Shown piece by piece: positions 1 to 64,000 of a DNA stretch of 64,000 nt. The translations under genes and the position numbers were made by a program. The notes beneath the pieces are model-generated. The model made no database searches and was not told the DNA's origin. It saw only the letters and a list, made by a program, of their open reading frames with translations. The stretch lies in contig JBMNNX010000005.1 of assembly GCA_050942745.1 (NCBI GenBank), positions 42 through 64,041 of the forward strand, written 5' to 3'. Source of the stretch: Myxococcales bacterium. Its GTDB lineage: Bacteria; Myxococcota; Myxococcia; Myxococcales; UBA5297. Numbering within the stretch: the first letter of the stretch is position 1; each line of letters begins with the position of its first letter.

Positions 1-291
1 GCCATTCGCCTCATGATTTTCCTCCGAGAACGTCGAGACTTGCCGGGACCGGGCCTTCCCGTGACATTGCGCCCATCATTGTCCGCAATGAGATGACCGA
101 GTCAAGCCAGCCGCCTGGACGCGCCAGCGGCGCGGGCGCCCTCGGCGCGCGCACGCAGCCGCGCGAACTGCCGCGCCGCGCGCACGAGCGCTCGCGCGCA
201 GCCTTCCCCTAGGCGCCGAGTCCTCCTCGCCCCGATGCCGCCGCCGCGGCGAAGCTTCGACGAAACTCTTCGTAGAGCCGGACGCCCCACG

Positions 292-654
292 CTAGTCGAA
301 CATGGCGCGCGCCACACCGAGCAGGCGATCCACGTCGCGCCGCGTCAACGACTGGGTGCGCACGAACTCCGCCAGAGGCTTGAGCATGGGATCGAGACTC
401 TCAGGCTTGTCCTCGGCAAACAGGAAGAGCTCGCTGACCGAAACCCCAAGCGCCTTGGCCAACCGCGCGAGCGTGTCGATATGCGGAGCGCGCTCTCCTC
501 GCTCGATCATCGAAAGGAAGGACACCGAGATGTCTGCCCTCTCGGCGAGGCCTTCTTGAGTAATTTTCTCGGTCCGAGACTGCCGCAGCTGACGGATGCG
601 TCGGCCGAGAGCCTTGGTGATATCCAAGCCATCCTGTCTGACAGTCGAGTCCAT
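292..654 (-). CDS. XRE/Cro-C1 family helix-turn-helix transcriptional regulator (~120 aa)
   Basis: I trimmed track ORF 292..1047(-) to the internal ATG at 654 (MDSTVRQDGL...). It contains ITKALGRRIRQLRQSRTEKITQEGLAERADISVSFLSMIERGERAPHIDTLARLAKALGVSVSELF, a textbook HTH_3 pattern. The upstream part of the track ORF is Arg/Gly-rich and overlaps the 3' end of the neighbouring gene. Confidence 0.8.
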   Translation of the reverse strand: MDSTVRQDGLDITKALGRRIRQLRQSRTEKITQEGLAERADISVSFLSMIERGERAPHIDTLARLAKALGVSVSELFLFAEDKPESLDPMLKPLAEFVRTQSLTRRDVDRLLGVARAMFD

Positions 655-842
655 ATTGCCCCGGGAGTGCGGCCTGTTCTCGCGGACCAGCAGTGTCCAA
701 CCAGTCCAGGGTGGCGTAAATATGCCAACCCCAACGCGTTCCCAAGACACGGTGTGTGAAACCGTGAACAACTGGGACCGAGACGACCCAGGTTCAGAAT
801 TGACCCACCTCACGGGCCGGGTCAAGTCCACCCCAGGCTCTT

Positions 843-3188
843 TCAGTCCCCGAAGCTGCCGAGGTTCTTGAGCTCGAGCGTGAAGTAGAAGTGGAGCGGC
901 GATTCCGCCTTCGGCACATAGCTCGCCCACAAGTCGAGCTTCCAGCAGCCGCTGGCGCTGCCGAGCGTCACCCCGCCGGTGTGCGCGAGCACCTTGTCTT
1001 CGGCCATGGGCAGCAGGGTCACCCCGTAGCGCAGCGTCGCGTCCCACAGCCTGACGCTCGTGCCGACGGTGATCTGATCGAAGGAGCGCGCTTCTCCAAT
1101 GGCTGCAGGACCGAAGAGGTCGTCGAGCCCTGCGCGCATCCGGTCGGTCCCTTTGGCGCTGAGCCGATCGTAGCCGAACGTGAGCGAATCCCCGCGCCCG
1201 TCGCGCAGCGCGAGCCGCGCCCCCACCGCCACGAACTCGTGCGCCTCGACATCGAAGCGCGCGCCGGTGCCCAAAGTCGCGAAGCGGGTCCCGACGTCGA
1301 GCCGGCCAAACGCGTCGCCGAGCGCCCGAGCGCCGAAGTCGACGCCCTGTCCGACCTCGAGTCGCAGCAGATCACCGCCGTGCTTGCGGGTCAGGCGAGT
1401 CGTCACCGAGGCGATGCCCTGCAACAGCGCAGGATCGGCCGCGCGCTGATAGAAGTCGTGCTCGTCGACCGCCGCCAGGAAGCCTTCTATCTCATGGCGC
1501 TCGCCGAGCTCCGGAGTCGAGGCCCGCAGCTCGAGTCGCGGCGTGATGGAGTGCCGGAGCGCCTTCTCACCCTCCCCATACACGCGCGAGAGCTCGGTTC
1601 CCGCCCACACGCCCGCGGTCGCCCGGCCCCACGCGTCGGTGAAGCGCGACCCCTCGCCGACGGCCGGCGCGTAGGCGCTCAGGTCAACCCGCGCCGCCGC
1701 GTAAGCTTCGGCCCGGAGCGGCCCGCGCCCGAGCAGCGTGAGCGCGAGCGACGGGCGGAGATCGAGGCGGCTGAGCGTCAACGGCAGCGCGGAATCCGCC
1801 GAAGCCTCGCCCGCCGCCGCGAAGGAGCGTCGCAGGCGCTCCGCGGACAATTCGCCGCCGAACGCGACGGGGCGATAGTGCGCCGCTGCGATCTCCACTC
1901 CGCCGCGCAGCGGCCCGAGCAGGCGAAGCTGCGGCACCTCGAGCCTCAATGCGAGCGGGCGTTGGAAGGCGACCGGCGAGTCCGCGCCGAAGAGGCGGCG
2001 CTTGGCTCCGAACCGCAGGGTGCGGTCCGGGTCCATGGTCCAGGGACGGTTGCCGCGCTCCTGGTACCAGATCGTCGAGAGCGAAAGCAGCGCCCAATCG
2101 CTTCGCCAGAAGGCGTGCGCCTGTGAGCGCACGTAGGGCAGGACCGACGCGCCCAGAACGTCGGCGGCTTCGTCGGTGACGTAGTAGGCGTCGCTGACGA
2201 AGCGCGCGTCGGCACGCAGGCCAAGGCCTCCCTTCGTCTCGGTGCCGTGCCTCCAGCCCAGCTCTCCGCGCCAGCCGCGCGGCTCGATGTCGGCCGGCTC
2301 GCCGTGCCGGTCGTTCATCGCCGCGACGAAGAGCTGGCCCGAGGTGCCCTCGACGGGCGCGTAGCGCAGCTCGGCCGAAGCGCGCGGGCCGAGCATCTGC
2401 GGCCGCTTGCCGTCCTCGGGCTTCTTTCCGATCCGGGCCCCCAGCGTCAACGTCAGGTCATAGCTCTCGCCGAGGACGATGAACAGCGGCTGATCGAATC
2501 CGAAGCCGTTCTTGAGCGATAGCTGCGGCATCAGCAGCCCGCTGCGCCTGTCGGAGAGCGGCAGGTACATCGCCGGCAGTACGAGCACCGGCAAGCCCCT
2601 GACCCGGAAGGTGGGCCAACGAAGGATCGCGCGTTCGCCGGGCTCGATGTCCGCGCTCGAGGCGCTCACCGACCAGTCGGGCTTGCAGTCCTCGCCGCAG
2701 TCGCACGAGGTCGTCTCAAGGCGCCTCGCGACGAAACGGCTGCGCGCGATGCGCTCAATCTCCTCGGCCTTGAGGATGAGCTGGTTCTCCCCGGCCCGGC
2801 GGATGTCGGCCGCGCTCATCGACGCCACGGCGCTCGGGGCCTGGACGGCGCGCTTCTGCAGGAGTGTCGCGTCGCGGATCGTAAGCTTCCTGCCGGCCCC
2901 GAGCGAGAAGCTCCCCTCACCCGCGAAGAGCACGACGTTTCCGTCCACCAGCACGAGGTTGCCGGCGGCGATGCCCGCGCGCGCCGCGTAGTCGTACTCG
3001 AGGAGATCGGCGCGCAGCAGCAGACCGCCGCTCTCGAGCACCACTCCGCCTTCGCCGCGCAGCAGGTTCTCGGTAAGCGAGACCTCGCCGAGCTCGGCGC
3101 GCACCGTCGTCAGCTCCGCGGGCTCGGCGAGCTGCGGGGCTGGCAACGCGCCAGCAAATACAAGGAGTGCGAGCGAGAATGAGGGCAT
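843..3188 (-). CDS. lptD: LPS-assembly outer-membrane protein LptD (OstA family), 781 aa
   Basis: ATG at 3188 followed by a signal-like N-terminus (MPSFSLALLVFAGALPAP). An OstA-like N-terminal region is present (LLEYDYAARAGIAAGNLVLVDGNVVLFAGEGSF). The LptD core block is FRVRGLPVLVLPAMYLPLSDRRSGLLMPQLSLKNGFGFDQPLFIVLGESYDLT, followed by a long beta-rich C-terminus. Confidence 0.7.
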   Translation of the reverse strand: MPSFSLALLVFAGALPAPQLAEPAELTTVRAELGEVSLTENLLRGEGGVVLESGGLLLRADLLEYDYAARAGIAAGNLVLVDGNVVLFAGEGSFSLGAGRKLTIRDATLLQKRAVQAPSAVASMSAADIRRAGENQLILKAEEIERIARSRFVARRLETTSCDCGEDCKPDWSVSASSADIEPGERAILRWPTFRVRGLPVLVLPAMYLPLSDRRSGLLMPQLSLKNGFGFDQPLFIVLGESYDLTLTLGARIGKKPEDGKRPQMLGPRASAELRYAPVEGTSGQLFVAAMNDRHGEPADIEPRGWRGELGWRHGTETKGGLGLRADARFVSDAYYVTDEAADVLGASVLPYVRSQAHAFWRSDWALLSLSTIWYQERGNRPWTMDPDRTLRFGAKRRLFGADSPVAFQRPLALRLEVPQLRLLGPLRGGVEIAAAHYRPVAFGGELSAERLRRSFAAAGEASADSALPLTLSRLDLRPSLALTLLGRGPLRAEAYAAARVDLSAYAPAVGEGSRFTDAWGRATAGVWAGTELSRVYGEGEKALRHSITPRLELRASTPELGERHEIEGFLAAVDEHDFYQRAADPALLQGIASVTTRLTRKHGGDLLRLEVGQGVDFGARALGDAFGRLDVGTRFATLGTGARFDVEAHEFVAVGARLALRDGRGDSLTFGYDRLSAKGTDRMRAGLDDLFGPAAIGEARSFDQITVGTSVRLWDATLRYGVTLLPMAEDKVLAHTGGVTLGSASGCWKLDLWASYVPKAESPLHFYFTLELKNLGSFGD

Positions 3189-3285
3189 TCGAGGCGAGCG
3201 GGCGGTCGTCGCGCCCTACCGGCGTGTCACGCCGGACTGCGGCCCTGCGCCGCCCGCTTCGAGCAGGCTCGAACAGCGAGCGGAC

Positions 3286-4260
3286 CTACCGGAGGACGAA
3301 CTTCACCTTGTCCGAGCAGATGAAGTACTCGTCCCCCTCCTCTATCTTCCGGCGCTTGATTCGCTGCTTGTTGAACCAAGTGCCGTTGGAGGAGCCAAGA
3401 TCCTCGATGTAGTAGTCGTCGCCCTCGCGGGTGATTGCGGCATGCTCGCGGCTGACCTTGCCGCTGTTGATGACCATGTCGCAGTGCTTGCCACGACCGA
3501 TGAGGAAGCGGTCCTTGGAGATCTTCTCGAGGCTGCCGCCCTCGGCCATCATGTAGAGCGACTTGCCGGTCGGCGCGGGCGCCGGCGTGTCGTCCATGCC
3601 CATCGGGTCCGGATGCGCAAGCGGCTCTTCGACGGCCTGCTGCTGCTGCTGCTGCTTGCCCTTGATCAGCCGCTCGAGCTCGGCGGCGGTCTCGAGCACG
3701 CGCTCAGCGACGGCCTTGCGGTCGGGATCCTCGTCCATCGGATCGGGAGCGCGCTCGAACATCTCGGGGCTTGGCGTGGCGGCCTCGGTCATCCGCCGGC
3801 GCATCTCGCCGTCCTGGTCGAAGCCGGAACGACGCGGCGGGGCAAGAGGCTGCTCGCTTCGGCGCGGCGACGATGCCGACCTTCGGGCAGGCGCGGGAGC
3901 AGGAATGGGCGTGCGGTCTTCGAGCAGCCCCTGCTCGGGCGGGTACTCCTCCTCCGCAGGCTCGGGCTCGGGCTCAGGCATGGGCTCGGGCTCGTCAGCG
4001 AAGACCGCGGGCGGTCGTTCGAAGCCCTCTTGGGCTGCCGAGGCGGCGACGTGCGCCGGAGGCGCGGCAGCGATCGCGGCCTGCCCGACGTTCAAGAACC
4101 CGTTGAGCCGCGCGAACATGAACATCGCTTGGTTGATGAGCCCGTCACGCTCGGTGCCCATCTCCAACGCCATCTGCTCGAAAGCTTCCCAGATGTGATC
4201 CGCCACGGCGATCTCGCGGATCGGCCGTGCCTCGCTGGATTCGCTCATGCTCGCTCTCAT
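3286..4260 (-). CDS. Ribbon-helix-helix (CopG-like) N-terminal domain, Pro/Glu-rich and poly-Gln linker, C-terminal FHA domain
   Basis: The C-terminus FLIGRGKHCDMVINSGKVSREHAAITREGDDYYIEDLGSSNGTWFNKQRI is a canonical FHA signature. The N-terminus IREIAVADHIWEAFEQMALEMGTERDGLINQAMFMFARL aligns by eye with the CopG/Arc strand-helix-turn-helix pattern. The start is ambiguous between ATGs at 4308, 4260 and 4248. Confidence 0.75.
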   Translation of the reverse strand: MRASMSESSEARPIREIAVADHIWEAFEQMALEMGTERDGLINQAMFMFARLNGFLNVGQAAIAAAPPAHVAASAAQEGFERPPAVFADEPEPMPEPEPEPAEEEYPPEQGLLEDRTPIPAPAPARRSASSPRRSEQPLAPPRRSGFDQDGEMRRRMTEAATPSPEMFERAPDPMDEDPDRKAVAERVLETAAELERLIKGKQQQQQQAVEEPLAHPDPMGMDDTPAPAPTGKSLYMMAEGGSLEKISKDRFLIGRGKHCDMVINSGKVSREHAAITREGDDYYIEDLGSSNGTWFNKQRIKRRKIEEGDEYFICSDKVKFVLR

Positions 4261-4341
4261 GTCTTTGGTTCGCGGCGCGAATCTACCAAACGGGCGCGCC
4301 TTGCACAATTTAACAGGTACGCTTGGCAGCCAAGCAGGCGG

Positions 4342-6132
4342 CTATCGGTAGACTCTGATGCCCTTCTCCGATGGCGTCGGTGCCGATTCGGAGCTCCATT
4401 CGACGGTGGCGGGGTCGAGCTGGACGACAGCGTTTCCGCCCAAGTGCGCGACGAAGAACCGCTTGGTCTTCGAGTCGTAGGCGATGGCCCCGGGGAAGCT
4501 CAATCCGGTCAGCGTCACGTACGACGCGGAGACTCCCGCCTTGATGTCGAGGAGGTAGGAGGCGTCCCTGCGCGGGTCACCGCTGCCCATCTCGAAGGTG
4601 ATTGCGGGCTTGGCGGCGTCGTAGTCGTCGGGCCGGTGGAAGTAGGCGCCCTGGTAGGCAAACCGCTCGCTCGCGCGCACGCGCCCCAGGTAGCCCGAGT
4701 CGCCGCCCGCGACGACGTACTCCTCGACCGGGCGCACCGTGAAGCTCACCGCGCCCGCGCACGAGGCTCCGACCCCGCTCAGCTCGAGCTGGTCTGCCGC
4801 CACCGCGGCGACCTCGGCCTCGGGGCAAGTCGCCGGGTCGGCGAAGCTCACCCTGTCGCCTGCCCGCACGCCCGCGGCCTCGAAGCTCGGGCCGCTCTGG
4901 AGCACAGAGCCGGCGACCGTTCCCTCGCGGTCGCGCAACAGAGCGCCCTCGTAGGTCACCCGCACCACCTCGCTGCGGACCGCGCCTTCGGCGAGCTCGA
5001 TGTTTCTCGGGCCGTTTTCGTCCGCGGTGGCGGTGCCATCCGGCGCCGCGTGAGTCACCTCCACCGAGGGCCCGAAGGGGTTCGCGTCGAGCATGCGCAG
5101 CCTGTCGCCATCGAACGGGTAGACGTTGCCGTCGGTGGAGCTGACGAGGACGAGGCGCTCCAGGTCGAGCGGTTTCTTCTCCGTCTTTGCCGGCTCGCCC
5201 GGGGCTTCATTGGTCGCGACGAGCGTCTGGACAGTCGCCGGGCCGACGGCGAGGCCGATGGCGGTGCCGGGCACGCCGAGCGGGGCCGCGTCCGCGGACG
5301 GTTCGAGCCGCCGGCTCGCCATTCCGAACGCGAACAGGCCTCCACACCGGCTTCCCGAAGCGGCGCACGCCGCGGAGTCGAGGATGCCGAAGACGCGCCC
5401 ACCAACTTGATCGAAAGCGAGCGCGCGCACCGGACCGCCCACGTCGTAGCGCTCGACGCTGCCCGCCCCGAGGTCGACCACGGCGAGCGCGCCCTGCGTC
5501 GTGCGCCGGTCGCCGACCACGAGAAGGTTCGGGTCCGTCGGGGACGCGACGAGCGCCTGCGGCACCGAGTCGCCCAGCGCGATCCGCTCCTCGAAGGCGA
5601 CCGACGCGAACCCGGAGAGGTCGTCGGCCAGCGCGCGGGGGAAGGTCGCGACGTGCAGCGCGCCTTCCCCGCCGTCCTGCGGGGCGACGGCGAGCGCGAG
5701 CCGAGGGTCGTCGTCCGCGGACTCGGCGAGGGCGGCGATCGCCAGCGTCGTCCGAGGCACCAAGACGGTGCCGAGCAACGCCATGCTGCTCGTCGACACG
5801 ACAGACACCTGCGAGGTCGCCGAGGAGAGCGCGAAGGCGAACGGAATGGTCTTCTGGCTGTCGGCAGAGGTCCAAGCGGCGACCGCCTGCGGGAAGGAGG
5901 CCGTCGGCACCGACAAAGCGAAGAGCGGGTTGGGCGCCCGAACGAATGCCTGCTCATCGATTTGGATCGCGCGCAGCTGCGCATCCGTGCTCATCGCGAC
6001 GAGCAGGTTTCGCCCCGCGACGGCGAGCGAATTGGGTCCCTGCAGCTCGACGGCTCCCAGGTTTTGCTCGGACCGGCAGCCAGCGGCGACCAGCCCGACA
6101 AGCGCGCCGAGGGCCCAGCGACGAATCCTCAC
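4342..6132 (-). CDS. Lipoprotein, beta-propeller-like repeat protein (596 aa)
   Basis: GTG start at 6132. Lipobox: MRIRRWALGALVGLVAAGC. Repeated beta-strand blocks resemble YncE/YVTN-type propellers (RFFVAHLGGNAVVQLD, LLVVGDRRTTQGALAVVDLG, NLLVAMSTDAQLRAIQID). A GTGA overlap joins it to the upstream gene. Confidence 0.6.
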   Translation of the reverse strand: MRIRRWALGALVGLVAAGCRSEQNLGAVELQGPNSLAVAGRNLLVAMSTDAQLRAIQIDEQAFVRAPNPLFALSVPTASFPQAVAAWTSADSQKTIPFAFALSSATSQVSVVSTSSMALLGTVLVPRTTLAIAALAESADDDPRLALAVAPQDGGEGALHVATFPRALADDLSGFASVAFEERIALGDSVPQALVASPTDPNLLVVGDRRTTQGALAVVDLGAGSVERYDVGGPVRALAFDQVGGRVFGILDSAACAASGSRCGGLFAFGMASRRLEPSADAAPLGVPGTAIGLAVGPATVQTLVATNEAPGEPAKTEKKPLDLERLVLVSSTDGNVYPFDGDRLRMLDANPFGPSVEVTHAAPDGTATADENGPRNIELAEGAVRSEVVRVTYEGALLRDREGTVAGSVLQSGPSFEAAGVRAGDRVSFADPATCPEAEVAAVAADQLELSGVGASCAGAVSFTVRPVEEYVVAGGDSGYLGRVRASERFAYQGAYFHRPDDYDAAKPAITFEMGSGDPRRDASYLLDIKAGVSASYVTLTGLSFPGAIAYDSKTKRFFVAHLGGNAVVQLDPATVEWSSESAPTPSEKGIRVYR

Positions 6133-7472
6133 AGGTTCTCCTCCGAATCGAGCGCCGAGGCGGCCTGAGAGCGGGCCTGAGCGCCAAGCCGCCCGGCGAG
6201 CGCGGCGTCGCCCGGTCTCTCGAGATCGGGAATGTCGATGTAGTCGACCGCGTGCCCGGCGAAGCTGGCGACGAACAGCCGCCGCCCGCCCGCCGCGCGG
6301 CTCGCCGCCACGAGGTCATACGGCTTGTCGATGCCTTCGATGAGGTTGACGACCGCTCCGATCTCGTCGTCGTAAATCGCCACGGCGTCCGTCTCGGTGC
6401 AGGCGATCGCGACCAGGTCCCTCTTCCCAGGCCTCGGCAGAACAAGGAGCCGGCTGGCACCCTCGGGCAGCGGGACGAAGCCGACGACCTCGTTGAGGGC
6501 CGCGCCCGTGGACGGATCGGCCGAGATGTCGACCACGAGCAGGCCGTCGGGGCCGTCGGTCGGCGTGACGTAGAGGCTGCGGGTTCCGCGCGTGCTGACG
6601 AACAGGCGGGTGCCATCGCTCGAGACGGCAATCCCGCGGGTCTCCTTGATCCGCGTCCCGTCGGTCAGGCCTGTGTCCACGACGGACGAGCCGACGAGCA
6701 TCCGCAGCGCGTTGGAGTGCTCGCCCGTCGTGTCCCTGAGCGCGCGCCCGGTCAGGTACACGCCCCTCGGCGTGTCGACGCCCGCTTCAGCGGGCGCAGC
6801 GCCGATGTCGAAGAAGACCGGCGCGCTGGTGGGCGATTCCGCGTCGAGCTTGACGAGGTACGAGTTGCGCGGCTCGTCGTCCACCGTCGGCCGCCGCAAG
6901 TGCGTAACGAAGAGCTCGCGACCGCGAAGCAAGGTCCCGAAGGGGTCCTCGACGGTCGCTTTGCCGTCGGAGAGCGCGATGCCCTGGGGGCTGCAGTCCC
7001 GCCCCTCGCCGCCGTCGTAGCAGGAGAGGTTCGCCCCCTCGGCCCGTATCGCAAAGAGCCGATGTTCGGCGCGAGTGGGCACGAAGAGGACCCGCGACGT
7101 CGGGACGGCGCCGGTCGGCTGGTAGGCAGCCATCACGCCGGCGAAGCTGTCGATGAAGACATGGCCCCTGTCCGGATCGACGGCACCGGCGATCGAGCGC
7201 GTCGCGGTCGCTCCGCCCGGTGCGGGCGTGTCGAGGTCGAGCTTGTCGAGATCGACGGCGATGACCGAGCCGTGGCTGTAGCGCCAATCGAAGTTCGAGC
7301 TGACGACGTAGAGCACGTTGGGCCCGCCGTCTGCTGACTCGACGAGAGAGAGAGAGACTGGATAGTGGAAGCCGTCGGTCGGAGGAAGCTCGCCCGAGCT
7401 TTCGGACGCGCAGCCGACCAGGGCGGCCAGCGGCAGCGCGAGGGCAAGCAGCATGTAACGATGTGTGCGCAT
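6129..7472 (-). CDS. Lipoprotein, beta-propeller-like repeat protein (~447 aa)
   Basis: I trimmed the track ORF to the ATG at 7472 (MRTHRYMLLALALPLAALVGCASE, a lipobox). Propeller-like blocks are present (VLYVVSSNFDWRYSHGSVIAVDL, RLFVSTRGTRSLYV, RRLFVASFAGHAVDYIDI). Its stop overlaps the start of the downstream lipoprotein gene. Confidence 0.6.
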   Translation of the reverse strand: MRTHRYMLLALALPLAALVGCASESSGELPPTDGFHYPVSLSLVESADGGPNVLYVVSSNFDWRYSHGSVIAVDLDKLDLDTPAPGGATATRSIAGAVDPDRGHVFIDSFAGVMAAYQPTGAVPTSRVLFVPTRAEHRLFAIRAEGANLSCYDGGEGRDCSPQGIALSDGKATVEDPFGTLLRGRELFVTHLRRPTVDDEPRNSYLVKLDAESPTSAPVFFDIGAAPAEAGVDTPRGVYLTGRALRDTTGEHSNALRMLVGSSVVDTGLTDGTRIKETRGIAVSSDGTRLFVSTRGTRSLYVTPTDGPDGLLVVDISADPSTGAALNEVVGFVPLPEGASRLLVLPRPGKRDLVAIACTETDAVAIYDDEIGAVVNLIEGIDKPYDLVAASRAAGGRRLFVASFAGHAVDYIDIPDLERPGDAALAGRLGAQARSQAASALDSEENL

Positions 7473-7565
7473 GGTCGAGAACTGCCGAGTGTTGCGCCCG
7501 GCGCAGACTGGGTCAAGGGAAAGGTGGGACGGGTCTCGCCAACCCGCGGCACGCCGTCCCAACAG

Positions 7566-9080
7566 CTAGGTGACCGGACTGTTCCCGAGGTATGCGGCGA
7601 GGGCCTCGACCAACGAGCGAGCAGTCGCTTCGCCAGCGACGACGGCCGCGCGGAGCCCAAGCTGCTCGACCGCTTCGCGCGTGGTCGGCCCGATCACCGC
7701 GATCGGCGTGCGAGCCAGCACCTCTCGCGCCTCGTGCTCGCCCAGCAGCCTCACGAAGCCGCGCACGGCCGATGGGCTCGCGAACGTAACGGCGGAGAGC
7801 CTCCCCTCGGTGAAGCGGCGGCGAACAGGCTCCGGGTCGGTCGCCGGGCACACCGTCTGATAGGCGGGCGCGACGGTGACCGACGCGCCGAGCGCGCGCA
7901 GCGCCTCGGGCAGCGCCTCGCGGCCGGCGAGCGCACGCACGATGAGGAAGCGCTTGCCGCCGACCCCCATCCCGGCAAACCCGTCGGCGAGCGCCGCGGC
8001 GTTGAAGACCTCGGCGACCAGGTCCGGCTCGAGGTAGGCGGCGCGGAGGCATCCCGCGGTCGCCGGGCCCACCGCCGCGATCCTCACTCCGCCGAGGGCG
8101 CGCAGATCCCGCCCCCTCTCGCGCAGCCGCGAAAGGAAGGCCTCGACGCCGTTGGCGCTCGTCAGCACGAGCCAGTCGTACTCGCCGATTCGCTCGATCG
8201 CCTCGTCGAGTAGAGCCCAGCTCGGCGGGGCGACCGTCTCGATGCACGGGGCGAGCAGAACCTCGGCCCCAAGCTCCTCGAGCCCGCTCACCATCTCGCC
8301 CGCCTGCGCCCGAGCCCTGGTGACGACGACTGTGCGCCCGTGCAGCGGACGCTTCTCGCGCCAGGCGAGCCGCTCGCGCAGGGAGACGGCCTGCCCCACG
8401 ATCATCACGAGGGGCGCGCGCGCCGCGCCCGCCCGCTCGGCGATGTCTTCGAGCGCGCCGGCGAAGACCTTCTGCCCAGGGGTCGAGGCGGCCTCGACGA
8501 CGGCGACCGGAGTCGCGCGGGGCCGGCCGCCCTCGATGAGCGCGTCGGCGATGCTCCGGATGCTCGCCGGCTCGAGATACAGAACGAGCGTCGAGCCGCG
8601 CTCCGCGAGCCGCTCGAGCTCGCAGGGGGCGGGCGAGCCGGGCTGCACGATGGCGTAGCTGACCGCTGAGGAGAGCCCCTTTTGCGTCACCGGAATCGCG
8701 GCGAGCGCAGCGGCGGCGACCCCAGCGCTCACCCCGGGGACGATCTCGAAAGTGAGCCCCGCCTCGGCCAGCGCCTCGGCCTCCTCGCCTCCGCGACCGA
8801 AGGTGAGAGGGTCGCCGTTCTTGAGCCTGACAACGGTAAGCCCGGCGCGGGCCCGCTCGACGAGCAGCGCGTTGATCTGCGCCTGCGGCATCCTTCGGCC
8901 GTCGGGCCAGCTACCGACCCGAATGCGCTCGGCCTCCTCGGGTGCGTGGTCGAGCAAGGCCGGATGACACGCCGAGTCGTAGACGAGCACCTGCGCCCGC
9001 GCCAGCACCTGTAGGCCGCGCACCGTGATGAGCCCAGGGGCTCCCGGGCCGGCTCCGACGAGATAGGCCGCGGCGACCAT
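7566..9080 (-). CDS. cobA/hemD: Uroporphyrinogen-III C-methyltransferase (CobA/SUMT) fused to uroporphyrinogen-III synthase (HemD), 504 aa
   Basis: The N-terminal half carries the SUMT motif YLVGAGPGAPGLITVRGLQVLARAQVLVYD plus GDPLTFGRGGEE. The C-terminal half is HemD-like (RTVVVTRARAQAGEMVSGLEELGAEVLLAPCIE ... AVTFASPSAVRGF). Its start overlaps the hemC stop by 1 nt. Confidence 0.8.
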   Translation of the reverse strand: MVAAAYLVGAGPGAPGLITVRGLQVLARAQVLVYDSACHPALLDHAPEEAERIRVGSWPDGRRMPQAQINALLVERARAGLTVVRLKNGDPLTFGRGGEEAEALAEAGLTFEIVPGVSAGVAAAALAAIPVTQKGLSSAVSYAIVQPGSPAPCELERLAERGSTLVLYLEPASIRSIADALIEGGRPRATPVAVVEAASTPGQKVFAGALEDIAERAGAARAPLVMIVGQAVSLRERLAWREKRPLHGRTVVVTRARAQAGEMVSGLEELGAEVLLAPCIETVAPPSWALLDEAIERIGEYDWLVLTSANGVEAFLSRLRERGRDLRALGGVRIAAVGPATAGCLRAAYLEPDLVAEVFNAAALADGFAGMGVGGKRFLIVRALAGREALPEALRALGASVTVAPAYQTVCPATDPEPVRRRFTEGRLSAVTFASPSAVRGFVRLLGEHEAREVLARTPIAVIGPTTREAVEQLGLRAAVVAGEATARSLVEALAAYLGNSPVT

Positions 9081-10024
9081 CAGCTCTCCGGTATCCCGGC
9101 GGGCGCGACGACCTCGGCGAGGATGTCCGCGGCACCGCGCGCGAGCAACGCCTCGGCGGCCCGCCTGCCGAAGCTCTCGACGTCTTCGATCGACGTGAAC
9201 GAGGCGCGCTCTCTGAAGCGCACAACCGTCCTGCCGTCCGGGTCGCCGACCATGCCCATGAAGTCGATCTGGTTGCCCGAGACACGCGCGTAGCCGGCGA
9301 TGGGCACCTGACAGCCGCCACCGAGCCGCGCCAGGAAGGCGCGCTCGCAGCCGACCGCCAGTCGCGTCGTCGCGTCCTCCAGCGCGGCGACTCGGCCGAG
9401 GGTCTTGGAGTCGTCGCCGCGCGTCTCGATGGCCAGTGCCCCCTGCCCCGGCGCGGGCACCATCACCTCGGGATCGAACAGAGCCGCGATGCGCCGGCCG
9501 AGCCCGAGCCGCTTGAGCCCTGCCGCCGCGAGCACGCCGGCGTCGAGCTCGGCGTCGATCTTGTCTAGCCGCGTCTGCACGTTGCCGCGGATAGGAACAA
9601 CCTCGAGATCCGGCCGCACCGCCTTGAGCTGGCAGGCGCGCCGCAAGGAGCTGGTGCCGACCCGCGCGCCAGCCGAAAGCGCCCCGAGGGACGGATGGCT
9701 GCTCGAAACGAAGGCGTCCCGGGGGTCCTCGCGCTCCGGGATCGCGGCGAGGACCAGCCCCTCGGGCAGGACGGCCGGCATGTCCTTGAGCGAGTGGACG
9801 GCCAGATCGATCGCCCCCGCGAGTAGCTTCTCTTCAATCTCCTTCACGAAGAGGCCCTTGCCGCCCACCTTGGCTAGTGGCGCGTCGATGATCTTGTCGC
9901 CTTTCGTGACTATTTCGACGAGCTCGATCTCGAGGCCCGGCTCGCGCTCGCGAAGCAGCGCGCCGACGTGGCGCGCCTGCCAGAGAGCGAGCGGGCTCCT
10001 GCGCGTTCCGACCCGAATCTTCAT
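9080..10024 (-). CDS. hemC: Hydroxymethylbilane synthase (porphobilinogen deaminase)
   Basis: MKIRVGTRRSPLALWQARHV... followed by VEIVTKGDKIIDAPLAKVGGKGLFVKEIE and AVHSLKDMP, the canonical HemC blocks. An ATGA overlap joins it to hemA. Confidence 0.9.
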   Translation of the reverse strand: MKIRVGTRRSPLALWQARHVGALLREREPGLEIELVEIVTKGDKIIDAPLAKVGGKGLFVKEIEEKLLAGAIDLAVHSLKDMPAVLPEGLVLAAIPEREDPRDAFVSSSHPSLGALSAGARVGTSSLRRACQLKAVRPDLEVVPIRGNVQTRLDKIDAELDAGVLAAAGLKRLGLGRRIAALFDPEVMVPAPGQGALAIETRGDDSKTLGRVAALEDATTRLAVGCERAFLARLGGGCQVPIAGYARVSGNQIDFMGMVGDPDGRTVVRFRERASFTSIEDVESFGRRAAEALLARGAADILAEVVAPAGIPES

Positions 10025-11352
10025 GCCGTCTCCGCCGAGCGCCTCTGCGCTCGGGTCTCCGCGTCCGCCCCTGCGCCCGTGGCCTCAAGCCCGAACAGCT
10101 CGGCGACGCTGGCCGCGAGCCCGCTCGCCTCGCCCTGTCCCGACGTGGCCGCCTCGCGCAACCGCAGGGTCGGCTCGTGCAGCAGCTTGTTGACGATGGC
10201 CCGCGCCATCGCCTCGACCGACCTGCGCTGGCGCGGCGTGATCGCCTCGCCAAACTCGGCCAGCGTGCGCTGCGCCTCGGCGCTCGCGATCTGCTCGGCG
10301 CGCGCGCGCAGCAGCGCCAACACCGGAACCGTCCCGCGCACCCGCCGCCCCTGCACGAAGCGCTCGAGCTCCGCCTCGACGATGCGCTCGGCCTTGCCCG
10401 CCTCGACCGCGCGCGCCTCTCGCCCCTCGGCGACGACCCGGCCGAGATCGTCGACGTCGTAGGCGAAGACGTTCTCGAGCCGGCCGACCTCGGGCTCGAT
10501 GTCGCGCGGAACGGCGAGGTCGACCAGAAACAGCGGCCGATAGTGGCGCTGGCGCACGACCGGCTCGAGCATCGCCACGCCGAGGATCGGCGCGGGCGCC
10601 GCGGTCGAGGAGACGACGATGTCGGCCTCCACGAGCAGCTCGGGCAGCGCGCTGAACGGCCGGGCGACCCCGCCGACCCGGACCGCCAGCGCCTCGGCGC
10701 GCTCGAGGGTGCGGTTGGTGACCAGGACCGTCGAACCGTCGGCCGCGAGCTGCTTTGCCGTCAGCTCGCTCATCTTCCCGGCGCCGATCAGCAGCACGGT
10801 GCGCCCTCGCTGGCCGCCGAACACCTTGCGCGCGAGCTCGACGGCGGCCGAGGCCATCGACACCGGCGAGGCGCCGATTCCGGTCTCGGTTCGCACGCGC
10901 TTGGCCGCCGCGAAGGCGGCCTGGCAGGCGTGGTCGAGCGCCGTGCCGACGGTGCCGGCCTCCTTCGAGGCCGCGAACGCCTCTTTGACCTGCCCGAGAA
11001 CCTGCGCTTCTCCGAGGATCATCGAGTCGAGGCTGGAGGCGACGCGAAACAGGTGCGCGAGCGCGTCGGCTCCCCGGCGCACGTAGAAGCAGCCCGGCGA
11101 CTCCGGGCAAGCCCGAGAGACGAGCGCCTGGCGCAGCAGCTCGGGCGCGTCCATCCCGCCGAAGGCGTAGGCCTCCACCCGGTTGCACGTCGACACCAGC
11201 ATCAGCTCGTCGGCCCCGGCGACATCTCTGAGCGCCGCGAGGAAGCCGGCGAGCTCCGATGGGACGATCGCCAGGCGCTCTCGCACCTCGACCGGGGCCG
11301 TCTTGTGTGACAGGCCAACCAGGGCGTAGTCGCGAAGGCAGAGGGGGGGCAT
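10021..11352 (-). CDS. hemA: Glutamyl-tRNA reductase
   Basis: I trimmed the track ORF to the ATG at 11352 (MPPLCLRDYALVGLSHKTAPVEVRERLA). The catalytic-Cys block LVSTCNRVEAYAF and the NADPH fold VLLIGAGKMSELTAKQL are present. Confidence 0.85.
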   Translation of the reverse strand: MPPLCLRDYALVGLSHKTAPVEVRERLAIVPSELAGFLAALRDVAGADELMLVSTCNRVEAYAFGGMDAPELLRQALVSRACPESPGCFYVRRGADALAHLFRVASSLDSMILGEAQVLGQVKEAFAASKEAGTVGTALDHACQAAFAAAKRVRTETGIGASPVSMASAAVELARKVFGGQRGRTVLLIGAGKMSELTAKQLAADGSTVLVTNRTLERAEALAVRVGGVARPFSALPELLVEADIVVSSTAAPAPILGVAMLEPVVRQRHYRPLFLVDLAVPRDIEPEVGRLENVFAYDVDDLGRVVAEGREARAVEAGKAERIVEAELERFVQGRRVRGTVPVLALLRARAEQIASAEAQRTLAEFGEAITPRQRRSVEAMARAIVNKLLHEPTLRLREAATSGQGEASGLAASVAELFGLEATGAGADAETRAQRRSAETA

Positions 11353-11440
11353 GGCTACTGGAACTCCCCCGTGTGAGCGCCTATCGGAAACACCCGCAAC
11401 CCCACGAACGAACCGAACAGGATGGCAAAGCCAAGCATCG

Positions 11441-12175
11441 TCAGCACCGCCGCCCCCTCCATCCGGCGAAGATGCGCGCGTGGACAAGCGCCGTGTAGAC
11501 GAGCCACCCGACCAGCGAGAGCGTCAGCTTAGGGTCCCAGCGCCAGAATTCACCCCAGGCGAGCTTCGCGATGACCGCCCCCGTCAGGAGCGTGACCGAC
11601 AGCGCCACGAAGCCCCAGCGCATGAGGCGGTTGCTCACCTCGTCGAGCACCTGGAGTGAGGGCAGCCGCGCAAACACGACCCCGAAGCGCTTCTTCTTCA
11701 TCTGATGTTCGAGCAGCAGGTAAGCAACCGAGGCGCTGGCCGCCAGGGCAAACGCAGCGATGCCCGCAAAGGCGACCCCGACGTGGACCGGCAGCCCCGC
11801 CAACTGGAGCGACGCGGGGAGCAGATGGCGCTCGGTATGCATGAGCGCGGCCGGCACCACGACGGCAACTAGGAGCGGCGTCGAGAAGGCGCCGATGGCA
11901 GGCAACCGGTAGGCCTTCTGCACCGCGAGGAGGCCGCCGGCCAGGAACCAACCGAGCAGCGAGAACGCCTCGGCGGAGCCGTGCGCGGGCGTATAGCCGC
12001 GTGAGAAGAAAGCCTGGCCAATGACGAGGGTGTGGAGACCGAAACCAAGCCCGAGCGCAGCGAACGCGGCCCTGGCCACCTTTCTATTCGCCCGGAGGAA
12101 GTAGGCCAGGTACAGGATGGCGGCGAACAGGTAGAGATGGCTCGCCCAAGAAAGGAGTGGGCGGATCATCGGCAC
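11441..12175 (-). CDS. CcsA/HemX-type cytochrome c assembly family membrane protein (244 aa)
   Basis: Polytopic membrane protein with the Trp-rich heme-handling block AKLAWGEFWRWDPKLTLSLVGWLVY. It sits directly upstream of hemA, as hemX-type genes do in other hem operons. Confidence 0.7.
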   Translation of the reverse strand: MPMIRPLLSWASHLYLFAAILYLAYFLRANRKVARAAFAALGLGFGLHTLVIGQAFFSRGYTPAHGSAEAFSLLGWFLAGGLLAVQKAYRLPAIGAFSTPLLVAVVVPAALMHTERHLLPASLQLAGLPVHVGVAFAGIAAFALAASASVAYLLLEHQMKKKRFGVVFARLPSLQVLDEVSNRLMRWGFVALSVTLLTGAVIAKLAWGEFWRWDPKLTLSLVGWLVYTALVHARIFAGWRGRRC

Positions 12176-12254
12176 TCCAGAGGAGGGCTCGTCCGCGCCG
12201 GCTCAGGAGGCGCAGGCGGGCGCTGCCAAGCGGCACGGAAACACGGGCAGGAAC

Positions 12255-12641
12255 CTAAGATAGCTTGTCGAGAAGGAGCTTGGCCAACATTTCAGCCTCG
12301 GGGTTCTTCCTCTCGGTCGGGCCGCCAGCGGGCCGAGGGCCTTGCGCGGAGGGCTCCTCGGCGATCCAGCCGGGAGCGACCTCGTAGACCGTCTCGCCGA
12401 CGATGACCGAGGTCCCGCATTGGTCGGCGCCCATCGCCTTGAGCTGCTCGGTGCTCTTCACCGTGCCCACCAGGCCCGTAACGTCGTCCCCGGATTCGAC
12501 CCGGAGAAAGCGCGCTGCCTCGCGCACGACGAACTTCTCCCGACTGTTGAGATCGTGAAGCAGCCCGGCCCGGATGTCGGCCTTTCCGGCCTCGAGCCAA
12601 CTGTCGAGCAGCGCCTGGGGAAGGAATCGAAGCATCGTCAT
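12255..12641 (-). CDS. Hypothetical protein (128 aa)
   Basis: The translation is clean and non-repetitive (MTMLRFLPQALLDSWLEAGKADIRAGLLHDLNSREKFVVREAARFLRV...). It is the only protein-like frame here. I recognise no family. Confidence 0.5.
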   Translation of the reverse strand: MTMLRFLPQALLDSWLEAGKADIRAGLLHDLNSREKFVVREAARFLRVESGDDVTGLVGTVKSTEQLKAMGADQCGTSVIVGETVYEVAPGWIAEEPSAQGPRPAGGPTERKNPEAEMLAKLLLDKLS

Positions 12642-12713
12642 GAGGCTGACCCTAGCATGCGACCGCGAGCCGCCGCAAAGCCAACAAGGAGAGCCAATTC
12701 GCGCACTTAGCAG

Positions 12714-13310
12714 CTAGTCCCGCCGAGCGCCGACGGCGGCGGAGCGCGCCCAGGCCCGCCACCGCTCCGAGGCGTCCGCGCCTGCGCCTCCGATGTTGGA
12801 TCCGGCCAGTGCCTCGAGCGAGCGCAGCGCCTCCTCGCGGACCGCGGGCGCCGGGTCCTCCAGCCTGTCGGCGAGCTCCTTCGCGAAGCGCCGGCCATCA
12901 CCCCGAAAACGCGCCACCTCGCACGCCAGCGCCCGCACCGAAGGGTCGGCGTCGACGAGCAGCGCCTCGAGCGGTCGAATCCGCAGGGCTTCCGGCCGTC
13001 CGGCGACTCCGGGCAGCAACAGCATCAGGAAGAGCACCCCGACGCCCACCTGAAAGAAGGCCTTGCCGGCCGGATACCTGCGGGCGCGCACGAGCCCGAA
13101 GCGGTAGACGGCGAACAGGACGACGAAAGCGCCAAAAGCGATTGTCGCCCCCAGACGCACTCCCTGCGGCAGCACGCCCGGGTGCGTGCTCGCCAGCAGG
13201 GCACCTGCCGCCGCAAGCGCGAGCATCGCGTAAAGGACGAGCGCGAGCAGTGGCGTACGAGGCAGTTTCCAGGAGCCGACATGCGGCTCTGCCGAAGTCC
13301 GAGCCCTCAT
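12714..13310 (-). CDS. Membrane protein with C-terminal HEAT-like repeats
   Basis: Three hydrophobic helices (LLALVLYAMLALAAAGALLA, ATIAFGAFVVLFAVY, VGVGVLFLMLLLPGV) precede DADPSVRALACEVARF...LEDPAPAVREEALRSLEAL. The start is uncertain (13310 or 13385). Confidence 0.5.
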   Translation of the reverse strand: MRARTSAEPHVGSWKLPRTPLLALVLYAMLALAAAGALLASTHPGVLPQGVRLGATIAFGAFVVLFAVYRFGLVRARRYPAGKAFFQVGVGVLFLMLLLPGVAGRPEALRIRPLEALLVDADPSVRALACEVARFRGDGRRFAKELADRLEDPAPAVREEALRSLEALAGSNIGGAGADASERWRAWARSAAVGARRD

Positions 13311-13559
13311 CACCTGATGCCTCCTGCCTCCCGCAGGCGCGCTGCGTCTGCGCGTCCTGCTTGCAGCGCCCGGCAAAGGCTCCACGCCGCGCCGCCGCGC
13401 TCGAACGGCCTTCGGCAGCGCTCGCCCTCGAGCCGAGCCCGCTCAATCACCGGCCTGGACGAGCGAAGGCGCAACCGGCGCGGCGTGGTGGGCGGCCGCC
13501 AATGCCGGCCTCGGCGCGCGCTCACGGCCAAGACGAAGTCGCGCAAGCCGTCGAAGTGC

Positions 13560-13973
13560 CTAGAACGCTGAAACGCGTTCGTAGCCCGGCAAGTCGATGT
13601 GCCACTTGCCGTCTTTCTGCTTGCGGAAGGTCCACGCAAAGAACTCGTCGTCGTGCTTCTCGGCCTCCTTGCCGCGAACCCGCCACGTGTAGCTCATCAT
13701 GCCGCGGGCGATGCACACGTTTCCGGACTCGACGATGCTGTCGACCCTCTTCGAGAAGCCGTAGGTGCCGTTCCACTGCTCGCCCATCACGGCCTTGAAG
13801 CGCTCAAGCGACTTGACCTTCTTCTTGAAGTCGGGCGTGAGCATTTCGTACATGCCCTCGTAGTCCTGGCCCTCGATCATCGAAAAGTAGGATTTGAAGC
13901 TGCCCTCGCAGGTGTCTTTCGGGCCGTTACAGGCCGCCAGCGCAAGGGCCGCAATCACAGGGACAAGACGCAT
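13560..13973 (-). CDS. Small lipoprotein, NTF2/SnoaL-like fold suspected (137 aa)
   Basis: Lipobox MRLVPVIAALALAACNG. The globular remainder ends with FFAWTFRKQKDGKWHIDLPG, which is typical of DUF4440/NTF2-like proteins. The family assignment is tentative. Confidence 0.6.
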   Translation of the reverse strand: MRLVPVIAALALAACNGPKDTCEGSFKSYFSMIEGQDYEGMYEMLTPDFKKKVKSLERFKAVMGEQWNGTYGFSKRVDSIVESGNVCIARGMMSYTWRVRGKEAEKHDDEFFAWTFRKQKDGKWHIDLPGYERVSAF

Positions 13974-14087
13974 GGAGTACCTCCTCGAGCCTTTCGGCGT
14001 GCGCGAGTTTGCCGACTATAGCAGGCTGGGCGGCGGCCTGTTCGCGCGAGGCGAAGCCCGCATGCCCCTGGCGGATCGCGAACGGCG

Positions 14088-14630
14088 CTAGCCGTTGCGC
14101 TCGGAGATCAAAGGGCGCCCGTCCTTCGGGTCAAGCTCCTCTTCGGCCGCCTCGCGCAGCTTGAGCAACCCGCGCGTTTCAACCTGTCGGATACGCTCGC
14201 GCGTCAGGTTCATGATCGCGCCGACCTCTTCGAGCGTGATGCCGCCCTTGTCGGCGACGTCGAGGGCGCAGGTCTCTTCGAGCTCCCAGATCTCCTTGTC
14301 CGGGAAGTTGAGCTTGATCGACCCGGTCTCGGGATTGACGTCGAGGTAGAGGTGGTGCTTGCAGGAGACGAACAGACACGGGCGCGGGCCATTGATGCAG
14401 TCGGCCCGGGTATGAGGACGAAGCTGCTCGATTGACCTGAGCAGCTCCTCCTCTTCCGGGTCGATGAGGCCGAGCATGCGGCGGCGGCGCAGGTCGCGGG
14501 CCATCTCTTTGCGCGACATGGTCTTGGAGCGACGCACCCCTTGACGTCCGCCCTCGGATTCGTTGGCCGCGAGCGCCCCGTCCTCGGGCAACTGCTCGGA
14601 GTCGTTGTTCACGCGCTTCGGCTCGTTCAT
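14088..14630 (-). CDS. Sigma-70 region-4-only HTH protein with an upstream Cys/His cluster
   Basis: I trimmed the track ORF to the ATG at 14630 (MNEPKRV...). [29 protein letters not shown] is a sigma-70 region 4.2 HTH. It is preceded by [16 protein letters not shown]. No regions 1-3 are present. Confidence 0.65.
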
Positions 14631-14737
14631 GCCCCTCTCCTTGACCTTCCCGCGAAAAGCATTGGCCGGCATTTCGGCCCGCTGTCAATTGCCACCCCCG
14701 TGGTTGCCCCAAGGATCTTTGCGCAGCTTGGCGGACA

Positions 14738-15268
14738 CTAGCCGCCCGCTCTGTCGGAGGGTGGCGCACGCGGTTCGGTCGCCGCCAGCTGGCTCGCGAT
14801 GAGCTCGAGCTGGCGCACGAGCTTCTTGCCATCACGCCGGGCCTCGCCCATGGCGCGCTCGAGGCTGCGGCGCATCTCCTGCGGGAGGTTTCGCGTCTCG
14901 AGCTCCTCGATCTGCCGCGCGAGCGCCGTGTCGAGGACGCGCTCGAGCTCTTCAATGTCGTTGCGGAAGCAGACGAACGAGCGGCTTATCTCCTGGAGGG
15001 TCAAGCCCTCGGCCATCATTCGCTTGATGACGTTGATGCGCCGCACGGCGCCTACCGGATAGAGCCCCTGGCTGCCGCGGTGCTTGCCCTTGCGCCCGAC
15101 GCGGCGGCTGCGCGGCAACAGCCCGACCTGCACGTACTTGCGAAAGGTCGCTTCGGACAGCTTCACGCCGAGGGGTCGAAAGATCTCGACGATGTCGCGC
15201 GCCGGGAGGCCTTTCGCGTGCTCCCTCTCGATCTGCTCGAGTTGCTGCGGGTCGAGGAGTGGCGCCAT
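14738..15268 (-). CDS. MerR-like HTH protein with coiled-coil tail (176 aa)
   Basis: LSEATFRKYVQVGLLPRSRRVGRKGKHRGSQGLYPVGAVRRINVIKRMMAEGLTLQEI matches the MerR HTH-wing-helix layout. A GGAGAG ribosome-binding site lies upstream of the ATG at 15268. Confidence 0.6.
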   Translation of the reverse strand: MAPLLDPQQLEQIEREHAKGLPARDIVEIFRPLGVKLSEATFRKYVQVGLLPRSRRVGRKGKHRGSQGLYPVGAVRRINVIKRMMAEGLTLQEISRSFVCFRNDIEELERVLDTALARQIEELETRNLPQEMRRSLERAMGEARRDGKKLVRQLELIASQLAATEPRAPPSDRAGG

Positions 15269-15310
15269 TGAGTGGATTCTCTCCAGTGGTGGCTATCGAA
15301 TGGTGTATCG

Positions 15311-15340
15311 CTGATATCTTCTATTGAGTATACCTGTCAA
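15311..15340 (-). promoter_or_regulatory. Candidate sigma-70-type promoter for the MerR-like gene
   Basis: On the minus strand: TTGACA (15340-15335), an 18 nt spacer, then TATCAG (15316-15311), about 42 nt upstream of the ATG. It lies in a locally AT-rich island within GC-rich DNA. This is a sequence match only. Confidence 0.3.
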
Positions 15341-16665
15341 GCGAGAGGGGAACGGTGGAGCTGTCAGCTCAAGCAGCGGGCGCGGCTCGCGCCGGGGCTG
15401 GGGCACACGCGCACTTCGGCTATCGGCCGCCAAGCCGGAGGCGCCTCAAACGGTCTGCGCGTTCGGCCGATACGCCCTTCAGGCTGCGCCCGACTCGGAA
15501 GACACCGAGCTGGCGCTTCGAACGAATCGCGTCGCTGGCGCCTGGAGTCAGCGCTACTTCGCCGGCCGATGCTCCACCGAGATCTCGGTACTGGCCTTGG
15601 CGAAAGACCGCGGCGGCGAGCCGCGCTCGAGGTGCAGGCGACGATCGAGATTGCCGCGTTCGCTGCGGCCAAAGTGCCCCCCGGGTCCAGAGGCCGCAAG
15701 CGCGAGCGATAACGTTGGCGATCGGGACTGCCGTCGGCGACTGGCCCTATCTTCCACGGTGCCATGCAGCAAGACGCGAGGGCTTGCGCTCGCGCGGAGA
15801 ACGCGCTCGCGACGAGGCGCACTTCGGTCCCTGCCTCGCCAAGCTACGCGCCCGCGTGGAATGCGCGGATGGCTACGGCGGACAGGTCTTGGCCCTCCTC
15901 GAGCGCGGGGCGCCTGGAGACTTGGTGAACCGCCGAGTGCAAGGCTTCGCGCGGCTGGGGCGGACGCCGGGTAGACGGCCGTCGTCGCGAGCCCAGGGCC
16001 GCATGGCCACGATGAGCTATGGCCGGCGCCCGAATCGATGCGCGGGCCGCCGAAGGCGGTTCCACGCCTCCTCCGATCGAGCTGATCGGGAAGCGCCTCA
16101 AGATCCGTCGGAGCGGAGGGCGTCGCGGCAGACAGTGCCTGCTCTTCGTCCGTCTCGCATGCCCCCGGCGCAAGCGGTCGAATCGCGAGCGGAGGTCGCG
16201 ATTCGTGGCAGCAGCATCGGAGAAAGCGGCGAAGGTCGGTCGCGCAGGCGACGATGGGGCTCGCCGCGGGCTGCGAGATGACCCCCGTCGCCCGTGTCTC
16301 GTCGAGAGCCCCAAAAGGCCGAACTGGAGGCGACTGCCTCGTTGAGCGCCGCGTCGAGCACTGAGGGAGATACAAGGCGGGAAGCCGGTCGAATGAAAAG
16401 CTCTCTTCGACTCCTGACACCGGATTCGCGCTCACTCACAGCGCAGCTCGTCCACCTGTGGGCACCGCCGCCGGCCTGCGCCCGTGAAGCGCACAAAGCG
16501 GCATGTCGAGAGCCCGCTCTCGGCAAACCACTCGACGCGTTCGTTCCGGAGCACTTCGTGGCTCGCGCAATGCGCCGAGGGTTAGCCCTCCGCGCCGCGT
16601 CACGTCAGCCGGCGAATCGTCGAACGGATTCGTTCAAAGGCCAGAACTGCGGGCGGGCACGCGCC

Positions 16666-18561
16666 TCAACCTTCGAGCCCGAAAGGATCGGTGATGCGCG
16701 TTTCTTGGCCGGGGCGAAGCGTGACCGGAATGCTCGTTCGCCGACCCGAAGGGTCCTGCACGTGCACGACGTGCCGTCCCACGCTCAGAATCCTTCTGAT
16801 GATCGGCGCAGCTTCCTGTTCCCTGCCTCCGGTGAAAGTCTCCTGGTCTACCCAGACAAACGCCCAAGGCTTGACGTGCACGACAAGGACGCCGGTCTGC
16901 TTCTCGGGAACGGTCTTGCGGGTGTTCGCCTTGGGCTTGGGCGACTCTATGCGCTGCGCGACCGGCGCTGCGGCAGCGACAGGCGCCTGCTCGGCCGCTT
17001 GCTGTCGTTGTTCCTGCGCTCCACCAGCCACCGGAGCTGCAGAGGCCCGTTCTGGCGCTTCGGGTGTTGTCTGGGCGCTTTCAACGCGCGGTGCCGCTTG
17101 TGGCCCTTTGCCGGGCTCGACCTTCTGCTGCTCCGAGGCGAGGGGGGCCATTCCATCGGCGATCTTCGGCGACGAGGCTGCTTCCGACGCGGCCGCCACG
17201 ACTGCAGCCGTTTGGCCTTCGACCGCTCGCTCGCCCGCAGGAGCCTCGTCCCTCGATGCGGCGAGAGCGACGAGCCCAGCGATCAGGACCGCACCGCCAA
17301 TCGCCGCCACCGCCGCGATTCGCCTGCGGCCTCGCCAGAGCCTTTGAATCCGCCCCTTCGCAGCCTCCAGCGACAACGGTCGGTCGCGCTTCGTGTCAGC
17401 AACCACGCCTTCCTGGCGGTCCGCGGGTGCAGGAGGAGTCGAGCTCGTACTCGACGGCGCCTCGCGGCTGGCACGAAGAACCGTCTCGGCGAACGGGTCG
17501 TCGCCTTTGACGGCGGGCCCCGAACCGAGGAGCGCAGGGACTTGAGCCGCCACGGCTACGCCGGCTTGCGCACGTGGCGCAGCGGATGCCGCCGCCCATA
17601 AGGCGCGCAGCGCCGGCGGCTCGTTGTAGAACCGCCGCATGAAGCCTTGGAGATCGTAGTCCCCCGGACCCTTTGCTTCTCGGTGGATCACCTCCCCGAG
17701 CGCGTCAGCAAACTCAAAAGCCGATTGAAAGCGGTCGGCCGGATCGCGCTCCAGGGCCTTCATGATCACCGCGGATAGCCCCTTGGGAAAATCTGGGTCC
17801 ATGCGCGCGGGAGGGACGACGCGCCGCGCCTGCACCGCCTGCTTAACCGAGCCCTCGTCGCTCGCGTCGAACAGCGGCTTGCGCAGGTTCATCGCCGCTT
17901 CGTAAAGGACGATGCCGAGGGCGAAGACGTCGGTTCGAGCGTCGAGATCGCCCCCCAGAATCTGCTCGGGGGCCATGTACAACAGCTTGCCCTTCAAGAG
18001 CCCGACGCTCGTGCGCCGCTCAGCAGGCCTGGCAATGCCAAAGTCGGCCAGCTTCACGTCCCCTTCAAACGACAACAAGATGTTGTGAGGGCTGACGTCG
18101 CGATGAATGAAGTGCGAAGGCCTTCCCTGCTCATCGGGCACCTGCCACGCGTGCGCGAGCCCACGGGCGACCCCTCGGCATATCGCAGCGGCGATCAACG
18201 GCGAGAGCCTCAGCTCGGGCTCGGTCTTGCCTCTGGTGTACGACTCGCTGTTGAGCTGCTTGAGCGTGACCCCGTGAATGTACTCCATCGCGAGGTACAG
18301 CTCGCCCTGCTCTTCTGCGAAGTCGAAGATCTGGACGATGTTCGGATGGCTGAGGCGGGCCGCGACAGCCGCCTCCTGCATGAACATCTCTCGAAAGCCG
18401 TGCTCGCAGGCGAGCTCAGGCAGCATCCGCTTGAGCGCGACAGGCTTGGAAAACCCGGCGTGCCCAAGCGACCGGGCCAGATAGACCTCCGCCATCCCAC
18501 CGGCGGCCAGCCTACCCACGACCTCGTACTTGCCCAGCCTATCGCCAGCCAGCAGCTCCAC
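16666..18561 (-). CDS. Receptor-type Ser/Thr protein kinase (631 aa)
   Basis: GTG start. Kinase blocks are present: GRLAAGGMAEVYLA, VALKRM, HRDVSPHNILLS, DFGIARP and APEQ. One TM helix (IAAVAAIGGAVLIAGLVALAA) is followed by an Ala/Pro-rich ectodomain ending in a degenerate PEGA-like module. Confidence 0.85.
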   Translation of the reverse strand: MELLAGDRLGKYEVVGRLAAGGMAEVYLARSLGHAGFSKPVALKRMLPELACEHGFREMFMQEAAVAARLSHPNIVQIFDFAEEQGELYLAMEYIHGVTLKQLNSESYTRGKTEPELRLSPLIAAAICRGVARGLAHAWQVPDEQGRPSHFIHRDVSPHNILLSFEGDVKLADFGIARPAERRTSVGLLKGKLLYMAPEQILGGDLDARTDVFALGIVLYEAAMNLRKPLFDASDEGSVKQAVQARRVVPPARMDPDFPKGLSAVIMKALERDPADRFQSAFEFADALGEVIHREAKGPGDYDLQGFMRRFYNEPPALRALWAAASAAPRAQAGVAVAAQVPALLGSGPAVKGDDPFAETVLRASREAPSSTSSTPPAPADRQEGVVADTKRDRPLSLEAAKGRIQRLWRGRRRIAAVAAIGGAVLIAGLVALAASRDEAPAGERAVEGQTAAVVAAASEAASSPKIADGMAPLASEQQKVEPGKGPQAAPRVESAQTTPEAPERASAAPVAGGAQEQRQQAAEQAPVAAAAPVAQRIESPKPKANTRKTVPEKQTGVLVVHVKPWAFVWVDQETFTGGREQEAAPIIRRILSVGRHVVHVQDPSGRRTSIPVTLRPGQETRITDPFGLEG

Positions 18562-18585
18562 CGCTCGGTCCCCCTCTGGCCTCCG

Positions 18586-20844
18586 TCACTCGCCGGCCAT
18601 ATCCACGGTCATCTTTTCAAGCCTGCCGGGCTTGACCATCACAACCACCGATTTCTTCGTCCCGAGGTCTGTGTTCACAAGCGTAAGCTGGTGCTCTCCC
18701 TCGTAGAGCGTCAGCTTGGGCATCGGCGTCGTGCCTAGCTTCTTGCCGCGCAGGTAGACGTCGGCCCAGGGGGTCGCCACGATGAGCACCTCGCCCTGAT
18801 CCAGCCGGTACGAGCGCGTGATGTTTTCGCCGGGCTTGAGCACCAGCGGCACGGTCATCTCGAAGCCGAGGTCGCGGTTGACGAGAGTGAGGCGATGGCG
18901 ACCGGGCGGAAGCGTTCCTCGAAACGGCGTCTGGCCGAGGAAGGACTTTCCTTCCCAGATCGAGGCGGGCGGGTCGCAGTCGAGGCTGATAGTCGCGGGC
19001 CCACTGGCCTGCCGTGGGGTCGAATGCCGCTGTGACTCCGCCAGCGTGAAGAAGAGCTTCTTTTCGGGCCCGGGGCCGACTGCGACGTCCTCGCTCAGGC
19101 GCCTGTAGCCGTCGCGAATGACCTCGATTTGCGCCCTCCGGTTGGCGGCGATCATCTTCGTCGTCGGGCTATGGCCAATCCGCTCGCCGTCGAGGATCAC
19201 CTCCGCGCCCGGCGGCTCGGTATCGATGACGAGGCGAACCATGCGCTGGCTCGGGTCGGGCTTCAGCTCGAGGTTGAGCGGGACGATCGTCCCCTCTTCC
19301 TCGAGCGTCACCGCGCGCTGTTCGTCGAGGTAGCCCTTGTGCTCGATGAAGATCTGATGGACGCCAAGCTCGAGCCCCGCGACGGTGAGCGGCGTCAGCT
19401 CCTCCTGCCGCTTGCCGTCTACGACGACGCTGGCGCCCGCGGGCGTCGTCACGATCTTGAGGCCGGCGTACTTGGGCGTGGCCGGTTTGGGCACTTCAGC
19501 AATTGGCTGTGGGGTCTCGCCCCCCGGCCGCGTCGTAACGGTGCGCCCCTGAGGCTGGAGCAAGAAGATGCCCGCGGCCGCGGCGACCAGCGCGACTCCG
19601 AGGGCGCCGAGCGCGGCCTTCTTCCGGCCGCTCATTCGGTCTACGAGCCGAGAAACGGAGCTTCCGGTGATGGGCTCAGGCTCGACGGGGGTCGGCTCGT
19701 CGTCGTCCTCATACCCTGGCACCGGCGGCGCGCGGTAGGCAGCGGGCTTGCCGACCAGCGAGCCCCCGGCGCGCGGTCCCCTCCTGGCCGCGCGGGTCTG
19801 CTCACCGAGTGCGGGCTGCCCGATTGCCGAAAGACCGGTCCTTCGGCGAGGAGCTTGCGCAGAGATCGAGCTCGAGGTCTCGGACGGATCTTGAAATATC
19901 GGAGTTCCGACCTCTTGCTCCCTGGCGAGGCGGTCGGCATAGATCGCCTTGAGGAACGCCGAGAGGTGGGAGGGCGAAGAGGGTTGCTGATTGACCAGCA
20001 ACCACTCCTCGATCGCCATCTGCATCTCCGAAAGATCGCGATAGCGATCGTCGGGGTTGCGGGCGAGCGCCTTCATGACGATCGCGTCGAGCCCCTGAGG
20101 GATGCGCGGGTTCACCTCGGAGGGCGGCGCCACCTTGCACTCGCTGACCGCCGTGAGCGTCTGGATGTCGTTGCTGCGCTTGAAGAGGCGTCGGAGCGTG
20201 AGCAGCTCGTAGAAGACGATGCCCAGGGCGAACTGGTCGGTGCGGTGGTCAATCTCCTTGCCGCTCGCCTGCTCGGGGCTCATGTAGGAATACTTGCCCT
20301 TGAGCACTCCGGAGCGCGTCTGCGTCGCCTGGTCGGCGGCCTTGGCGATCCCGAAATCGGCGACCTTGACCGCCCCCTCGAAGGAGACGAGCAGGTTCTG
20401 GGGCGAGACGTCGCGATGGATGATGTTGAGCGGCGCGCCGCTCGCGTCGGTCCGCTTGTGGGCGTAGTCGAGGCCCGCGGCCGCGTCCATCACTATCCGG
20501 CATACGAGCGGAACGGGAATCGGGTTTCCCACCAGCTCCGACTGACGCCAGATGCGGCGGGCATCCTCGCCATGAATGTACTCCATGGCGATAAAGTACG
20601 CGCCCTCGGCCTCGCCGAGATCGAAGATCTGAACGACGTTTGGATGGTTCAGGCGAACCGCAACCCGAGCCTCGTGGAGAAACATCTCCACGAACTCCTC
20701 GTTCTCAGCAAGGTGCGGCAGGATCCGCTTGAGGACGAGCAGCTTCTCGAAGCCTTCGATCCCGGCCTGGCGGGCGAGATAGATCTCGGCCATACCGCCA
20801 GTGGCGATCTTCCTGAGTAGCTCGTATCGCCCGAACCGTTCCAT
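18586..20844 (-). CDS. Receptor-type Ser/Thr protein kinase with four PEGA-like ectodomain modules
   Basis: I trimmed the track ORF to the ATG at 20844 (MERFGRYELLRKIATGGMAEIYLA). Kinase blocks HRDVSPQNLLVS and DFGIAKA are present, with a TM helix ALGALGVALVAAAAGIFLL. PEGA modules are IVTTPAGASVVVDG and IDTEPPGAEVILDG, plus two degenerate copies. Confidence 0.9.
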   Translation of the reverse strand: MERFGRYELLRKIATGGMAEIYLARQAGIEGFEKLLVLKRILPHLAENEEFVEMFLHEARVAVRLNHPNVVQIFDLGEAEGAYFIAMEYIHGEDARRIWRQSELVGNPIPVPLVCRIVMDAAAGLDYAHKRTDASGAPLNIIHRDVSPQNLLVSFEGAVKVADFGIAKAADQATQTRSGVLKGKYSYMSPEQASGKEIDHRTDQFALGIVFYELLTLRRLFKRSNDIQTLTAVSECKVAPPSEVNPRIPQGLDAIVMKALARNPDDRYRDLSEMQMAIEEWLLVNQQPSSPSHLSAFLKAIYADRLAREQEVGTPIFQDPSETSSSISAQAPRRRTGLSAIGQPALGEQTRAARRGPRAGGSLVGKPAAYRAPPVPGYEDDDEPTPVEPEPITGSSVSRLVDRMSGRKKAALGALGVALVAAAAGIFLLQPQGRTVTTRPGGETPQPIAEVPKPATPKYAGLKIVTTPAGASVVVDGKRQEELTPLTVAGLELGVHQIFIEHKGYLDEQRAVTLEEEGTIVPLNLELKPDPSQRMVRLVIDTEPPGAEVILDGERIGHSPTTKMIAANRRAQIEVIRDGYRRLSEDVAVGPGPEKKLFFTLAESQRHSTPRQASGPATISLDCDPPASIWEGKSFLGQTPFRGTLPPGRHRLTLVNRDLGFEMTVPLVLKPGENITRSYRLDQGEVLIVATPWADVYLRGKKLGTTPMPKLTLYEGEHQLTLVNTDLGTKKSVVVMVKPGRLEKMTVDMAGE

Positions 20845-21046
20845 GAACCTCGGGGCCGAAGGCAACGCGCCCAGACGGCCAATCCTAGGCTCAGCCCCAC
20901 CACTCGTCAAACAAGGGAGCGCAGCGCGAATCCCAGGTTTTCAGTCGGTTGCGACGCGAGCCACCCGGCGGGGTTTCCACGGCGCGGCGGCAGCGCGGCG
21001 CGAAGGGCGCGTCCGCCGCGTTCGACACCTCAAGCCCCTTCTTGGC

Positions 21047-21688
21047 TCAGAAGGTGTACTTGATTTTCGGATAGAACGAAATCATGTGGACCATCGGCGA
21101 CAGCGTCGGCATGAAGCGGTAGTCGACGTCCAGGCCGATGCTGAAGTGGTCCATGTTGGTGGCGTACTCGGCGCCGACGGCAACCCCGAAGACAGGCCCG
21201 CCGTCGGTTTCGTCCATCGGCAGGGGGTCGAACGAGGCATACCCGACGTGCAAGCGGGGCTGCACCGTGAAACGGCTATTGATGTGGTAGCGGTAGCTCG
21301 CTTCGGCCGAAAAGAGGCTCACCGTAAAGTTGTCGGCCATCACGAGCTTGGGGTCCGAATTGCTCACGCAGCTTTGGCGGCTGTCCACAGTGGAGAAGCA
21401 GCTCGCGGCGGACGACCCAAGGCCAAAGTGCAGGCCCACGCTCAAGAACTCGAGCACGTCGTAGCCGACTCCGAGCTGCAGGTAGGGCTGGGCGTTCGAG
21501 GGCTTGGAAAGGCCTGTCATCACGCTCTTGCCTCCAAGCGTGAAGAAGCCTCCCATGTTCACGTCGGCGAAAAAGCCGGAGCGAATCTGCTGGGGAACCC
21601 CTGCGGCCGGAGTCGCCGCCCGTGCGGTGGGGACCAGGAGCGTGGCCGCAATCAGCGCGGCGCCGAAGATCGTTGCGTTGCGGGTCAT
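21047..21688 (-). CDS. Outer-membrane beta-barrel protein, GltH/NfsH-like by position
   Basis: I trimmed the track ORF to the ATG at 21688 (MTRNATIFGAALIAATLLVPTARA signal peptide). It has alternating beta-strand character and a C-terminal ...FYPKIKYTF with terminal Phe. It is the last gene of the A-H array. Confidence 0.65.
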   Translation of the reverse strand: MTRNATIFGAALIAATLLVPTARAATPAAGVPQQIRSGFFADVNMGGFFTLGGKSVMTGLSKPSNAQPYLQLGVGYDVLEFLSVGLHFGLGSSAASCFSTVDSRQSCVSNSDPKLVMADNFTVSLFSAEASYRYHINSRFTVQPRLHVGYASFDPLPMDETDGGPVFGVAVGAEYATNMDHFSIGLDVDYRFMPTLSPMVHMISFYPKIKYTF

Positions 21689-21766
21689 GTTCGCTCTGCC
21701 GTCGATTCGAGGGAAATAGCCTGCACGACGCGCACCCCGGCGCGTCGCAGGAGCCAAAGCCGCCTG

Positions 21767-23626
21767 TTATTCGGCGTCATCGTCGCTACCCGCGGCCTTG
21801 AAGACCCAGGGGTAGTTGATGATGCACACACCTCCGCCCTTCGGCTCGGGGAAACGCCAACGACGGATGCGGGTGAGGATGCACTGCTCGACGTTATTGT
21901 TGTTCATCGTCGTCTGGCCGATGTTCGCTTCGCTGACCGACCCGGTCGGATCGATGGTGAACATGACGGCGACCTTGCCCGAGAGGCTCGGATCCTTGTT
22001 GAGCTCCATCTCGTAGCAGTACCGAATCTCGTTGGCGTGGCGATTGATGACCTTGCTAATCACCGTTCGCTCGCAGGACCCGCTGAGCGTCGTCTTACCC
22101 GGCACGACGCGGGTGTGCGACTTGCCGCGCCCGCCAAGGTTGATGGCCCCGTAGCCGCCGCGGGCGCCGCGCCCTCCTCCCTTGGTGCCAAGCCCTGCCA
22201 GCCCCAGCCCGGTTCCGCCGCCGCCCGGTCCGGTGCCGCGCGAGCCGAGGCCGCCGATGCCGCCCGTGTCGGCGACGCCGGAGTCCTTCAAGCTGCCGAG
22301 CGCGCTGTTCAGTCCGGTCCCCATGCCCCCCTGGCCGAAGACGTTGGAGGTCGCGCCGTCGCCTCCGCCGAGCAGGCCGAGCAAGCCCGCGCTCATGACC
22401 TTCTTGCGGTCGGCTTCGCGCTTGTTCGCGTTGATGGTCGGGCCGGGCTTGGCGTTCTCGTCACGACGAGCGCCATACTTCTCGGGCTCCCTTTCGACCT
22501 TGACCTGCTTCTCCTTGACCTTCAGCTCGATCTTCTTCTTCTCCTTCTCCGGAGGCTTGATCACCAGCTTCGCAAAGCGCTGTGGATTCTTGAAAAGGTC
22601 CTCGGAGAGGGACTCGGCGGTGATGTCCGTCATGAACATCGCCGCCACGAGCACGATGCCCGCCATCGCGCTCGTCGTCATCACCTTGGTGAAGTACAGG
22701 TCGAACCCTGAGATGCCGGTCGAGCTGAGCTTGTGCGGGCGCACCCAGCGGATGATGAAGGCGACGTTGTCGATGGTGACCTGCACCCGGTCGTGCAGCT
22801 GCAAGGTGAGCAGCTGCGCCTGCACGGCGCCGTCGGTCGCCTTGAGCGCGCCCTCGCTCGAGAGCTGCTCACGGGTCTTCTCCGAGTCGCCGCGGCGCAG
22901 CACGACGTTCGCGCTCGCGGGAACCGAGACGACGCACTCCTTCGTGTTGCAGGAGGCCAGGGCGAAGGACTCGCCAATCGAAGTCGAGTAGATGTTGAAG
23001 TGGTTGCGCCGCGAGGCGCCGATGGTCACCCGCTGGTCGTCGGTGAAGTGGCGCACGTTGATGATCGTGTCGCCCCAGAGCATCGCCACTTCCAACTGCT
23101 TGCTGTCTTGGGCCGGCGTCTCCTCGGGAGGCAACTCCTCGTTGAACAACCGAGCGACGGTGCCGAAGGCGTCGACGGGGCTGGGAGAGGCCGCGACCTT
23201 CTCCTGCTTGGCGTGCTTCTCCTTCTTGCCCTTCTTGCCCTTCTTGCCTTCCTTCGACTCCTCGGAGGCCTTCTGCTCCTCGGGCTTAGTGCTCTCCTGC
23301 TTCTCCTCGGCCGAGGCCGTCTCGCAGCGAACGAGCTCGACCTTCACGCTGCCGATCTCGATGACGTCGCCGGCCTTCACCGGCGTCGGCGCGCTGATCG
23401 CTTGGCCGCCCACCTTCGTGCCCGTCTCGCTGCCGAAGTCGATGACGCTGGCCGCGCCGCCCTCGAGCTTGATCATGCAGTGCAGGCCCGCGACCTTCTC
23501 ATCCTCGATCTTCACGGCCGCTGCCGGGCCCGAGCCAAGGATGACGCTGTCCGCATCCTCCTTCGTCACCTCGTGCACGGAGCCGTCCGGACCGACGATC
23601 TTGAGAACCAGTGTGCTGTTGGCCAT
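21767..23626 (-). CDS. FHA / TM / Gly-rich linker / AgmX-PglI (TonB-C-like) C-terminal domain protein, GltG/NfsG-like (619 aa)
   Basis: The N-terminal domain is FHA-like (VILGSGPAAAVKIEDEKVAGLHCMIKLEGGAASVIDFGSETGTKVGGQAI). A Lys-rich tract and one TM helix (VMTTSAMAGIVLVAAMFM) follow. The tail VISKVINRHANEIRYCYEMELNKDPSLSGKVAVMFTIDPTGSVSEANI...CILTRIRRWRFPEPKGGGVCIINYPWVF matches my recollection of the AgmX/PglI C-terminal domain. Confidence 0.8.
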   Translation of the reverse strand: MANSTLVLKIVGPDGSVHEVTKEDADSVILGSGPAAAVKIEDEKVAGLHCMIKLEGGAASVIDFGSETGTKVGGQAISAPTPVKAGDVIEIGSVKVELVRCETASAEEKQESTKPEEQKASEESKEGKKGKKGKKEKHAKQEKVAASPSPVDAFGTVARLFNEELPPEETPAQDSKQLEVAMLWGDTIINVRHFTDDQRVTIGASRRNHFNIYSTSIGESFALASCNTKECVVSVPASANVVLRRGDSEKTREQLSSEGALKATDGAVQAQLLTLQLHDRVQVTIDNVAFIIRWVRPHKLSSTGISGFDLYFTKVMTTSAMAGIVLVAAMFMTDITAESLSEDLFKNPQRFAKLVIKPPEKEKKKIELKVKEKQVKVEREPEKYGARRDENAKPGPTINANKREADRKKVMSAGLLGLLGGGDGATSNVFGQGGMGTGLNSALGSLKDSGVADTGGIGGLGSRGTGPGGGGTGLGLAGLGTKGGGRGARGGYGAINLGGRGKSHTRVVPGKTTLSGSCERTVISKVINRHANEIRYCYEMELNKDPSLSGKVAVMFTIDPTGSVSEANIGQTTMNNNNVEQCILTRIRRWRFPEPKGGGVCIINYPWVFKAAGSDDDAE

Positions 23627-23808
23627 GGCCTAACCTCGCCTCCGCGACCGCTCGCTCCGGGGGCCGCCTGCGTCCAGGTCGAATTGAGAGCCGGATCGCT
23701 GTCCAGTCAAATCCAATCTTCCCCTCGCGCACCGCTCGGAGCGGCGCCTGCTCAATGCCCGCCCTGCCAAGTTGGACAGCGACGCGCCGCGCAAGTTCTC
23801 CGACTGCG

Positions 23809-24078
23809 CTAGAGATTGTCCACCGACTTTTGGAGCTCGGGGAGAAAGTCGTTGCGAAGCTTGATGAGGCTGCCGAACCGAGTCTTCTTGCGGTTGAGCA
23901 GGTAGCTGCCCTCCGGCTTGGTCAACTCGCCCTCGAGGGTCACGTCGTTGAAGTCGATGACCGTCTTCTTCTTGTAGACCGTCTTGTCGGCCTCCTGAAT
24001 GACGTTCTGGGCAAAAGCAGCGGGCGCTCCGAGAATCACCGTCGCAACCGTCATCGATGCCAGAAGGCGCTTCATCAC
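23809..24078 (-). CDS. Small secreted protein, GltF/NfsF-like by size and position (89 aa)
   Basis: Signal peptide MMKRLLASMTVATVILGAPAAFA. It lies between the GltE-like and GltG-like genes, where the small F component sits in M. xanthus. Confidence 0.6.
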   Translation of the reverse strand: MMKRLLASMTVATVILGAPAAFAQNVIQEADKTVYKKKTVIDFNDVTLEGELTKPEGSYLLNRKKTRFGSLIKLRNDFLPELQKSVDNL

Positions 24079-24187
24079 TTCCTCCGTCTCTCGGCGCAGG
24101 CTAGCCGCCCGCGCCAGAGGGGCTCGGGCTTAGAAAGCGCGAGAGTATATGCCTGCTTACGAACAAAGCTCAAGCGGCCGAAGGCGG

Positions 24188-25714
24188 CTACGGCTTGCTC
24201 GGGTCCGCTGACGGCTGCTTCGCCTCCTCCGCTTTCCCCGCGGCCGGGCTCGCCCCCTGCTCCTCGGCAGAGCCCGAGGGGCCTTCGGCGCCCTTCTGCG
24301 CCGCGGGCTCGCCCTCGCTCGCCTTTTCCTTGGCGGCGTCCCCGCTCTGGGTCGCCGGTTCCGCGGCGCTGTCGCCCGAGTCGACTGGCGGCACCGACTC
24401 GGGGCTGTCGGCGGGCGCGGACTCTTGCTGCTCGGCCTGCTCGGCGATTTGCTCGAGCAACGATCCGTCCTTCGGCTGCTGCTCTGCGGCCTTGCGGCGC
24501 TTTTCCTCCTCCTCGCGCTGCCTGCTCTCCTCGGCTTCCCGCCGCAGGCGCTCGGCCTCGGCGCCGGCCAGGATCCGCTGCTCGACGACCTGTAGCTCCT
24601 GCGCCGCCTTATCCTTCGCCGGCCCCTCGGCCACCGCGAGGTAGCGCTCATAGAAGCTCTTCGCCTTGGACAGGTCCTTCAGCTCGCCGGCATAGGCGCG
24701 GGCGATCCCGTAGAGCGCGTCGGGCTGGTCCTTGACGAGCGCGAGGACCTTCTCGAACTCGGCGACCGCGTCGGCCGTGCGGTGCGTGCCATCCTTGAGC
24801 CGAACACCCTCGTAGGCCCAGGCCAGGTTCAGGTGGGCGTTCGCGTTGGTGGGATCGAGCTTGACCACCTTCTCGAAGCTCGCCGCCGCGTTCTCGTAGT
24901 CGCGATACGAGAGAGCCATCGCCCCGATGTTCGCGTGGCCGGGAGCAAAGTCCGGGTCGAGCGCAACCGCCTTCTTGAACTGCGCGAGGGCGAGGCGCCT
25001 TTCACCTTGCTTCATGTAGACGAGGCCAAGGTTGTTGTAGACGCCGGGATCCTTCTCGTCCAGCTTGACCGCATTGCCAGCGACAAAGGCCGCGAGGCTG
25101 AGCTTGTCCTGGTCGTAGGCGATGAGGGCGAGGTTCTTGTAGGCGTCCGGGTTGTCCTTGGTGCGCGAGAGCAGCTTTCGGACCGTCTCGGTCGCCTTGT
25201 CGAACTTCTTCGCAAACCGGTAGAAGACCGCGAGGTTGTTGAGGTAGTTGACGTCGAAGGGACGCGCCTCGAGCGCCTTCTCATAGAGCGCGATGCCCTC
25301 CTCGTACTTCTGCTGGTCGCGGTAGACCTTGCCGAGGTTGAGGATGGTCGCTTCGTGATCGGGCGCGATCTCGAGCACCGCGCGATAGTGGCGCGCCGCC
25401 GTCTCGAGGTCACCTTCGGCCTGCGCGATGAAGGCGAGGTCGTAGTTGGCGATAAGGAGCTTTGGGTCCTTCTCGACCGCCTTGGACAGTTCCAGCTTGG
25501 CTTGCGCGAGATCGTTCGTCTTGAGCGCCTCGACGCCCGCGTACTGGTGCTCCTCTGCGGTCGTCTCCCGCACCTGCACAGGGGCCTCGACCGTCGGGGC
25601 CGGCTTGATCTCCTGTTTTGGGCCCGAGCAGGCTGCCAGCCCGAGCGCGGCGAGCATCGAGAGAATGGGGAAGGAACCTGGGCGCATGGTCATGTTGTTC
25701 GGCTGAGAGGTCAT
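24188..25714 (-). CDS. TPR-repeat lipoprotein, GltE(AglT)/NfsE-like (508 aa)
   Basis: Lipobox LSMLAALGLAACSG. It has about nine TPR units (e.g. YNNLGLVYMKQGERRLALAQFKKAVALDPDFAPGHANIG) and an acidic/Lys-rich C-terminal tail. A GAGG ribosome-binding site lies 8 nt upstream of the ATG at 25714, which is 18 nt after the upstream stop. Confidence 0.75.
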   Translation of the reverse strand: MTSQPNNMTMRPGSFPILSMLAALGLAACSGPKQEIKPAPTVEAPVQVRETTAEEHQYAGVEALKTNDLAQAKLELSKAVEKDPKLLIANYDLAFIAQAEGDLETAARHYRAVLEIAPDHEATILNLGKVYRDQQKYEEGIALYEKALEARPFDVNYLNNLAVFYRFAKKFDKATETVRKLLSRTKDNPDAYKNLALIAYDQDKLSLAAFVAGNAVKLDEKDPGVYNNLGLVYMKQGERRLALAQFKKAVALDPDFAPGHANIGAMALSYRDYENAAASFEKVVKLDPTNANAHLNLAWAYEGVRLKDGTHRTADAVAEFEKVLALVKDQPDALYGIARAYAGELKDLSKAKSFYERYLAVAEGPAKDKAAQELQVVEQRILAGAEAERLRREAEESRQREEEEKRRKAAEQQPKDGSLLEQIAEQAEQQESAPADSPESVPPVDSGDSAAEPATQSGDAAKEKASEGEPAAQKGAEGPSGSAEEQGASPAAGKAEEAKQPSADPSKP

Positions 25715-25732
25715 GGTCGTGCCTCGCGCGCG

Positions 25733-28700
25733 CTAGAGGTTGCCCGGAGCCTGCGCGCCCGGGGTCGAAGGAGCGGTCTGTGCCGGGGTCGGCGGCGGAG
25801 GTGGCGGCTTCGGCGCGTCGAGGATGGCCGCGGCCGAAGCGAAGAACTGCGCCCCCTGGTACGGCACCTCGCGCGGCTCGAGGAAGGCCCCGCGCTTGTA
25901 GTTGTTGATGCGGTTCTGCGCCTCGAGGGTCCACTCGTTGTAGACCGACAGCTCAAAGCTCTTCTCGAGCGCCTTCTCGTAGAGGTTGATCGCGCTCTCT
26001 TCAAGCGGGAAGGCCCGGTTCTCGAGCTCGCTGCGGTACATGAACAGCTGGTCTTCGTCGAGGCCGTACGGGTCGGGGCTGTCGAGCAGGTTGCGCGCGA
26101 AGTCCTCGTACGCCTCGCCCATGCGCGTCAGCGAAGCGATCGCCCAGTCCACCGAGCCGATGGCGACCACCGCGGTGTAGCTCTTCTCGACCTTGTCCTT
26201 GAGCTCGAGCTTGGACTTGAGGTTCTTGCGCAGCGTGCGCACCTGGTCGAACTTGACCGACTTGTACTCCCGCCACAGCGGCGCGAGGGCCTCGAACCGC
26301 AGGTGCGCATAGGCGTTGCGCACCCGATCGCTCTCCTGGCTTTCCTTGGAGAGCTTGTCGAACGACTTCAGCAGCTCGTCCATGAGCTGCGCGGCGTCCC
26401 GGTCCTGCTTCAGCTCCCGGTGCGCGAGCCATTCGCGGTACTTGGCGTAGAAGACCTCGGCGGCCCCGACGCTCTTGCCGTACTGCTCGACATAGCCCTT
26501 GAAGATCTTCGCGGCGTCCTTGTGGTTCTTCTGTCGCTCGAAGATCAGGCCGATCTTGAAATAGACCTCCGGCACGTCCTTCTTTGCCGGGAACTCGGCC
26601 ACATAGCGGCTGTAAAGCGAGACCGCGTGCTCGTAGTCGCCAAGGCCCTCGGTCCACAGCGCAGCGTTGAAGAGCGCGTCGGCGACCTTGTCGGCGGTCT
26701 CGCCATCGAGCTTCCTCTCCTTCTTCTTGGCGGCCTTCTTGGCGTCCTTGGCCTCCTTCGCGGGCTCGCCCAGGAAGTGGCCCGCATAGCGCTCGAAGTA
26801 GCGCGCCGACATCGCGAAGTCGGAGGTCTGCTCGTAGAACGAGCCTAGGTAGAGCATGGTGCGCGCGACCAGGTCCTTGCCATCGATCGTCTTCGCGTGC
26901 GGGTACTCGGCGAGGAGCTTCTCGCCCACCTCGATGCTCCTGTCCAGCTCCTTGGCCTCGGAGTGGATCACCATCGCGTACAGCAGCGCCTGCGGCGCGT
27001 ACTTCGACTTGGGGAACTCGCCGACGAACTCGCGGAACTTCACCGCCGCCTCGGCCGGCCGCTGCTCCTTCTTGTAGACGACCTCGTCGATGTACATGTA
27101 CTGGCTGGCCTCGACGAGATCGGCGATGCGGTTGGCGAACTCCCTGTCGCTGCCGGCCAGCTTCTTGTTCGCGTGGAACTCGCGGGCGAGGCGATTGAGC
27201 TCGAGCCACTCCTGCTTCTGATTGAGGATATCGAGCGACAGGTCGGCGGCCTTGCGGCTCCACTGATCGGTGGGCCACTTGGCGATGATCTCCCCGAAGC
27301 GCTTGGCCGCTTCGAGATCGTGCTTGTGGTCGTAGAAGACGAAGGCGGCCTTGTAGCGCACCGTGATCTCGTCGTCGGCGCCCGGGTAGATGGTCACGTA
27401 GCGGTCGATGGCCTCGACGAGCTTCCTCTGGAAGGGCGGAATCTCCTCTTCCTTCGCATCCTTGTCGTGGCGCTCGAGCTTGACGGTGGTCTTCTTGACC
27501 TCGTCCTTGCGCTTCTTCTCGTCGATCCTCTGGCCTTCCTTCAGCTCGACCTTCTTCGCCTTGCCGCGCTCGATGTCGACGAGCTTCTCGTAGCAGAGCA
27601 CCTCGTTGTAGGCGGCCAGCTTCGAGTACTGTCCCTCCCTGTCCTTCTCGACCACCATCGCGTACTGCGGGGCCGCTTCCTCGTACTCATTGAGCGCCCA
27701 GAGAATTTCCGCGTAGTAGAAGCGCAGGTTGTAGGCGAACTCGCTGTCCGAGAAGTTGTCGAGGTACTCCTTGTAGATGTCGCGCGCGAGCCGGTAGGTC
27801 TCGACCACCTTGGTCTTCTGCGCCTCCTGGTGGTACTCGGTGACCATCGTGCGCATCGCGTTCTCGGTCATCTCGTACGCCGCCGAGATGGCGTTCTTGT
27901 TCTCGGAATTCGCCTTGGCCCAAGGGCTGTTGGGGTTGTAGAGATCAACCAACCGCTTCATTTCCTTCTTGACCATCTCGCGGTTGCGCAGGCCCTCGTA
28001 GCTCGTGATGATCGCGTTCTGATACTCGGGGCAGCGGGCGTCGTTGACGTCGTCGCTGATGAGGGTGCGGAAGACGCGGATCGCGCTCTCGTGCTTTCCC
28101 GCGTCCTGGAAGAGACCGGCCAGCTTGGCGGTCAAGCGCCGGGCGTTGGCCTTGCCGGTGTTCTTCTTGAAGTACTCCATCGCCTCGTCGACCGCCTCGA
28201 CCTGGGCGAAGCTGATGACGATGTCGTTGAGCGCTTCGTTCTTGAGGCCGGTTCCGCCCCTTTCCACCTTGGAGTGGGCGATGACCTCTTTGAACTTCTT
28301 GATCGCCTCCTCGTAGGCGCCGCCGTTGTAATCACACCACGCGAGCTTGTAGAGGGCGAAGTACTTGATCTTCGCGTTGTTGGTGGCGAGCGCCTTCTCG
28401 AACGCGGTGCGCGCCTTGGCGAGCTGGTTCGTGTTGAAGAAGTGCTCGCCCATCTGCACGTAGGCGTCAGGAACGAAGCGCGAATCCGGGTACTGCTTGA
28501 TGAGCTCGTTGTACTTGGCGATAGCCTCTTCCTTCTGGCCGATCTCGTACTTGTTGTAGGCGAAGGCGAAGAGCACCTCGTCCTTGCGCTCGTAGGAGGG
28601 GTACTCCTTGAGGATCTCCTCGTACTTGCGCAGCGCCTCCTGCCGATAGAGCTCACCCTCGCGCGTGAAGACCTCGAGCCGCGGCTCGGGCCCGGCCTCC

Positions 28701-29125
28701 TCGCCCCGGTTGGCCTTTTCGAGCCATGCCGCATAGGCCTCGTCCCACTTGCGGACGCCGGCATGGCGCACGAACTTGCTCTTCTCCCACCAGAGCTCGG
28801 CGAGCTGGAAGAGCAGGTCGGCCTTCGCCGCGCCCTGAACCTTGGGGATGATCCGCTTGAGCTGCTCGATCTGCTCGTCGCGCTTCTTGTCGGCCTTGGC
28901 GTCGAGCTCGACGTCCTCGTTCATCGCCGGCGCGAAGCGCGCGGGCCCCTTCGGCTCTTCCTTGGCCGGCTGCGACTTCTTGGAGCTGGAGCCCTTGGCT
29001 GCCGCGCCCTTGGCGCCGGCCGCGGGCTTCTCCTTCTTCTTGGCGGCGGCGGATACCGCCCCGGCGCTCGCGGTGACGATCGCGAAGCTCAGCGTGCAGA
29101 TCAGCAGACGAAGATTCAACCGCAT
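25733..29125 (-). CDS. Giant secreted TPR-repeat protein, GltD(AgmU)/NfsD-like (1130 aa)
   Basis: A signal peptide (MRLNLRLLICTLSFAIVTASAGAVSA) is followed by a Lys-rich tract and then TPR-like helical repeats along the entire length. Size and position match the D component. Confidence 0.75.
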   Translation of the reverse strand: MRLNLRLLICTLSFAIVTASAGAVSAAAKKKEKPAAGAKGAAAKGSSSKKSQPAKEEPKGPARFAPAMNEDVELDAKADKKRDEQIEQLKRIIPKVQGAAKADLLFQLAELWWEKSKFVRHAGVRKWDEAYAAWLEKANRGEEAGPEPRLEVFTREGELYRQEALRKYEEILKEYPSYERKDEVLFAFAYNKYEIGQKEEAIAKYNELIKQYPDSRFVPDAYVQMGEHFFNTNQLAKARTAFEKALATNNAKIKYFALYKLAWCDYNGGAYEEAIKKFKEVIAHSKVERGGTGLKNEALNDIVISFAQVEAVDEAMEYFKKNTGKANARRLTAKLAGLFQDAGKHESAIRVFRTLISDDVNDARCPEYQNAIITSYEGLRNREMVKKEMKRLVDLYNPNSPWAKANSENKNAISAAYEMTENAMRTMVTEYHQEAQKTKVVETYRLARDIYKEYLDNFSDSEFAYNLRFYYAEILWALNEYEEAAPQYAMVVEKDREGQYSKLAAYNEVLCYEKLVDIERGKAKKVELKEGQRIDEKKRKDEVKKTTVKLERHDKDAKEEEIPPFQRKLVEAIDRYVTIYPGADDEITVRYKAAFVFYDHKHDLEAAKRFGEIIAKWPTDQWSRKAADLSLDILNQKQEWLELNRLAREFHANKKLAGSDREFANRIADLVEASQYMYIDEVVYKKEQRPAEAAVKFREFVGEFPKSKYAPQALLYAMVIHSEAKELDRSIEVGEKLLAEYPHAKTIDGKDLVARTMLYLGSFYEQTSDFAMSARYFERYAGHFLGEPAKEAKDAKKAAKKKERKLDGETADKVADALFNAALWTEGLGDYEHAVSLYSRYVAEFPAKKDVPEVYFKIGLIFERQKNHKDAAKIFKGYVEQYGKSVGAAEVFYAKYREWLAHRELKQDRDAAQLMDELLKSFDKLSKESQESDRVRNAYAHLRFEALAPLWREYKSVKFDQVRTLRKNLKSKLELKDKVEKSYTAVVAIGSVDWAIASLTRMGEAYEDFARNLLDSPDPYGLDEDQLFMYRSELENRAFPLEESAINLYEKALEKSFELSVYNEWTLEAQNRINNYKRGAFLEPREVPYQGAQFFASAAAILDAPKPPPPPPTPAQTAPSTPGAQAPGNL

Positions 29126-29279
29126 CGTCGATTTCTCCCTGGAGCCTTGACCGCGTGCTGCCGCCCCGGGGCTCGGCGGCGCGCGTTGGGGGATTGTCGA
29201 TACAAGCCGGCCACCACTGTCGCGGGCGGCAGGCAGGGCATCTGCGCACGGCGCCGGGCCAAGGCCAGACGCGCCTGCC

Positions 29280-30806
29280 CTACTCCTCTCTCTTCATGCA
29301 ACCCGACTTGAGCGTGTACTGATAGTAGCCAATCTCGTCGAGCCAAAACTCTCCCTGGAACTGCCAGTACTCCCAGTTCGCGCCAGGCATCACAGGCCGG
29401 TAAAGCGCCTGCTCGGCGAGGTGCGTTCTCTGGTTGAGGCGCCGCTCGAGCATGTCGGTCTCGCCCTTGGCCACCTCGAACTTGATGATCTCCTTCTGAC
29501 CATCGAAGCCGATGATGGTCTTGGCGGCGTCGTCGAGGCGCCGCTTGACGAAGCTGCCGGTCAGCTGGACGGCAAGATCCTTGCTCTGCTCGATCTCGCC
29601 GAGGAGGTTGCCTTGGATGCGCGAGCCCTTCCACGCGGGCTCGGCCCGGATGATCGCCTTCTCGCGGTCAAGCTGGTCGGCGTAGGCCTTGAACTGCACG
29701 AGCCGCTTGTTGGCGACGAGGTAGTTCTTCACCGAGCGCGGCAGCTCGGTCGACTTCTCGTCGAGCAGCGCGTGGTAGAAGTCGTTGTCCTTGTCGCCCT
29801 CGAGCAAAGCGGCCAGCCTCTCGCTGATCGGCAGGTAGATCTTCTCAAAGCCCTCCAGCGCCAGCTTGGCATCGTCGTACAGGCAGGACGAGTAGTACAC
29901 TGTCGCCTTCAGAATCCACGACTCGGGCTGGAAGCTGCCGGCAAACTGCGGGGCGTGCAGCGCCTGGAGCGAGCCGAGGGCGCCGCCGATGTCGTCGTTG
30001 TGGAAGCGCGCCCAGCCGTTCTCGAAGAGGGCCTCGTCCCAGTATTCGGAGAAGCGCGGGATCTGCTCGTAGTGCTTGACGGCGTCAGCGTACCGGCCCA
30101 TCCCGTAATACGTGCGCGCGGTGCCCAGGATGGCGAGGTGCCGAATCGACTCGAGGTCGAAGTAGGTGAGCTTGAGCGTGTTGCTCAGCTTGATGACGTC
30201 GCCGAACGACTCGAGCGCCTTTTCGAAATCGCCGTTGCGCGCGAAGAGGATCCCCTGCATGTAGCGGGCACGCGCGAAATAGGAGGAGTCCGGAGGAACC
30301 GAGGCAAAGAAGCTCATCGCCTCATCGCGCTTGTTCTTGCGGTAGCTCACCATGCCCACGATGTAGTTGATCTTGTTCAGAGTCTCGATGGGCAGCTTTG
30401 CGAACTCGTCGTTGTACTCCTTGTCGAGCACGGTGCCGGTGATGAAGTCCTCGCGAAGCGCCTCGCTCACCTGGACGATGCCCTCGATGGCCCTCAGGTA
30501 GTGAGGGTGGTTCGGCCCGGCCTTGACGACGAACGAATACTGGCGAAGCGCCGCGTCGTAGAGCCCCATCTTGAAGAACGACTGCGCGAGGTAATACTCG
30601 GAGCGCAGCCGAATCTCCTCGGACACCGCGTTGTCGGCGAGGTCGGCAAACAGCAACACGGCCGTCCCGTAATCGCCATCGTTGTAGGCCTGGACCGCCT
30701 TGTTGTTCTGCCCGGCGTCTTGGAGCGCTTCGGCCGCCACGGCCGAGCCCGACAGGCAGAGCAAGCCGAGAGCGGCGAGGATGGAACCCGTTCGAATCAC
30801 GCGCAT
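29280..30806 (-). CDS. Secreted TPR-repeat protein, GltC/NfsC-like (508 aa)
   Basis: Signal peptide MRVIRTGSILAALGLLCLSGSAVAA. TPR units include YYLAQSFFKMGLYDAALRQYSFVVK and ARTYYGMGRYADAVKHYEQI. It sits between the B-like barrel gene and the D-like gene. Confidence 0.7.
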   Translation of the reverse strand: MRVIRTGSILAALGLLCLSGSAVAAEALQDAGQNNKAVQAYNDGDYGTAVLLFADLADNAVSEEIRLRSEYYLAQSFFKMGLYDAALRQYSFVVKAGPNHPHYLRAIEGIVQVSEALREDFITGTVLDKEYNDEFAKLPIETLNKINYIVGMVSYRKNKRDEAMSFFASVPPDSSYFARARYMQGILFARNGDFEKALESFGDVIKLSNTLKLTYFDLESIRHLAILGTARTYYGMGRYADAVKHYEQIPRFSEYWDEALFENGWARFHNDDIGGALGSLQALHAPQFAGSFQPESWILKATVYYSSCLYDDAKLALEGFEKIYLPISERLAALLEGDKDNDFYHALLDEKSTELPRSVKNYLVANKRLVQFKAYADQLDREKAIIRAEPAWKGSRIQGNLLGEIEQSKDLAVQLTGSFVKRRLDDAAKTIIGFDGQKEIIKFEVAKGETDMLERRLNQRTHLAEQALYRPVMPGANWEYWQFQGEFWLDEIGYYQYTLKSGCMKREE

Positions 30807-30845
30807 GTCCAGCTCTCTCTCGCGAAAAGGGGGAACGTCCGGCAG

Positions 30846-31976
30846 CTAGAACAGGAAGCTGAAGCCGGTGTAGACCGAAACGTTGTTGAGGACGTCCGAG
30901 CTCGTCTCCTTGAGCAGCAACTTGGCGAGCTGGCGATCGTCCACGTGGTCGAACTTTCCGGGCAAGCAGCTCGCGTTGAGCGGGGCACCGCCGTTGCCGA
31001 GCTCGTTGAGGTCATCGAAGCTGCAGCCGTTGATCTTGTCGACGCGCGCCGTGTAGATGAGGTCGCGCACCTCGAGGCGCACCGCCGCCCGCTCGCCGAG
31101 GAAGACGCGAAACCCCGCGCCCACCGAGCCGAGGAACTTGAAACCCGTGTCCCCGAAGCTTGCGTCGCGGCACTCCGGGTTGGCCGTGCCCGGGCCGCAA
31201 TTGGAGGTCTGCTCGGGCCGCAGCTGGATGCGGGTGTTGCCCACCCCTGCCCCCGCGTTGAGCACGAAGGTGAAGTGGCCGAGCACGCCCTCGTAGAACG
31301 CGAACTTGCCGTACACCGGCGTCACCTCGATGCCCCCGACCGCGCCATACTGCAGCAGCAGCGCCGTCGCGGCCTGTGCCTGCTGGTGCCCCTTGTCGAT
31401 GAGCTCCTGGTTGAAGGCCGACTCATGGTTGACGTAGTGGAAGATGGGCGTGACCTGCACCGCCAGGTTCTCGAAGAGGTGATAGGCGTAGGTCGCCGCG
31501 GCGCCGACGTGGATGGTGAACTTGGAGTTGAGCTGCGCGATCGCCGGGTAGAGCACCAGCTCGTGGCGCCCCTCGTTCGTATACGGCTTGCGTTCGACGA
31601 TGTGCACGCCGACGTTGGCGTTGCCGAGAGGCGCGCCTTCGATGACCCGCGCCTGCTCTTCTGAGATGCGAATCAGCGGGGCGTCGCCGGCGCGAGCGAG
31701 CGGTGCGGGCTGAGGGCTTGCCACCTCCTCGTCACTGGCTTCGCCCTCGGCCGCCTCGGCCTCCTCGGTCGCCTCGGCCTCGACTCCGGCCGCGGCCGGC
31801 TCGGCAGCCGCCTCCTCGTTGGTCGCGGCCGGCCCGGCAGCCACCGCGTCGCTGGTCGCCGCCGCCTCGCCGCCCGACTCCGTCGCCGCGGCTGCCTCCG
31901 TGGCCTCTTCGGCCGCCGCGCTCGTAGCGAGTGCCAGCGCCGAAATCACCAGAGCTGCTCTCAGGATGGTCTTCAT
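30846..31976 (-). CDS. Outer-membrane beta-barrel protein with acidic Ala/Glu-rich N-terminal extension, GltB/NfsB-like (376 aa)
   Basis: A signal peptide (MKTILRAALVISALALATSAAA) is followed by about 90 aa of A/E-rich low complexity and then beta-barrel character. It ends ...VSVYTGFSFLF. Confidence 0.7.
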   Translation of the reverse strand: MKTILRAALVISALALATSAAAEEATEAAAATESGGEAAATSDAVAAGPAATNEEAAAEPAAAGVEAEATEEAEAAEGEASDEEVASPQPAPLARAGDAPLIRISEEQARVIEGAPLGNANVGVHIVERKPYTNEGRHELVLYPAIAQLNSKFTIHVGAAATYAYHLFENLAVQVTPIFHYVNHESAFNQELIDKGHQQAQAATALLLQYGAVGGIEVTPVYGKFAFYEGVLGHFTFVLNAGAGVGNTRIQLRPEQTSNCGPGTANPECRDASFGDTGFKFLGSVGAGFRVFLGERAAVRLEVRDLIYTARVDKINGCSFDDLNELGNGGAPLNASCLPGKFDHVDDRQLAKLLLKETSSDVLNNVSVYTGFSFLF

Positions 31977-32034
31977 GACGCCTCTTCGATGCTCGAAAAA
32001 TCGTGAACGAAGCCTTCGGGACGTCCGGCGGCAG

Positions 32035-32880
32035 CTAGAAGCTGAAGGTTGCCCCGATGTTGAAAAGAACGAGGTGGGTCAGCCCCGGGTTGCTCGCCGG
32101 TTGGCCCTGCGTGGCTGCCTGGTCGCCGCCGTCCTTGGCCGCGAAGTCCTTCTCGGCGGCCGCGCGCGCGATGTCGACCCGATAGCTGTCGGGGAACGCC
32201 ATGTCCCTGACCTCGATGCGCAGCCCCGCCCACTCGTTGACAATAAAGCGGAAGCCGAGGCCGCCCATGAAGATCGGCTTGACCTGGCTCGAGTGGAGGG
32301 GAGTGAGCGAATAGTCTCCAGAGCCATCCGGGCGGCAGGTCGCCAGCTTTCGGTGCGAGTCGTCGACGTCGCCGATGCAGTAGACCAGGCTGTCGCGCTC
32401 CATGCCCCCGAGCCCGGCGCCCGCCAGCAGGTACGCGTTGAAATGCACGGGCAACTCGGCCGCCACGTTCATCTTGCCGTAGATGGGCGCCCAACGCGCC
32501 GCAAGGCCCACGTTCCAGGTCATCTGCCAGAGGTCTTCGAAGTCGTCGACCGTCTTCTGCTGACTGGCGGGGTTGCTCTGGACGACCTCGTTGGAGGCGG
32601 CCTCGGCGACGTTGGTCTGGCTGGAGAGGGCGTAGCCGCCGACGAGCTCCACCGCCCACTGCTCGGTCACGTTGTACGCCAGGCTCGCGGTGAGGTTGGT
32701 GTGGCGGGTCAGGTAGTTGACCACGCTCAGTCCCGCGCTTGCGCTCGCTTCGAACCTGCCCTCGTTGACGTAGAGGCGGTTGCGGACCACGACCTTTTCA
32801 GGCTCGGCGCACAGGGCCGATGCGGGGGCGAGCATCGTCCCCACGGCAAGCAGCATCAACGCGCGAAGGGTGCTTTTCAT
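32035..32880 (-). CDS. Outer-membrane beta-barrel protein, GltA/NfsA-like (281 aa)
   Basis: Signal peptide MKSTLRALMLLAVGTMLAPASALCA, with alternating strands. It ends ...LFNIGATFSF (terminal Phe). It is a paralogous pair with the next barrel protein. Confidence 0.7.
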   Translation of the reverse strand: MKSTLRALMLLAVGTMLAPASALCAEPEKVVVRNRLYVNEGRFEASASAGLSVVNYLTRHTNLTASLAYNVTEQWAVELVGGYALSSQTNVAEAASNEVVQSNPASQQKTVDDFEDLWQMTWNVGLAARWAPIYGKMNVAAELPVHFNAYLLAGAGLGGMERDSLVYCIGDVDDSHRKLATCRPDGSGDYSLTPLHSSQVKPIFMGGLGFRFIVNEWAGLRIEVRDMAFPDSYRVDIARAAAEKDFAAKDGGDQAATQGQPASNPGLTHLVLFNIGATFSF

Positions 32881-32971
32881 GGGCCTGTCTTCTCTCTTGG
32901 CAGTAAGGCGATGAGCCCTGGGGGGCCTTGGGCTTGTCGGTTCCCGCGCCTCTTGCAGGATGCGCTCAAGC

Positions 32972-34507
32972 CTATTGGCACGCCTGGTTGAAGTTGGTGT
33001 TCACGTCGTAGCAGACTTCGATCGACGACTGCGCCGGAGGCTGCCCGTCCACGTTGAAGCGGAGGATGTTGCGGAACGAGCTCGCGTCGCACTTACAGTA
33101 CTCGAGGGCGGGCCGGCAGTCGCTCGTGTTTCCCCCTTCGCACAGCGGCAGCGCGCTCGGCGTGCAGTTCTGCAGCGACCTGGCCCCCACATCGAGCCGA
33201 CGAGCGCAGGTGGCGCCGCGACAGGTCTGCCCCTCGTCGCAGTCCTCATCGCTCGAGCACCTGCGCGCGTCCTTCTCGGTGACATAGACCTCGAGGGTGT
33301 CGGTCATCGGGCCACGCGACAGGCGAAACTCCTGGCGCAACCCCGAGACGGCGAAGCCGAGCGACTGAAGCGCATTGGCGAACGAGCCGCGAATCGAGAT
33401 GGCCGTGCCGCCGGTGCGTGAGGCGACGTCGATGTAGCGCTCGCCAAAGTACGCGACACCCGTGCCGTCGTTAGGGCAGCCGATGTGCATGAAGCTCGGG
33501 TCCCCGCCCTGCGACGGGACCGGCTCTTTCTGCGTGCAGACGACCGCGCCGGCAGCGACGAGGTCGCTGTGGCCGAAGTTCTTGTAGCTCTCGAGAAAGC
33601 GCACGAAGTAGTTCGTCGACCCGTAGGTGAGCGCCGCGGCGTCGCAGCGGCACCCGGGATCGGCCAGGCACGGCTCGCCGGAGGCCGGGCGCCCGTCGCC
33701 GTTGAGAGGAACGAACGGAGCGCACGACGAGTCGTCCTCGTCGGAGACGAAGACGACGAACAGCGCCGCATCCGGGCGGATGAACGGCTGCTTCTTCGAG
33801 AGGTCCGAGGAGCGGGGATCCTCGGCACGAAGGTTGTCGCTTCGGGTCAAGGCGAGGTAGGCCGCCTGCAACCCGCGCTCGACCGCCGAGCCACCGGTCC
33901 CCACCTTGGACATCTGCGCGAAGGCCGCGGCCACATTGTTTCCGGTGCCCGAGTTGCGGGGCACGTTGCAGTTGCCTTCGGCGTCGCAGGCAATGTAGCG
34001 CCCGGCGGCGCCGCCCGCCTCGGTCAGGTCGAACCCGTGCAGCGCGCCGTTGGTTCCGTTCTTGTCGGGAGGGATCACCCCGTCGCGCTCCGCGTTGTAG
34101 ATGAGCTGGGCGTTCTCGGTGTCGGTCGAGGTCACGCCGATGTGGAAGTCGACCGGCGGCTCCAGGGAGACGAGCGCGTCGATGAACTTGGGGAACTCGG
34201 CCGCGAGGTTCGCCTGGGAGCTCTTCATCGAGCCGGAGTTGTCGACTACCCAGAGGATGTCGACCTTGCGCACCGCGTTCTGCTGAAAGAAGTCGCACTG
34301 GCGCGGTACGTTGAACTGGAACTGCGGAGCTTGCGCTTCCTCCTGCTGCACGGTGGGCTTGCCGGTGTCCACCGCCGGGTTGCCCTGCACGACCGTAAAC
34401 TCCTCGATGATGCGCGTGGTCTTGACAGGCTCCTCACAGGAGCAGCCAGAGAACACCGCGCACGCGGCGACGGCGGCGAAGCTTGCTTTGTAGATCGACG
34501 AGCGCAT
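32972..34507 (-). CDS. Cysteine-rich von Willebrand factor A (VWA/MIDAS) lipoprotein, CglB-like architecture (~511 aa)
   Basis: I trimmed the track ORF to the ATG at 34507 (MRSSIYKASFAAVAACAVFSGCSC, a lipobox). MIDAS DxSxS is present in VDILWVVDNSGSMKSSQANL, with later GVTSTD and FVVFVSDEDD blocks. I counted 22 Cys in the mature part, clustered at the C-terminus (RRCSSDEDCDEGQTCRGATC...). Confidence 0.75.
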   Translation of the reverse strand: MRSSIYKASFAAVAACAVFSGCSCEEPVKTTRIIEEFTVVQGNPAVDTGKPTVQQEEAQAPQFQFNVPRQCDFFQQNAVRKVDILWVVDNSGSMKSSQANLAAEFPKFIDALVSLEPPVDFHIGVTSTDTENAQLIYNAERDGVIPPDKNGTNGALHGFDLTEAGGAAGRYIACDAEGNCNVPRNSGTGNNVAAAFAQMSKVGTGGSAVERGLQAAYLALTRSDNLRAEDPRSSDLSKKQPFIRPDAALFVVFVSDEDDSSCAPFVPLNGDGRPASGEPCLADPGCRCDAAALTYGSTNYFVRFLESYKNFGHSDLVAAGAVVCTQKEPVPSQGGDPSFMHIGCPNDGTGVAYFGERYIDVASRTGGTAISIRGSFANALQSLGFAVSGLRQEFRLSRGPMTDTLEVYVTEKDARRCSSDEDCDEGQTCRGATCARRLDVGARSLQNCTPSALPLCEGGNTSDCRPALEYCKCDASSFRNILRFNVDGQPPAQSSIEVCYDVNTNFNQACQ

Positions 34508-34672
34508 GACCAGCTGAGCGCCTTCGTTTATCACAGCGGCTCTCGACGCATCAAGCCGCGGGGCGTGCGGGAAACGGCTCATTTTCACTGTCTTTCCCGG
34601 CCGCTGCCTCACCGAACGAGCATCCGGCCGAACCGGCGCGCCCGCGGGAGCGCGCCGTCAGGGGAAGCGAGG

Positions 34673-36484
34673 CTATTGGAGCTCTGGCGGAACGCAGGCT
34701 TCGATGAGCTCGCCGGTGACGGTCATCACCTCCGAGGAGCAGGCCCAGTCGTCCGGGCAGGCGCCACCCTCGCCGCAGGGCTGGGTGCAGATGGCGCCGG
34801 AGGCCTTCTTGATGCAGAGCCGATCGGCGCAGGCCGCCGGGCCAAAGCTGCAGTCGCTGCCGGGAGCCCCGCCGCCGTCCGGGAAGCAGATCCGCACCGG
34901 GCTACCATCCGACTCGGCGAACGCGTCGCGGCAGACGAAATCCGGCGGACAGGTGCCGTCGGCCGCGCACGGGGTCGAGCAGAGCCGCGCGGTGCCGATG
35001 TCCAGGCAGGTCCCGCTCTGGCAGGGCGGGCGCCCGGGGCTGCAATCGTCGCCGAAGAGGCCGCCGTTCGGCGCGCAGACGCCGAGGCCCGACTTCGGCC
35101 CGTTGTCGGCGGAGTTTCGCTCCGCGGGCGAGCAGTCGTAAAAGTCGCCCGAGCGAGCGCAGCAGCGCCACTTCCGCGGATCGCCGCAGTCGCCGTCGAG
35201 CGCGCAGGAGGCGCTGCAGAGCGCGGTCGACCCGTAGGAGAGACACAGCCCGGTCACACAGTCCGAAGCGCCGCCCGCCGAGCAGCTGTCACCGAGCCGC
35301 CCCAGGCCCGACAGGCAGGTGCCGCGCTGGGGGACGCAAAACTGCCCCTGTCCGACCGGGGCGCAGACGAAGCCCGGCCCGAACCGCTCCTGGCACTGCT
35401 TGTCGCCGTCGGCCGTCGGGCACGGCTCGGCGCAGAAGGTCTCGCCCTTGCTCGGGCAGTCCTCGCAGGCATTCATCAAGCATTCGTTCGACTCGCGGCC
35501 TGCGCGCCGGCAGTCGTCGTTGTCGCGACAGGGCGAGCACTGCCGCCCGTCGTCGGCCGACCGACACAGGTGGTTCTCGACATCGCACTGACGTCCGAGC
35601 CCGCACTGGAGGATCTGAGCGCGCTCATCGCTGCTGTCGCAGAAGTCCCTGCACGAGTTCGAGTTGGGCACGCACTGGAACGGCCCGTCGCCGACCCCGG
35701 ACATGTCCAGGCAGCCAAAGCCCTCGGGGCAGTCGCCGGTGCGCGCGGGGTCGCAGACGCGCCCGCAGAAGGTCTCGCCGGAGACGACGTTGCGAACGCA
35801 CTGATCGAAAGGTCCGCCGCACTCCTGATCGCCCTTGCACGGCGCGCACAGGCTGCCGCCGCCCTCGCAGGTGCCTCCCGGGTTGTCGGGGACGCACTGC
35901 TTCGTGAGCTCGACAGCCCCGTCAGCCTTGAACAGCGGCACCTCTTTGCAGGCATAGCCCTCCGGACAGCTCCCGCCCTCGCCGCAGGAGGTCGTGCAGT
36001 AGCGCTCGCCCGTGGCCGGCACGCTGAAGCAGGTGCCGTCCTCCGGGCATTGCTTGTCGGTCGTGCACGGCGAGCACAGCTCGCGAACGACCTTGATGTA
36101 GCAGACACCGCTGTCGAGGTCGCACCGGTGTCCCGAGGGGCAATCCCGGTTTTCGTCGCACGTCGAAGCCCGTTGGCACACCGGGCCGAAGCGGCCCGCG
36201 TCCTCGCACCGGAAGCCCTCCGGACACGCGCCTTCGGCCCCACAGCTCCTCGCGCAGAACCCGCTTGCGTCGTCGAGCGGAATGCACAAAGAGTCGGCGC
36301 AGTCGGTCGGCCGCGACGGGTCGCACGGATCGCCGAGCGCGAGCTTGCGCGCCGGCGGATCGCTGCACCCGGTCGCGACAAGCCCGGCCAGGCTCAGCAG
36401 TGAGACCGCTGCAAGGTGCAACCCGGCACGCCCGAAGGCGTACCGGGGAGCGCACCGACAAAAGGACTCGCGCGCACAGTCCAT
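34673..36484 (-). CDS. Cysteine-rich repeat lipoprotein (603 aa, 78 Cys by my count)
   Basis: Lipobox LSLAGLVATGCSD. A module recurs throughout, of the form C..(F/Y)C...C...G.CP.G(F/Y).C (e.g. GFCARSCGAEGACPEGFRC, RYCTTSCGEGGSCPEGYAC, TFCGRVCDPARTGDCPEGFGC, AICTQPCGEGGACPDDWAC). The start ATG at 36484 lies 8 nt after the rplC stop. Confidence 0.75.
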   Translation of the reverse strand: MDCARESFCRCAPRYAFGRAGLHLAAVSLLSLAGLVATGCSDPPARKLALGDPCDPSRPTDCADSLCIPLDDASGFCARSCGAEGACPEGFRCEDAGRFGPVCQRASTCDENRDCPSGHRCDLDSGVCYIKVVRELCSPCTTDKQCPEDGTCFSVPATGERYCTTSCGEGGSCPEGYACKEVPLFKADGAVELTKQCVPDNPGGTCEGGGSLCAPCKGDQECGGPFDQCVRNVVSGETFCGRVCDPARTGDCPEGFGCLDMSGVGDGPFQCVPNSNSCRDFCDSSDERAQILQCGLGRQCDVENHLCRSADDGRQCSPCRDNDDCRRAGRESNECLMNACEDCPSKGETFCAEPCPTADGDKQCQERFGPGFVCAPVGQGQFCVPQRGTCLSGLGRLGDSCSAGGASDCVTGLCLSYGSTALCSASCALDGDCGDPRKWRCCARSGDFYDCSPAERNSADNGPKSGLGVCAPNGGLFGDDCSPGRPPCQSGTCLDIGTARLCSTPCAADGTCPPDFVCRDAFAESDGSPVRICFPDGGGAPGSDCSFGPAACADRLCIKKASGAICTQPCGEGGACPDDWACSSEVMTVTGELIEACVPPELQ

Positions 36485-36492
36485 GTTCCCTC

Positions 36493-37203
36493 TTACTTTT
36501 TCCTGGCGGGACCCTTCTTCTTCTCCTCACCCTCCCCGGTGGCCGCGCCGATGACCCGATCCGGCTTGCCCTTGATCGAGGGATTGATCTCGATGAGCCC
36601 GTTCCGGTGTCCGGGCACCGCGCCCCACAGCAGGATGAGGTTGTTCTCGAGGTCGATGTCGACGACCTGCAGGTTCTGGATTGTCCGCCGGACGACGCCC
36701 ATGTGACCGGGCATCGTGCGGCCCTTCCAGACCCTACCAGGAGTCTTGCGGGCGCCGATGGCGCCGATGTGGCGGTGGTGCTCGTGGGTCGAGGCCGAGT
36801 CGCGCGCGGCACCCTTCATCCCGAAGCGCTTGACGACGCCGGCGAACCCGCGGCCCTTGGTCGTGCCGGTCACGTCGACGAACTGACCCTTGCGGAAGAT
36901 ATCGACCTTGATCTCGTCACCGACGTTGAGCCCCTCCATCTCCTCGGGGGCAAGCCGGAACTCGCGCACAACCTCCATCGGCTGGACGCCAGCCTTCTTG
37001 AAGACGCCGGCATCGGGCTTGTTGAGGCGCTTCTCCTGCTTGGGCCGGAAGCCGACCTGGATGGCCGAGTAGCCGTTGCGCTCGGGGGTGCGCTTGGCGA
37101 TGACGACGCACGGCCCGGCCTGCACGATAGTCACCGGCACGGCGTCGCCGCTCTCGTTGAACACCTGCGTCATCCCGACCTTCGTGCCCAGAATGCCCTT
37201 CAT
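36493..37203 (-). CDS. rplC: 50S ribosomal protein L3 (236 aa), outside any ribosomal operon
   Basis: MKGILGTKVGMTQVFNESGDAVPVTIVQAGPCVV..., FVDVTGTTKGRGFAGVVKRFGM, HRHIGAIGARKTPGRVWKGRTMPGHMG and LLWGAVPG are canonical L3 blocks. It has a Lys-rich C-terminal extension. An AAGGAGAG ribosome-binding site precedes the ATG. No rpsJ or rplD is nearby. Confidence 0.9.
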   Translation of the reverse strand: MKGILGTKVGMTQVFNESGDAVPVTIVQAGPCVVIAKRTPERNGYSAIQVGFRPKQEKRLNKPDAGVFKKAGVQPMEVVREFRLAPEEMEGLNVGDEIKVDIFRKGQFVDVTGTTKGRGFAGVVKRFGMKGAARDSASTHEHHRHIGAIGARKTPGRVWKGRTMPGHMGVVRRTIQNLQVVDIDLENNLILLWGAVPGHRNGLIEINPSIKGKPDRVIGAATGEGEEKKKGPARKK

Positions 37204-37291
37204 GTGTTGCTCTCCTTAGGGAACATGCGTCTCGCGCAGCGGTTCCTCTCCGGCTGGACGAACCTGTCCAACCCACCGTTAAAAGCGGCGC

Positions 37292-37320
37292 AGCGTAACG
37301 AAGCGAACGGAATTAATCAA
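37292..37320 (-). promoter_or_regulatory. Candidate sigma-70-type promoter upstream of rplC
   Basis: On the minus strand: TTGATT (37320-37315), a 17 nt spacer, then TACGCT (37297-37292). It lies in an AT-rich island (aattaatcaa) about 90 nt upstream of the rplC ATG. This is a sequence match only. Confidence 0.35.
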
Positions 37321-37369
37321 GCGCTCCCCCGGCCACGCGCCCGGCGCCCGAGCGGCGACGCGCCCTGCC

Positions 37370-38137
37370 CTACTTGGCGAGCTTGTCAAGCCGCGGATAG
37401 AAGACGACGAGCGCCGGGTCGGGGATCCTCGCCCTGTAGGCCTCCTCGCCGAGCAGCATGATCGCCTGTTCGTAGTACTGCTGGGCGGCTCTGACCTCCC
37501 TGTCCTTGGCCGCCGCGTCCTCGTTGAGCTCGCCGATGCGCTCGTTGTAGGCGTTGGTACGCTCCTCAAGCTGCTGCTCGAGGTCGATCTCCCGGCGGCG
37601 GGCGCGGATTCCCTCGGCGCCCGGCCCCGTCTCGGGGTTCATGACCTTGTCGTACTCGGCCTGCATCTCGTCGCACTCGCGGCTGCGCTTCATCACGTCG
37701 AGCTTGGCGCGCTTGATGCCGGCGCGAGCCCCTGCGGCCTTGTCGAGCATGCCGTCGGCTTCCCACTGTCGGATCTGCTCCTCGAGCTTCGCGAGCGCCT
37801 TGCGGGCTGCGGCGACGTCCTTTCGCTTGGAGATGAGCTTGGACTCGAGCGACTTTGCCTTCGCCTCGGCGATCGCCACGGCCTTCTTGTACCTCTCAAT
37901 CACCGGCCGGCACTCTTCGAACTCCTGCTCACAGGCCTGGCAAAACTCGTTGTAGGCAGCCTCCTCGGCGTCCATCGCCTCTTCGATCTCGGCCAGCTCG
38001 ATCTGCCGCTGCTCGTAGGCCTCGGCCGCTTTCAGCACCCGCTCGGTCCCACGCGGCGCGTCAGGCCGGTTCCAGAAACGCTCGTAGGCAGCATCCCCCA
38101 GGCTGTAGATGAGCTCTTCATAGCTTTCCCTAGCCAT
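37370..38137 (-). CDS. Coiled-coil hypothetical protein (255 aa)
   Basis: The translation is charged with heptad-like periodicity (QRQIELAEIEEAMDAEEAAYNEF..., KALAKLEEQIRQWEAD...). It is the only protein-like frame here. I recognise no family. Confidence 0.55.
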   Translation of the reverse strand: MARESYEELIYSLGDAAYERFWNRPDAPRGTERVLKAAEAYEQRQIELAEIEEAMDAEEAAYNEFCQACEQEFEECRPVIERYKKAVAIAEAKAKSLESKLISKRKDVAAARKALAKLEEQIRQWEADGMLDKAAGARAGIKRAKLDVMKRSRECDEMQAEYDKVMNPETGPGAEGIRARRREIDLEQQLEERTNAYNERIGELNEDAAAKDREVRAAQQYYEQAIMLLGEEAYRARIPDPALVVFYPRLDKLAK

Positions 38138-38512
38138 GCATCCCGTCTACACGCCGCTTCTTCGGACTGTCAAGAAGGCGAAAGGACGACGCGCCGGCGA
38201 GAAAGCGGCTCTTTACGAAGTGCCAACAAGCCTCAGGGCATCGGCCCGTCGGCTCACGAATCGACGAGCCGAAAAGGGCGCCCCGCGTGCGCCCCTCTTG
38301 ACGCAGACCTCCAGCGAGGCAACGGCTCTGAAGGCTGGCGCCCCTCGGCCCCGTGGCGAGGCCGCATGCCTCAAGCTGCAGTCGCCCGAGCGGCCGGTCT
38401 GGCTCGCGGGGCTTTCGAGAAGGACCGGGGGCCGCCTGCCGCGCGACGACAAAGACTCCGCAGCGGTCCGCCCCCCGACCGCGGCCGGCTGACGCGCCCT
38501 GGGGCGAAGCCC

Positions 38513-38968
38513 CTATGCCGGAGGGGCCATGAAGGAGCTCTCCCCCGCACTGCAGCGGGCGGCGAGCTCGTTCAGCTCGGCGGCGCGATCGAGCTCCTCG
38601 GCGCGGTTCAGCTCGCAGACCCAGGCGGCGGAAGGATCCATCGCGCGGCGGGCGAGGGTTGCCATGACCGCGTAGCGATCGGCCGAGCTCTTCGCGCGCG
38701 CTGCCTCCATTCGAGCTGCCTCGGCAAAGCTCTCGGGCATCTCGAGATCGTCCGGGGGCACGGGGAGCGGGCCACCGCCGATAGCGGCCATCCGCGCGAG
38801 CAGCCTCGAAGCGTGGGCCTGGCAACCGGCCGCCAAGGCCGCCAGGCGGGCGCGAATGCGGGCATCCGGGGCTCTGTCGGCGAGCTTTTCGAGCGCCAAC
38901 ACCCCGAGCATCTCGGCCTCCCACGCGGCCGCCAGCGACGCTGTCAGTCGATTCTTGAGGCCGCCCAT
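38513..38968 (-). CDS. Hypothetical helical protein (~151 aa)
   Basis: MGGLKNRLTASLAAAWEAEMLGVLALEKLADRAPDARIRARLAALAAGCQAHASRLL... is protein-like with GC-rich third positions. It competes with an Arg-rich shadow ORF at 38130..39161. The start is uncertain (38968 or 38998). Confidence 0.4.
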   Translation of the reverse strand: MGGLKNRLTASLAAAWEAEMLGVLALEKLADRAPDARIRARLAALAAGCQAHASRLLARMAAIGGGPLPVPPDDLEMPESFAEAARMEAARAKSSADRYAVMATLARRAMDPSAAWVCELNRAEELDRAAELNELAARCSAGESSFMAPPA

Positions 38969-39181
38969 CCGTTCCCCCCGCCGTTCGGCATGTCCCAAGA
39001 AGCCAGCCGGCCCCTGCTCGGGAACTCCACGGAACGAGTAGCCACGTCCCGCCCTTCGGACAAGGACCGACCGGGGGCGCGGACGGACGAGCGCGCCGCA
39101 AGAGGCGCCCCCACCCGCTGGCTGTCGCTGCTCTCGCGAAAGGTGGATCCGGCCGCCCCACCGAGCAAACGGCCTGCGGCG

Positions 39182-42088
39182 TCAGTAGGTCGCGGCGAGC
39201 TGCACGAGGAAGGTGCGGCCGTAGGTCGGCACGGTCGGCTGCGGCACGTCCAGGCTCGCCGGCAGCTGCGCCCGATCGTCGAGCAGGTTCTGCACCCCGG
39301 CGAAGTAGCGGAAGATGCCGCCGGGCAACTGGCCCGACAGCCCCGCGTTCAAGAAGAGCAGCTGGTCCGTCCTGTGACCGGGATCGTCGCGCGCCGCGCG
39401 CGGGCTGTTGTAGATGACCTCGGCCGAGCCGACCAGCATCGGAGCGTGGATGGGGAACATCGCGCGCACCGAGAAGGCGTGCTCGGGCGTGTTCGAGCGC
39501 AGGCGCGTCTCCTCCATCGGATCGTGGAGCCCCTCGAGCACCAGCCGCTGGTACCAGTATGAGGCCGACACCATCGAAAGCCGCGCCGGCTGCCAGCGCA
39601 GCTCGAGCTCGGCGCCCTCGGTGCGCACGTTGCCGGAGGCGTTGCTGTACTGCAAGAGCCCGGTAGCCGGGTCCTCCCTGGTGGAGATGAGGTCGCTGAT
39701 GCGGTTGACGAAGATTGAGGCGGTCACCTTGAACTCGTCGCCGATCTCCTGCGCGTGCTCGAGCTCGGCGGTGAGGATCACCTCGGGGCGCAGGTTCTCG
39801 CTCGGGATCTGCGTCTCGTAGACGAGCACGCCGCTCTCCGGGTCGAGCACTCCGTCGTGGTAGAAGCGCTCGAACGCCGAGGGCGCGCGGAACGAGCGGC
39901 CGCCCATCAGCTTGGTGACGGCTCCGCTGAACGGCTTGAGGATGAACGCAAGGCGCGGGTTGACGGTCAGCCCGAAGCTGCCGAAGTAGTTGTCGGCGCG
40001 GGCGCTCGCGTTGATGAGCAGCCAGTCGCCAATCTGCAGCTCGTCGGCGATATAGGCCGAGGCGACGTGGAACGCGCGGTCGTCGTCGAGGCCTCCTTGC
40101 AGATAGACCTTCTGAAGGATGCTCAGCTGGCGCTGGTACTCGAGGCCGACTGTCAGGTGCTGGCCGAGCAGCTTCGGAGTCCGATAGCGCGCTTCGCCAC
40201 CGACCCAGTCGGCGGCACCGCGCTCGACCATCGGGCCGTCCTCGTACATGTAGCGGCCCCGATAGCGCGTCGCGTCGTAGTAGGCGCGCGCGGCGAAGGC
40301 CGAGCCCTCCTCGCCCGCCCGCTCGTAGCGCGCCTCGGCGAAGCCTCGCTGGTCGATGATGCGAGTTCCCGGCTTGTCGAGCACCGTGTCGAAGGCGCCG
40401 GTGGGGATGTCTTTCGAGCGGCTGTTGATGCTCCCGAGGATGAGCAAATTCTTGTATCGGGCGCGGGCGGTGGCGTTGACCGCCAGCTCGCCGTCGCGGT
40501 CCCGGACCAGCGTCTCGGCCCCGCCGGGCTTGAGCGCCGGGACGACGAAGATGCTGTCGCCCTTCGCGTCGAGCACGCCGACCGAGACCACCGAGTCGAA
40601 GCCCTCGCCCTTGGTTCCGGCGGTCGCGCGCGCGCGCGTCAGCCCCAGCGAGCCGGCAGCCGCCGAGCCCTCGACCGTCCTCTCGCCGAGGTGGTGGCGC
40701 GGGACGATATTGATGACCCCGAAGAAGGCGGCCGAACCGAACAGCGAGGAGACCGGGCCGCGCACGACCTCGATGCGCTCGACCTCGTTCAGGTCGATGT
40801 TGTTCTCGCGGCCGACGTAGGCCTGGCCCGCGTAGATGTCGTTCATCGGGTGCCCGTCGAAGAGCACCAGGATCCGGCTGTTGAGATCGCCCAGCGGCGA
40901 GAAGCCTCGGATCCCCACGGTCTCGTACTGCCGATCGTTCGAGAGGAACATGCCGCGCACCCCGCGCAGCACCTCGGGCAGCGAGGTGTAGCCGAAGGCG
41001 AGGATCTCCTCGCGGCTGATCACGGTGACCGACGCGGGCGCCTCCTCGATGCTCGTCTCCGTCTTCGAGGCCGCGGTCGTCTTCGTGCCTCCGAAGCGCA
41101 AGTCGGCCTTCACCCAGGTGCGCGCGCCCTCTTCGACCGTCACATCCTTCTCGAACGGCCGCATGTCGATCATCGTCACCGCGACGCGGTGCTTGCCGAC
41201 CGACACCGGGATGACCGCGGGCGTGAAGCCCGACTCCTTCCCGTCGACCACGACGAGCGCGCCCTCATGGTTGGCGGTGACCACCAACGTCCCGGTCGGC
41301 GGCGGAAGCTCGGGGAGGGCGACCGTGACCTGCACGCTCTTCTCGCCCTCGACCTCGACCGGCACCTGCGTCGGGACACAGCCGGGCGCCGAGACGTGGA
41401 GGATGCGGCGGCCTGGCTTGAGGCGAAGGGTCCCCGGGACGCGCCCCTCCGGCTCGCCGTCCGCGCGGTCGACGCGCACCTCGGCGCCCTCGGGCGAGCC
41501 CGTCAGCTCGACCTGGCCGTAGATGAACTCGAGCGGCACCTTGACCTCCACGGTGCGCCCGGTCGTCAGAATCACCTGGTGCTCAGCGTCGCGGTAGCCC
41601 TTCAGCGAGAGGAAGACGTCGGTCTTGCCGGGCTTGAGCGCGAGGGTCTTGGGCGCGACCCCGCGCGAGCCCAGGTCCTTGCGCTCGACGAAGATCTCGG
41701 CGCCGGGAGGGTCGGAGACCACGCGCACCAGCGCCAGCCGCGGGGCGAGCCGCTTGAGGCTCTGCTCGACGATCTGCCTGTCCTCCTCGGTCGGGTCCTC
41801 GGCGAGCACGTCGTCGTAGTAGCGGTACGCCTCTTCATAGCGGCGCAGCTGCTCGTAGCAGCGGGCGATGTTGAGGATGACGTTGCGGTTCTTGACCAGC
41901 CGGTTGGAGCCAAAGAACTGGACAAGCGCGTCCTCGAAGCGCCTCGCCCGGTAGAAATCGACGCCCCGCTTGAACAGCAGGTCCGCCTCGTCGGCGGTGT
42001 TGTCGGCCGAGGCGAAAAGAGGCGTCAGGCCGCACAAGAGGACAAGCGCGAACGCCAACCAACGGGTCAACGAGGTCTTGCCACGCAT
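39182..42088 (-). CDS. TonB-dependent outer-membrane receptor with N-terminal TPR plus three PEGA domains (968 aa)
   Basis: A signal peptide is followed by TPR-like FKRGVDFYRARRFEDALVQFF...CYEQLRRYEEAYRYYDDVL. PEGA modules are VVSDPPGAEIFV, LTGSPEGAEVRV and VTANHEGALVVV. The plug region is EAPASVTVISREEILAFGYTSLPEVLRGVRGM...IEVVRGPVSSLFGSAAFFGVINIV, followed by a long barrel ending GRTFLVQLAATY. Confidence 0.85.
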   Translation of the reverse strand: MRGKTSLTRWLAFALVLLCGLTPLFASADNTADEADLLFKRGVDFYRARRFEDALVQFFGSNRLVKNRNVILNIARCYEQLRRYEEAYRYYDDVLAEDPTEEDRQIVEQSLKRLAPRLALVRVVSDPPGAEIFVERKDLGSRGVAPKTLALKPGKTDVFLSLKGYRDAEHQVILTTGRTVEVKVPLEFIYGQVELTGSPEGAEVRVDRADGEPEGRVPGTLRLKPGRRILHVSAPGCVPTQVPVEVEGEKSVQVTVALPELPPPTGTLVVTANHEGALVVVDGKESGFTPAVIPVSVGKHRVAVTMIDMRPFEKDVTVEEGARTWVKADLRFGGTKTTAASKTETSIEEAPASVTVISREEILAFGYTSLPEVLRGVRGMFLSNDRQYETVGIRGFSPLGDLNSRILVLFDGHPMNDIYAGQAYVGRENNIDLNEVERIEVVRGPVSSLFGSAAFFGVINIVPRHHLGERTVEGSAAAGSLGLTRARATAGTKGEGFDSVVSVGVLDAKGDSIFVVPALKPGGAETLVRDRDGELAVNATARARYKNLLILGSINSRSKDIPTGAFDTVLDKPGTRIIDQRGFAEARYERAGEEGSAFAARAYYDATRYRGRYMYEDGPMVERGAADWVGGEARYRTPKLLGQHLTVGLEYQRQLSILQKVYLQGGLDDDRAFHVASAYIADELQIGDWLLINASARADNYFGSFGLTVNPRLAFILKPFSGAVTKLMGGRSFRAPSAFERFYHDGVLDPESGVLVYETQIPSENLRPEVILTAELEHAQEIGDEFKVTASIFVNRISDLISTREDPATGLLQYSNASGNVRTEGAELELRWQPARLSMVSASYWYQRLVLEGLHDPMEETRLRSNTPEHAFSVRAMFPIHAPMLVGSAEVIYNSPRAARDDPGHRTDQLLFLNAGLSGQLPGGIFRYFAGVQNLLDDRAQLPASLDVPQPTVPTYGRTFLVQLAATY

Positions 42089-42135
42089 AGCGATTCTCGT
42101 GTCGATGGCGGCGCCGGGGCCGGCGCCGCGGGGTT

Positions 42136-43851
42136 TCAGCGCCCGATCTTGATGTCGAGCCCATCGCTCCTGCGGCCCGACATCTTCTTGAGCGGCACCT
42201 CGACCGTCTCGTCCGCGCCCTGTCCGACCTCGCGCGTCACCGGGCGGTAACCAGTCAGCCGCAGCTCCAGCATCGCCTTAGCGTCGGATCGGGGCCGCGT
42301 GATCGTCACCGGCGTCTTGCCCACGGCCTCGCCATCGAGCAGCACCGTGGCGCCCGGAGGCGTTGACTTGAAGGTGAGCTCGACCTCGGCCACGGCCGCC
42401 GGCTGCTCGCCGGCGTCGATCTTCTCGAGCGCCCACTCGAAGCTCTGCGCGCCGGCGGCCTGGATGACCCGGCTCCTCGGCACATACCCCTCGAGGATCG
42501 CTTCGACCTTCACCTGCTCGCCGGTTGGCAGCGGATGTCCCTCGAGCGGCGTGGTGCCCACGGGCTTGCCGTTGACGAGCACGCTCGCCCCCGGAGGCGT
42601 CGTGCGCAGCGAGAGCGAAGCGATCGCCGGGCGCACGTTGGCGACCGGCGCCGCCTGCTCCACCGGCTTGGGCCACAGCGTGACGGCGAGCCCGGCGACC
42701 AGGCCGAGCACCGCGAGGCCAGCGACTATCGGGATGACGGGCGATTTCTTCGGCGCCGGCGCCGCACCGCCCGAGTCCTGAGTGTAGGCCGGCGCCGGGC
42801 CGGAACCGGATTGGCGGTCTCCGGGTCGCGCGCGGACCGTGCCGCCCGGGTTGAGGGGCGAGCGGCGGAAGATGGCCGACGGAGTGCCCTCGAAGTCGCT
42901 GAAGGGCTTGCCCTCGGCCCGCTCGGCGGCGAGCCGATCTGCGTAGAGGTCCTGCATGAAGGCCGCGAGGTGTGCCGAGGAGCCGGACTGGCGCGTCTCG
43001 ACCGCCCACTCCTCGAGCGCGAGGCGAAAGGCCTGGGCGTCCTGGTAGCGCTTTTCAGGGTCGGGCTCGAGCGCTTTCATGATCACCGACTCGAGCAGCG
43101 GATCGACCTGCGGGTTTATCTGCGAGGGCGCCATGATCTCGCAGTCGGTGACCGCGCGAAGCGTCGAGATCTCGGTGTCGCGCTTGAACAGCCGCACCGA
43201 AGTCGCCATCTCGTAGAGCACCACGCCGAGCGCGAAGATGTCCGAGCGGCGGTCGATCTCCATGCCCTTCGCCTGCTCAGGGCTCATGTACGAGTACTTG
43301 CCCTTGAGCGTGCCGGTCGCGGTGCGCGACATGCGGCCGGCCGCCTTGGCGACGCCGAAATCGATGAGCTTCACCGCCCCGTCGAAGGTGACGAGGATGT
43401 TCTGCGGCGAGACGTCGCGGTGCACGAGGTTGAGCGGTCGGTTGTTCGCGTCGACCGCCTTGTGGGCGTAGTCGAGCCCGGCGCCGGCGTCGGCGGCGAT
43501 GCGCACCGCGAGCGGCAGCGGCACGAACTTCTCTTTCGCGCGCGCGGTCTTCCACAGGCGCACCACGTCGTCGCCGTGGATGTATTCCATGGCGATGAAG
43601 TAGGCCCCGTCGACCTCGCCAAGATCGTAGATCTGCCCGATGTTCGGGTGATTGAGCCGCGCGGCGATGCGCGCCTCGTCCAAGAACATCGTGGTGAACT
43701 CCTCGTCCTCAGCCAGGTGCGGCAGGAGCACCTTGACGACGAGGAGCTTCTCGAAGCCCTCGAGCCCTGCCTGCCGGGCAAGGAAGACCTCGCCCATGCC
43801 TCCCGCGGCGATGCGTTTGAGCAGCTCGTAGCGGCCAAAAGGAATGCCCAT
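42136..43851 (-). CDS. Receptor-type Ser/Thr protein kinase with two PEGA ectodomain modules (571 aa)
   Basis: Kinase blocks MGIPFGRYELLKRIAAGGMGEVFLA, HRDVSPQNILVT and DFGVAKA. TM helix VIPIVAGLAVLGLVAGLAVTLW. PEGA modules LRTTPPGASVLVNGKPVG and FKSTPPGATVLLDGEAVG. Its stop lies 47 nt upstream of the receptor gene. Confidence 0.9.
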   Translation of the reverse strand: MGIPFGRYELLKRIAAGGMGEVFLARQAGLEGFEKLLVVKVLLPHLAEDEEFTTMFLDEARIAARLNHPNIGQIYDLGEVDGAYFIAMEYIHGDDVVRLWKTARAKEKFVPLPLAVRIAADAGAGLDYAHKAVDANNRPLNLVHRDVSPQNILVTFDGAVKLIDFGVAKAAGRMSRTATGTLKGKYSYMSPEQAKGMEIDRRSDIFALGVVLYEMATSVRLFKRDTEISTLRAVTDCEIMAPSQINPQVDPLLESVIMKALEPDPEKRYQDAQAFRLALEEWAVETRQSGSSAHLAAFMQDLYADRLAAERAEGKPFSDFEGTPSAIFRRSPLNPGGTVRARPGDRQSGSGPAPAYTQDSGGAAPAPKKSPVIPIVAGLAVLGLVAGLAVTLWPKPVEQAAPVANVRPAIASLSLRTTPPGASVLVNGKPVGTTPLEGHPLPTGEQVKVEAILEGYVPRSRVIQAAGAQSFEWALEKIDAGEQPAAVAEVELTFKSTPPGATVLLDGEAVGKTPVTITRPRSDAKAMLELRLTGYRPVTREVGQGADETVEVPLKKMSGRRSDGLDIKIGR

Positions 43852-44019
43852 GGTGGCTCTCTGCCTGCCTTGTCGTGAGGCGCCCCGCGAAGCCCACTCG
43901 GGCCAGCGGATCCGCGTTTTCTGGCGTGTCGCGGAGGGCCTTGAGACCGAGCGCCCGTTAGACTTTCGACGCTCCGCCGCGCCGTGTCAACGCGGCTGGT
44001 GCCATCGAGCCCGTTCCAA

Positions 44020-45126
44020 TCAATCCCCCGAGCCACCCGCGATCTGCGCGAAACCGTTCGCGTACCAGGAGCTGCCGGCCAGCCGCCAGGCCTTCTCCAG
44101 CTCGGCGGCGAGCAGCCGGCGGGCCTCCGGGTCGCCTCGAGCGACGCCGAAGGCCAGGTGCAGCACCCAACGGCCGCCCGGCAGGTCGCCGCCGAGCCCG
44201 CGGCGGCGGGCGAAGTCGATCGCCTCGCGCGGCTCGAGGGTCAGCTCGCCCCCCGGCCGCGTCTCGAGCCTCCGCTCGAGAAAGGCCTTCGCGGCCGACT
44301 GGCGGAAGTCCGGCGGAATCTCCCTGGCGTGTTCGCGAAGCCAGCACACACCGGCCAGCGGCTTGAACGGCTCGAACAGCTCCCAGGTGTCCTCGCTCGG
44401 CTCCTCGAGCCGGTAGGGAGCGGCCTGCAGGTTGGGCTCGAGCCGCTGGATGGCCGCCGCGAGGCTCCGGGCCGCGCGACCCGTCTCGCCCCGCGCGATG
44501 AAAAGCTCGGCCGCCTGTTCGAGCAACCCCGAAGCGAACGGAGCCGCCGCGAGCGCCGGCGCGAGGCGCTCGCGCGCGGCGGCCGGCTCGGCCAGGTCGC
44601 GCGCGAGCAGCGAGCAGGCCCAAGGGGACGAGGGATCGTAGGCCGCCAGCGCGGCGGCGATGGCGCCGCTGTCGAGCTCGACCGACTGCCCGAGCACGGG
44701 CTCGAGCCCGAAAGCCGCGGCGAGCGCCCCGGCGGCCTCGCGGGTATCGGCGGCCAGCGAGCCGGCCATCGGCAGCCGGGCCTGGGCCTGGCGCAGCAGC
44801 AGCAGCCAGGCGGCGAAGCCGCGCACCGAGGAGCAGAACGGCGCGTAGGCCCCGGTCTCGACGTTGACCGCGCAGACGACCGAGGCCGCGGCCGCGGGCC
44901 CGGGCGGGACGTAGAGCGCGAAGAGGTCGAGCGAGCCCTCCTCCGCTATCGGCAGCAGCGCGGGCGAGAGGTCGGCGCGCCACCGCCCCGCCGCCACCTC
45001 CGCAGGCGAGAGCAGGCGCACGGTGCCGAGGTCGGCGCCCTCGGGGAGCGCCCGGTAGAGCTCGGCGAGCTGGGCCGGCAGCGCCAGCCCGAGCTCGCGG
45101 CAAAGGGTGAAGAGGGGCTTGCTCAT
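44020..45126 (-). CDS. Hypothetical protein (368 aa), weak SMI1/KNR4 (SUKH)-like N-terminus
   Basis: I trimmed the track ORF to the ATG at 45126 (MSKPLFTLCRELGLALPAQLAELYRALPEG...). The longer track ORF runs antisense through divIVA. The C-terminal half is helical. The family call is tentative. Confidence 0.5.
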   Translation of the reverse strand: MSKPLFTLCRELGLALPAQLAELYRALPEGADLGTVRLLSPAEVAAGRWRADLSPALLPIAEEGSLDLFALYVPPGPAAAASVVCAVNVETGAYAPFCSSVRGFAAWLLLLRQAQARLPMAGSLAADTREAAGALAAAFGLEPVLGQSVELDSGAIAAALAAYDPSSPWACSLLARDLAEPAAARERLAPALAAAPFASGLLEQAAELFIARGETGRAARSLAAAIQRLEPNLQAAPYRLEEPSEDTWELFEPFKPLAGVCWLREHAREIPPDFRQSAAKAFLERRLETRPGGELTLEPREAIDFARRRGLGGDLPGGRWVLHLAFGVARGDPEARRLLAAELEKAWRLAGSSWYANGFAQIAGGSGD

Positions 45127-45234
45127 CGCCTTCTTGGCTTTCTCGCCGGACTTCCGAGCGCCCGAGCCGTCCGCGGGTCGCCCGCGTCCGGCTTTTTCGG
45201 CCCGCGTCCGGCGCGGACTATACTGTCTGCCGTC

Positions 45235-45744
45235 ATGAAGATCACCGCGCTCGACATTCGCCAGAAGCAGTTCAAGTCTGCCCTGCGGGGCTACGATCAA
45301 CGCGAGGTCGAAGCGTTCCTCGACCTGGTGGCGAGCGAGTTCGAGGAAGTCGTCAAGGAGAACATCGCGCTCAAGGAGGACCTGCGGCGCAAGCAGCAGA
45401 AGATCGACGAGTACCGCGAGCGCGAGAAGACCCTGCAGGAGACGATGGTCACCGCGCAGAAAATCTCCGAGGACATGAAGGCGGCGGCCAAGAAGGAGGC
45501 CGAGCTCATCATCGCGGACGCCGAGCTGCAGGCCGAGAAGATCGTCGCCGACGCAAACAACAAGCTCGTCGGCATCATCGACGACATCAACGAGCTCAAG
45601 CGCCAGCGCGCGCAGTTCGAGACCCAGGTCAAGAGCATCGTCGAGGGCCACCTCAAGCTGCTCGAGGTCTTCCGCTCGAGCGAGCCGCACGTGCGGGTCG
45701 AGGAGAACGTCACCTTCCTCGCCGCGAAAAAGACCGCCGAGTAG
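45235..45744 (+). CDS. divIVA: DivIVA-family cell-division/polarity protein (169 aa)
   Basis: The canonical DivIVA N-terminal lipid-binding domain MKITALDIRQKQFKSALRGYDQREVEAFLDLVASEFEEV is followed by a coiled coil. The ATG is at 45235, within the long track ORF 43984..45744. Confidence 0.85.
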   Translation: MKITALDIRQKQFKSALRGYDQREVEAFLDLVASEFEEVVKENIALKEDLRRKQQKIDEYREREKTLQETMVTAQKISEDMKAAAKKEAELIIADAELQAEKIVADANNKLVGIIDDINELKRQRAQFETQVKSIVEGHLKLLEVFRSSEPHVRVEENVTFLAAKKTAE

Positions 45745-45799
45745 CGGCCCGCCGGCGCTCGGCTTGCGCTCAGCGACGTCGCCTCGTTAGTGATCCCGC

Positions 45800-46102
45800 A
45801 TGAGCCTGGCCTACCTGACAGCGACCGCCACCGGAGTCGAGATCGCCATCCACGCCCAGCCGCGCGCGTCGCGCTCGCGGCTGGTGGGCGAGCACGACGG
45901 GCGGCTGAAGGTCCAGCTCGCCGCACCGCCGGTCGACGGCGAGGCCAACGACGCGCTCGTCGAATTGATCGCCCGCGTGCTCGGCGTGGCGCGCCGTCAG
46001 GTCGCGCTCGCCGCAGGGCAGTCCGGGCGCCGCAAGCTCGTGCGCGTCGAAGGCGTCGGGCTCGACCAGGCCGCCGAGGCCATCCGCAAGGCGCTGGCTT
46101 GA
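45800..46102 (+). CDS. DUF167/YggU-family protein (100 aa)
   Basis: GRLKVQLAAPPVDGEANDALVELIARVLGVARRQVALAAGQSGRRKLVRVEG matches the YggU signature. This family commonly neighbours divIVA. Confidence 0.8.
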   Translation: MSLAYLTATATGVEIAIHAQPRASRSRLVGEHDGRLKVQLAAPPVDGEANDALVELIARVLGVARRQVALAAGQSGRRKLVRVEGVGLDQAAEAIRKALA

Positions 46103-47103
46103 ACCCCGCCCTGCTCCTCGCGCTCGTAGCGCTCGCCGCGCCTGAGACCGGGCGGCTGGAGCTGCAGCGCTTCGATCTCGTCTTCACGCCGCGGGCCGAA
46201 GGGACCGCCGCGCTGCTGTCGCGGACCATCGAGGCCGAGCGCGACAAGCTCGCCCGCAGGCTCGGGCGCGACTGGGGTGGGCGCACCCTGGTGCTTATCG
46301 GCGACGGTCCCGACGAAGTGGCGGCGATGGCGCCCGCCGGGGTCGAGCCGCCGCGTTGGGCCGCGGGGATGGCCTTTTCCGGGCAGAACACGCTGCTCTT
46401 CGACGCCCGCGCCTTGCGCGCGGACACCGGGCGACAGCTGCTGCTCCACGAGATGGCACACCTCGCCCTCGGCCGCGCCGCGCCCGGTGCCTGGCCGCGC
46501 TGGTTCCAGGAGGGGTTCGCGATCCTGGTCGCCGGAGAGTGGTCGATGTCGCGCTACGCAGCGACCTACCGGGCCTCGCTCGGCGAGTCGGCGATTCCGC
46601 TCTCGGCGCTGGAACGTGGCTGGCCCGACCGGCTCTCCCAGGTCGAGGTCGCCTACGCCCAGAGCTACTCCTTCGTCTCGCACATCTACGAGAAGGGCGG
46701 CGAGGCGACCTTTCGGAGCCTCATCGACAAGGTCGCCGAAGGCGTGCCGTTCGCCGAGGCATTCCGCTCGGTCTATGGCGTCGGGCTCGAAGAAGAAGAG
46801 CAGGCTTGGAGAGAGACCCTCTCCTCGCGCTTCAGCTGGATCCCCCTCGTCACCAGCAACGCCACCTTGTGGGCGCTCATCAGCGCGCTCTTCATCTTCG
46901 CCTACCTGCGCGTCCGGAGGCGCCGACGGCTCCGGCTCGAAGCGATGGAGCTCGAGGAGCAGGCCAAGGAAGCGGCCTTGCGCATCGTCATGGCCGAAGC
47001 CGAGCGCGCGGCGGCTGCGGCCGCGGCGGCCGAGTCAGCATCCGCCCGAGTCGAGCAGCCGTCCGACGACGACGACGAGGAGCCGCCGCGCACCGTCCAC
47101 TGA
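46099..47103 (+). CDS. MA-clan zinc metallopeptidase-like membrane protein (HExxH)
   Basis: QLLLHEMAHLALG ... WFQEGFAILVAGEW matches the Peptidase_MA_2 pattern. A C-terminal TM helix (ATLWALISALFIFAYL) and an acidic tail follow. I propose a TTG start at 46099, overlapping the upstream stop. The start is the weak point of this call. Confidence 0.6.
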   Translation: MNPALLLALVALAAPETGRLELQRFDLVFTPRAEGTAALLSRTIEAERDKLARRLGRDWGGRTLVLIGDGPDEVAAMAPAGVEPPRWAAGMAFSGQNTLLFDARALRADTGRQLLLHEMAHLALGRAAPGAWPRWFQEGFAILVAGEWSMSRYAATYRASLGESAIPLSALERGWPDRLSQVEVAYAQSYSFVSHIYEKGGEATFRSLIDKVAEGVPFAEAFRSVYGVGLEEEEQAWRETLSSRFSWIPLVTSNATLWALISALFIFAYLRVRRRRRLRLEAMELEEQAKEAALRIVMAEAERAAAAAAAAESASARVEQPSDDDDEEPPRTVH

Positions 47104-47479
47104 AGCTCGATGCGCGTCCCGGGCATGTCCGGCCTTCCCGTGCGACGCCGACCGACACGGCGCCTGCCCCGACTCATCCGCGCGATCCTCGCCGCGCGCT
47201 GGCGGAAGCCGCCGGAGCGCGTTCCCGGCGCGCTCGAGGGCTTGTGGCGCCATCGACCGACCTTCGCCCCGGCGGCTCGGCGGCGAGGCAGCTCCACAGC
47301 GCCAGTCCTTCGTCGCCCGCGACTCCGCCTGCGAGCGAACGTGTCCTTCCGAGGGGCGAAGACGAAGGAAAGCGGATCAGCTTGGCCGCCGAAACCGGGT
47401 TCACTCGGAACGGCCGCCGAGAGAACGGGCTTGGGCATCCCCTGCCTTCGACCCGACCGAGTGGGGGCAATCGGCTTGT

Positions 47480-47700
47480 CGAGGGGGTCCGACCGCTTCG
47501 CCGAGGGGGTGCGATCGTTTCTACGAGGGGGTTCGGTCAGGTCATGGAGTGGGTGCGCCTGCCCATATGGGTAGTCCGCGATCAGTTCATCGGCAGGTGC
47601 GTTCGGTTCGTGGAGTGGGTGCGCCCGCCCATATTGGGTAGTCGCGATCGGTTCATCGAGGGGGTGCGCCCCGTTGGTCGAGGGGTCACGACTGCCCTTC
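47480..47700. repeat. Degenerate 22 bp tandem array (about 10 units), including a 66 bp-spaced pair of ~48 bp direct repeats
   Basis: CGAGGGGGT seeds occur at 47480, 47502, 47524 and 47657, with a near-copy at 47679. TGGAGTGGGTGCGCC(T/C)GCCCATAT(T)GGGTAGTC(C)GCGATC(A/G)GTTCATCG occurs at 47545-47592 and 47611-47658. The palindrome CCCATATGGG lies at 47562-47571. A hairpin ACTGCCC-ttct-GGGCAGT lies at 47691-47708. Confidence 0.7.
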
Positions 47701-47843
47701 TGGGCAGTGCAGACGACGCCCCGCGGACCCGCGCGCGCCTTCCGGCCAGGCCGACCGCACGCGCCGCACCCACCGCGTCCGGCCTCCAACCGCGCGATTC
47801 GCCGAAGCGCCAACTCTCGACCCTCGACCCTCGACCAGCGCCC

Positions 47844-48284
47844 TCACTCCCCCGACAGCTTCTCCAACAGCTCCTCGGTCCGCTTGACCCCGACGGTCCC
47901 GAGCGCTTGTCGCACGACCGGGTAGGCCTTGAGGATCGCCTCAACGGCGGCGCGCCCGAAGACGAGCAGGTCCGCCTCCTCTTCGACCGTCACCGTGGCC
48001 GAGCGCGGCTGGTTGGCGAGCACGGCCATCTCGCCGAAGAACGCGCCGCGCCCGAGCAGGGCGATGGGCTTGGCGGTCCCGAAGTCGTCGGCGGTCACCG
48101 CGACCCTGCCGCCGAGCACGACGTAGAACTCGTCGCCGTGCTCGCCTTCGCGGCAGATGACCTCGCCGGCGGGACAAGTGCGGCGCTCCGCCGATTCGAG
48201 CAGCTTTCTGCAGCCCGCTTCGTCGAGCAGCGAGAACAGCTTCGAGACCTTCGCAAGCTCCTCGGGCGTCGGCAATCCGCTCAT
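47844..48284 (-). CDS. Stand-alone cyclic-nucleotide-binding (CAP effector-type) domain protein (146 aa)
   Basis: GEVICREGEHGDEFYVVLGGRVAV ... GRGAFFGEMAVLANQPRSATVTV is the canonical cNMP-binding cassette. No output domain is present. A GGAGAA ribosome-binding site is present, 22 nt after the kinase stop. Confidence 0.85.
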   Translation of the reverse strand: MSGLPTPEELAKVSKLFSLLDEAGCRKLLESAERRTCPAGEVICREGEHGDEFYVVLGGRVAVTADDFGTAKPIALLGRGAFFGEMAVLANQPRSATVTVEEEADLLVFGRAAVEAILKAYPVVRQALGTVGVKRTEELLEKLSGE

Positions 48285-48306
48285 TTTCTCCCCCAGCGCC
48301 CAGCCG

Positions 48307-50067
48307 CTAGGCCGGGATCTTCAAGACGAACGTCGCTCCCTTGCCCGGCTTCGAACGCACGGAGACCTCGCCCCCGTGTTCCTCGACGATCTTCTTCACG
48401 ATGGCCAGGCCGAGGCCCGTGCCCTCCTTCTTGCCGGAGGTCACGAACGACTGGAAGAGCCGGTCGGCGATCTCGTCGGGGATGCCCGTGCCCGTGTCCG
48501 AGAGCCTGAAGACGACCCGGTCCGCCTCCTTGTCCACGCTGATCGTGAAGCGGCCGCCCTGCGGCATCGCCTGCGCCGCGTTGCGCGCGATGTTGCAGAT
48601 GGCGCGCTTGATCTTCGCCTCGTCCATGCGCACGGCGCCCTTGTAGGCCGCCTGGATGCGCAGCCCGATGCCCGCCTGCTTGAGGTCGCGCGAGAGAAGC
48701 TCGCCCACCTCGTCGAGAAAGGCGTTGAGGTGCACCTTGCGCAGCAGGATCTCCCGCTCGCCTCGCACGAAGGCGAGCGTCTCGCGGGCCATCGCGTTGA
48801 TGTGCTCGAGCTGCTTGAGGATCACCTCCGCCGAGCGGCGCCGCTCGTAGAGCTCGGCCTCTTCGGCCATCAGCTCGGCGTAGCCGCCGATGACGGTCAT
48901 CGGCGTGCGCAGGTCGTGGAGGATGCCCGCCAGCATCTGGCCGATCATCGCAAGGCGCGCCCGCCGCTCGCCCTCGTCGCGCTCGCGCGCCACGGCGACG
49001 GCCCGCGCCATCTGGCCGGCGATGAGCGTGGCGAGCCGCAGGTCGTGCTGATCGAAGCGCCCGTCGCCCTTTCGGTTGATGAGCTCGAGCGCCCCGACGA
49101 CGCGGGCGTCGGCCGCCAGGGGGACGCACAGCACCGAGCGGGCCGCAAAGCCGATGCGCCGGCCGATGCGCGGGCTGTGGAGGACGTTGCTGGAGACGTC
49201 GTTGGAGAGCACCGGCTCGCCGGTCTGCGCGACCCGGCCGGCGATGCCCTCGCCCAGCGGAAGCCGCAGGCTCTTGATCTGCGCGGCCTTGGCGCCGAGC
49301 GCGCTCTTGAAGTGCAGCGTCCCGTCCTCCTCTTGGAGCACCAGGACCGAGCCCGCCTCGGCGCCGATGACCTCGACCGCCTTGGCGAGGATGGCGTCGA
49401 GCAGGGACTCGAGCGTGCTGGCCGCGCTTATCTTCCTCTCAATGTCGTAGAGGACGTCGAGCTCGGCGACCGACTCGGCGAGCGCCTCCTTGGCCTGCAC
49501 CGCGTCGCGATAGAGCCGCGCGTTCTCGATGGCCACGCCCGACTGCGCGGCGATGGCCTCGAGCAGCTCGCGGTCCTCGACACCGAAGCGCGAGTGCCTG
49601 CGGTTGAGGGCCTGAATCGCGCCGATAACCTCGCCGCTGCGACCCCGGACGGGCACGACGACCATCGAGCGGGTGCGAAACCCGGTGACCCGGTCAACTC
49701 TGGGGTTGAACCGCGGGTCCTTGGCCGCGTCGTGGACGATGACCGGCTCGCCGTGGGCGCAGACCCAGCCGGCAATGCCCTCGCCCAGCGGCATCCGGAA
49801 CTCCTGAATCCCCTCGACGCCCTGCATCACCTTCGACCAGACCTCGCGCCGCGCAGGGTCCACCAGGAACAGCGACGAGCGCTCGGCCTGCAGCAGCCGG
49901 CTCGTGTGGTCGATGACCAGGCGCAGCACCTCGTCGAGGTCCAGGGTCGAGCCGATCGCCCGCCCGATGGCAAGGAGCGCATCCATTCGCTGGGCGGCGG
50001 GCTCCTTGCCCGCCCGAGCCCTTCGCGCCCGAGTTAAAGCGCCCACCACGCTCTGCGGCTGCGACAT
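48307..50067 (-). CDS. Cytoplasmic GAF-GAF sensor histidine kinase
   Basis: Two GAF-like regions precede the H-box LAGILHDLRTPMTVIGGYAELM. The HATPase_c blocks are NIARNAAQAM and FRLSDTGTGIPDEIADRLFQSF...GTGLGLAIVKKIVEEHGG. The start is at 50067 or 50097. Confidence 0.85.
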   Translation of the reverse strand: MSQPQSVVGALTRARRARAGKEPAAQRMDALLAIGRAIGSTLDLDEVLRLVIDHTSRLLQAERSSLFLVDPARREVWSKVMQGVEGIQEFRMPLGEGIAGWVCAHGEPVIVHDAAKDPRFNPRVDRVTGFRTRSMVVVPVRGRSGEVIGAIQALNRRHSRFGVEDRELLEAIAAQSGVAIENARLYRDAVQAKEALAESVAELDVLYDIERKISAASTLESLLDAILAKAVEVIGAEAGSVLVLQEEDGTLHFKSALGAKAAQIKSLRLPLGEGIAGRVAQTGEPVLSNDVSSNVLHSPRIGRRIGFAARSVLCVPLAADARVVGALELINRKGDGRFDQHDLRLATLIAGQMARAVAVARERDEGERRARLAMIGQMLAGILHDLRTPMTVIGGYAELMAEEAELYERRRSAEVILKQLEHINAMARETLAFVRGEREILLRKVHLNAFLDEVGELLSRDLKQAGIGLRIQAAYKGAVRMDEAKIKRAICNIARNAAQAMPQGGRFTISVDKEADRVVFRLSDTGTGIPDEIADRLFQSFVTSGKKEGTGLGLAIVKKIVEEHGGEVSVRSKPGKGATFVLKIPA

Positions 50068-50160
50068 GCCCGCAAGTATACGCCTGCCCGTTCCCATTCC
50101 CAGGAACGGTGTCCGGCCGCCACGAGCCGCAGGTCGGCCCGACCGCTCGAGCAGACGAGG

Positions 50161-52848
<2,688 letters not shown>

Positions 52849-52963
52849 GGCGGGTCGGAGGCTAGACAGGCCCTTCTCAAGGGGTCAAGCGGCGCTGTAT
52901 CTCGCCGCGGGGGGCGGCGATTGTGGTAAACCGGACGCTGGAAAATGGGAGCCGAGCGAGACA

Positions 52964-55900
52964 ATGGCCGAAAAACTTGGCGCAATCCTGGTCAGGAAGC
53001 AGCTCATCACGCAGGCGCAGCTCGACGAGGCGCTGAAGCTCCAGGTGATTTACGGGGGCAGGCTCGGCACCAACCTGGTAGAGCTCGGCTACCTGAACAT
53101 CGACGCGCTCGCCGAGACGCTCGGGGAGCAGCGGCGCACGCCGGTGGCCACGGTCGCCGAGTTCGAAGCTGTAACGCAGGGCACGCTCGACATGCTTCCC
53201 AAGGCGCTGGCCGAGAAACACACCGCGTTTCCGCTGCGCGCCGACGGTCGCAAGCTCGTCGTGGCCATGGCCAGCCCGTTCGACTTCGCGGCGACCGACG
53301 ACCTGGGGTTTTCGACCGGCTTCCGCATCATCGCGAAGATCGCGCCTGAGCTGCGGCTGCTCTACTACCTCGAAAAGCAGTACGCGATAGAGCGCAAGAC
53401 CCGCTACATCCGGCTTTCCGAGGATCCGGTCGGCGGTCCGCAGCGCGCGGCTCGACAGCCTTCCCAACCGGTCGATCGGCGCAGCCTCCTGCAGGGCGCC
53501 GGCGGAAACGATCCCTCCTCAATGCCTCCTGGCGGCCGGTTCGCGCCGCTCGCCCCGGGCGAAATTCTGAGCGAGGGCGACGGGGCCTACGACCCCACGC
53601 CGGGCTTCGCGCCCCGGGCCGCTGGGCCAAGCTCCGCCTCTGCTTCGCGGCGCGCGGCGCTCGGCATTGGAAGCGCTCCAGGTACCGGCGGCATGCCCGG
53701 CTATCCGCAGCAGGGCATGCCGCCCGGCTATCCGCAGCAGGGCATGCCGCCCGGCTATCCGCAGCAGGGCATGCCGCCCGGTTATCCGCCGCAGGGCTTG
53801 CCGCCCGGCTATCCGCAGCAGGGCATGCCGCCCGGCTATCCGCAGCAAGGGATGCCGCCTGGCTATCCGCAGCAAGGGATGCCGCCTGGCTATCCGCAGC
53901 AAGGGATGCCGCCTGGCTATCCGCAGCAGGGCATGCCGCCCGGCTATCCGCAGCAAGGGATGCCGCCTGGCTATCCGCAGCAGGGAATGCCGGCCGGCTA
54001 TCCACAGCAAGGGATGCCGCCTGGCTATCCGCAGCGGGGCATGCCGCCCGGTTATCCGCAGCAAGGGATGCCGCCCGGCCACCCGCAGCAAGGGATGCCG
54101 GGCTATCCGCAGCAGGGAATGCCGGGCTCCCCGCAGCAGCGAGCGCCGCTCGGCCAGGCGCAAATCGGTGCGCAAGCACATGCCCCCGCGGCGCCGGCCC
54201 CTTCAGCGGCCTCGGCTGCGCGGCGCGCAGCGCTCGGCCTTTCGGGTGGGCAGCCTGCTCCCCAGCCCCCGGCGCTCACGCCCCAGCCGGCTCGGGAGAC
54301 CACGCCAGCGGCCGCGCCTCCAGTCATCGCGCCGCCTGCGGCAAGCTCTCCGTCCGCCGCGCGAAGGGCTGCGCTCGGGCTACCGACGGGCAAGCCCGCG
54401 CAACCCGCGGGAGCGCCACCTGTTCTCGGCAGTGCGCCACCCGTCCTCGGCGGCGGGCCGCCCGTCCTTGGAGGGCCGCAAGCCCCTGGTGGCTTCACGC
54501 CTCCTGGACTGCCGGTTGACCGGGCCGCGCAAACCGCTTCGGCGTTGACTCCTCCGCCTCTTGCTTCGCCTGCGCCCGCGGCGGCGCAATCGGGCGGCGC
54601 GCCTGCGCCCGTGCCCGGCGCCAGCGCGGGCCCGCCGGTCCTCACGGGAGCGCCTGGAGCCAAGCGATCTGTCGCCATCGGCATTCAGCCTCCGAGGCCA
54701 ATCGAGACACCGCCCGTCACTCTCGTGATGCGCCAGGCGCCGCAGGGGACCTCTGGCGACGTGCCTTTGCTCACTCCGACTCCCCCGCCTCCGCCCGCGC
54801 CGGCAAGCGAGCCAGAGCCGATGCCGGACATCGAGCTGGACGCAACTGAGGAGGTGTGGCTCGAGCCGGAGGCGGCGGAAGCTGTCGAGCCAGGCGAACC
54901 GCCGGCGAGCACCCCGCCGACGCCCGTGCCGCCGCCTGCGCCGACGAAAGGCCCGGCGCCGTCCGAAGCGGCACAGGATGCAGCCGAGCCGCTGCCAGCC
55001 GCTGGCGACGCGCCAGCCGTAGCGCCCGGTTCGGCCGAGCCCGAGATCGAACCGCTCCAGAATCTGCCTTCTGGGGAAGCTGCTCCCTCCGCGGCCGAGC
55101 TCGAGGCAGCGTCGCCCGCGCCGAAGGAGCCCGAGGAAATCGAGCCTGTACCGCTGCTCATCGGAGGTGGTGGCGACTCGTGGGCCTCGTGTTTCGACCA
55201 GCCGACCGAGACTTCCGCCACCGTTGCGGCCGCGGGCGGACCGACTGAGGCACAGGCGTCTGCTCCGCAAGAGCCTGCCTCATCTGCCGAGGCTGATGCG
55301 AACGCGCCGGCGGCTGCCGGTTCGGCGCCGACCGACGGCGCCGCGCCTGGCGAGAGTCCCAGCGAATGGACCGCAGAGACGCCGTCCATGACTGGAAGCT
55401 CTGAGGCTGGTCCCGCTCAGCCGACCGAAGAGGTCTCTGTCGAGCTGGACGACCAGCCCGCCGGTTCCGCGGAGGCCGCTGCCGCGCCTCCGACGAGCGT
55501 CGGGACGCCGGAGATCGAAGCTGGCGCCGGCACCGAGAGTGGCCCGCTCGCGTCTGGGGCGCTCCTGGCCACGCCTGCCGACGAACCGGCCGTGCCCACA
55601 CCAATTGAGGCCATCGGCCAGGAAACGGTCCTCAGCCCGGCCGAGAACCAGGCCGAGAGCGAACCGCGACCTGAGGACGACGGCCTCTCCGCAGAGGTCG
55701 CCCCCGCGCCCATCGAGGACTTGCCTGCCGCGTCCTCCGGGGAGGCTGAGGCCTCGCCTGCCGAAACCGCTGCCCCTGCTCTCATCGATATCGAGCCCGA
55801 GGCGGTCGAGGAGGTTGCTCGAGCGACCAAGCCGGCGCAGGCAGACAGCTCGAGCGGCGACGCCGTGATGGAAGGCGCTGCAACTGCGGCCGCCGCCGCG

Positions 55901-57679
55901 CCCGCTCCGCTCGCGGATGCTCCCGGCTTGATCGAGGTTCCCGTCGAAGAGGCCACTTCAGCCGTGGAGACCGCGCCCGCGCCGCTCGCGGATGCTCCTG
56001 CCTTGATTGAGGTCCCCGTCGAAGATACCGCTTCAACAGTGGAGACCGCGCCCGCGCCGCTCGAAGACATGCCAGTCGAAGCTGCGGTACAAGCTGCTCC
56101 GCCGAGCGAAGACACGGGGCTGTCGTCCGATGCTCCCGCCTTGATCGACATCCCCGTCGACGAAGCGGCACCAGCGAACGAAGCCGAATCAGCGCCACTT
56201 GAGGATGCGCAGGTCGACATCGCGGTTCACGAAGCCGCCCCTGCGGACGTGGACACGGGCACGCCGCAGGCAGAGGCGCCGGTCAGCATCGAGGTCGATG
56301 AAGTCCCCTCGGCCGACCAAGCCGGGGGCGTGCTGCTCGAGGATGCCCAAGTCGAAGTCGCGACCGGGGCTGCTCCGGCCGGCGAGAACGCGCAAGCCTC
56401 TCCCGGGGCGCCACCCGCAATCGATGCCCCCGTCGCCGACGCGGCGCCAACAAGCGCGGAGGGACCCGCGCCGATCTCGGTTCCGCAGATCGAAGTCCGG
56501 TCTGCTGAAGTCCCGGCGTCGGCCGTCGCCACGGGCGCCGCCGAAGCAGCCCCGACCGACACCGCCGAAGCTGCCCCTGCTGCGAGTGTCGATGGCGTTG
56601 AGCCCGTGGGCGAAGTCGATGTCGCAGCTGATTCGAGCGCTGCTGCGCCAGTCGATCCCTCGACGTCGGCGAGCGACGCTGCGCCAGCCGGACTCGCCAT
56701 CGAGGAAACGCCTGAGGCCCTCCAAGCCGCGACCTCGCCGGCCGCCGATTCCTTGCCGGTCGCCCCTGTCAACGAACAGCAGGCGCCAGCCCCGGCAATG
56801 GGCGATTCGCCTGTCACAGGAGCGTCTGCTCCGTCCGGTGAAGGCACGACTGCGGCGCCACTCCCGTTGGCGCAAGACTGGTCTTCCGCGATCGATTCGA
56901 CTCTCGCCCCAGCCCCTGTGGCGGCGGGAACCGAGCCGTCGTCCGCCGGCCAACTCAGCGCTCCGCTCGCGCCAGAGGCGCCGCCAGCAGGAGCCGGCGA
57001 AGACCTCGCCTCTCCGGCTGAGCTGCTCGCCGCTGCCATCGCCGCCGGGCTCATTCCCGCAGAGCCTGAACCCGCCGCGCCTGTGGTCGCCGAGCCGGCG
57101 CCGGCGGTGTCGCAGCCGCTGTCGCTGCTCGAGATGCCCGAGCCCGCCGAGGACGGGCCCCCGGAGCCTGAGCCCGAATACCGTCCGCCCGCGGGGATGA
57201 TGCTCGTCGAGGAGCTGCTTGGCCGCGCGCCCGGCCGCGAAAAGCTCGCCGAGGCGCTCCTGTGGTTTGCAGAGGGTCGCTTCGTCACCGCGCTGATCTT
57301 CTCGGTCCACGGGCAGCATGCCGACGGGTGGCATGGTCAGGGCCCGTTCCTCGACCCCAAGGCAGTCAGCCGCCTGCGCCTGCCCATCGATCAGCCGTCG
57401 ATCGTCCAGGCCGCCATCGAGGCGCGCGCGCCCGTCATCCAGGAGGCTCCAAAGGCCTCGCTAGACAAGCGCCTGCTCGCCTTCATCGGCCACCATCCTC
57501 GATCCGCGGCGATCGCGGTTCCTATCCTCGCCAAGGAGACGGTGGTCAACGTCCTCTACGGGACCCGCGGCACCTACCCGCTGCGGGAGACCATCGGCGC
57601 CGAGCTCGAGCGCATCGCCAACAGCGCGACGCGGGCGTACGACCGGCTGCTGCTCATCCACCGGCGCATCGACGAGTAG
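52964..57679 (+). CDS. Giant MshEN (T2SS-E N-terminal, predicted c-di-GMP-binding) domain protein with a long disordered repeat region and a globular C-terminal domain (1571 aa)
   Basis: ATG at 52964 ([10 protein letters not shown]...). [24 protein letters not shown], the spacer VIYGG and [24 protein letters not shown] fit the tandem 24-residue MshEN motif with its 5-residue spacer. About 1200 aa of P/Q/G/A/E-rich repeats follow, then a ~170 aa folded C-terminus ([21 protein letters not shown]...[16 protein letters not shown]). Confidence 0.75.
53690..54139 (+). repeat. In-frame 27 bp tandem repeat, 17 units, encoding GMPPGYPQQ
   Basis: The run is 450 nt of near-identical GGCATGCCGCC(C/T)GGCTATCCGCAGCA(G/A) units: one 8-codon unit, fourteen 9-codon units and two 8-codon units. 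It lies inside the MshEN-domain CDS. Confidence 0.95.
55898..56170 (+). repeat. In-frame 75 bp repeats encoding acidic APAPLADAP(G/A)LIEVPVE(E/D)...VET units
   Basis: Units at 55898-55972 and 55973-56047 are near-identical. Degenerate copies follow ([12 protein letters not shown]..., [12 protein letters not shown]...). Confidence 0.8.
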
Positions 57680-57762
57680 ACGCAGGCATTGGCCAGAGGC
57701 CCAAAAGAGGGCCCCGAGCTCCATGCTCGGGACCCTCAGCGTCTCAGCGGCGCAAGCCCGGG

Positions 57763-59832
57763 CTACGGACAGCCGAGCTCCTGCTTCATCTCTTTGGCGC
57801 GCTTGAACACGCCGCTTTCCGGGATAGTAATCGCCAGGGCGAAATCCGCGCTCTCGCAGCTTGGCTCCCGCAGGGACCGGCGCGCTTCGCGCTCCATGCC
57901 CGCGAGCTGCAGCAGAACGTCCTGGTTCGACCGGTCGTGTTTGTAGCCCTTGTAGAAGGCATTGAAGGCCTCGTTCAGCTTGCCCTTCTGCAACAGGTCC
58001 CAACCGATCTTGAAGTGGACCTTCGCAAGCTGCGCACCCATGTCCTTGACGAGCGAGCTGCGCAGCTTCGGCGGCACGAGCTTGGCGTCGGCCTCGAAGG
58101 CCTCATTCCAGAAGGCCTCGGCCTTGGCGGCATCGCCAAGCACGATGCCCGCCTGGCCCGACGTGTAGCGACCGTCGATGACGTCGAGCAGCAAGATGAT
58201 GTCGTCGAGGCGATCGGCGTAGATGCGCTTCTTCTTCACGCGCAGGACCTTGAGCTTGTCGGCGACATACTTCGGCCGACCGTCGCGGTAGTACTGAAGC
58301 ATCAGCGCGTGAACCTCGCGTTCGGGAATGCCCTTGGCGACGTAGAACTCCTTGACGAGTGTCTCGGCCCGGTTGCTGTCGTCCTCGATCCGTTTGCCGA
58401 ACTTGGCGTAGGCCTCCGGACAGGTGAAGCTCGTCGGCTTGCCTGCCTGGCGCGCCGATCGCTCGAAGAGCTTCATGATGTCCGGGTCCTCGCCCTCCAC
58501 GTTGCAGGTGACCTCGAGGAAGCGCTTGCACGACTCGTAGGCCTGCACGTACAGGCCCGCCTTGTAGTCGGTCTTGCAAGCGGTCTTCTTGCGCTTGCCG
58601 AGCCGCTCCGAGGCCTCCTTGAACATGGTGTGCGCCCGCCCGAACGCGTTGGAGGAGTCGTCGACCTTCACCAACATGTCGAGCGCCGCGTCTTCCTGCG
58701 AAGTGGAGATCTTGAGCCTGGCCTCGGCGAGCAGCTTCTCGAACTCTATCTCGCGCTTGGCCTGCCTCTCGTACAGCTTGGCCTCGGTCAGGGCTGGATC
58801 GAGCGCGTAGGCCTTGCCGCAGGCCTCGACGGCGTTCTCCCAATTGAACGAGCTGTTCTCCGGGTCCGCGTAGGCCTTGCACTTGCCGAGCAGCTTGATC
58901 GGGTCCTCGGCATCCGGCGGCGCGTCCATCGGGATTCCCTGATCGGTCGGCACCGCCGGCGGGGGGCTGCTCGACAGCGCCACCACGACGACCAGCAGCA
59001 GCACCGCAGCTCCCGCGCCGCCGAGGATCAGCAGCTTCTTGCGCTTCGGGTCGCCGCCGGCTCGCGCCTGGCCCGGGCCGCTGTAGCTCAGCTCGACCAC
59101 GCCGAACCGCAGCACGTCGCCAGGCGCAAGCGAAGCTTCGGTGACCCGCTCGCCGTTGACGAAGGTCCCGTTGGCGCTGCCGAGATCGCGCACCGAGACG
59201 ATGGAGCCAGTCTTGTAGATCTCGGCGTGGCGGCGGCTGATCGAGTCGTCCTCGAGCAGCACGTCGGCCGGGGCCGTGCGGCCGACCACCATGCGCGACC
59301 GGTTGATGTCGAAGACCATGCCCGCCCACGGTCCGTCGAGCCCAGTCAGTTGGGGCCGAGCGCTCGAGCCCTGAGCGCCGCCCGCCTGCGCCACCCGCCG
59401 TGGAGCCGGCCGAGAACGCTTGGCGGGCATCTCGGCGGCCGCCATCATCCGCGTCGCCCGCGCAGGAGCGCTTGCCGACGCGCGCTTCGCCAGAGCGCTG
59501 CTCGGGGCCGAGCGGGTAGTCGTGGGCCTGCGCGCGGTGCGCCGCCGCTCGACGAGCGAGCAATGGACGCCGCCGATGACGATGTCCATGCCCTCGGCGA
59601 TGGGGGTCGCCTCGCCGATGTGCACCCCGTCGACGAGCACGCCGTTCGAGCTGCCCAGGTCCTCGACCCAGGCCTGGCCGTCCTCGGAGACGAAGAACCG
59701 GCAGTGCTGGCGCGAGACCCCCTGCTCGTCGAGCACCACGTCGTTGCCTGCGGAGCGGCCGACGTAGATCTCTGCCCGCAGCTCCACCTGCTGCTCGACG
59801 CCGGCACTGGTGATGAAGGTCAGGGTCGCCAT
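57763..59832 (-). CDS. Double-FHA / TM / periplasmic helical (TPR-like) domain protein (689 aa)
   Basis: FHA1 is IYVGRSAGNDVVLDEQGVSRQHCRFFVSEDGQAWVEDLGSSNGVLVDG. FHA2 is MVVGRTAPADVLLEDDSISRRHAEIYKTGSIVSVRDLGSANGTFVNG. The TM helix is LLILGGAGAAVLLLVVVVAL, followed by a ~400 aa Cys-containing helical ectodomain. Confidence 0.8.
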   Translation of the reverse strand: MATLTFITSAGVEQQVELRAEIYVGRSAGNDVVLDEQGVSRQHCRFFVSEDGQAWVEDLGSSNGVLVDGVHIGEATPIAEGMDIVIGGVHCSLVERRRTARRPTTTRSAPSSALAKRASASAPARATRMMAAAEMPAKRSRPAPRRVAQAGGAQGSSARPQLTGLDGPWAGMVFDINRSRMVVGRTAPADVLLEDDSISRRHAEIYKTGSIVSVRDLGSANGTFVNGERVTEASLAPGDVLRFGVVELSYSGPGQARAGGDPKRKKLLILGGAGAAVLLLVVVVALSSSPPPAVPTDQGIPMDAPPDAEDPIKLLGKCKAYADPENSSFNWENAVEACGKAYALDPALTEAKLYERQAKREIEFEKLLAEARLKISTSQEDAALDMLVKVDDSSNAFGRAHTMFKEASERLGKRKKTACKTDYKAGLYVQAYESCKRFLEVTCNVEGEDPDIMKLFERSARQAGKPTSFTCPEAYAKFGKRIEDDSNRAETLVKEFYVAKGIPEREVHALMLQYYRDGRPKYVADKLKVLRVKKKRIYADRLDDIILLLDVIDGRYTSGQAGIVLGDAAKAEAFWNEAFEADAKLVPPKLRSSLVKDMGAQLAKVHFKIGWDLLQKGKLNEAFNAFYKGYKHDRSNQDVLLQLAGMEREARRSLREPSCESADFALAITIPESGVFKRAKEMKQELGCP

Positions 59833-59860
59833 TTCTGCTCGCTCGACGCGGAGGGTCCGT

Positions 59861-61720
59861 CTACTCCTCGCGGAAGATGTTCATGTTCACCGGGATGCCC
59901 CGCCGCTGCAGGTCGTCGTAGAACCGCGGCACGAAGCCGGTGGCGACGAAGCGACCACGCACCCGGTTGTTGTCGTCGAAGCCCTCCTGCTTGAACTGGA
60001 AGATCTCCTGCATCGTGACGACGTCGATCTCCATGCCGGTCACCTCGGAGATGTAGGTGATCTTGCGGCTTCCGTCGCTGAACCGGGTCTGCTGGACGAG
60101 CAGGTTGACGGCCGAGGCGATCTGCTCGCGGATGGCCTTCAGCGGCAGCTCCATGCCCGACATCAGCACCATCGTCTCCATGCGGGCGACCGCGTCGCGG
60201 GGGTTGTTCGCGTGCAGCGTCGTCAGCGATCCGTCGTGGCCGGTGTTCATCGCCTGCAGCATGTCGAGCGTCTCGCCCGAGCGGCACTCGCCCACCACGA
60301 TGCGGTCGGGGCGCATGCGCAGGCAGTTCTTGACCAGGTCGCGAATGGTGATCTGGCCTTTGCCCTCCAGGTTGGCCGGGCGCGACTCGAGCTGCACCCA
60401 GTGCTCCTGGCTCAGCTGCAGCTCGGCCGCGTCCTCGACGGTGACGATGCGCTCGTCCTCGGGGATGAAGTTGGAGACGATGTTCAGGGTGGTGGTCTTG
60501 CCCGAGCCCGTGCCCCCGGAGATGACGATGTTGCGCCGGGCCTTGACGCACATCTCGAGGAACTCGGCCATCTGCGGGGTGAGGGTCTTGAACTTGATGA
60601 GATCCTGGATCTTCAGCTTCTCTCTCTTGAACTTGCGGATGGTGATGCAGGGCCCCTTGAGCGACAGCGGCGGGATGATGGCGTTGACGCGGCTGCCGTC
60701 CTTGAGGCGCGCATCCACCAGCGGCGACGACTCGTCGATGCGCCGGCCGATGGGGGCGACGATGCGCTCGATGACGCCGAGCACGGCCTGGTTCGAGGAG
60801 AAGGTCTTGTCGGAGAGGACGAGCTTGCCCTTCTTCTCGATGAAAATCTGGGTCGCGTGGTTGACCATGATCTCCGAGATGTCGTCGTCGGCGAGGAACG
60901 CCTCGAGCGGCCCGAGCCCGAGCGCCTCGTTGAGCACGTCGGTGATGAGCTGGTCGCGATCGATGTCGTCCTCGATCTCGCCGTCGGCCTCCATCTGGTC
61001 GATGATGTCGACGATGGACTTCTCGGTGCGCGCCCACAGCTCCTCGTCGCCCAGCTTGTCGATGTCGAGGCGCCGCAGATCCATGTACTCGATGAGCCGG
61101 TCGTGGATCTCCTTCTGCAGCTCGTTGTAGCGCTGCACCGCCGGGTCGATGCGCTTGCCCGAGTCGCGCGCCTTCATGATGTTGCGCTTGGGCGGCGGAG
61201 GCGGCTCCTCCTCTTCCTGCTCCTCGTAGCGCTCGACGGCCGCGCGCGTCGCGGCGGCCGGGCGGCTCGGTAGAGGCCGGTTGGCGAGGGGGGCGGGCCG
61301 GCTGGCCAGCGGGCGCCTGGGCGCGGGTTCGTACTCCTCTTCTTCTTCGTAGGGCTCCTCGTCCTCGTAGTCGCCCCCGCCGGTCTCCTCCTCCGCGTAT
61401 TCGTCGTCGTAGGCCTCCTCCTCCTCGGCCTCGGCAGGGCCGACGGTCAAGATGTAGTCGCCGATGTAGACCTTGTCGGTCGGGCGCACGACCTGGGGAG
61501 CCGAGATGCGCTTGCCGTTGACGTAGGTGCCGTTGGTCGAGCGCAGATCGAGGACAATGAAGCGGCCATCCTTGTAGACGATGCGGCTGTGGTGCTTGCT
61601 GATGTTGCCCTTGGCCAAGACGATGTCGTTGCCCTGGACGCGGCCGATATTGACCTCGGGCTTGTCGAACACCTCGGAGCGACTCCCCCCGCCTTTCTCC
61701 GAGATCGTCACGCAGATCAT
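59861..61720 (-). CDS. cpaF: FHA-domain-fused Tad/Flp-type secretion ATPase (CpaF/TadA family)
   Basis: I trimmed the track ORF to the ATG at 61720, preceded by an AGGAGG ribosome-binding site. The FHA domain is VNIGRVQGNDIVLAKGNISKHHSRIVYKDGRFIVLDLRSTNGTYVNG. An acidic linker follows. The ATPase core has Walker A ISGGTGSGKTTTLN, RIVTVEDAAEL and the His-box NTGHDGSLTTLHAN. Confidence 0.85.
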   Translation of the reverse strand: MICVTISEKGGGSRSEVFDKPEVNIGRVQGNDIVLAKGNISKHHSRIVYKDGRFIVLDLRSTNGTYVNGKRISAPQVVRPTDKVYIGDYILTVGPAEAEEEEAYDDEYAEEETGGGDYEDEEPYEEEEEYEPAPRRPLASRPAPLANRPLPSRPAAATRAAVERYEEQEEEEPPPPPKRNIMKARDSGKRIDPAVQRYNELQKEIHDRLIEYMDLRRLDIDKLGDEELWARTEKSIVDIIDQMEADGEIEDDIDRDQLITDVLNEALGLGPLEAFLADDDISEIMVNHATQIFIEKKGKLVLSDKTFSSNQAVLGVIERIVAPIGRRIDESSPLVDARLKDGSRVNAIIPPLSLKGPCITIRKFKREKLKIQDLIKFKTLTPQMAEFLEMCVKARRNIVISGGTGSGKTTTLNIVSNFIPEDERIVTVEDAAELQLSQEHWVQLESRPANLEGKGQITIRDLVKNCLRMRPDRIVVGECRSGETLDMLQAMNTGHDGSLTTLHANNPRDAVARMETMVLMSGMELPLKAIREQIASAVNLLVQQTRFSDGSRKITYISEVTGMEIDVVTMQEIFQFKQEGFDDNNRVRGRFVATGFVPRFYDDLQRRGIPVNMNIFREE

Positions 61721-61888
61721 GTAGCTCCTCCTGAAACTGCTCCTCGAGGCAGGGTCAATCGGCGGCCGGGCTACCCGGGGCAGGGCAGGTCGGGGGCACC
61801 GCAAGGAAGCACGCCTTCGAGATCATCAATCGGTCAAGTTGCCGCCGTTTTTCGGGGCATCTTACAAGAAGCGGCCGCCCAGCGAAAG

Positions 61889-61906
61889 CCCTTGGAAGTC
61901 CAAGGG
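61889..61906 (-). terminator. Candidate stem-loop between the secretin and ATPase genes
   Basis: Perfect inverted repeat CCCTTGGA/TCCAAGGG (18 nt), 46 nt downstream of the secretin stop. No clear U-tract follows, so it may be an attenuator or processing site rather than a true terminator. Confidence 0.3.
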
Positions 61907-61951
61907 TTGCGTGGGCGGCCGCGGTGGCGCGGGCCTGGGAAGGCCGCGGCG

Positions 61952-63400
61952 CTAGTCGAAGATGCTGTAGGTGACCTCGTCGCGCGCCTGCTTGTAGCGC
62001 TGCTTGATGTCGTCGAGCAGGCGGCGGATGCGCTCGGTGTCCGGGTTGACGATACGCGGGGTAACGAAGATGACCAGCTCGCGCTTGATCCCGGTGAGGA
62101 CGCGGTTCTTGAAGAGCTCGCCGATGATCGGGATGTGGCCGAGCAGCGGGAACTTGGCGACGTTCTTCTGCTCGTCGTGCTCGAAGATGCCGCTCATCAC
62201 GATCGTCTCGCCGTGGCGCACGGTGACGTTGGTCTTGACGCGCCGGGTGCGGAAGCCCGGGATGTTCACGCTAGAGCCGCTGGTCACGCCGATCGAGGAG
62301 TCGACCTCCGAGGCCTCGGCCATGATCTCGGTCTGGATGTTGCCGTGGCGGTCGGCGGTCGGCCGGATCTCGAGCTTGACGCCGAACTCCTTGAACTCGA
62401 CCGAGAACATGTTGTTGGTGAGCAAGGGGATGGGCACCTCGCCGCCGGCCAGGAACTCGGCCTTTTCGCCCGACGCGCACACGAGCTTGGGCTGCGCGAG
62501 CAAGCGCCCGTAGCCGTCGTTGAAGATGAACTGGAAGGCGAAGTCGGAGCCGGCGTTCAACGAGGCGGTGAGCGGCATGCTCGCATGCGCGGAGGTGGCG
62601 AGGTCGGTGATGTAGTCGAACGTCACCGAGCCTTTTCCGGTCAGGTCGAGCGGATACTTGATTCCGAGGTGATCGTCGCCCTTGCGGCGAATCTCCACGA
62701 ACTGCACCTCGGTGAGCACCATGCGCTTGATGCCCACGACGAGCAGGTTCTCGACCTTCTCACCGATAGCCTTGGTGATGAGCTCGGCCTTCTGCATGTC
62801 CTGCTGAGACTCGACCGAGCCCTCGAGGAAGATCGTGGTCCCCACCACGTTCGCCTGCACGTTCTTCAGCCCCGCCCGCTGCAGGGCGGCGTTCAGGTTG
62901 TTGGCGACGAGCTTCTTCGCGTTCGGGGCGACTTTTACGAAGCTCTTCACCTGCGGATAGAGGTTGACGATCTGCTGGACGCGCTCGTGGTCCTCGGTCG
63001 TGTAAGCGTAGCCGTCGAGGTAGATGCGGTCGCCGACCATGCGCACCGTGATGCCTTCGCGGTCGCCGAGCAGCCGCTTGATCTCCTCGATGATCTCGTT
63101 GGGGTCCTTCTTGCGGACGCTGATGAGGTACGACAGGCGCGACCCGTTCGACTTCCAGATGAGCAGCGTCGTACGGCCCTCGGCCTGGCCGACGACGAGC
63201 ACCTGGCTCGAGCCGAGGGGCCTGACGTCCGCGATGGAGGGGTCGCCGATGGCGATGCGCGCGATCCCTGGGACGTTGATGACCTTCTGTGTGCCGACGC
63301 CCAGCGCGATGGTCGAGGAGTCGTCCTGGGCTCGGACGCTGCCGGCGAATGTGAGCACGAGCGCAAGAGCGAGCGCGCGCGGCATCAAGCGGATAGGCAT
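61952..63400 (-). CDS. cpaC: Tad/Flp-type outer-membrane secretin (CpaC/RcpA family, 482 aa)
   Basis: A signal peptide (MPIRLMPRALALALVLTFAGSVRA) precedes the N-terminal pilus-formation/BON-like block IARIAIGDPSIADVRPLGSSQVLVVGQAEGRTTLLIW. The secretin C-domain is PGFRTRRVKTNVTVRHGETIVMSGI...FPLLGHIPIIGELFKNR...ELVIFVTPRIV. Confidence 0.85.
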   Translation of the reverse strand: MPIRLMPRALALALVLTFAGSVRAQDDSSTIALGVGTQKVINVPGIARIAIGDPSIADVRPLGSSQVLVVGQAEGRTTLLIWKSNGSRLSYLISVRKKDPNEIIEEIKRLLGDREGITVRMVGDRIYLDGYAYTTEDHERVQQIVNLYPQVKSFVKVAPNAKKLVANNLNAALQRAGLKNVQANVVGTTIFLEGSVESQQDMQKAELITKAIGEKVENLLVVGIKRMVLTEVQFVEIRRKGDDHLGIKYPLDLTGKGSVTFDYITDLATSAHASMPLTASLNAGSDFAFQFIFNDGYGRLLAQPKLVCASGEKAEFLAGGEVPIPLLTNNMFSVEFKEFGVKLEIRPTADRHGNIQTEIMAEASEVDSSIGVTSGSSVNIPGFRTRRVKTNVTVRHGETIVMSGIFEHDEQKNVAKFPLLGHIPIIGELFKNRVLTGIKRELVIFVTPRIVNPDTERIRRLLDDIKQRYKQARDEVTYSIFD

Positions 63401-63482
63401 CGACTTCTCCCTTTCGAGTGCAGTGCGTCAAACGTGCGTTGCGTCGAGACAGCGTCGGCAATCAGACGCCCGGCCGTAAGGC

Positions 63483-64000
63483 TTACGACGGAATGGGGGG
63501 TTGGCTCAAGTACCACCACACTCCCCAGGCCGTTCCCAAGGCGATGGCGACCCCGTAGGGGATCTTGACACGCTGGAGCGTGTCCTCCTCGCGCCGGGTG
63601 ACGCGGGTCTTCTGTAGCACCCAGCGCCCCATCCCCGAGAGCGTCTTGAGGAGCTTGCCCTGCCACAGCAGCACCACGAGCGCCTCGATCCCGCCGGCAA
63701 TCCCGATGCACATCAGACAAGCCAGGATCATCGGAAAGCCGACCGCGGCGCCAACGGCGGCCACGAGCTTGACGTCCCCCATGCCCATCCCGCCGGGCCG
63801 GGCGAAAAGGTAGAAGAACAGCCCGCCCACCGCCGTGCCGAGCAGGCCGCTCGCGAGCCCCTCGCCGCCGAAGGAGCCCCACCCCTCAAATACCGTCCTC
63901 AGCGCGAGTGATAGGAGCAGCGTCGGGAAGGTGACGACGTTCTTGATCGTCCGCGTGCGCAGGTCGGTGACGACCGAGATGGCGAGCGCCAAGCCGATGA
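63483..64000 (-). CDS. cpaA: Prepilin peptidase, A24 family (CpaA/TadV-like); 5' end may lie beyond the window
   Basis: Polytopic membrane protein with VVTDLRTRTIKN and GMGMGDVKLVAAVGAAVGFP, the two Asp-containing active-site blocks. The track start at 63992 is a TTG and the reading frame stays open to the window edge. Confidence 0.75.
   Translation of the reverse strand, partial: IGLALAISVVTDLRTRTIKNVVTFPTLLLSLALRTVFEGWGSFGGEGLASGLLGTAVGGLFFYLFARPGGMGMGDVKLVAAVGAAVGFPMILACLMCIGIAGGIEALVVLLWQGKLLKTLSGMGRWVLQKTRVTRREEDTLQRVKIPYGVAIALGTAWGVWWYLSQPPIPS

What the first reader, a model, noticed from the sequence alone, without database searches (positions are those of the whole stretch)
32972..36484. 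Cys-rich VWA/MIDAS lipoprotein plus 78-cysteine repeat lipoprotein placed directly upstream of the Glt/Nfs-like operon: a candidate built-in adhesin/cargo module
Two lipoprotein genes sit immediately 5' of the gltA/nfsA-like barrel gene, on the same strand, with gaps of 91 and 165 nt.

- The first is a VWA domain with an intact MIDAS DxSxS (DNSGS) and 22 Cys in the mature protein. It is reminiscent of the cysteine-rich VWA adhesin CglB, which the M. xanthus Glt machine exposes at focal adhesions (from my recollection). In M. xanthus that gene is encoded far from glt/nfs.
- The second is a 603 aa protein with 78 Cys (13 percent). It is built from about 8-10 copies of a C..(F/Y)C..SC..G.CP.G(F/Y).C module, i.e. 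an EGF/disulfide-knot-like stalk.

Physical linkage of matrix-binding-type lipoproteins to an A-H machine is not something I know to be described. It suggests that this copy of the machine presents or moves a dedicated surface adhesin pair.
Basis: partly seen in the sequence, partly recalled or inferred. Interest (0 to 1): 0.75.

Follow-up and report, generated by a model that had tools for sequence, protein, structure and literature searches.

The report
Adhesin-like lipoprotein pair in Nfs operon
Two uncharacterised lipoprotein genes, one an integrin-like metal-site (VWA) protein and one with about 36 likely disulfide bonds, are built into the sporulation-type (Nfs) copy of the myxobacterial gliding machine in about 70 uncultured species, but are missing from that locus in every cultured relative examined, which suggests the machine originally carried its own binding tip.

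Summary
On the minus strand, a 603-aa lipoprotein with 78 Cys (36484..34673) and a 511-aa VWA/MIDAS lipoprotein (34507..32972) sit 165 and 91 nt apart, directly upstream of an A–H Glt/Nfs-type array.

- **Synteny.** The order uL3–CYS–VWA–A–B–C–D–E–G is kept in essentially every orthologous locus recovered: 73/73 with room upstream and 68/68 with room downstream. VWA identity there falls as low as 30%.
- **Nfs locus.** The locus is the positional orthologue of the Myxococcus nfs operon. Cultured Myxococcus, Stigmatella and relatives keep HupE–x–256aa–uL3–nfsA… but lack the pair, with no remnants.
- **Loss more likely than gain.** A B+C+D+E tree nests the pair-less clade inside pair-bearing lineages, but the tree has no outgroup.
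- **VWA protein.** It models as an integrin β-I-like fold. It belongs to a very large lipoprotein-VWA superfamily that also holds the Bd0875 and CglD VWA domains. Homology to CglB could not be tested.
- **Cys-rich protein.** It is a new family: 73 of 75 Cys are invariant and the model is confident, but it has no Pfam or PDB match and is not demonstrably EGF.

Best reading: the pair is an operon-encoded outer-membrane ligand-binding module of an Nfs-type machine. This is inferred and has not been shown experimentally.

The parts
34673..36484 (-). CYS: 603-aa Cys-rich lipoprotein precursor. It has 78 Cys and the lipobox ...ATG-C. It contains 5 clear, 2 degenerate and 2 half copies of a 55-aa eight-Cys module.
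   Evidence: The model has pLDDT 88 and pTM 0.76. There is no Pfam, NCBIfam or PDB match.
32972..34507 (-). VWA: 511-aa lipoprotein precursor. After the signal peptide comes a conserved but disordered tether of about 45 residues, then a VWA domain, then a C-terminal β-rich domain. The proposed MIDAS residues are D89-x-S91-x-S93, S207 and D256.
   Evidence: NCBIfam NF052240 (Bd0875-type MIDAS adhesin) matches at E 1e-11, far below its cut-off.
36493..37203 (-). uL3 (rplC-like) gene. Its stop codon lies 8 nt before the CYS ATG, with GAGGGA between them. It is conserved upstream of the array in all loci.
32035..32880 (-). A: NfsA/GltA-like outer-membrane β-barrel, 91 nt downstream of VWA.
   Evidence: TIGR04565 128 bits. 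It is 38-41% identical to the uL3-linked NfsA of Myxococcus and Stigmatella.
30846..31976 (-). B: NfsB/GltB-like outer-membrane β-barrel.
   Evidence: TIGR04565 71 bits.
29280..30806 (-). C: NfsC/GltC-like TPR protein.
   Evidence: GltC model 241 bits against a cut-off of 450. The Myxococcus nfs-locus protein scores 209.
25733..29125 (-). D: NfsD/GltD-like 1130-aa TPR protein.
24188..25714 (-). E: NfsE/GltE-like TPR lipoprotein.
   Evidence: GltE model 133 bits against a cut-off of 225. Myxococcus scores 119 and Stigmatella 124.
23809..24078 (-). F: 89-aa ORF in the NfsF/GltF position.
   Evidence: ORFs of 86-95 aa occupy the same position in L002 and L083-L087.
21767..23626 (-). G: NfsG/GltG-like protein with an FHA domain and a TonB-C/AgmX tail.
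   Evidence: GltG model 316 bits against a cut-off of 650.
21047..21757 (-). H: CglE/GltH/NfsH-like barrel protein.
   Evidence: NF033755 150 bits against a cut-off of 70.

Best explanation
The two genes encode outer-membrane-targeted lipoproteins that are dedicated subunits of an Nfs-type (Glt-paralogous) envelope machine. They probably form its distal ligand-binding module.

- **VWA protein.** It supplies a metal-ion-dependent (MIDAS) binding head.
- **Tether.** The roughly 45-residue segment after its lipid anchor is conserved but intrinsically unfolded. It probably docks by strand addition onto the A/B barrel pair or onto the partner lipoprotein, as has been modelled for CglB with GltA/B/K.
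- **Cys-rich protein.** It has about 36 conserved disulfide-forming pairs and is the most conserved protein of the array. It forms a rigid scaffold next to the membrane that holds or presents the VWA head.
- **Motion.** Movement of the A–H complex, driven by an Agl-type motor encoded elsewhere, would then drag whatever the MIDAS site holds relative to the cell. That could be the substratum or matrix (traction) or a surface polymer (wrapping).
- **History.** The pair is probably ancestral at this locus. It was probably lost in the clade containing the cultured Myxococcus and Stigmatella strains, whose Nfs handles the Exo spore-coat polymer without it.

Shown: gene structure, lipoprotein signals, VWA fold and MIDAS residues, conservation, synteny, nfs-locus orthology. 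Inferred: operon membership, physical association with A/B, orientation at the surface, the ligand, and loss rather than gain.
For: **Synteny**
- uL3–CYS–VWA–A–B–C–D–E–G is found in every orthologous locus with enough flank: 73/76 upstream and 67/71 downstream. The exceptions are three paralogue loci and one scoring artefact.
- Database gene calls give VWA-to-A gaps of 5 and 13 nt in two loci and 127 nt in a third. The lower-bound median across 71 loci is 9 nt.
- No terminator-like site was found in either gap of the window.

**Lipoproteins**
- A lipobox is present in all 53 CYS homologues and in the 47 VWA homologues aligned. None has Lys at +2.

**VWA protein**
- The model matches integrin β chains at E 2e-8.
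- S91 and S93 are invariant. D89 and D256 are replaced together (to Q and S) in one sub-clade of 7 sequences.
- The profile finds 12,252 representative proteins. Sampled members also match the Bd0875 and CglD VWA models.
- Tether residues 25-68 are conserved (E35 and G42 invariant) but have pLDDT below 55.

**CYS protein**
- 73 of 75 Cys are invariant.
- Its median identity to the window is 51%, against 38-47% for A–G.

**nfs-locus orthology**
- The upstream genes are the same (HupE_UreJ_2, a 256-aa protein, uL3).
- The B–C gap of 23 nt and the F–G gap of 55 nt in Myxococcus sp. SDU36 equal the published M. xanthus nfs spacings (PMC2875238).
- Scores against the Glt models are sub-threshold at the same level as the window's.

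**Loss rather than gain**
- In the tree, the split joining the pair-less clade to the large MAG clade has 200/200 bootstrap support. The pair-less clade is monophyletic in 193/200 replicates. Deeper pair-bearing lineages lie outside.
- No remnants of the pair were found in the pair-less loci.

**Precedent**
- CglB, a Cys-rich VWA lipoprotein, is held by GltABHK (PMC9946355, PMC11761067).
Against: - There are no expression, localisation or interaction data for these proteins. No complex prediction could be run.
- M. xanthus Nfs works without such proteins, so they are not generally required by an A–H machine.
- The pair is coupled most tightly to uL3 (8 nt). In M. xanthus the uL3-position gene (MXAN_3370) is transcribed differently from nfsA (PMC2875238).
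- In the window, the 165-nt gap holds a 10-bp GC hairpin just after the CYS stop. It has no U-tract, but it could attenuate transcription.
- One sub-clade has lost both MIDAS aspartates yet keeps the gene. Metal-dependent binding is therefore not always essential.
- The tree is rooted only at its midpoint, with no Glt outgroup.
- Lipoproteins face the periplasm by default, so surface exposure is an assumption.
Confidence: 0.5

Rival explanations
1. The two lipoproteins face the periplasm and act as structural or assembly factors for the outer-membrane barrels, not as a surface adhesin. Their role would resemble that of GltK, which is needed for proper insertion of GltA/B and has no counterpart in Nfs-type arrays.
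For: - No GltK-like gene is present in the array.
- Lipoproteins are periplasm-facing by default.
- The Cys-rich protein has only a short tether, so it would sit against the membrane.
- It is more conserved than any machine part, as expected for a structural core rather than an environment-facing adhesin.
- MIDAS is dispensable in one sub-clade.
Against: - A VWA domain with a conserved MIDAS site and an integrin β-I-like fold is typically a ligand-binding module.
- Its nearest named relatives, Bd0875 and the CglD VWA domain, are surface adhesins (PMC11003981; bioRxiv 10.1101/2023.10.19.562135).
- The long conserved tether suits reaching through or around a barrel complex.
Confidence: 0.25
2. 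The pair is functionally unrelated to the A–H machine. It would belong to a uL3-headed transcription unit with some other envelope role, for example a generic VWA lipoprotein plus Cys-rich lipoprotein adhesion pair. It would lie next to the array only through inherited gene order.
For: - The uL3 stop is 8 nt from the CYS start.
- In M. xanthus, nfsA has its own promoter and is regulated differently from the upstream gene (PMC2875238).
- Similar VWA lipoprotein plus Cys-rich lipoprotein neighbours occur outside any Glt/Nfs context in L078, L079 and L081.
- The cultured clade lost the pair without losing the array.
Against: - Order and orientation are invariant across lineages in which VWA identity falls to 30%, with VWA-to-A gaps of a few nucleotides in many genomes. 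Neutral synteny rarely survives that much divergence.
- No orthologue of the pair was found away from the array. The three loci without neighbours hold distant paralogues.
Confidence: 0.12
3. The pair was gained by insertion between uL3 and nfsA in an ancestor of the uncultured lineages and is not ancestral. It would have converted a sporulation-type machine into a new adhesion device in those lineages only.
For: - The unrooted tree allows a single gain if the root lies on the stem of the pair-less clade.
- No remnants of the pair exist in the pair-less loci.
Against: - Midpoint rooting puts the root among deep pair-bearing lineages (L076, L082, L065).
- Pair-less Nfs proteins are closer to the large pair-bearing clade (distance 0.60-0.80) than that clade is to the window clade (0.77-0.95).
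Confidence: 0.13

Closest known systems
CglB of Myxococcus xanthus (gliding adhesin held by GltABHK)
   Same: - Both are outer-membrane lipoproteins with a VWA domain, a DxSxS…(S/T)…D MIDAS site and a small β-rich domain.
- Both have many Cys: CglB has 17 of 416 residues, and this family has 16 conserved Cys.
- Both are associated with a Glt/Nfs-type barrel pair. For CglB, the N- and C-termini are modelled as strand insertions into GltA/B/K (PMC9946355, PMC11761067).
   Different: - cglB is encoded away from the glt and nfs genes, whereas this gene lies inside the operon.
- CglB matches Pfam VWA_2 (PMC4488436), whereas this protein does not (E 0.13).
- This protein is about 75 residues longer and has a longer tether: 67 residues from the lipid Cys to the first MIDAS Asp, against 36 in CglB.
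CglD of M. xanthus (β-integrin-like lipoprotein with VWA domain and EGF-like Cys-rich stalk)
   Same: - The two proteins here together combine a VWA/MIDAS head with a disulfide-rich repeat region, as CglD does in a single chain.
- The VWA model's best PDB matches are integrin β chains, as reported for CglD.
- Superfamily members found with the VWA profile also match the CglD VWA segment.
   Different: - Here the two parts are separate genes.
- There are no Ca-binding DxDxDG repeats.
- The window's proteins do not match the CglD model NF033765.
[quoted passage not shown]
Bd0875, MIDAS-family adhesin of Bdellovibrio bacteriovorus (NCBIfam NF052240)
   Same: - It is the only named family the VWA protein matches (E 1e-11, residues 113-296).
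- It is also a lipoprotein with a VWA domain, predicted disulfide bonds and a small domain (PMC11003981).
   Different: - The score is 44 bits against a cut-off of 700, so this is not an equivalog.
- Bd0875 is 378 aa with 4 disulfides.
- It acts in prey invasion and is not linked to a Glt-type cluster.
nfsA–H operon of M. xanthus (Agl-driven spore-coat assembly machine)
   Same: - The gene order A–H, in a single cluster, is the same.
- The upstream neighbours are the same (HupE_UreJ_2, a 256-aa protein, uL3).
- Both lie at the same distance from the Glt models.
   Different: The M. xanthus-type locus has only 190-470 nt between uL3 and nfsA and no lipoprotein pair. Its known cargo is the Exo polysaccharide.
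Cys-rich repeat stalks of myxobacterial surface proteins (TraA, TIGR04201 Myxo_Cys_RPT) and animal disulfide modules (EGF, Lustrin, WAP, Dickkopf)
   Same: They share short tandem modules with regularly spaced Cys and DC-P-x-G-x-C-type motifs.
   Different: - No model reaches its threshold. The best is Lustrin_cystein at 19-22 bits against a cut-off of 27, and there is no EGF hit.
- Foldseek finds no PDB match (best E 0.76).
- The protein is not a fast-evolving repeat stalk: its length and 73 Cys are fixed across the family.

Membership tests
VWA domain with MIDAS | Rossmann-like α/β VWA fold | tested here: met
   The AlphaFold model has pLDDT 81. Foldseek gives 94 PDB hits at E<=1e-3, and the top hits are integrin β chains at E 2e-8 and probability 1.0. 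Pfam VWA_2 reaches only E 0.13.
VWA domain with MIDAS | DxSxS plus a distal Thr/Ser and Asp | tested here: met
   The window has D89-N-S91-G-S93, with both Ser invariant. S207 is present in 46/47 sequences and D256 in 40/47. D89 and D256 are replaced together in 7 sequences. The geometry of the site was not inspected.
Bd0875-type MIDAS adhesin (NCBIfam NF052240, equivalog) | Score at or above the curated cut-off of 700 bits | tested here: not met
   The score is 44 bits, E 1e-11, covering only the N-terminal half of the VWA domain. This is superfamily-level similarity.
CglD (NCBIfam NF033765, equivalog) | Score at or above 400 bits, with an architecture of about 1100 aa including Ca-binding repeats | tested here: not met
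   Neither window protein matches at E<=10. Only more distant superfamily members touch the VWA part of the model, at 30-57 bits.
CglB | Sequence or fold homology to M. xanthus CglB | not testable with these tools
   No CglB sequence could be obtained: no CglB model surfaced in NCBIfam, the original paper is not held, and no supplements are held. Only published features could be compared.
CglB | Retention and exposure by the GltA/B/H/K outer-membrane platform | not tested
   This needs complex prediction or experiment.
Bacterial lipoprotein | Type-II signal peptide with a lipobox Cys | tested here: met
   Both proteins have a charged N-region, a hydrophobic core and small residues before an invariant Cys. 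This holds in all 53 CYS homologues and in the 47 VWA homologues aligned.
   There is no Pfam or NCBIfam hit for the whole protein. The module consensus gives only sub-threshold Lustrin, DUF7107, WAP and Dickkopf hits. PDB sequence and fold searches were empty.
nfs operon (Nfs-type machine) | A–H in one co-oriented cluster at the uL3-linked locus | tested here: met
   Order and flanks match those of Myxococcus sp. SDU36, Stigmatella sp. ncwal1 and strains GXIMD 01537 and JPH2. In SDU36 the B–C gap of 23 nt and the F–G gap of 55 nt equal the published M. xanthus nfs values (PMC2875238).
nfs operon (Nfs-type machine) | Role in spore-coat assembly | not testable with these tools
   The organisms are uncultured, and no exo genes or expression data are in hand.
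Glt gliding transducer (NCBIfam GltC/GltE/GltG equivalogs) | Scores at or above the curated cut-offs | tested here: not met
   C scores 241 against 450, E scores 133 against 225, and G scores 316 against 650. The Nfs-locus proteins of cultured strains fall short by a similar margin.

The most novel reading that the evidence does not exclude
The common ancestor of the Nfs-type machines, and possibly of Glt too, carried its own two-part, integrin-like surface adhesin in the operon: a VWA head and a disulfide scaffold. In the many uncultured Myxococcia that keep it, the 'sporulation' paralogue would then be an adhesion or traction device. The model organisms would represent a derived state in which the adhesin genes were lost from the locus, or dispersed to become cglB/cglD-type genes.
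Probability: 0.3. Interest if true: 0.8.

Novelty: new variant of a known kind. Interest (0 to 1): 0.62.

Why it matters
How Glt/Nfs machines couple to what they move is only partly understood.

- For Glt, the coupling protein is CglB, and its gene is unlinked to the machine genes.
- For Nfs, the link to its polymer cargo is unknown (PMC3858216).

An operon-encoded, strictly co-inherited VWA/MIDAS lipoprotein and a new 36-disulfide lipoprotein give concrete candidates for the distal end of an Nfs-type machine. They suggest that the well-studied M. xanthus locus is a reduced form. They also define two uncharacterised protein families that can be expressed and tested together with the A/B barrels. 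The roughly 70 orthologous loci provide paired alignments for complex prediction.

Tried and rejected
- **Longer VWA ORF.** The GTG 34612 ORF (546 aa) was rejected, because homologues start at the position of ATG 34507. TTG 36421 was rejected as the CYS start, because the longer N-terminus is conserved in a close homologue.
- **Sequence models.** Pfam and NCBIfam on both proteins gave almost nothing. PDB sequence searches with both profiles and with the module consensus were empty.
- **Fold search.** The fold search for the Cys-rich model found no significant match.
- **CglB sequence.** Attempts to obtain it failed: the paper is not held and no supplements are held. Names for superfamily members were all 'hypothetical'.
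- **agl motor genes.** No aglRQS-type motor genes were found in the parts of the window that were scanned.
- **Remnants of the pair.** None were found in the pair-less loci.
- **Neighbouring Cys-rich proteins.** Homology between the Cys-rich protein and the Cys-rich neighbours of paralogous VWA genes is only weak, at module level and biased by composition.
- **Intergenic RNA structure.** Folding of the two gaps was no better than shuffled sequence (z 0.87 and -0.22).
- **Promoter and terminator scans.** They were uninformative in this GC-rich DNA.

Full report
**1. What is there**

All relevant genes lie on the minus strand.

- **Cys-rich gene (CYS).** It runs from ATG 36484 to the stop at 34673 and encodes 603 aa with 78 Cys.
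- **VWA gene.** The VWA ORF is best started at ATG 34507, where homologues start, and ends at 32972. It encodes 511 aa, with 22 Cys from the lipid Cys onward and DNSGS at D89-S93.
- **Downstream array.**
  - Two OMP_myx_plus barrels: A (32880..32035) and B (31976..30846).
  - A GltC-like TPR protein, a 1130-aa TPR protein and a GltE-like TPR lipoprotein.
  - An 89-aa ORF, a GltG-like FHA/TonB-C protein and a CglE/GltH-like protein.
- **Upstream gene.** A full-length uL3 gene (37203..36493) ends 8 nt before the CYS start codon, with GAGGGA in between.

**2. The two proteins**

Both have type-II signal peptides. An invariant Cys preceded by small residues is seen in all 53 CYS homologues and in the 47 VWA homologues aligned, and none has Lys at +2.

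*VWA protein*
- It has no Pfam hit. Its only named match is the Bdellovibrio Bd0875 MIDAS-adhesin model, at 44 bits against a cut-off of 700.
- Its AlphaFold model (pLDDT 81, pTM 0.73) matches integrin β chains (Foldseek E 2e-8, probability 1.0).
- S91 and S93 are invariant and S207 nearly so.
- D89 and D256 are present in 40 of 47 sequences. In the same seven sequences they are replaced together by Q and S. This is internal evidence that they belong to one site.
- Residues 25-68, between the lipid anchor and the fold, are conserved (E35 and G42 invariant) but predicted disordered. That pattern is typical of a segment that folds on a partner.
- A profile of the family finds 12,252 representative proteins at E<=1e-3. 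Sampled members also touch the Bd0875 and CglD VWA models. The protein therefore belongs to a very large lipoprotein-VWA superfamily, within which this orthologous group is distinct.

*Cys-rich protein*
- It has no match in Pfam, NCBIfam or the PDB, by sequence or by fold.
- Its model is nevertheless confident (pLDDT 88, pTM 0.76).
- 73 of its 75 Cys are invariant in 53 sequences.
- It is built from five clear 55-aa eight-Cys modules, two degenerate ones and two half modules.
- The module consensus gives only sub-threshold hits to Lustrin, DUF7107, WAP and Dickkopf models, and none to EGF.

**3. Neighbourhood**

A scan of one genome per species found 290 relatives of the VWA protein. The best 80 are all from metagenome-assembled Myxococcota genomes.

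- Among those 80 loci, CYS lies directly upstream in 73 of the 76 with room for it. A lies directly downstream in 67 of the 71 with room. The exceptions are three distant paralogue loci and one scoring artefact.
- uL3–CYS–VWA–A–B–C–D–E–G is kept while VWA identity falls to 30%.
- Gene calls from the database give VWA-to-A gaps of 13, 5 and 127 nt in three loci. My lower-bound median over 71 loci is 9 nt.
- The CYS protein is, with uL3, the most conserved protein of the array. Its median identity to the window is 51%, against 38-47% for A–G.

**4. Which machine**

Homologues of protein A from cultured strains lie at the same locus. Their flanks are HupE_UreJ_2, a small ORF, a 256-aa protein and uL3, followed by A-B-C-D-E-F-G. 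The strains are Myxococcus sp. SDU36, Stigmatella sp. ncwal1 and Myxococcaceae strains GXIMD 01537 and JPH2. In all of them only 190-470 nt, and no CYS or VWA gene, lie between uL3 and A.

- In SDU36 the B–C gap (23 nt) and the F–G gap (55 nt) equal the values published for M. xanthus nfs (PMC2875238). This is therefore the nfs operon.
- Its C and E proteins score 209-213 and 119-124 bits against the GltC and GltE models. The window's proteins score 241 and 133. All are well below the cut-offs.
- The window array is therefore Nfs-type by position and by distance from Glt.
- No remnant of the pair is detectable in the pair-less loci.

**5. Loss or gain**

I built a neighbour-joining tree of concatenated B, C, D and E (53 taxa, 2522 columns).
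- The pair-less clade groups with the large pair-bearing MAG clade (200/200 bootstrap replicates).
- The pair-less clade is monophyletic in 193/200 replicates.
- The window clade, L066 and the deep lineages L076, L082 and L065 lie outside, and all of them carry the pair.

With midpoint rooting, one loss explains the pattern. A single gain would need the root on the stem of the pair-less clade. No Glt outgroup was available, so this remains an inference.

**6. Mechanism proposed**

By analogy with CglB–GltABHK (PMC9946355, PMC11761067), I propose the following.
- The VWA lipoprotein is the ligand-binding head of this Nfs-type machine.
- It is docked through its conserved tether.
- The Cys-rich lipoprotein is a rigid scaffold next to the membrane.

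The machine would move whatever the MIDAS site holds. No motor genes of the aglRQS type were found in the parts of the window that were scanned.

Points against:
- No experimental data exist.
- M. xanthus Nfs works without the pair.
- The pair is most tightly coupled to uL3, and the gene upstream of nfsA in M. xanthus (MXAN_3370) is regulated differently from nfsA (PMC2875238).
- A GC hairpin without a U-tract follows the CYS stop.
- One sub-clade has lost the MIDAS aspartates.

Rival readings:
- The pair is a periplasm-facing assembly factor, taking a GltK-like role.
- The pair is an unrelated module linked to uL3.
- The pair was gained recently rather than lost.

**7. Comparison with what is known**

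The literature searched reports cglB only as co-occurring with agl/glt genes. It states that cglD is never clustered with gliding genes (PMC9946355; bioRxiv 10.1101/2023.10.19.562135). CglB and CglD are drawn as not encoded near other machine genes (PMC4488436). I found no description of a VWA lipoprotein or a Cys-rich lipoprotein inside a glt or nfs cluster.

Membership in the CglD and Bd0875 equivalog families was tested and not met. Membership in the CglB family could not be tested. The EGF reading is not supported.

**8. Verdict**

This is a real, strongly conserved and apparently undescribed variant of the Nfs/Glt-type system, containing two uncharacterised protein families. The functional reading is plausible but wholly inferential.

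Noticed in passing
window 36493-37203 (-); also L001-L089 upstream of the array: A full-length uL3 (rplC-like) gene sits directly upstream of the A–H array in every locus, including the nfs loci of cultured Myxococcus and Stigmatella. No S10 or L4 gene lies beside it. In the window it ends 8 nt before the CYS start. Identity between clades is only about 50%. Whether it is a second copy or a relocated rplC is unresolved.
   Followed up: partly
VWA family alignment A1, columns of window residues D89, E210, D256: Seven homologues (P0013, P0014, P0016-P0019, P0036) carry D89→Q, D256→S and E210→Q together. They have lost the MIDAS site but keep the gene. At least one of them (P0018) still lies next to the CYS gene.
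   Followed up: partly
L078 9896-13946; L079 8423-11694; L081 7578-10854: Distant paralogous VWA lipoproteins (30-32% identity) lie outside any Glt/Nfs context. In L079 and L081 each is directly followed by a different Cys-rich repeat lipoprotein; in L078 a choice-of-anchor-D protein lies between them. This hints at a recurrent VWA plus Cys-rich pairing in Myxococcota.
   Followed up: partly
window 33205-33258 (VWA residues 417-434): The C-terminal domain of the VWA protein holds a small CxxDxDCxxGxxCxxxxC knot. It resembles a half module of the neighbouring Cys-rich protein (weak hits to TIGR04201 and DUF7107).
   Followed up: no
window 34634-34657 (-), inside the 165-nt CYS–VWA gap: A 10-bp GC-only hairpin (GGCGCGCUCC…GGGCGCGCC) starts 16 nt after the CYS stop and has no U-tract. 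It could be an attenuator or an mRNA-stability element. The gap as a whole folds no better than shuffled sequence.
   Followed up: partly
window 18586-20910, 42136-43851 and 39182-42088 (-): Two Ser/Thr kinases with PEGA domains flank the region. A 968-aa TonB-dependent receptor has a roughly 330-aa N-terminal extension. The kinase–receptor pair upstream is conserved in the window's own clade (L001, L003-L008).
   Followed up: no
window 57763-63400 (-): A Tad/T2SS-like set: a secretin with BON domain, a T2SSE ATPase fused to an FHA domain, and a protein with two FHA domains. Other FHA proteins are at 3286-4308 and in G, so the neighbourhood is rich in FHA signalling.
   Followed up: no
L086 7590-9778: In one pair-less locus, two unrelated genes occupy the space between uL3 and nfsA: a 258-aa ORF and an FAD-dependent pyridine nucleotide-disulfide oxidoreductase on the opposite strand. 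This junction therefore tolerates insertions.
   Followed up: no
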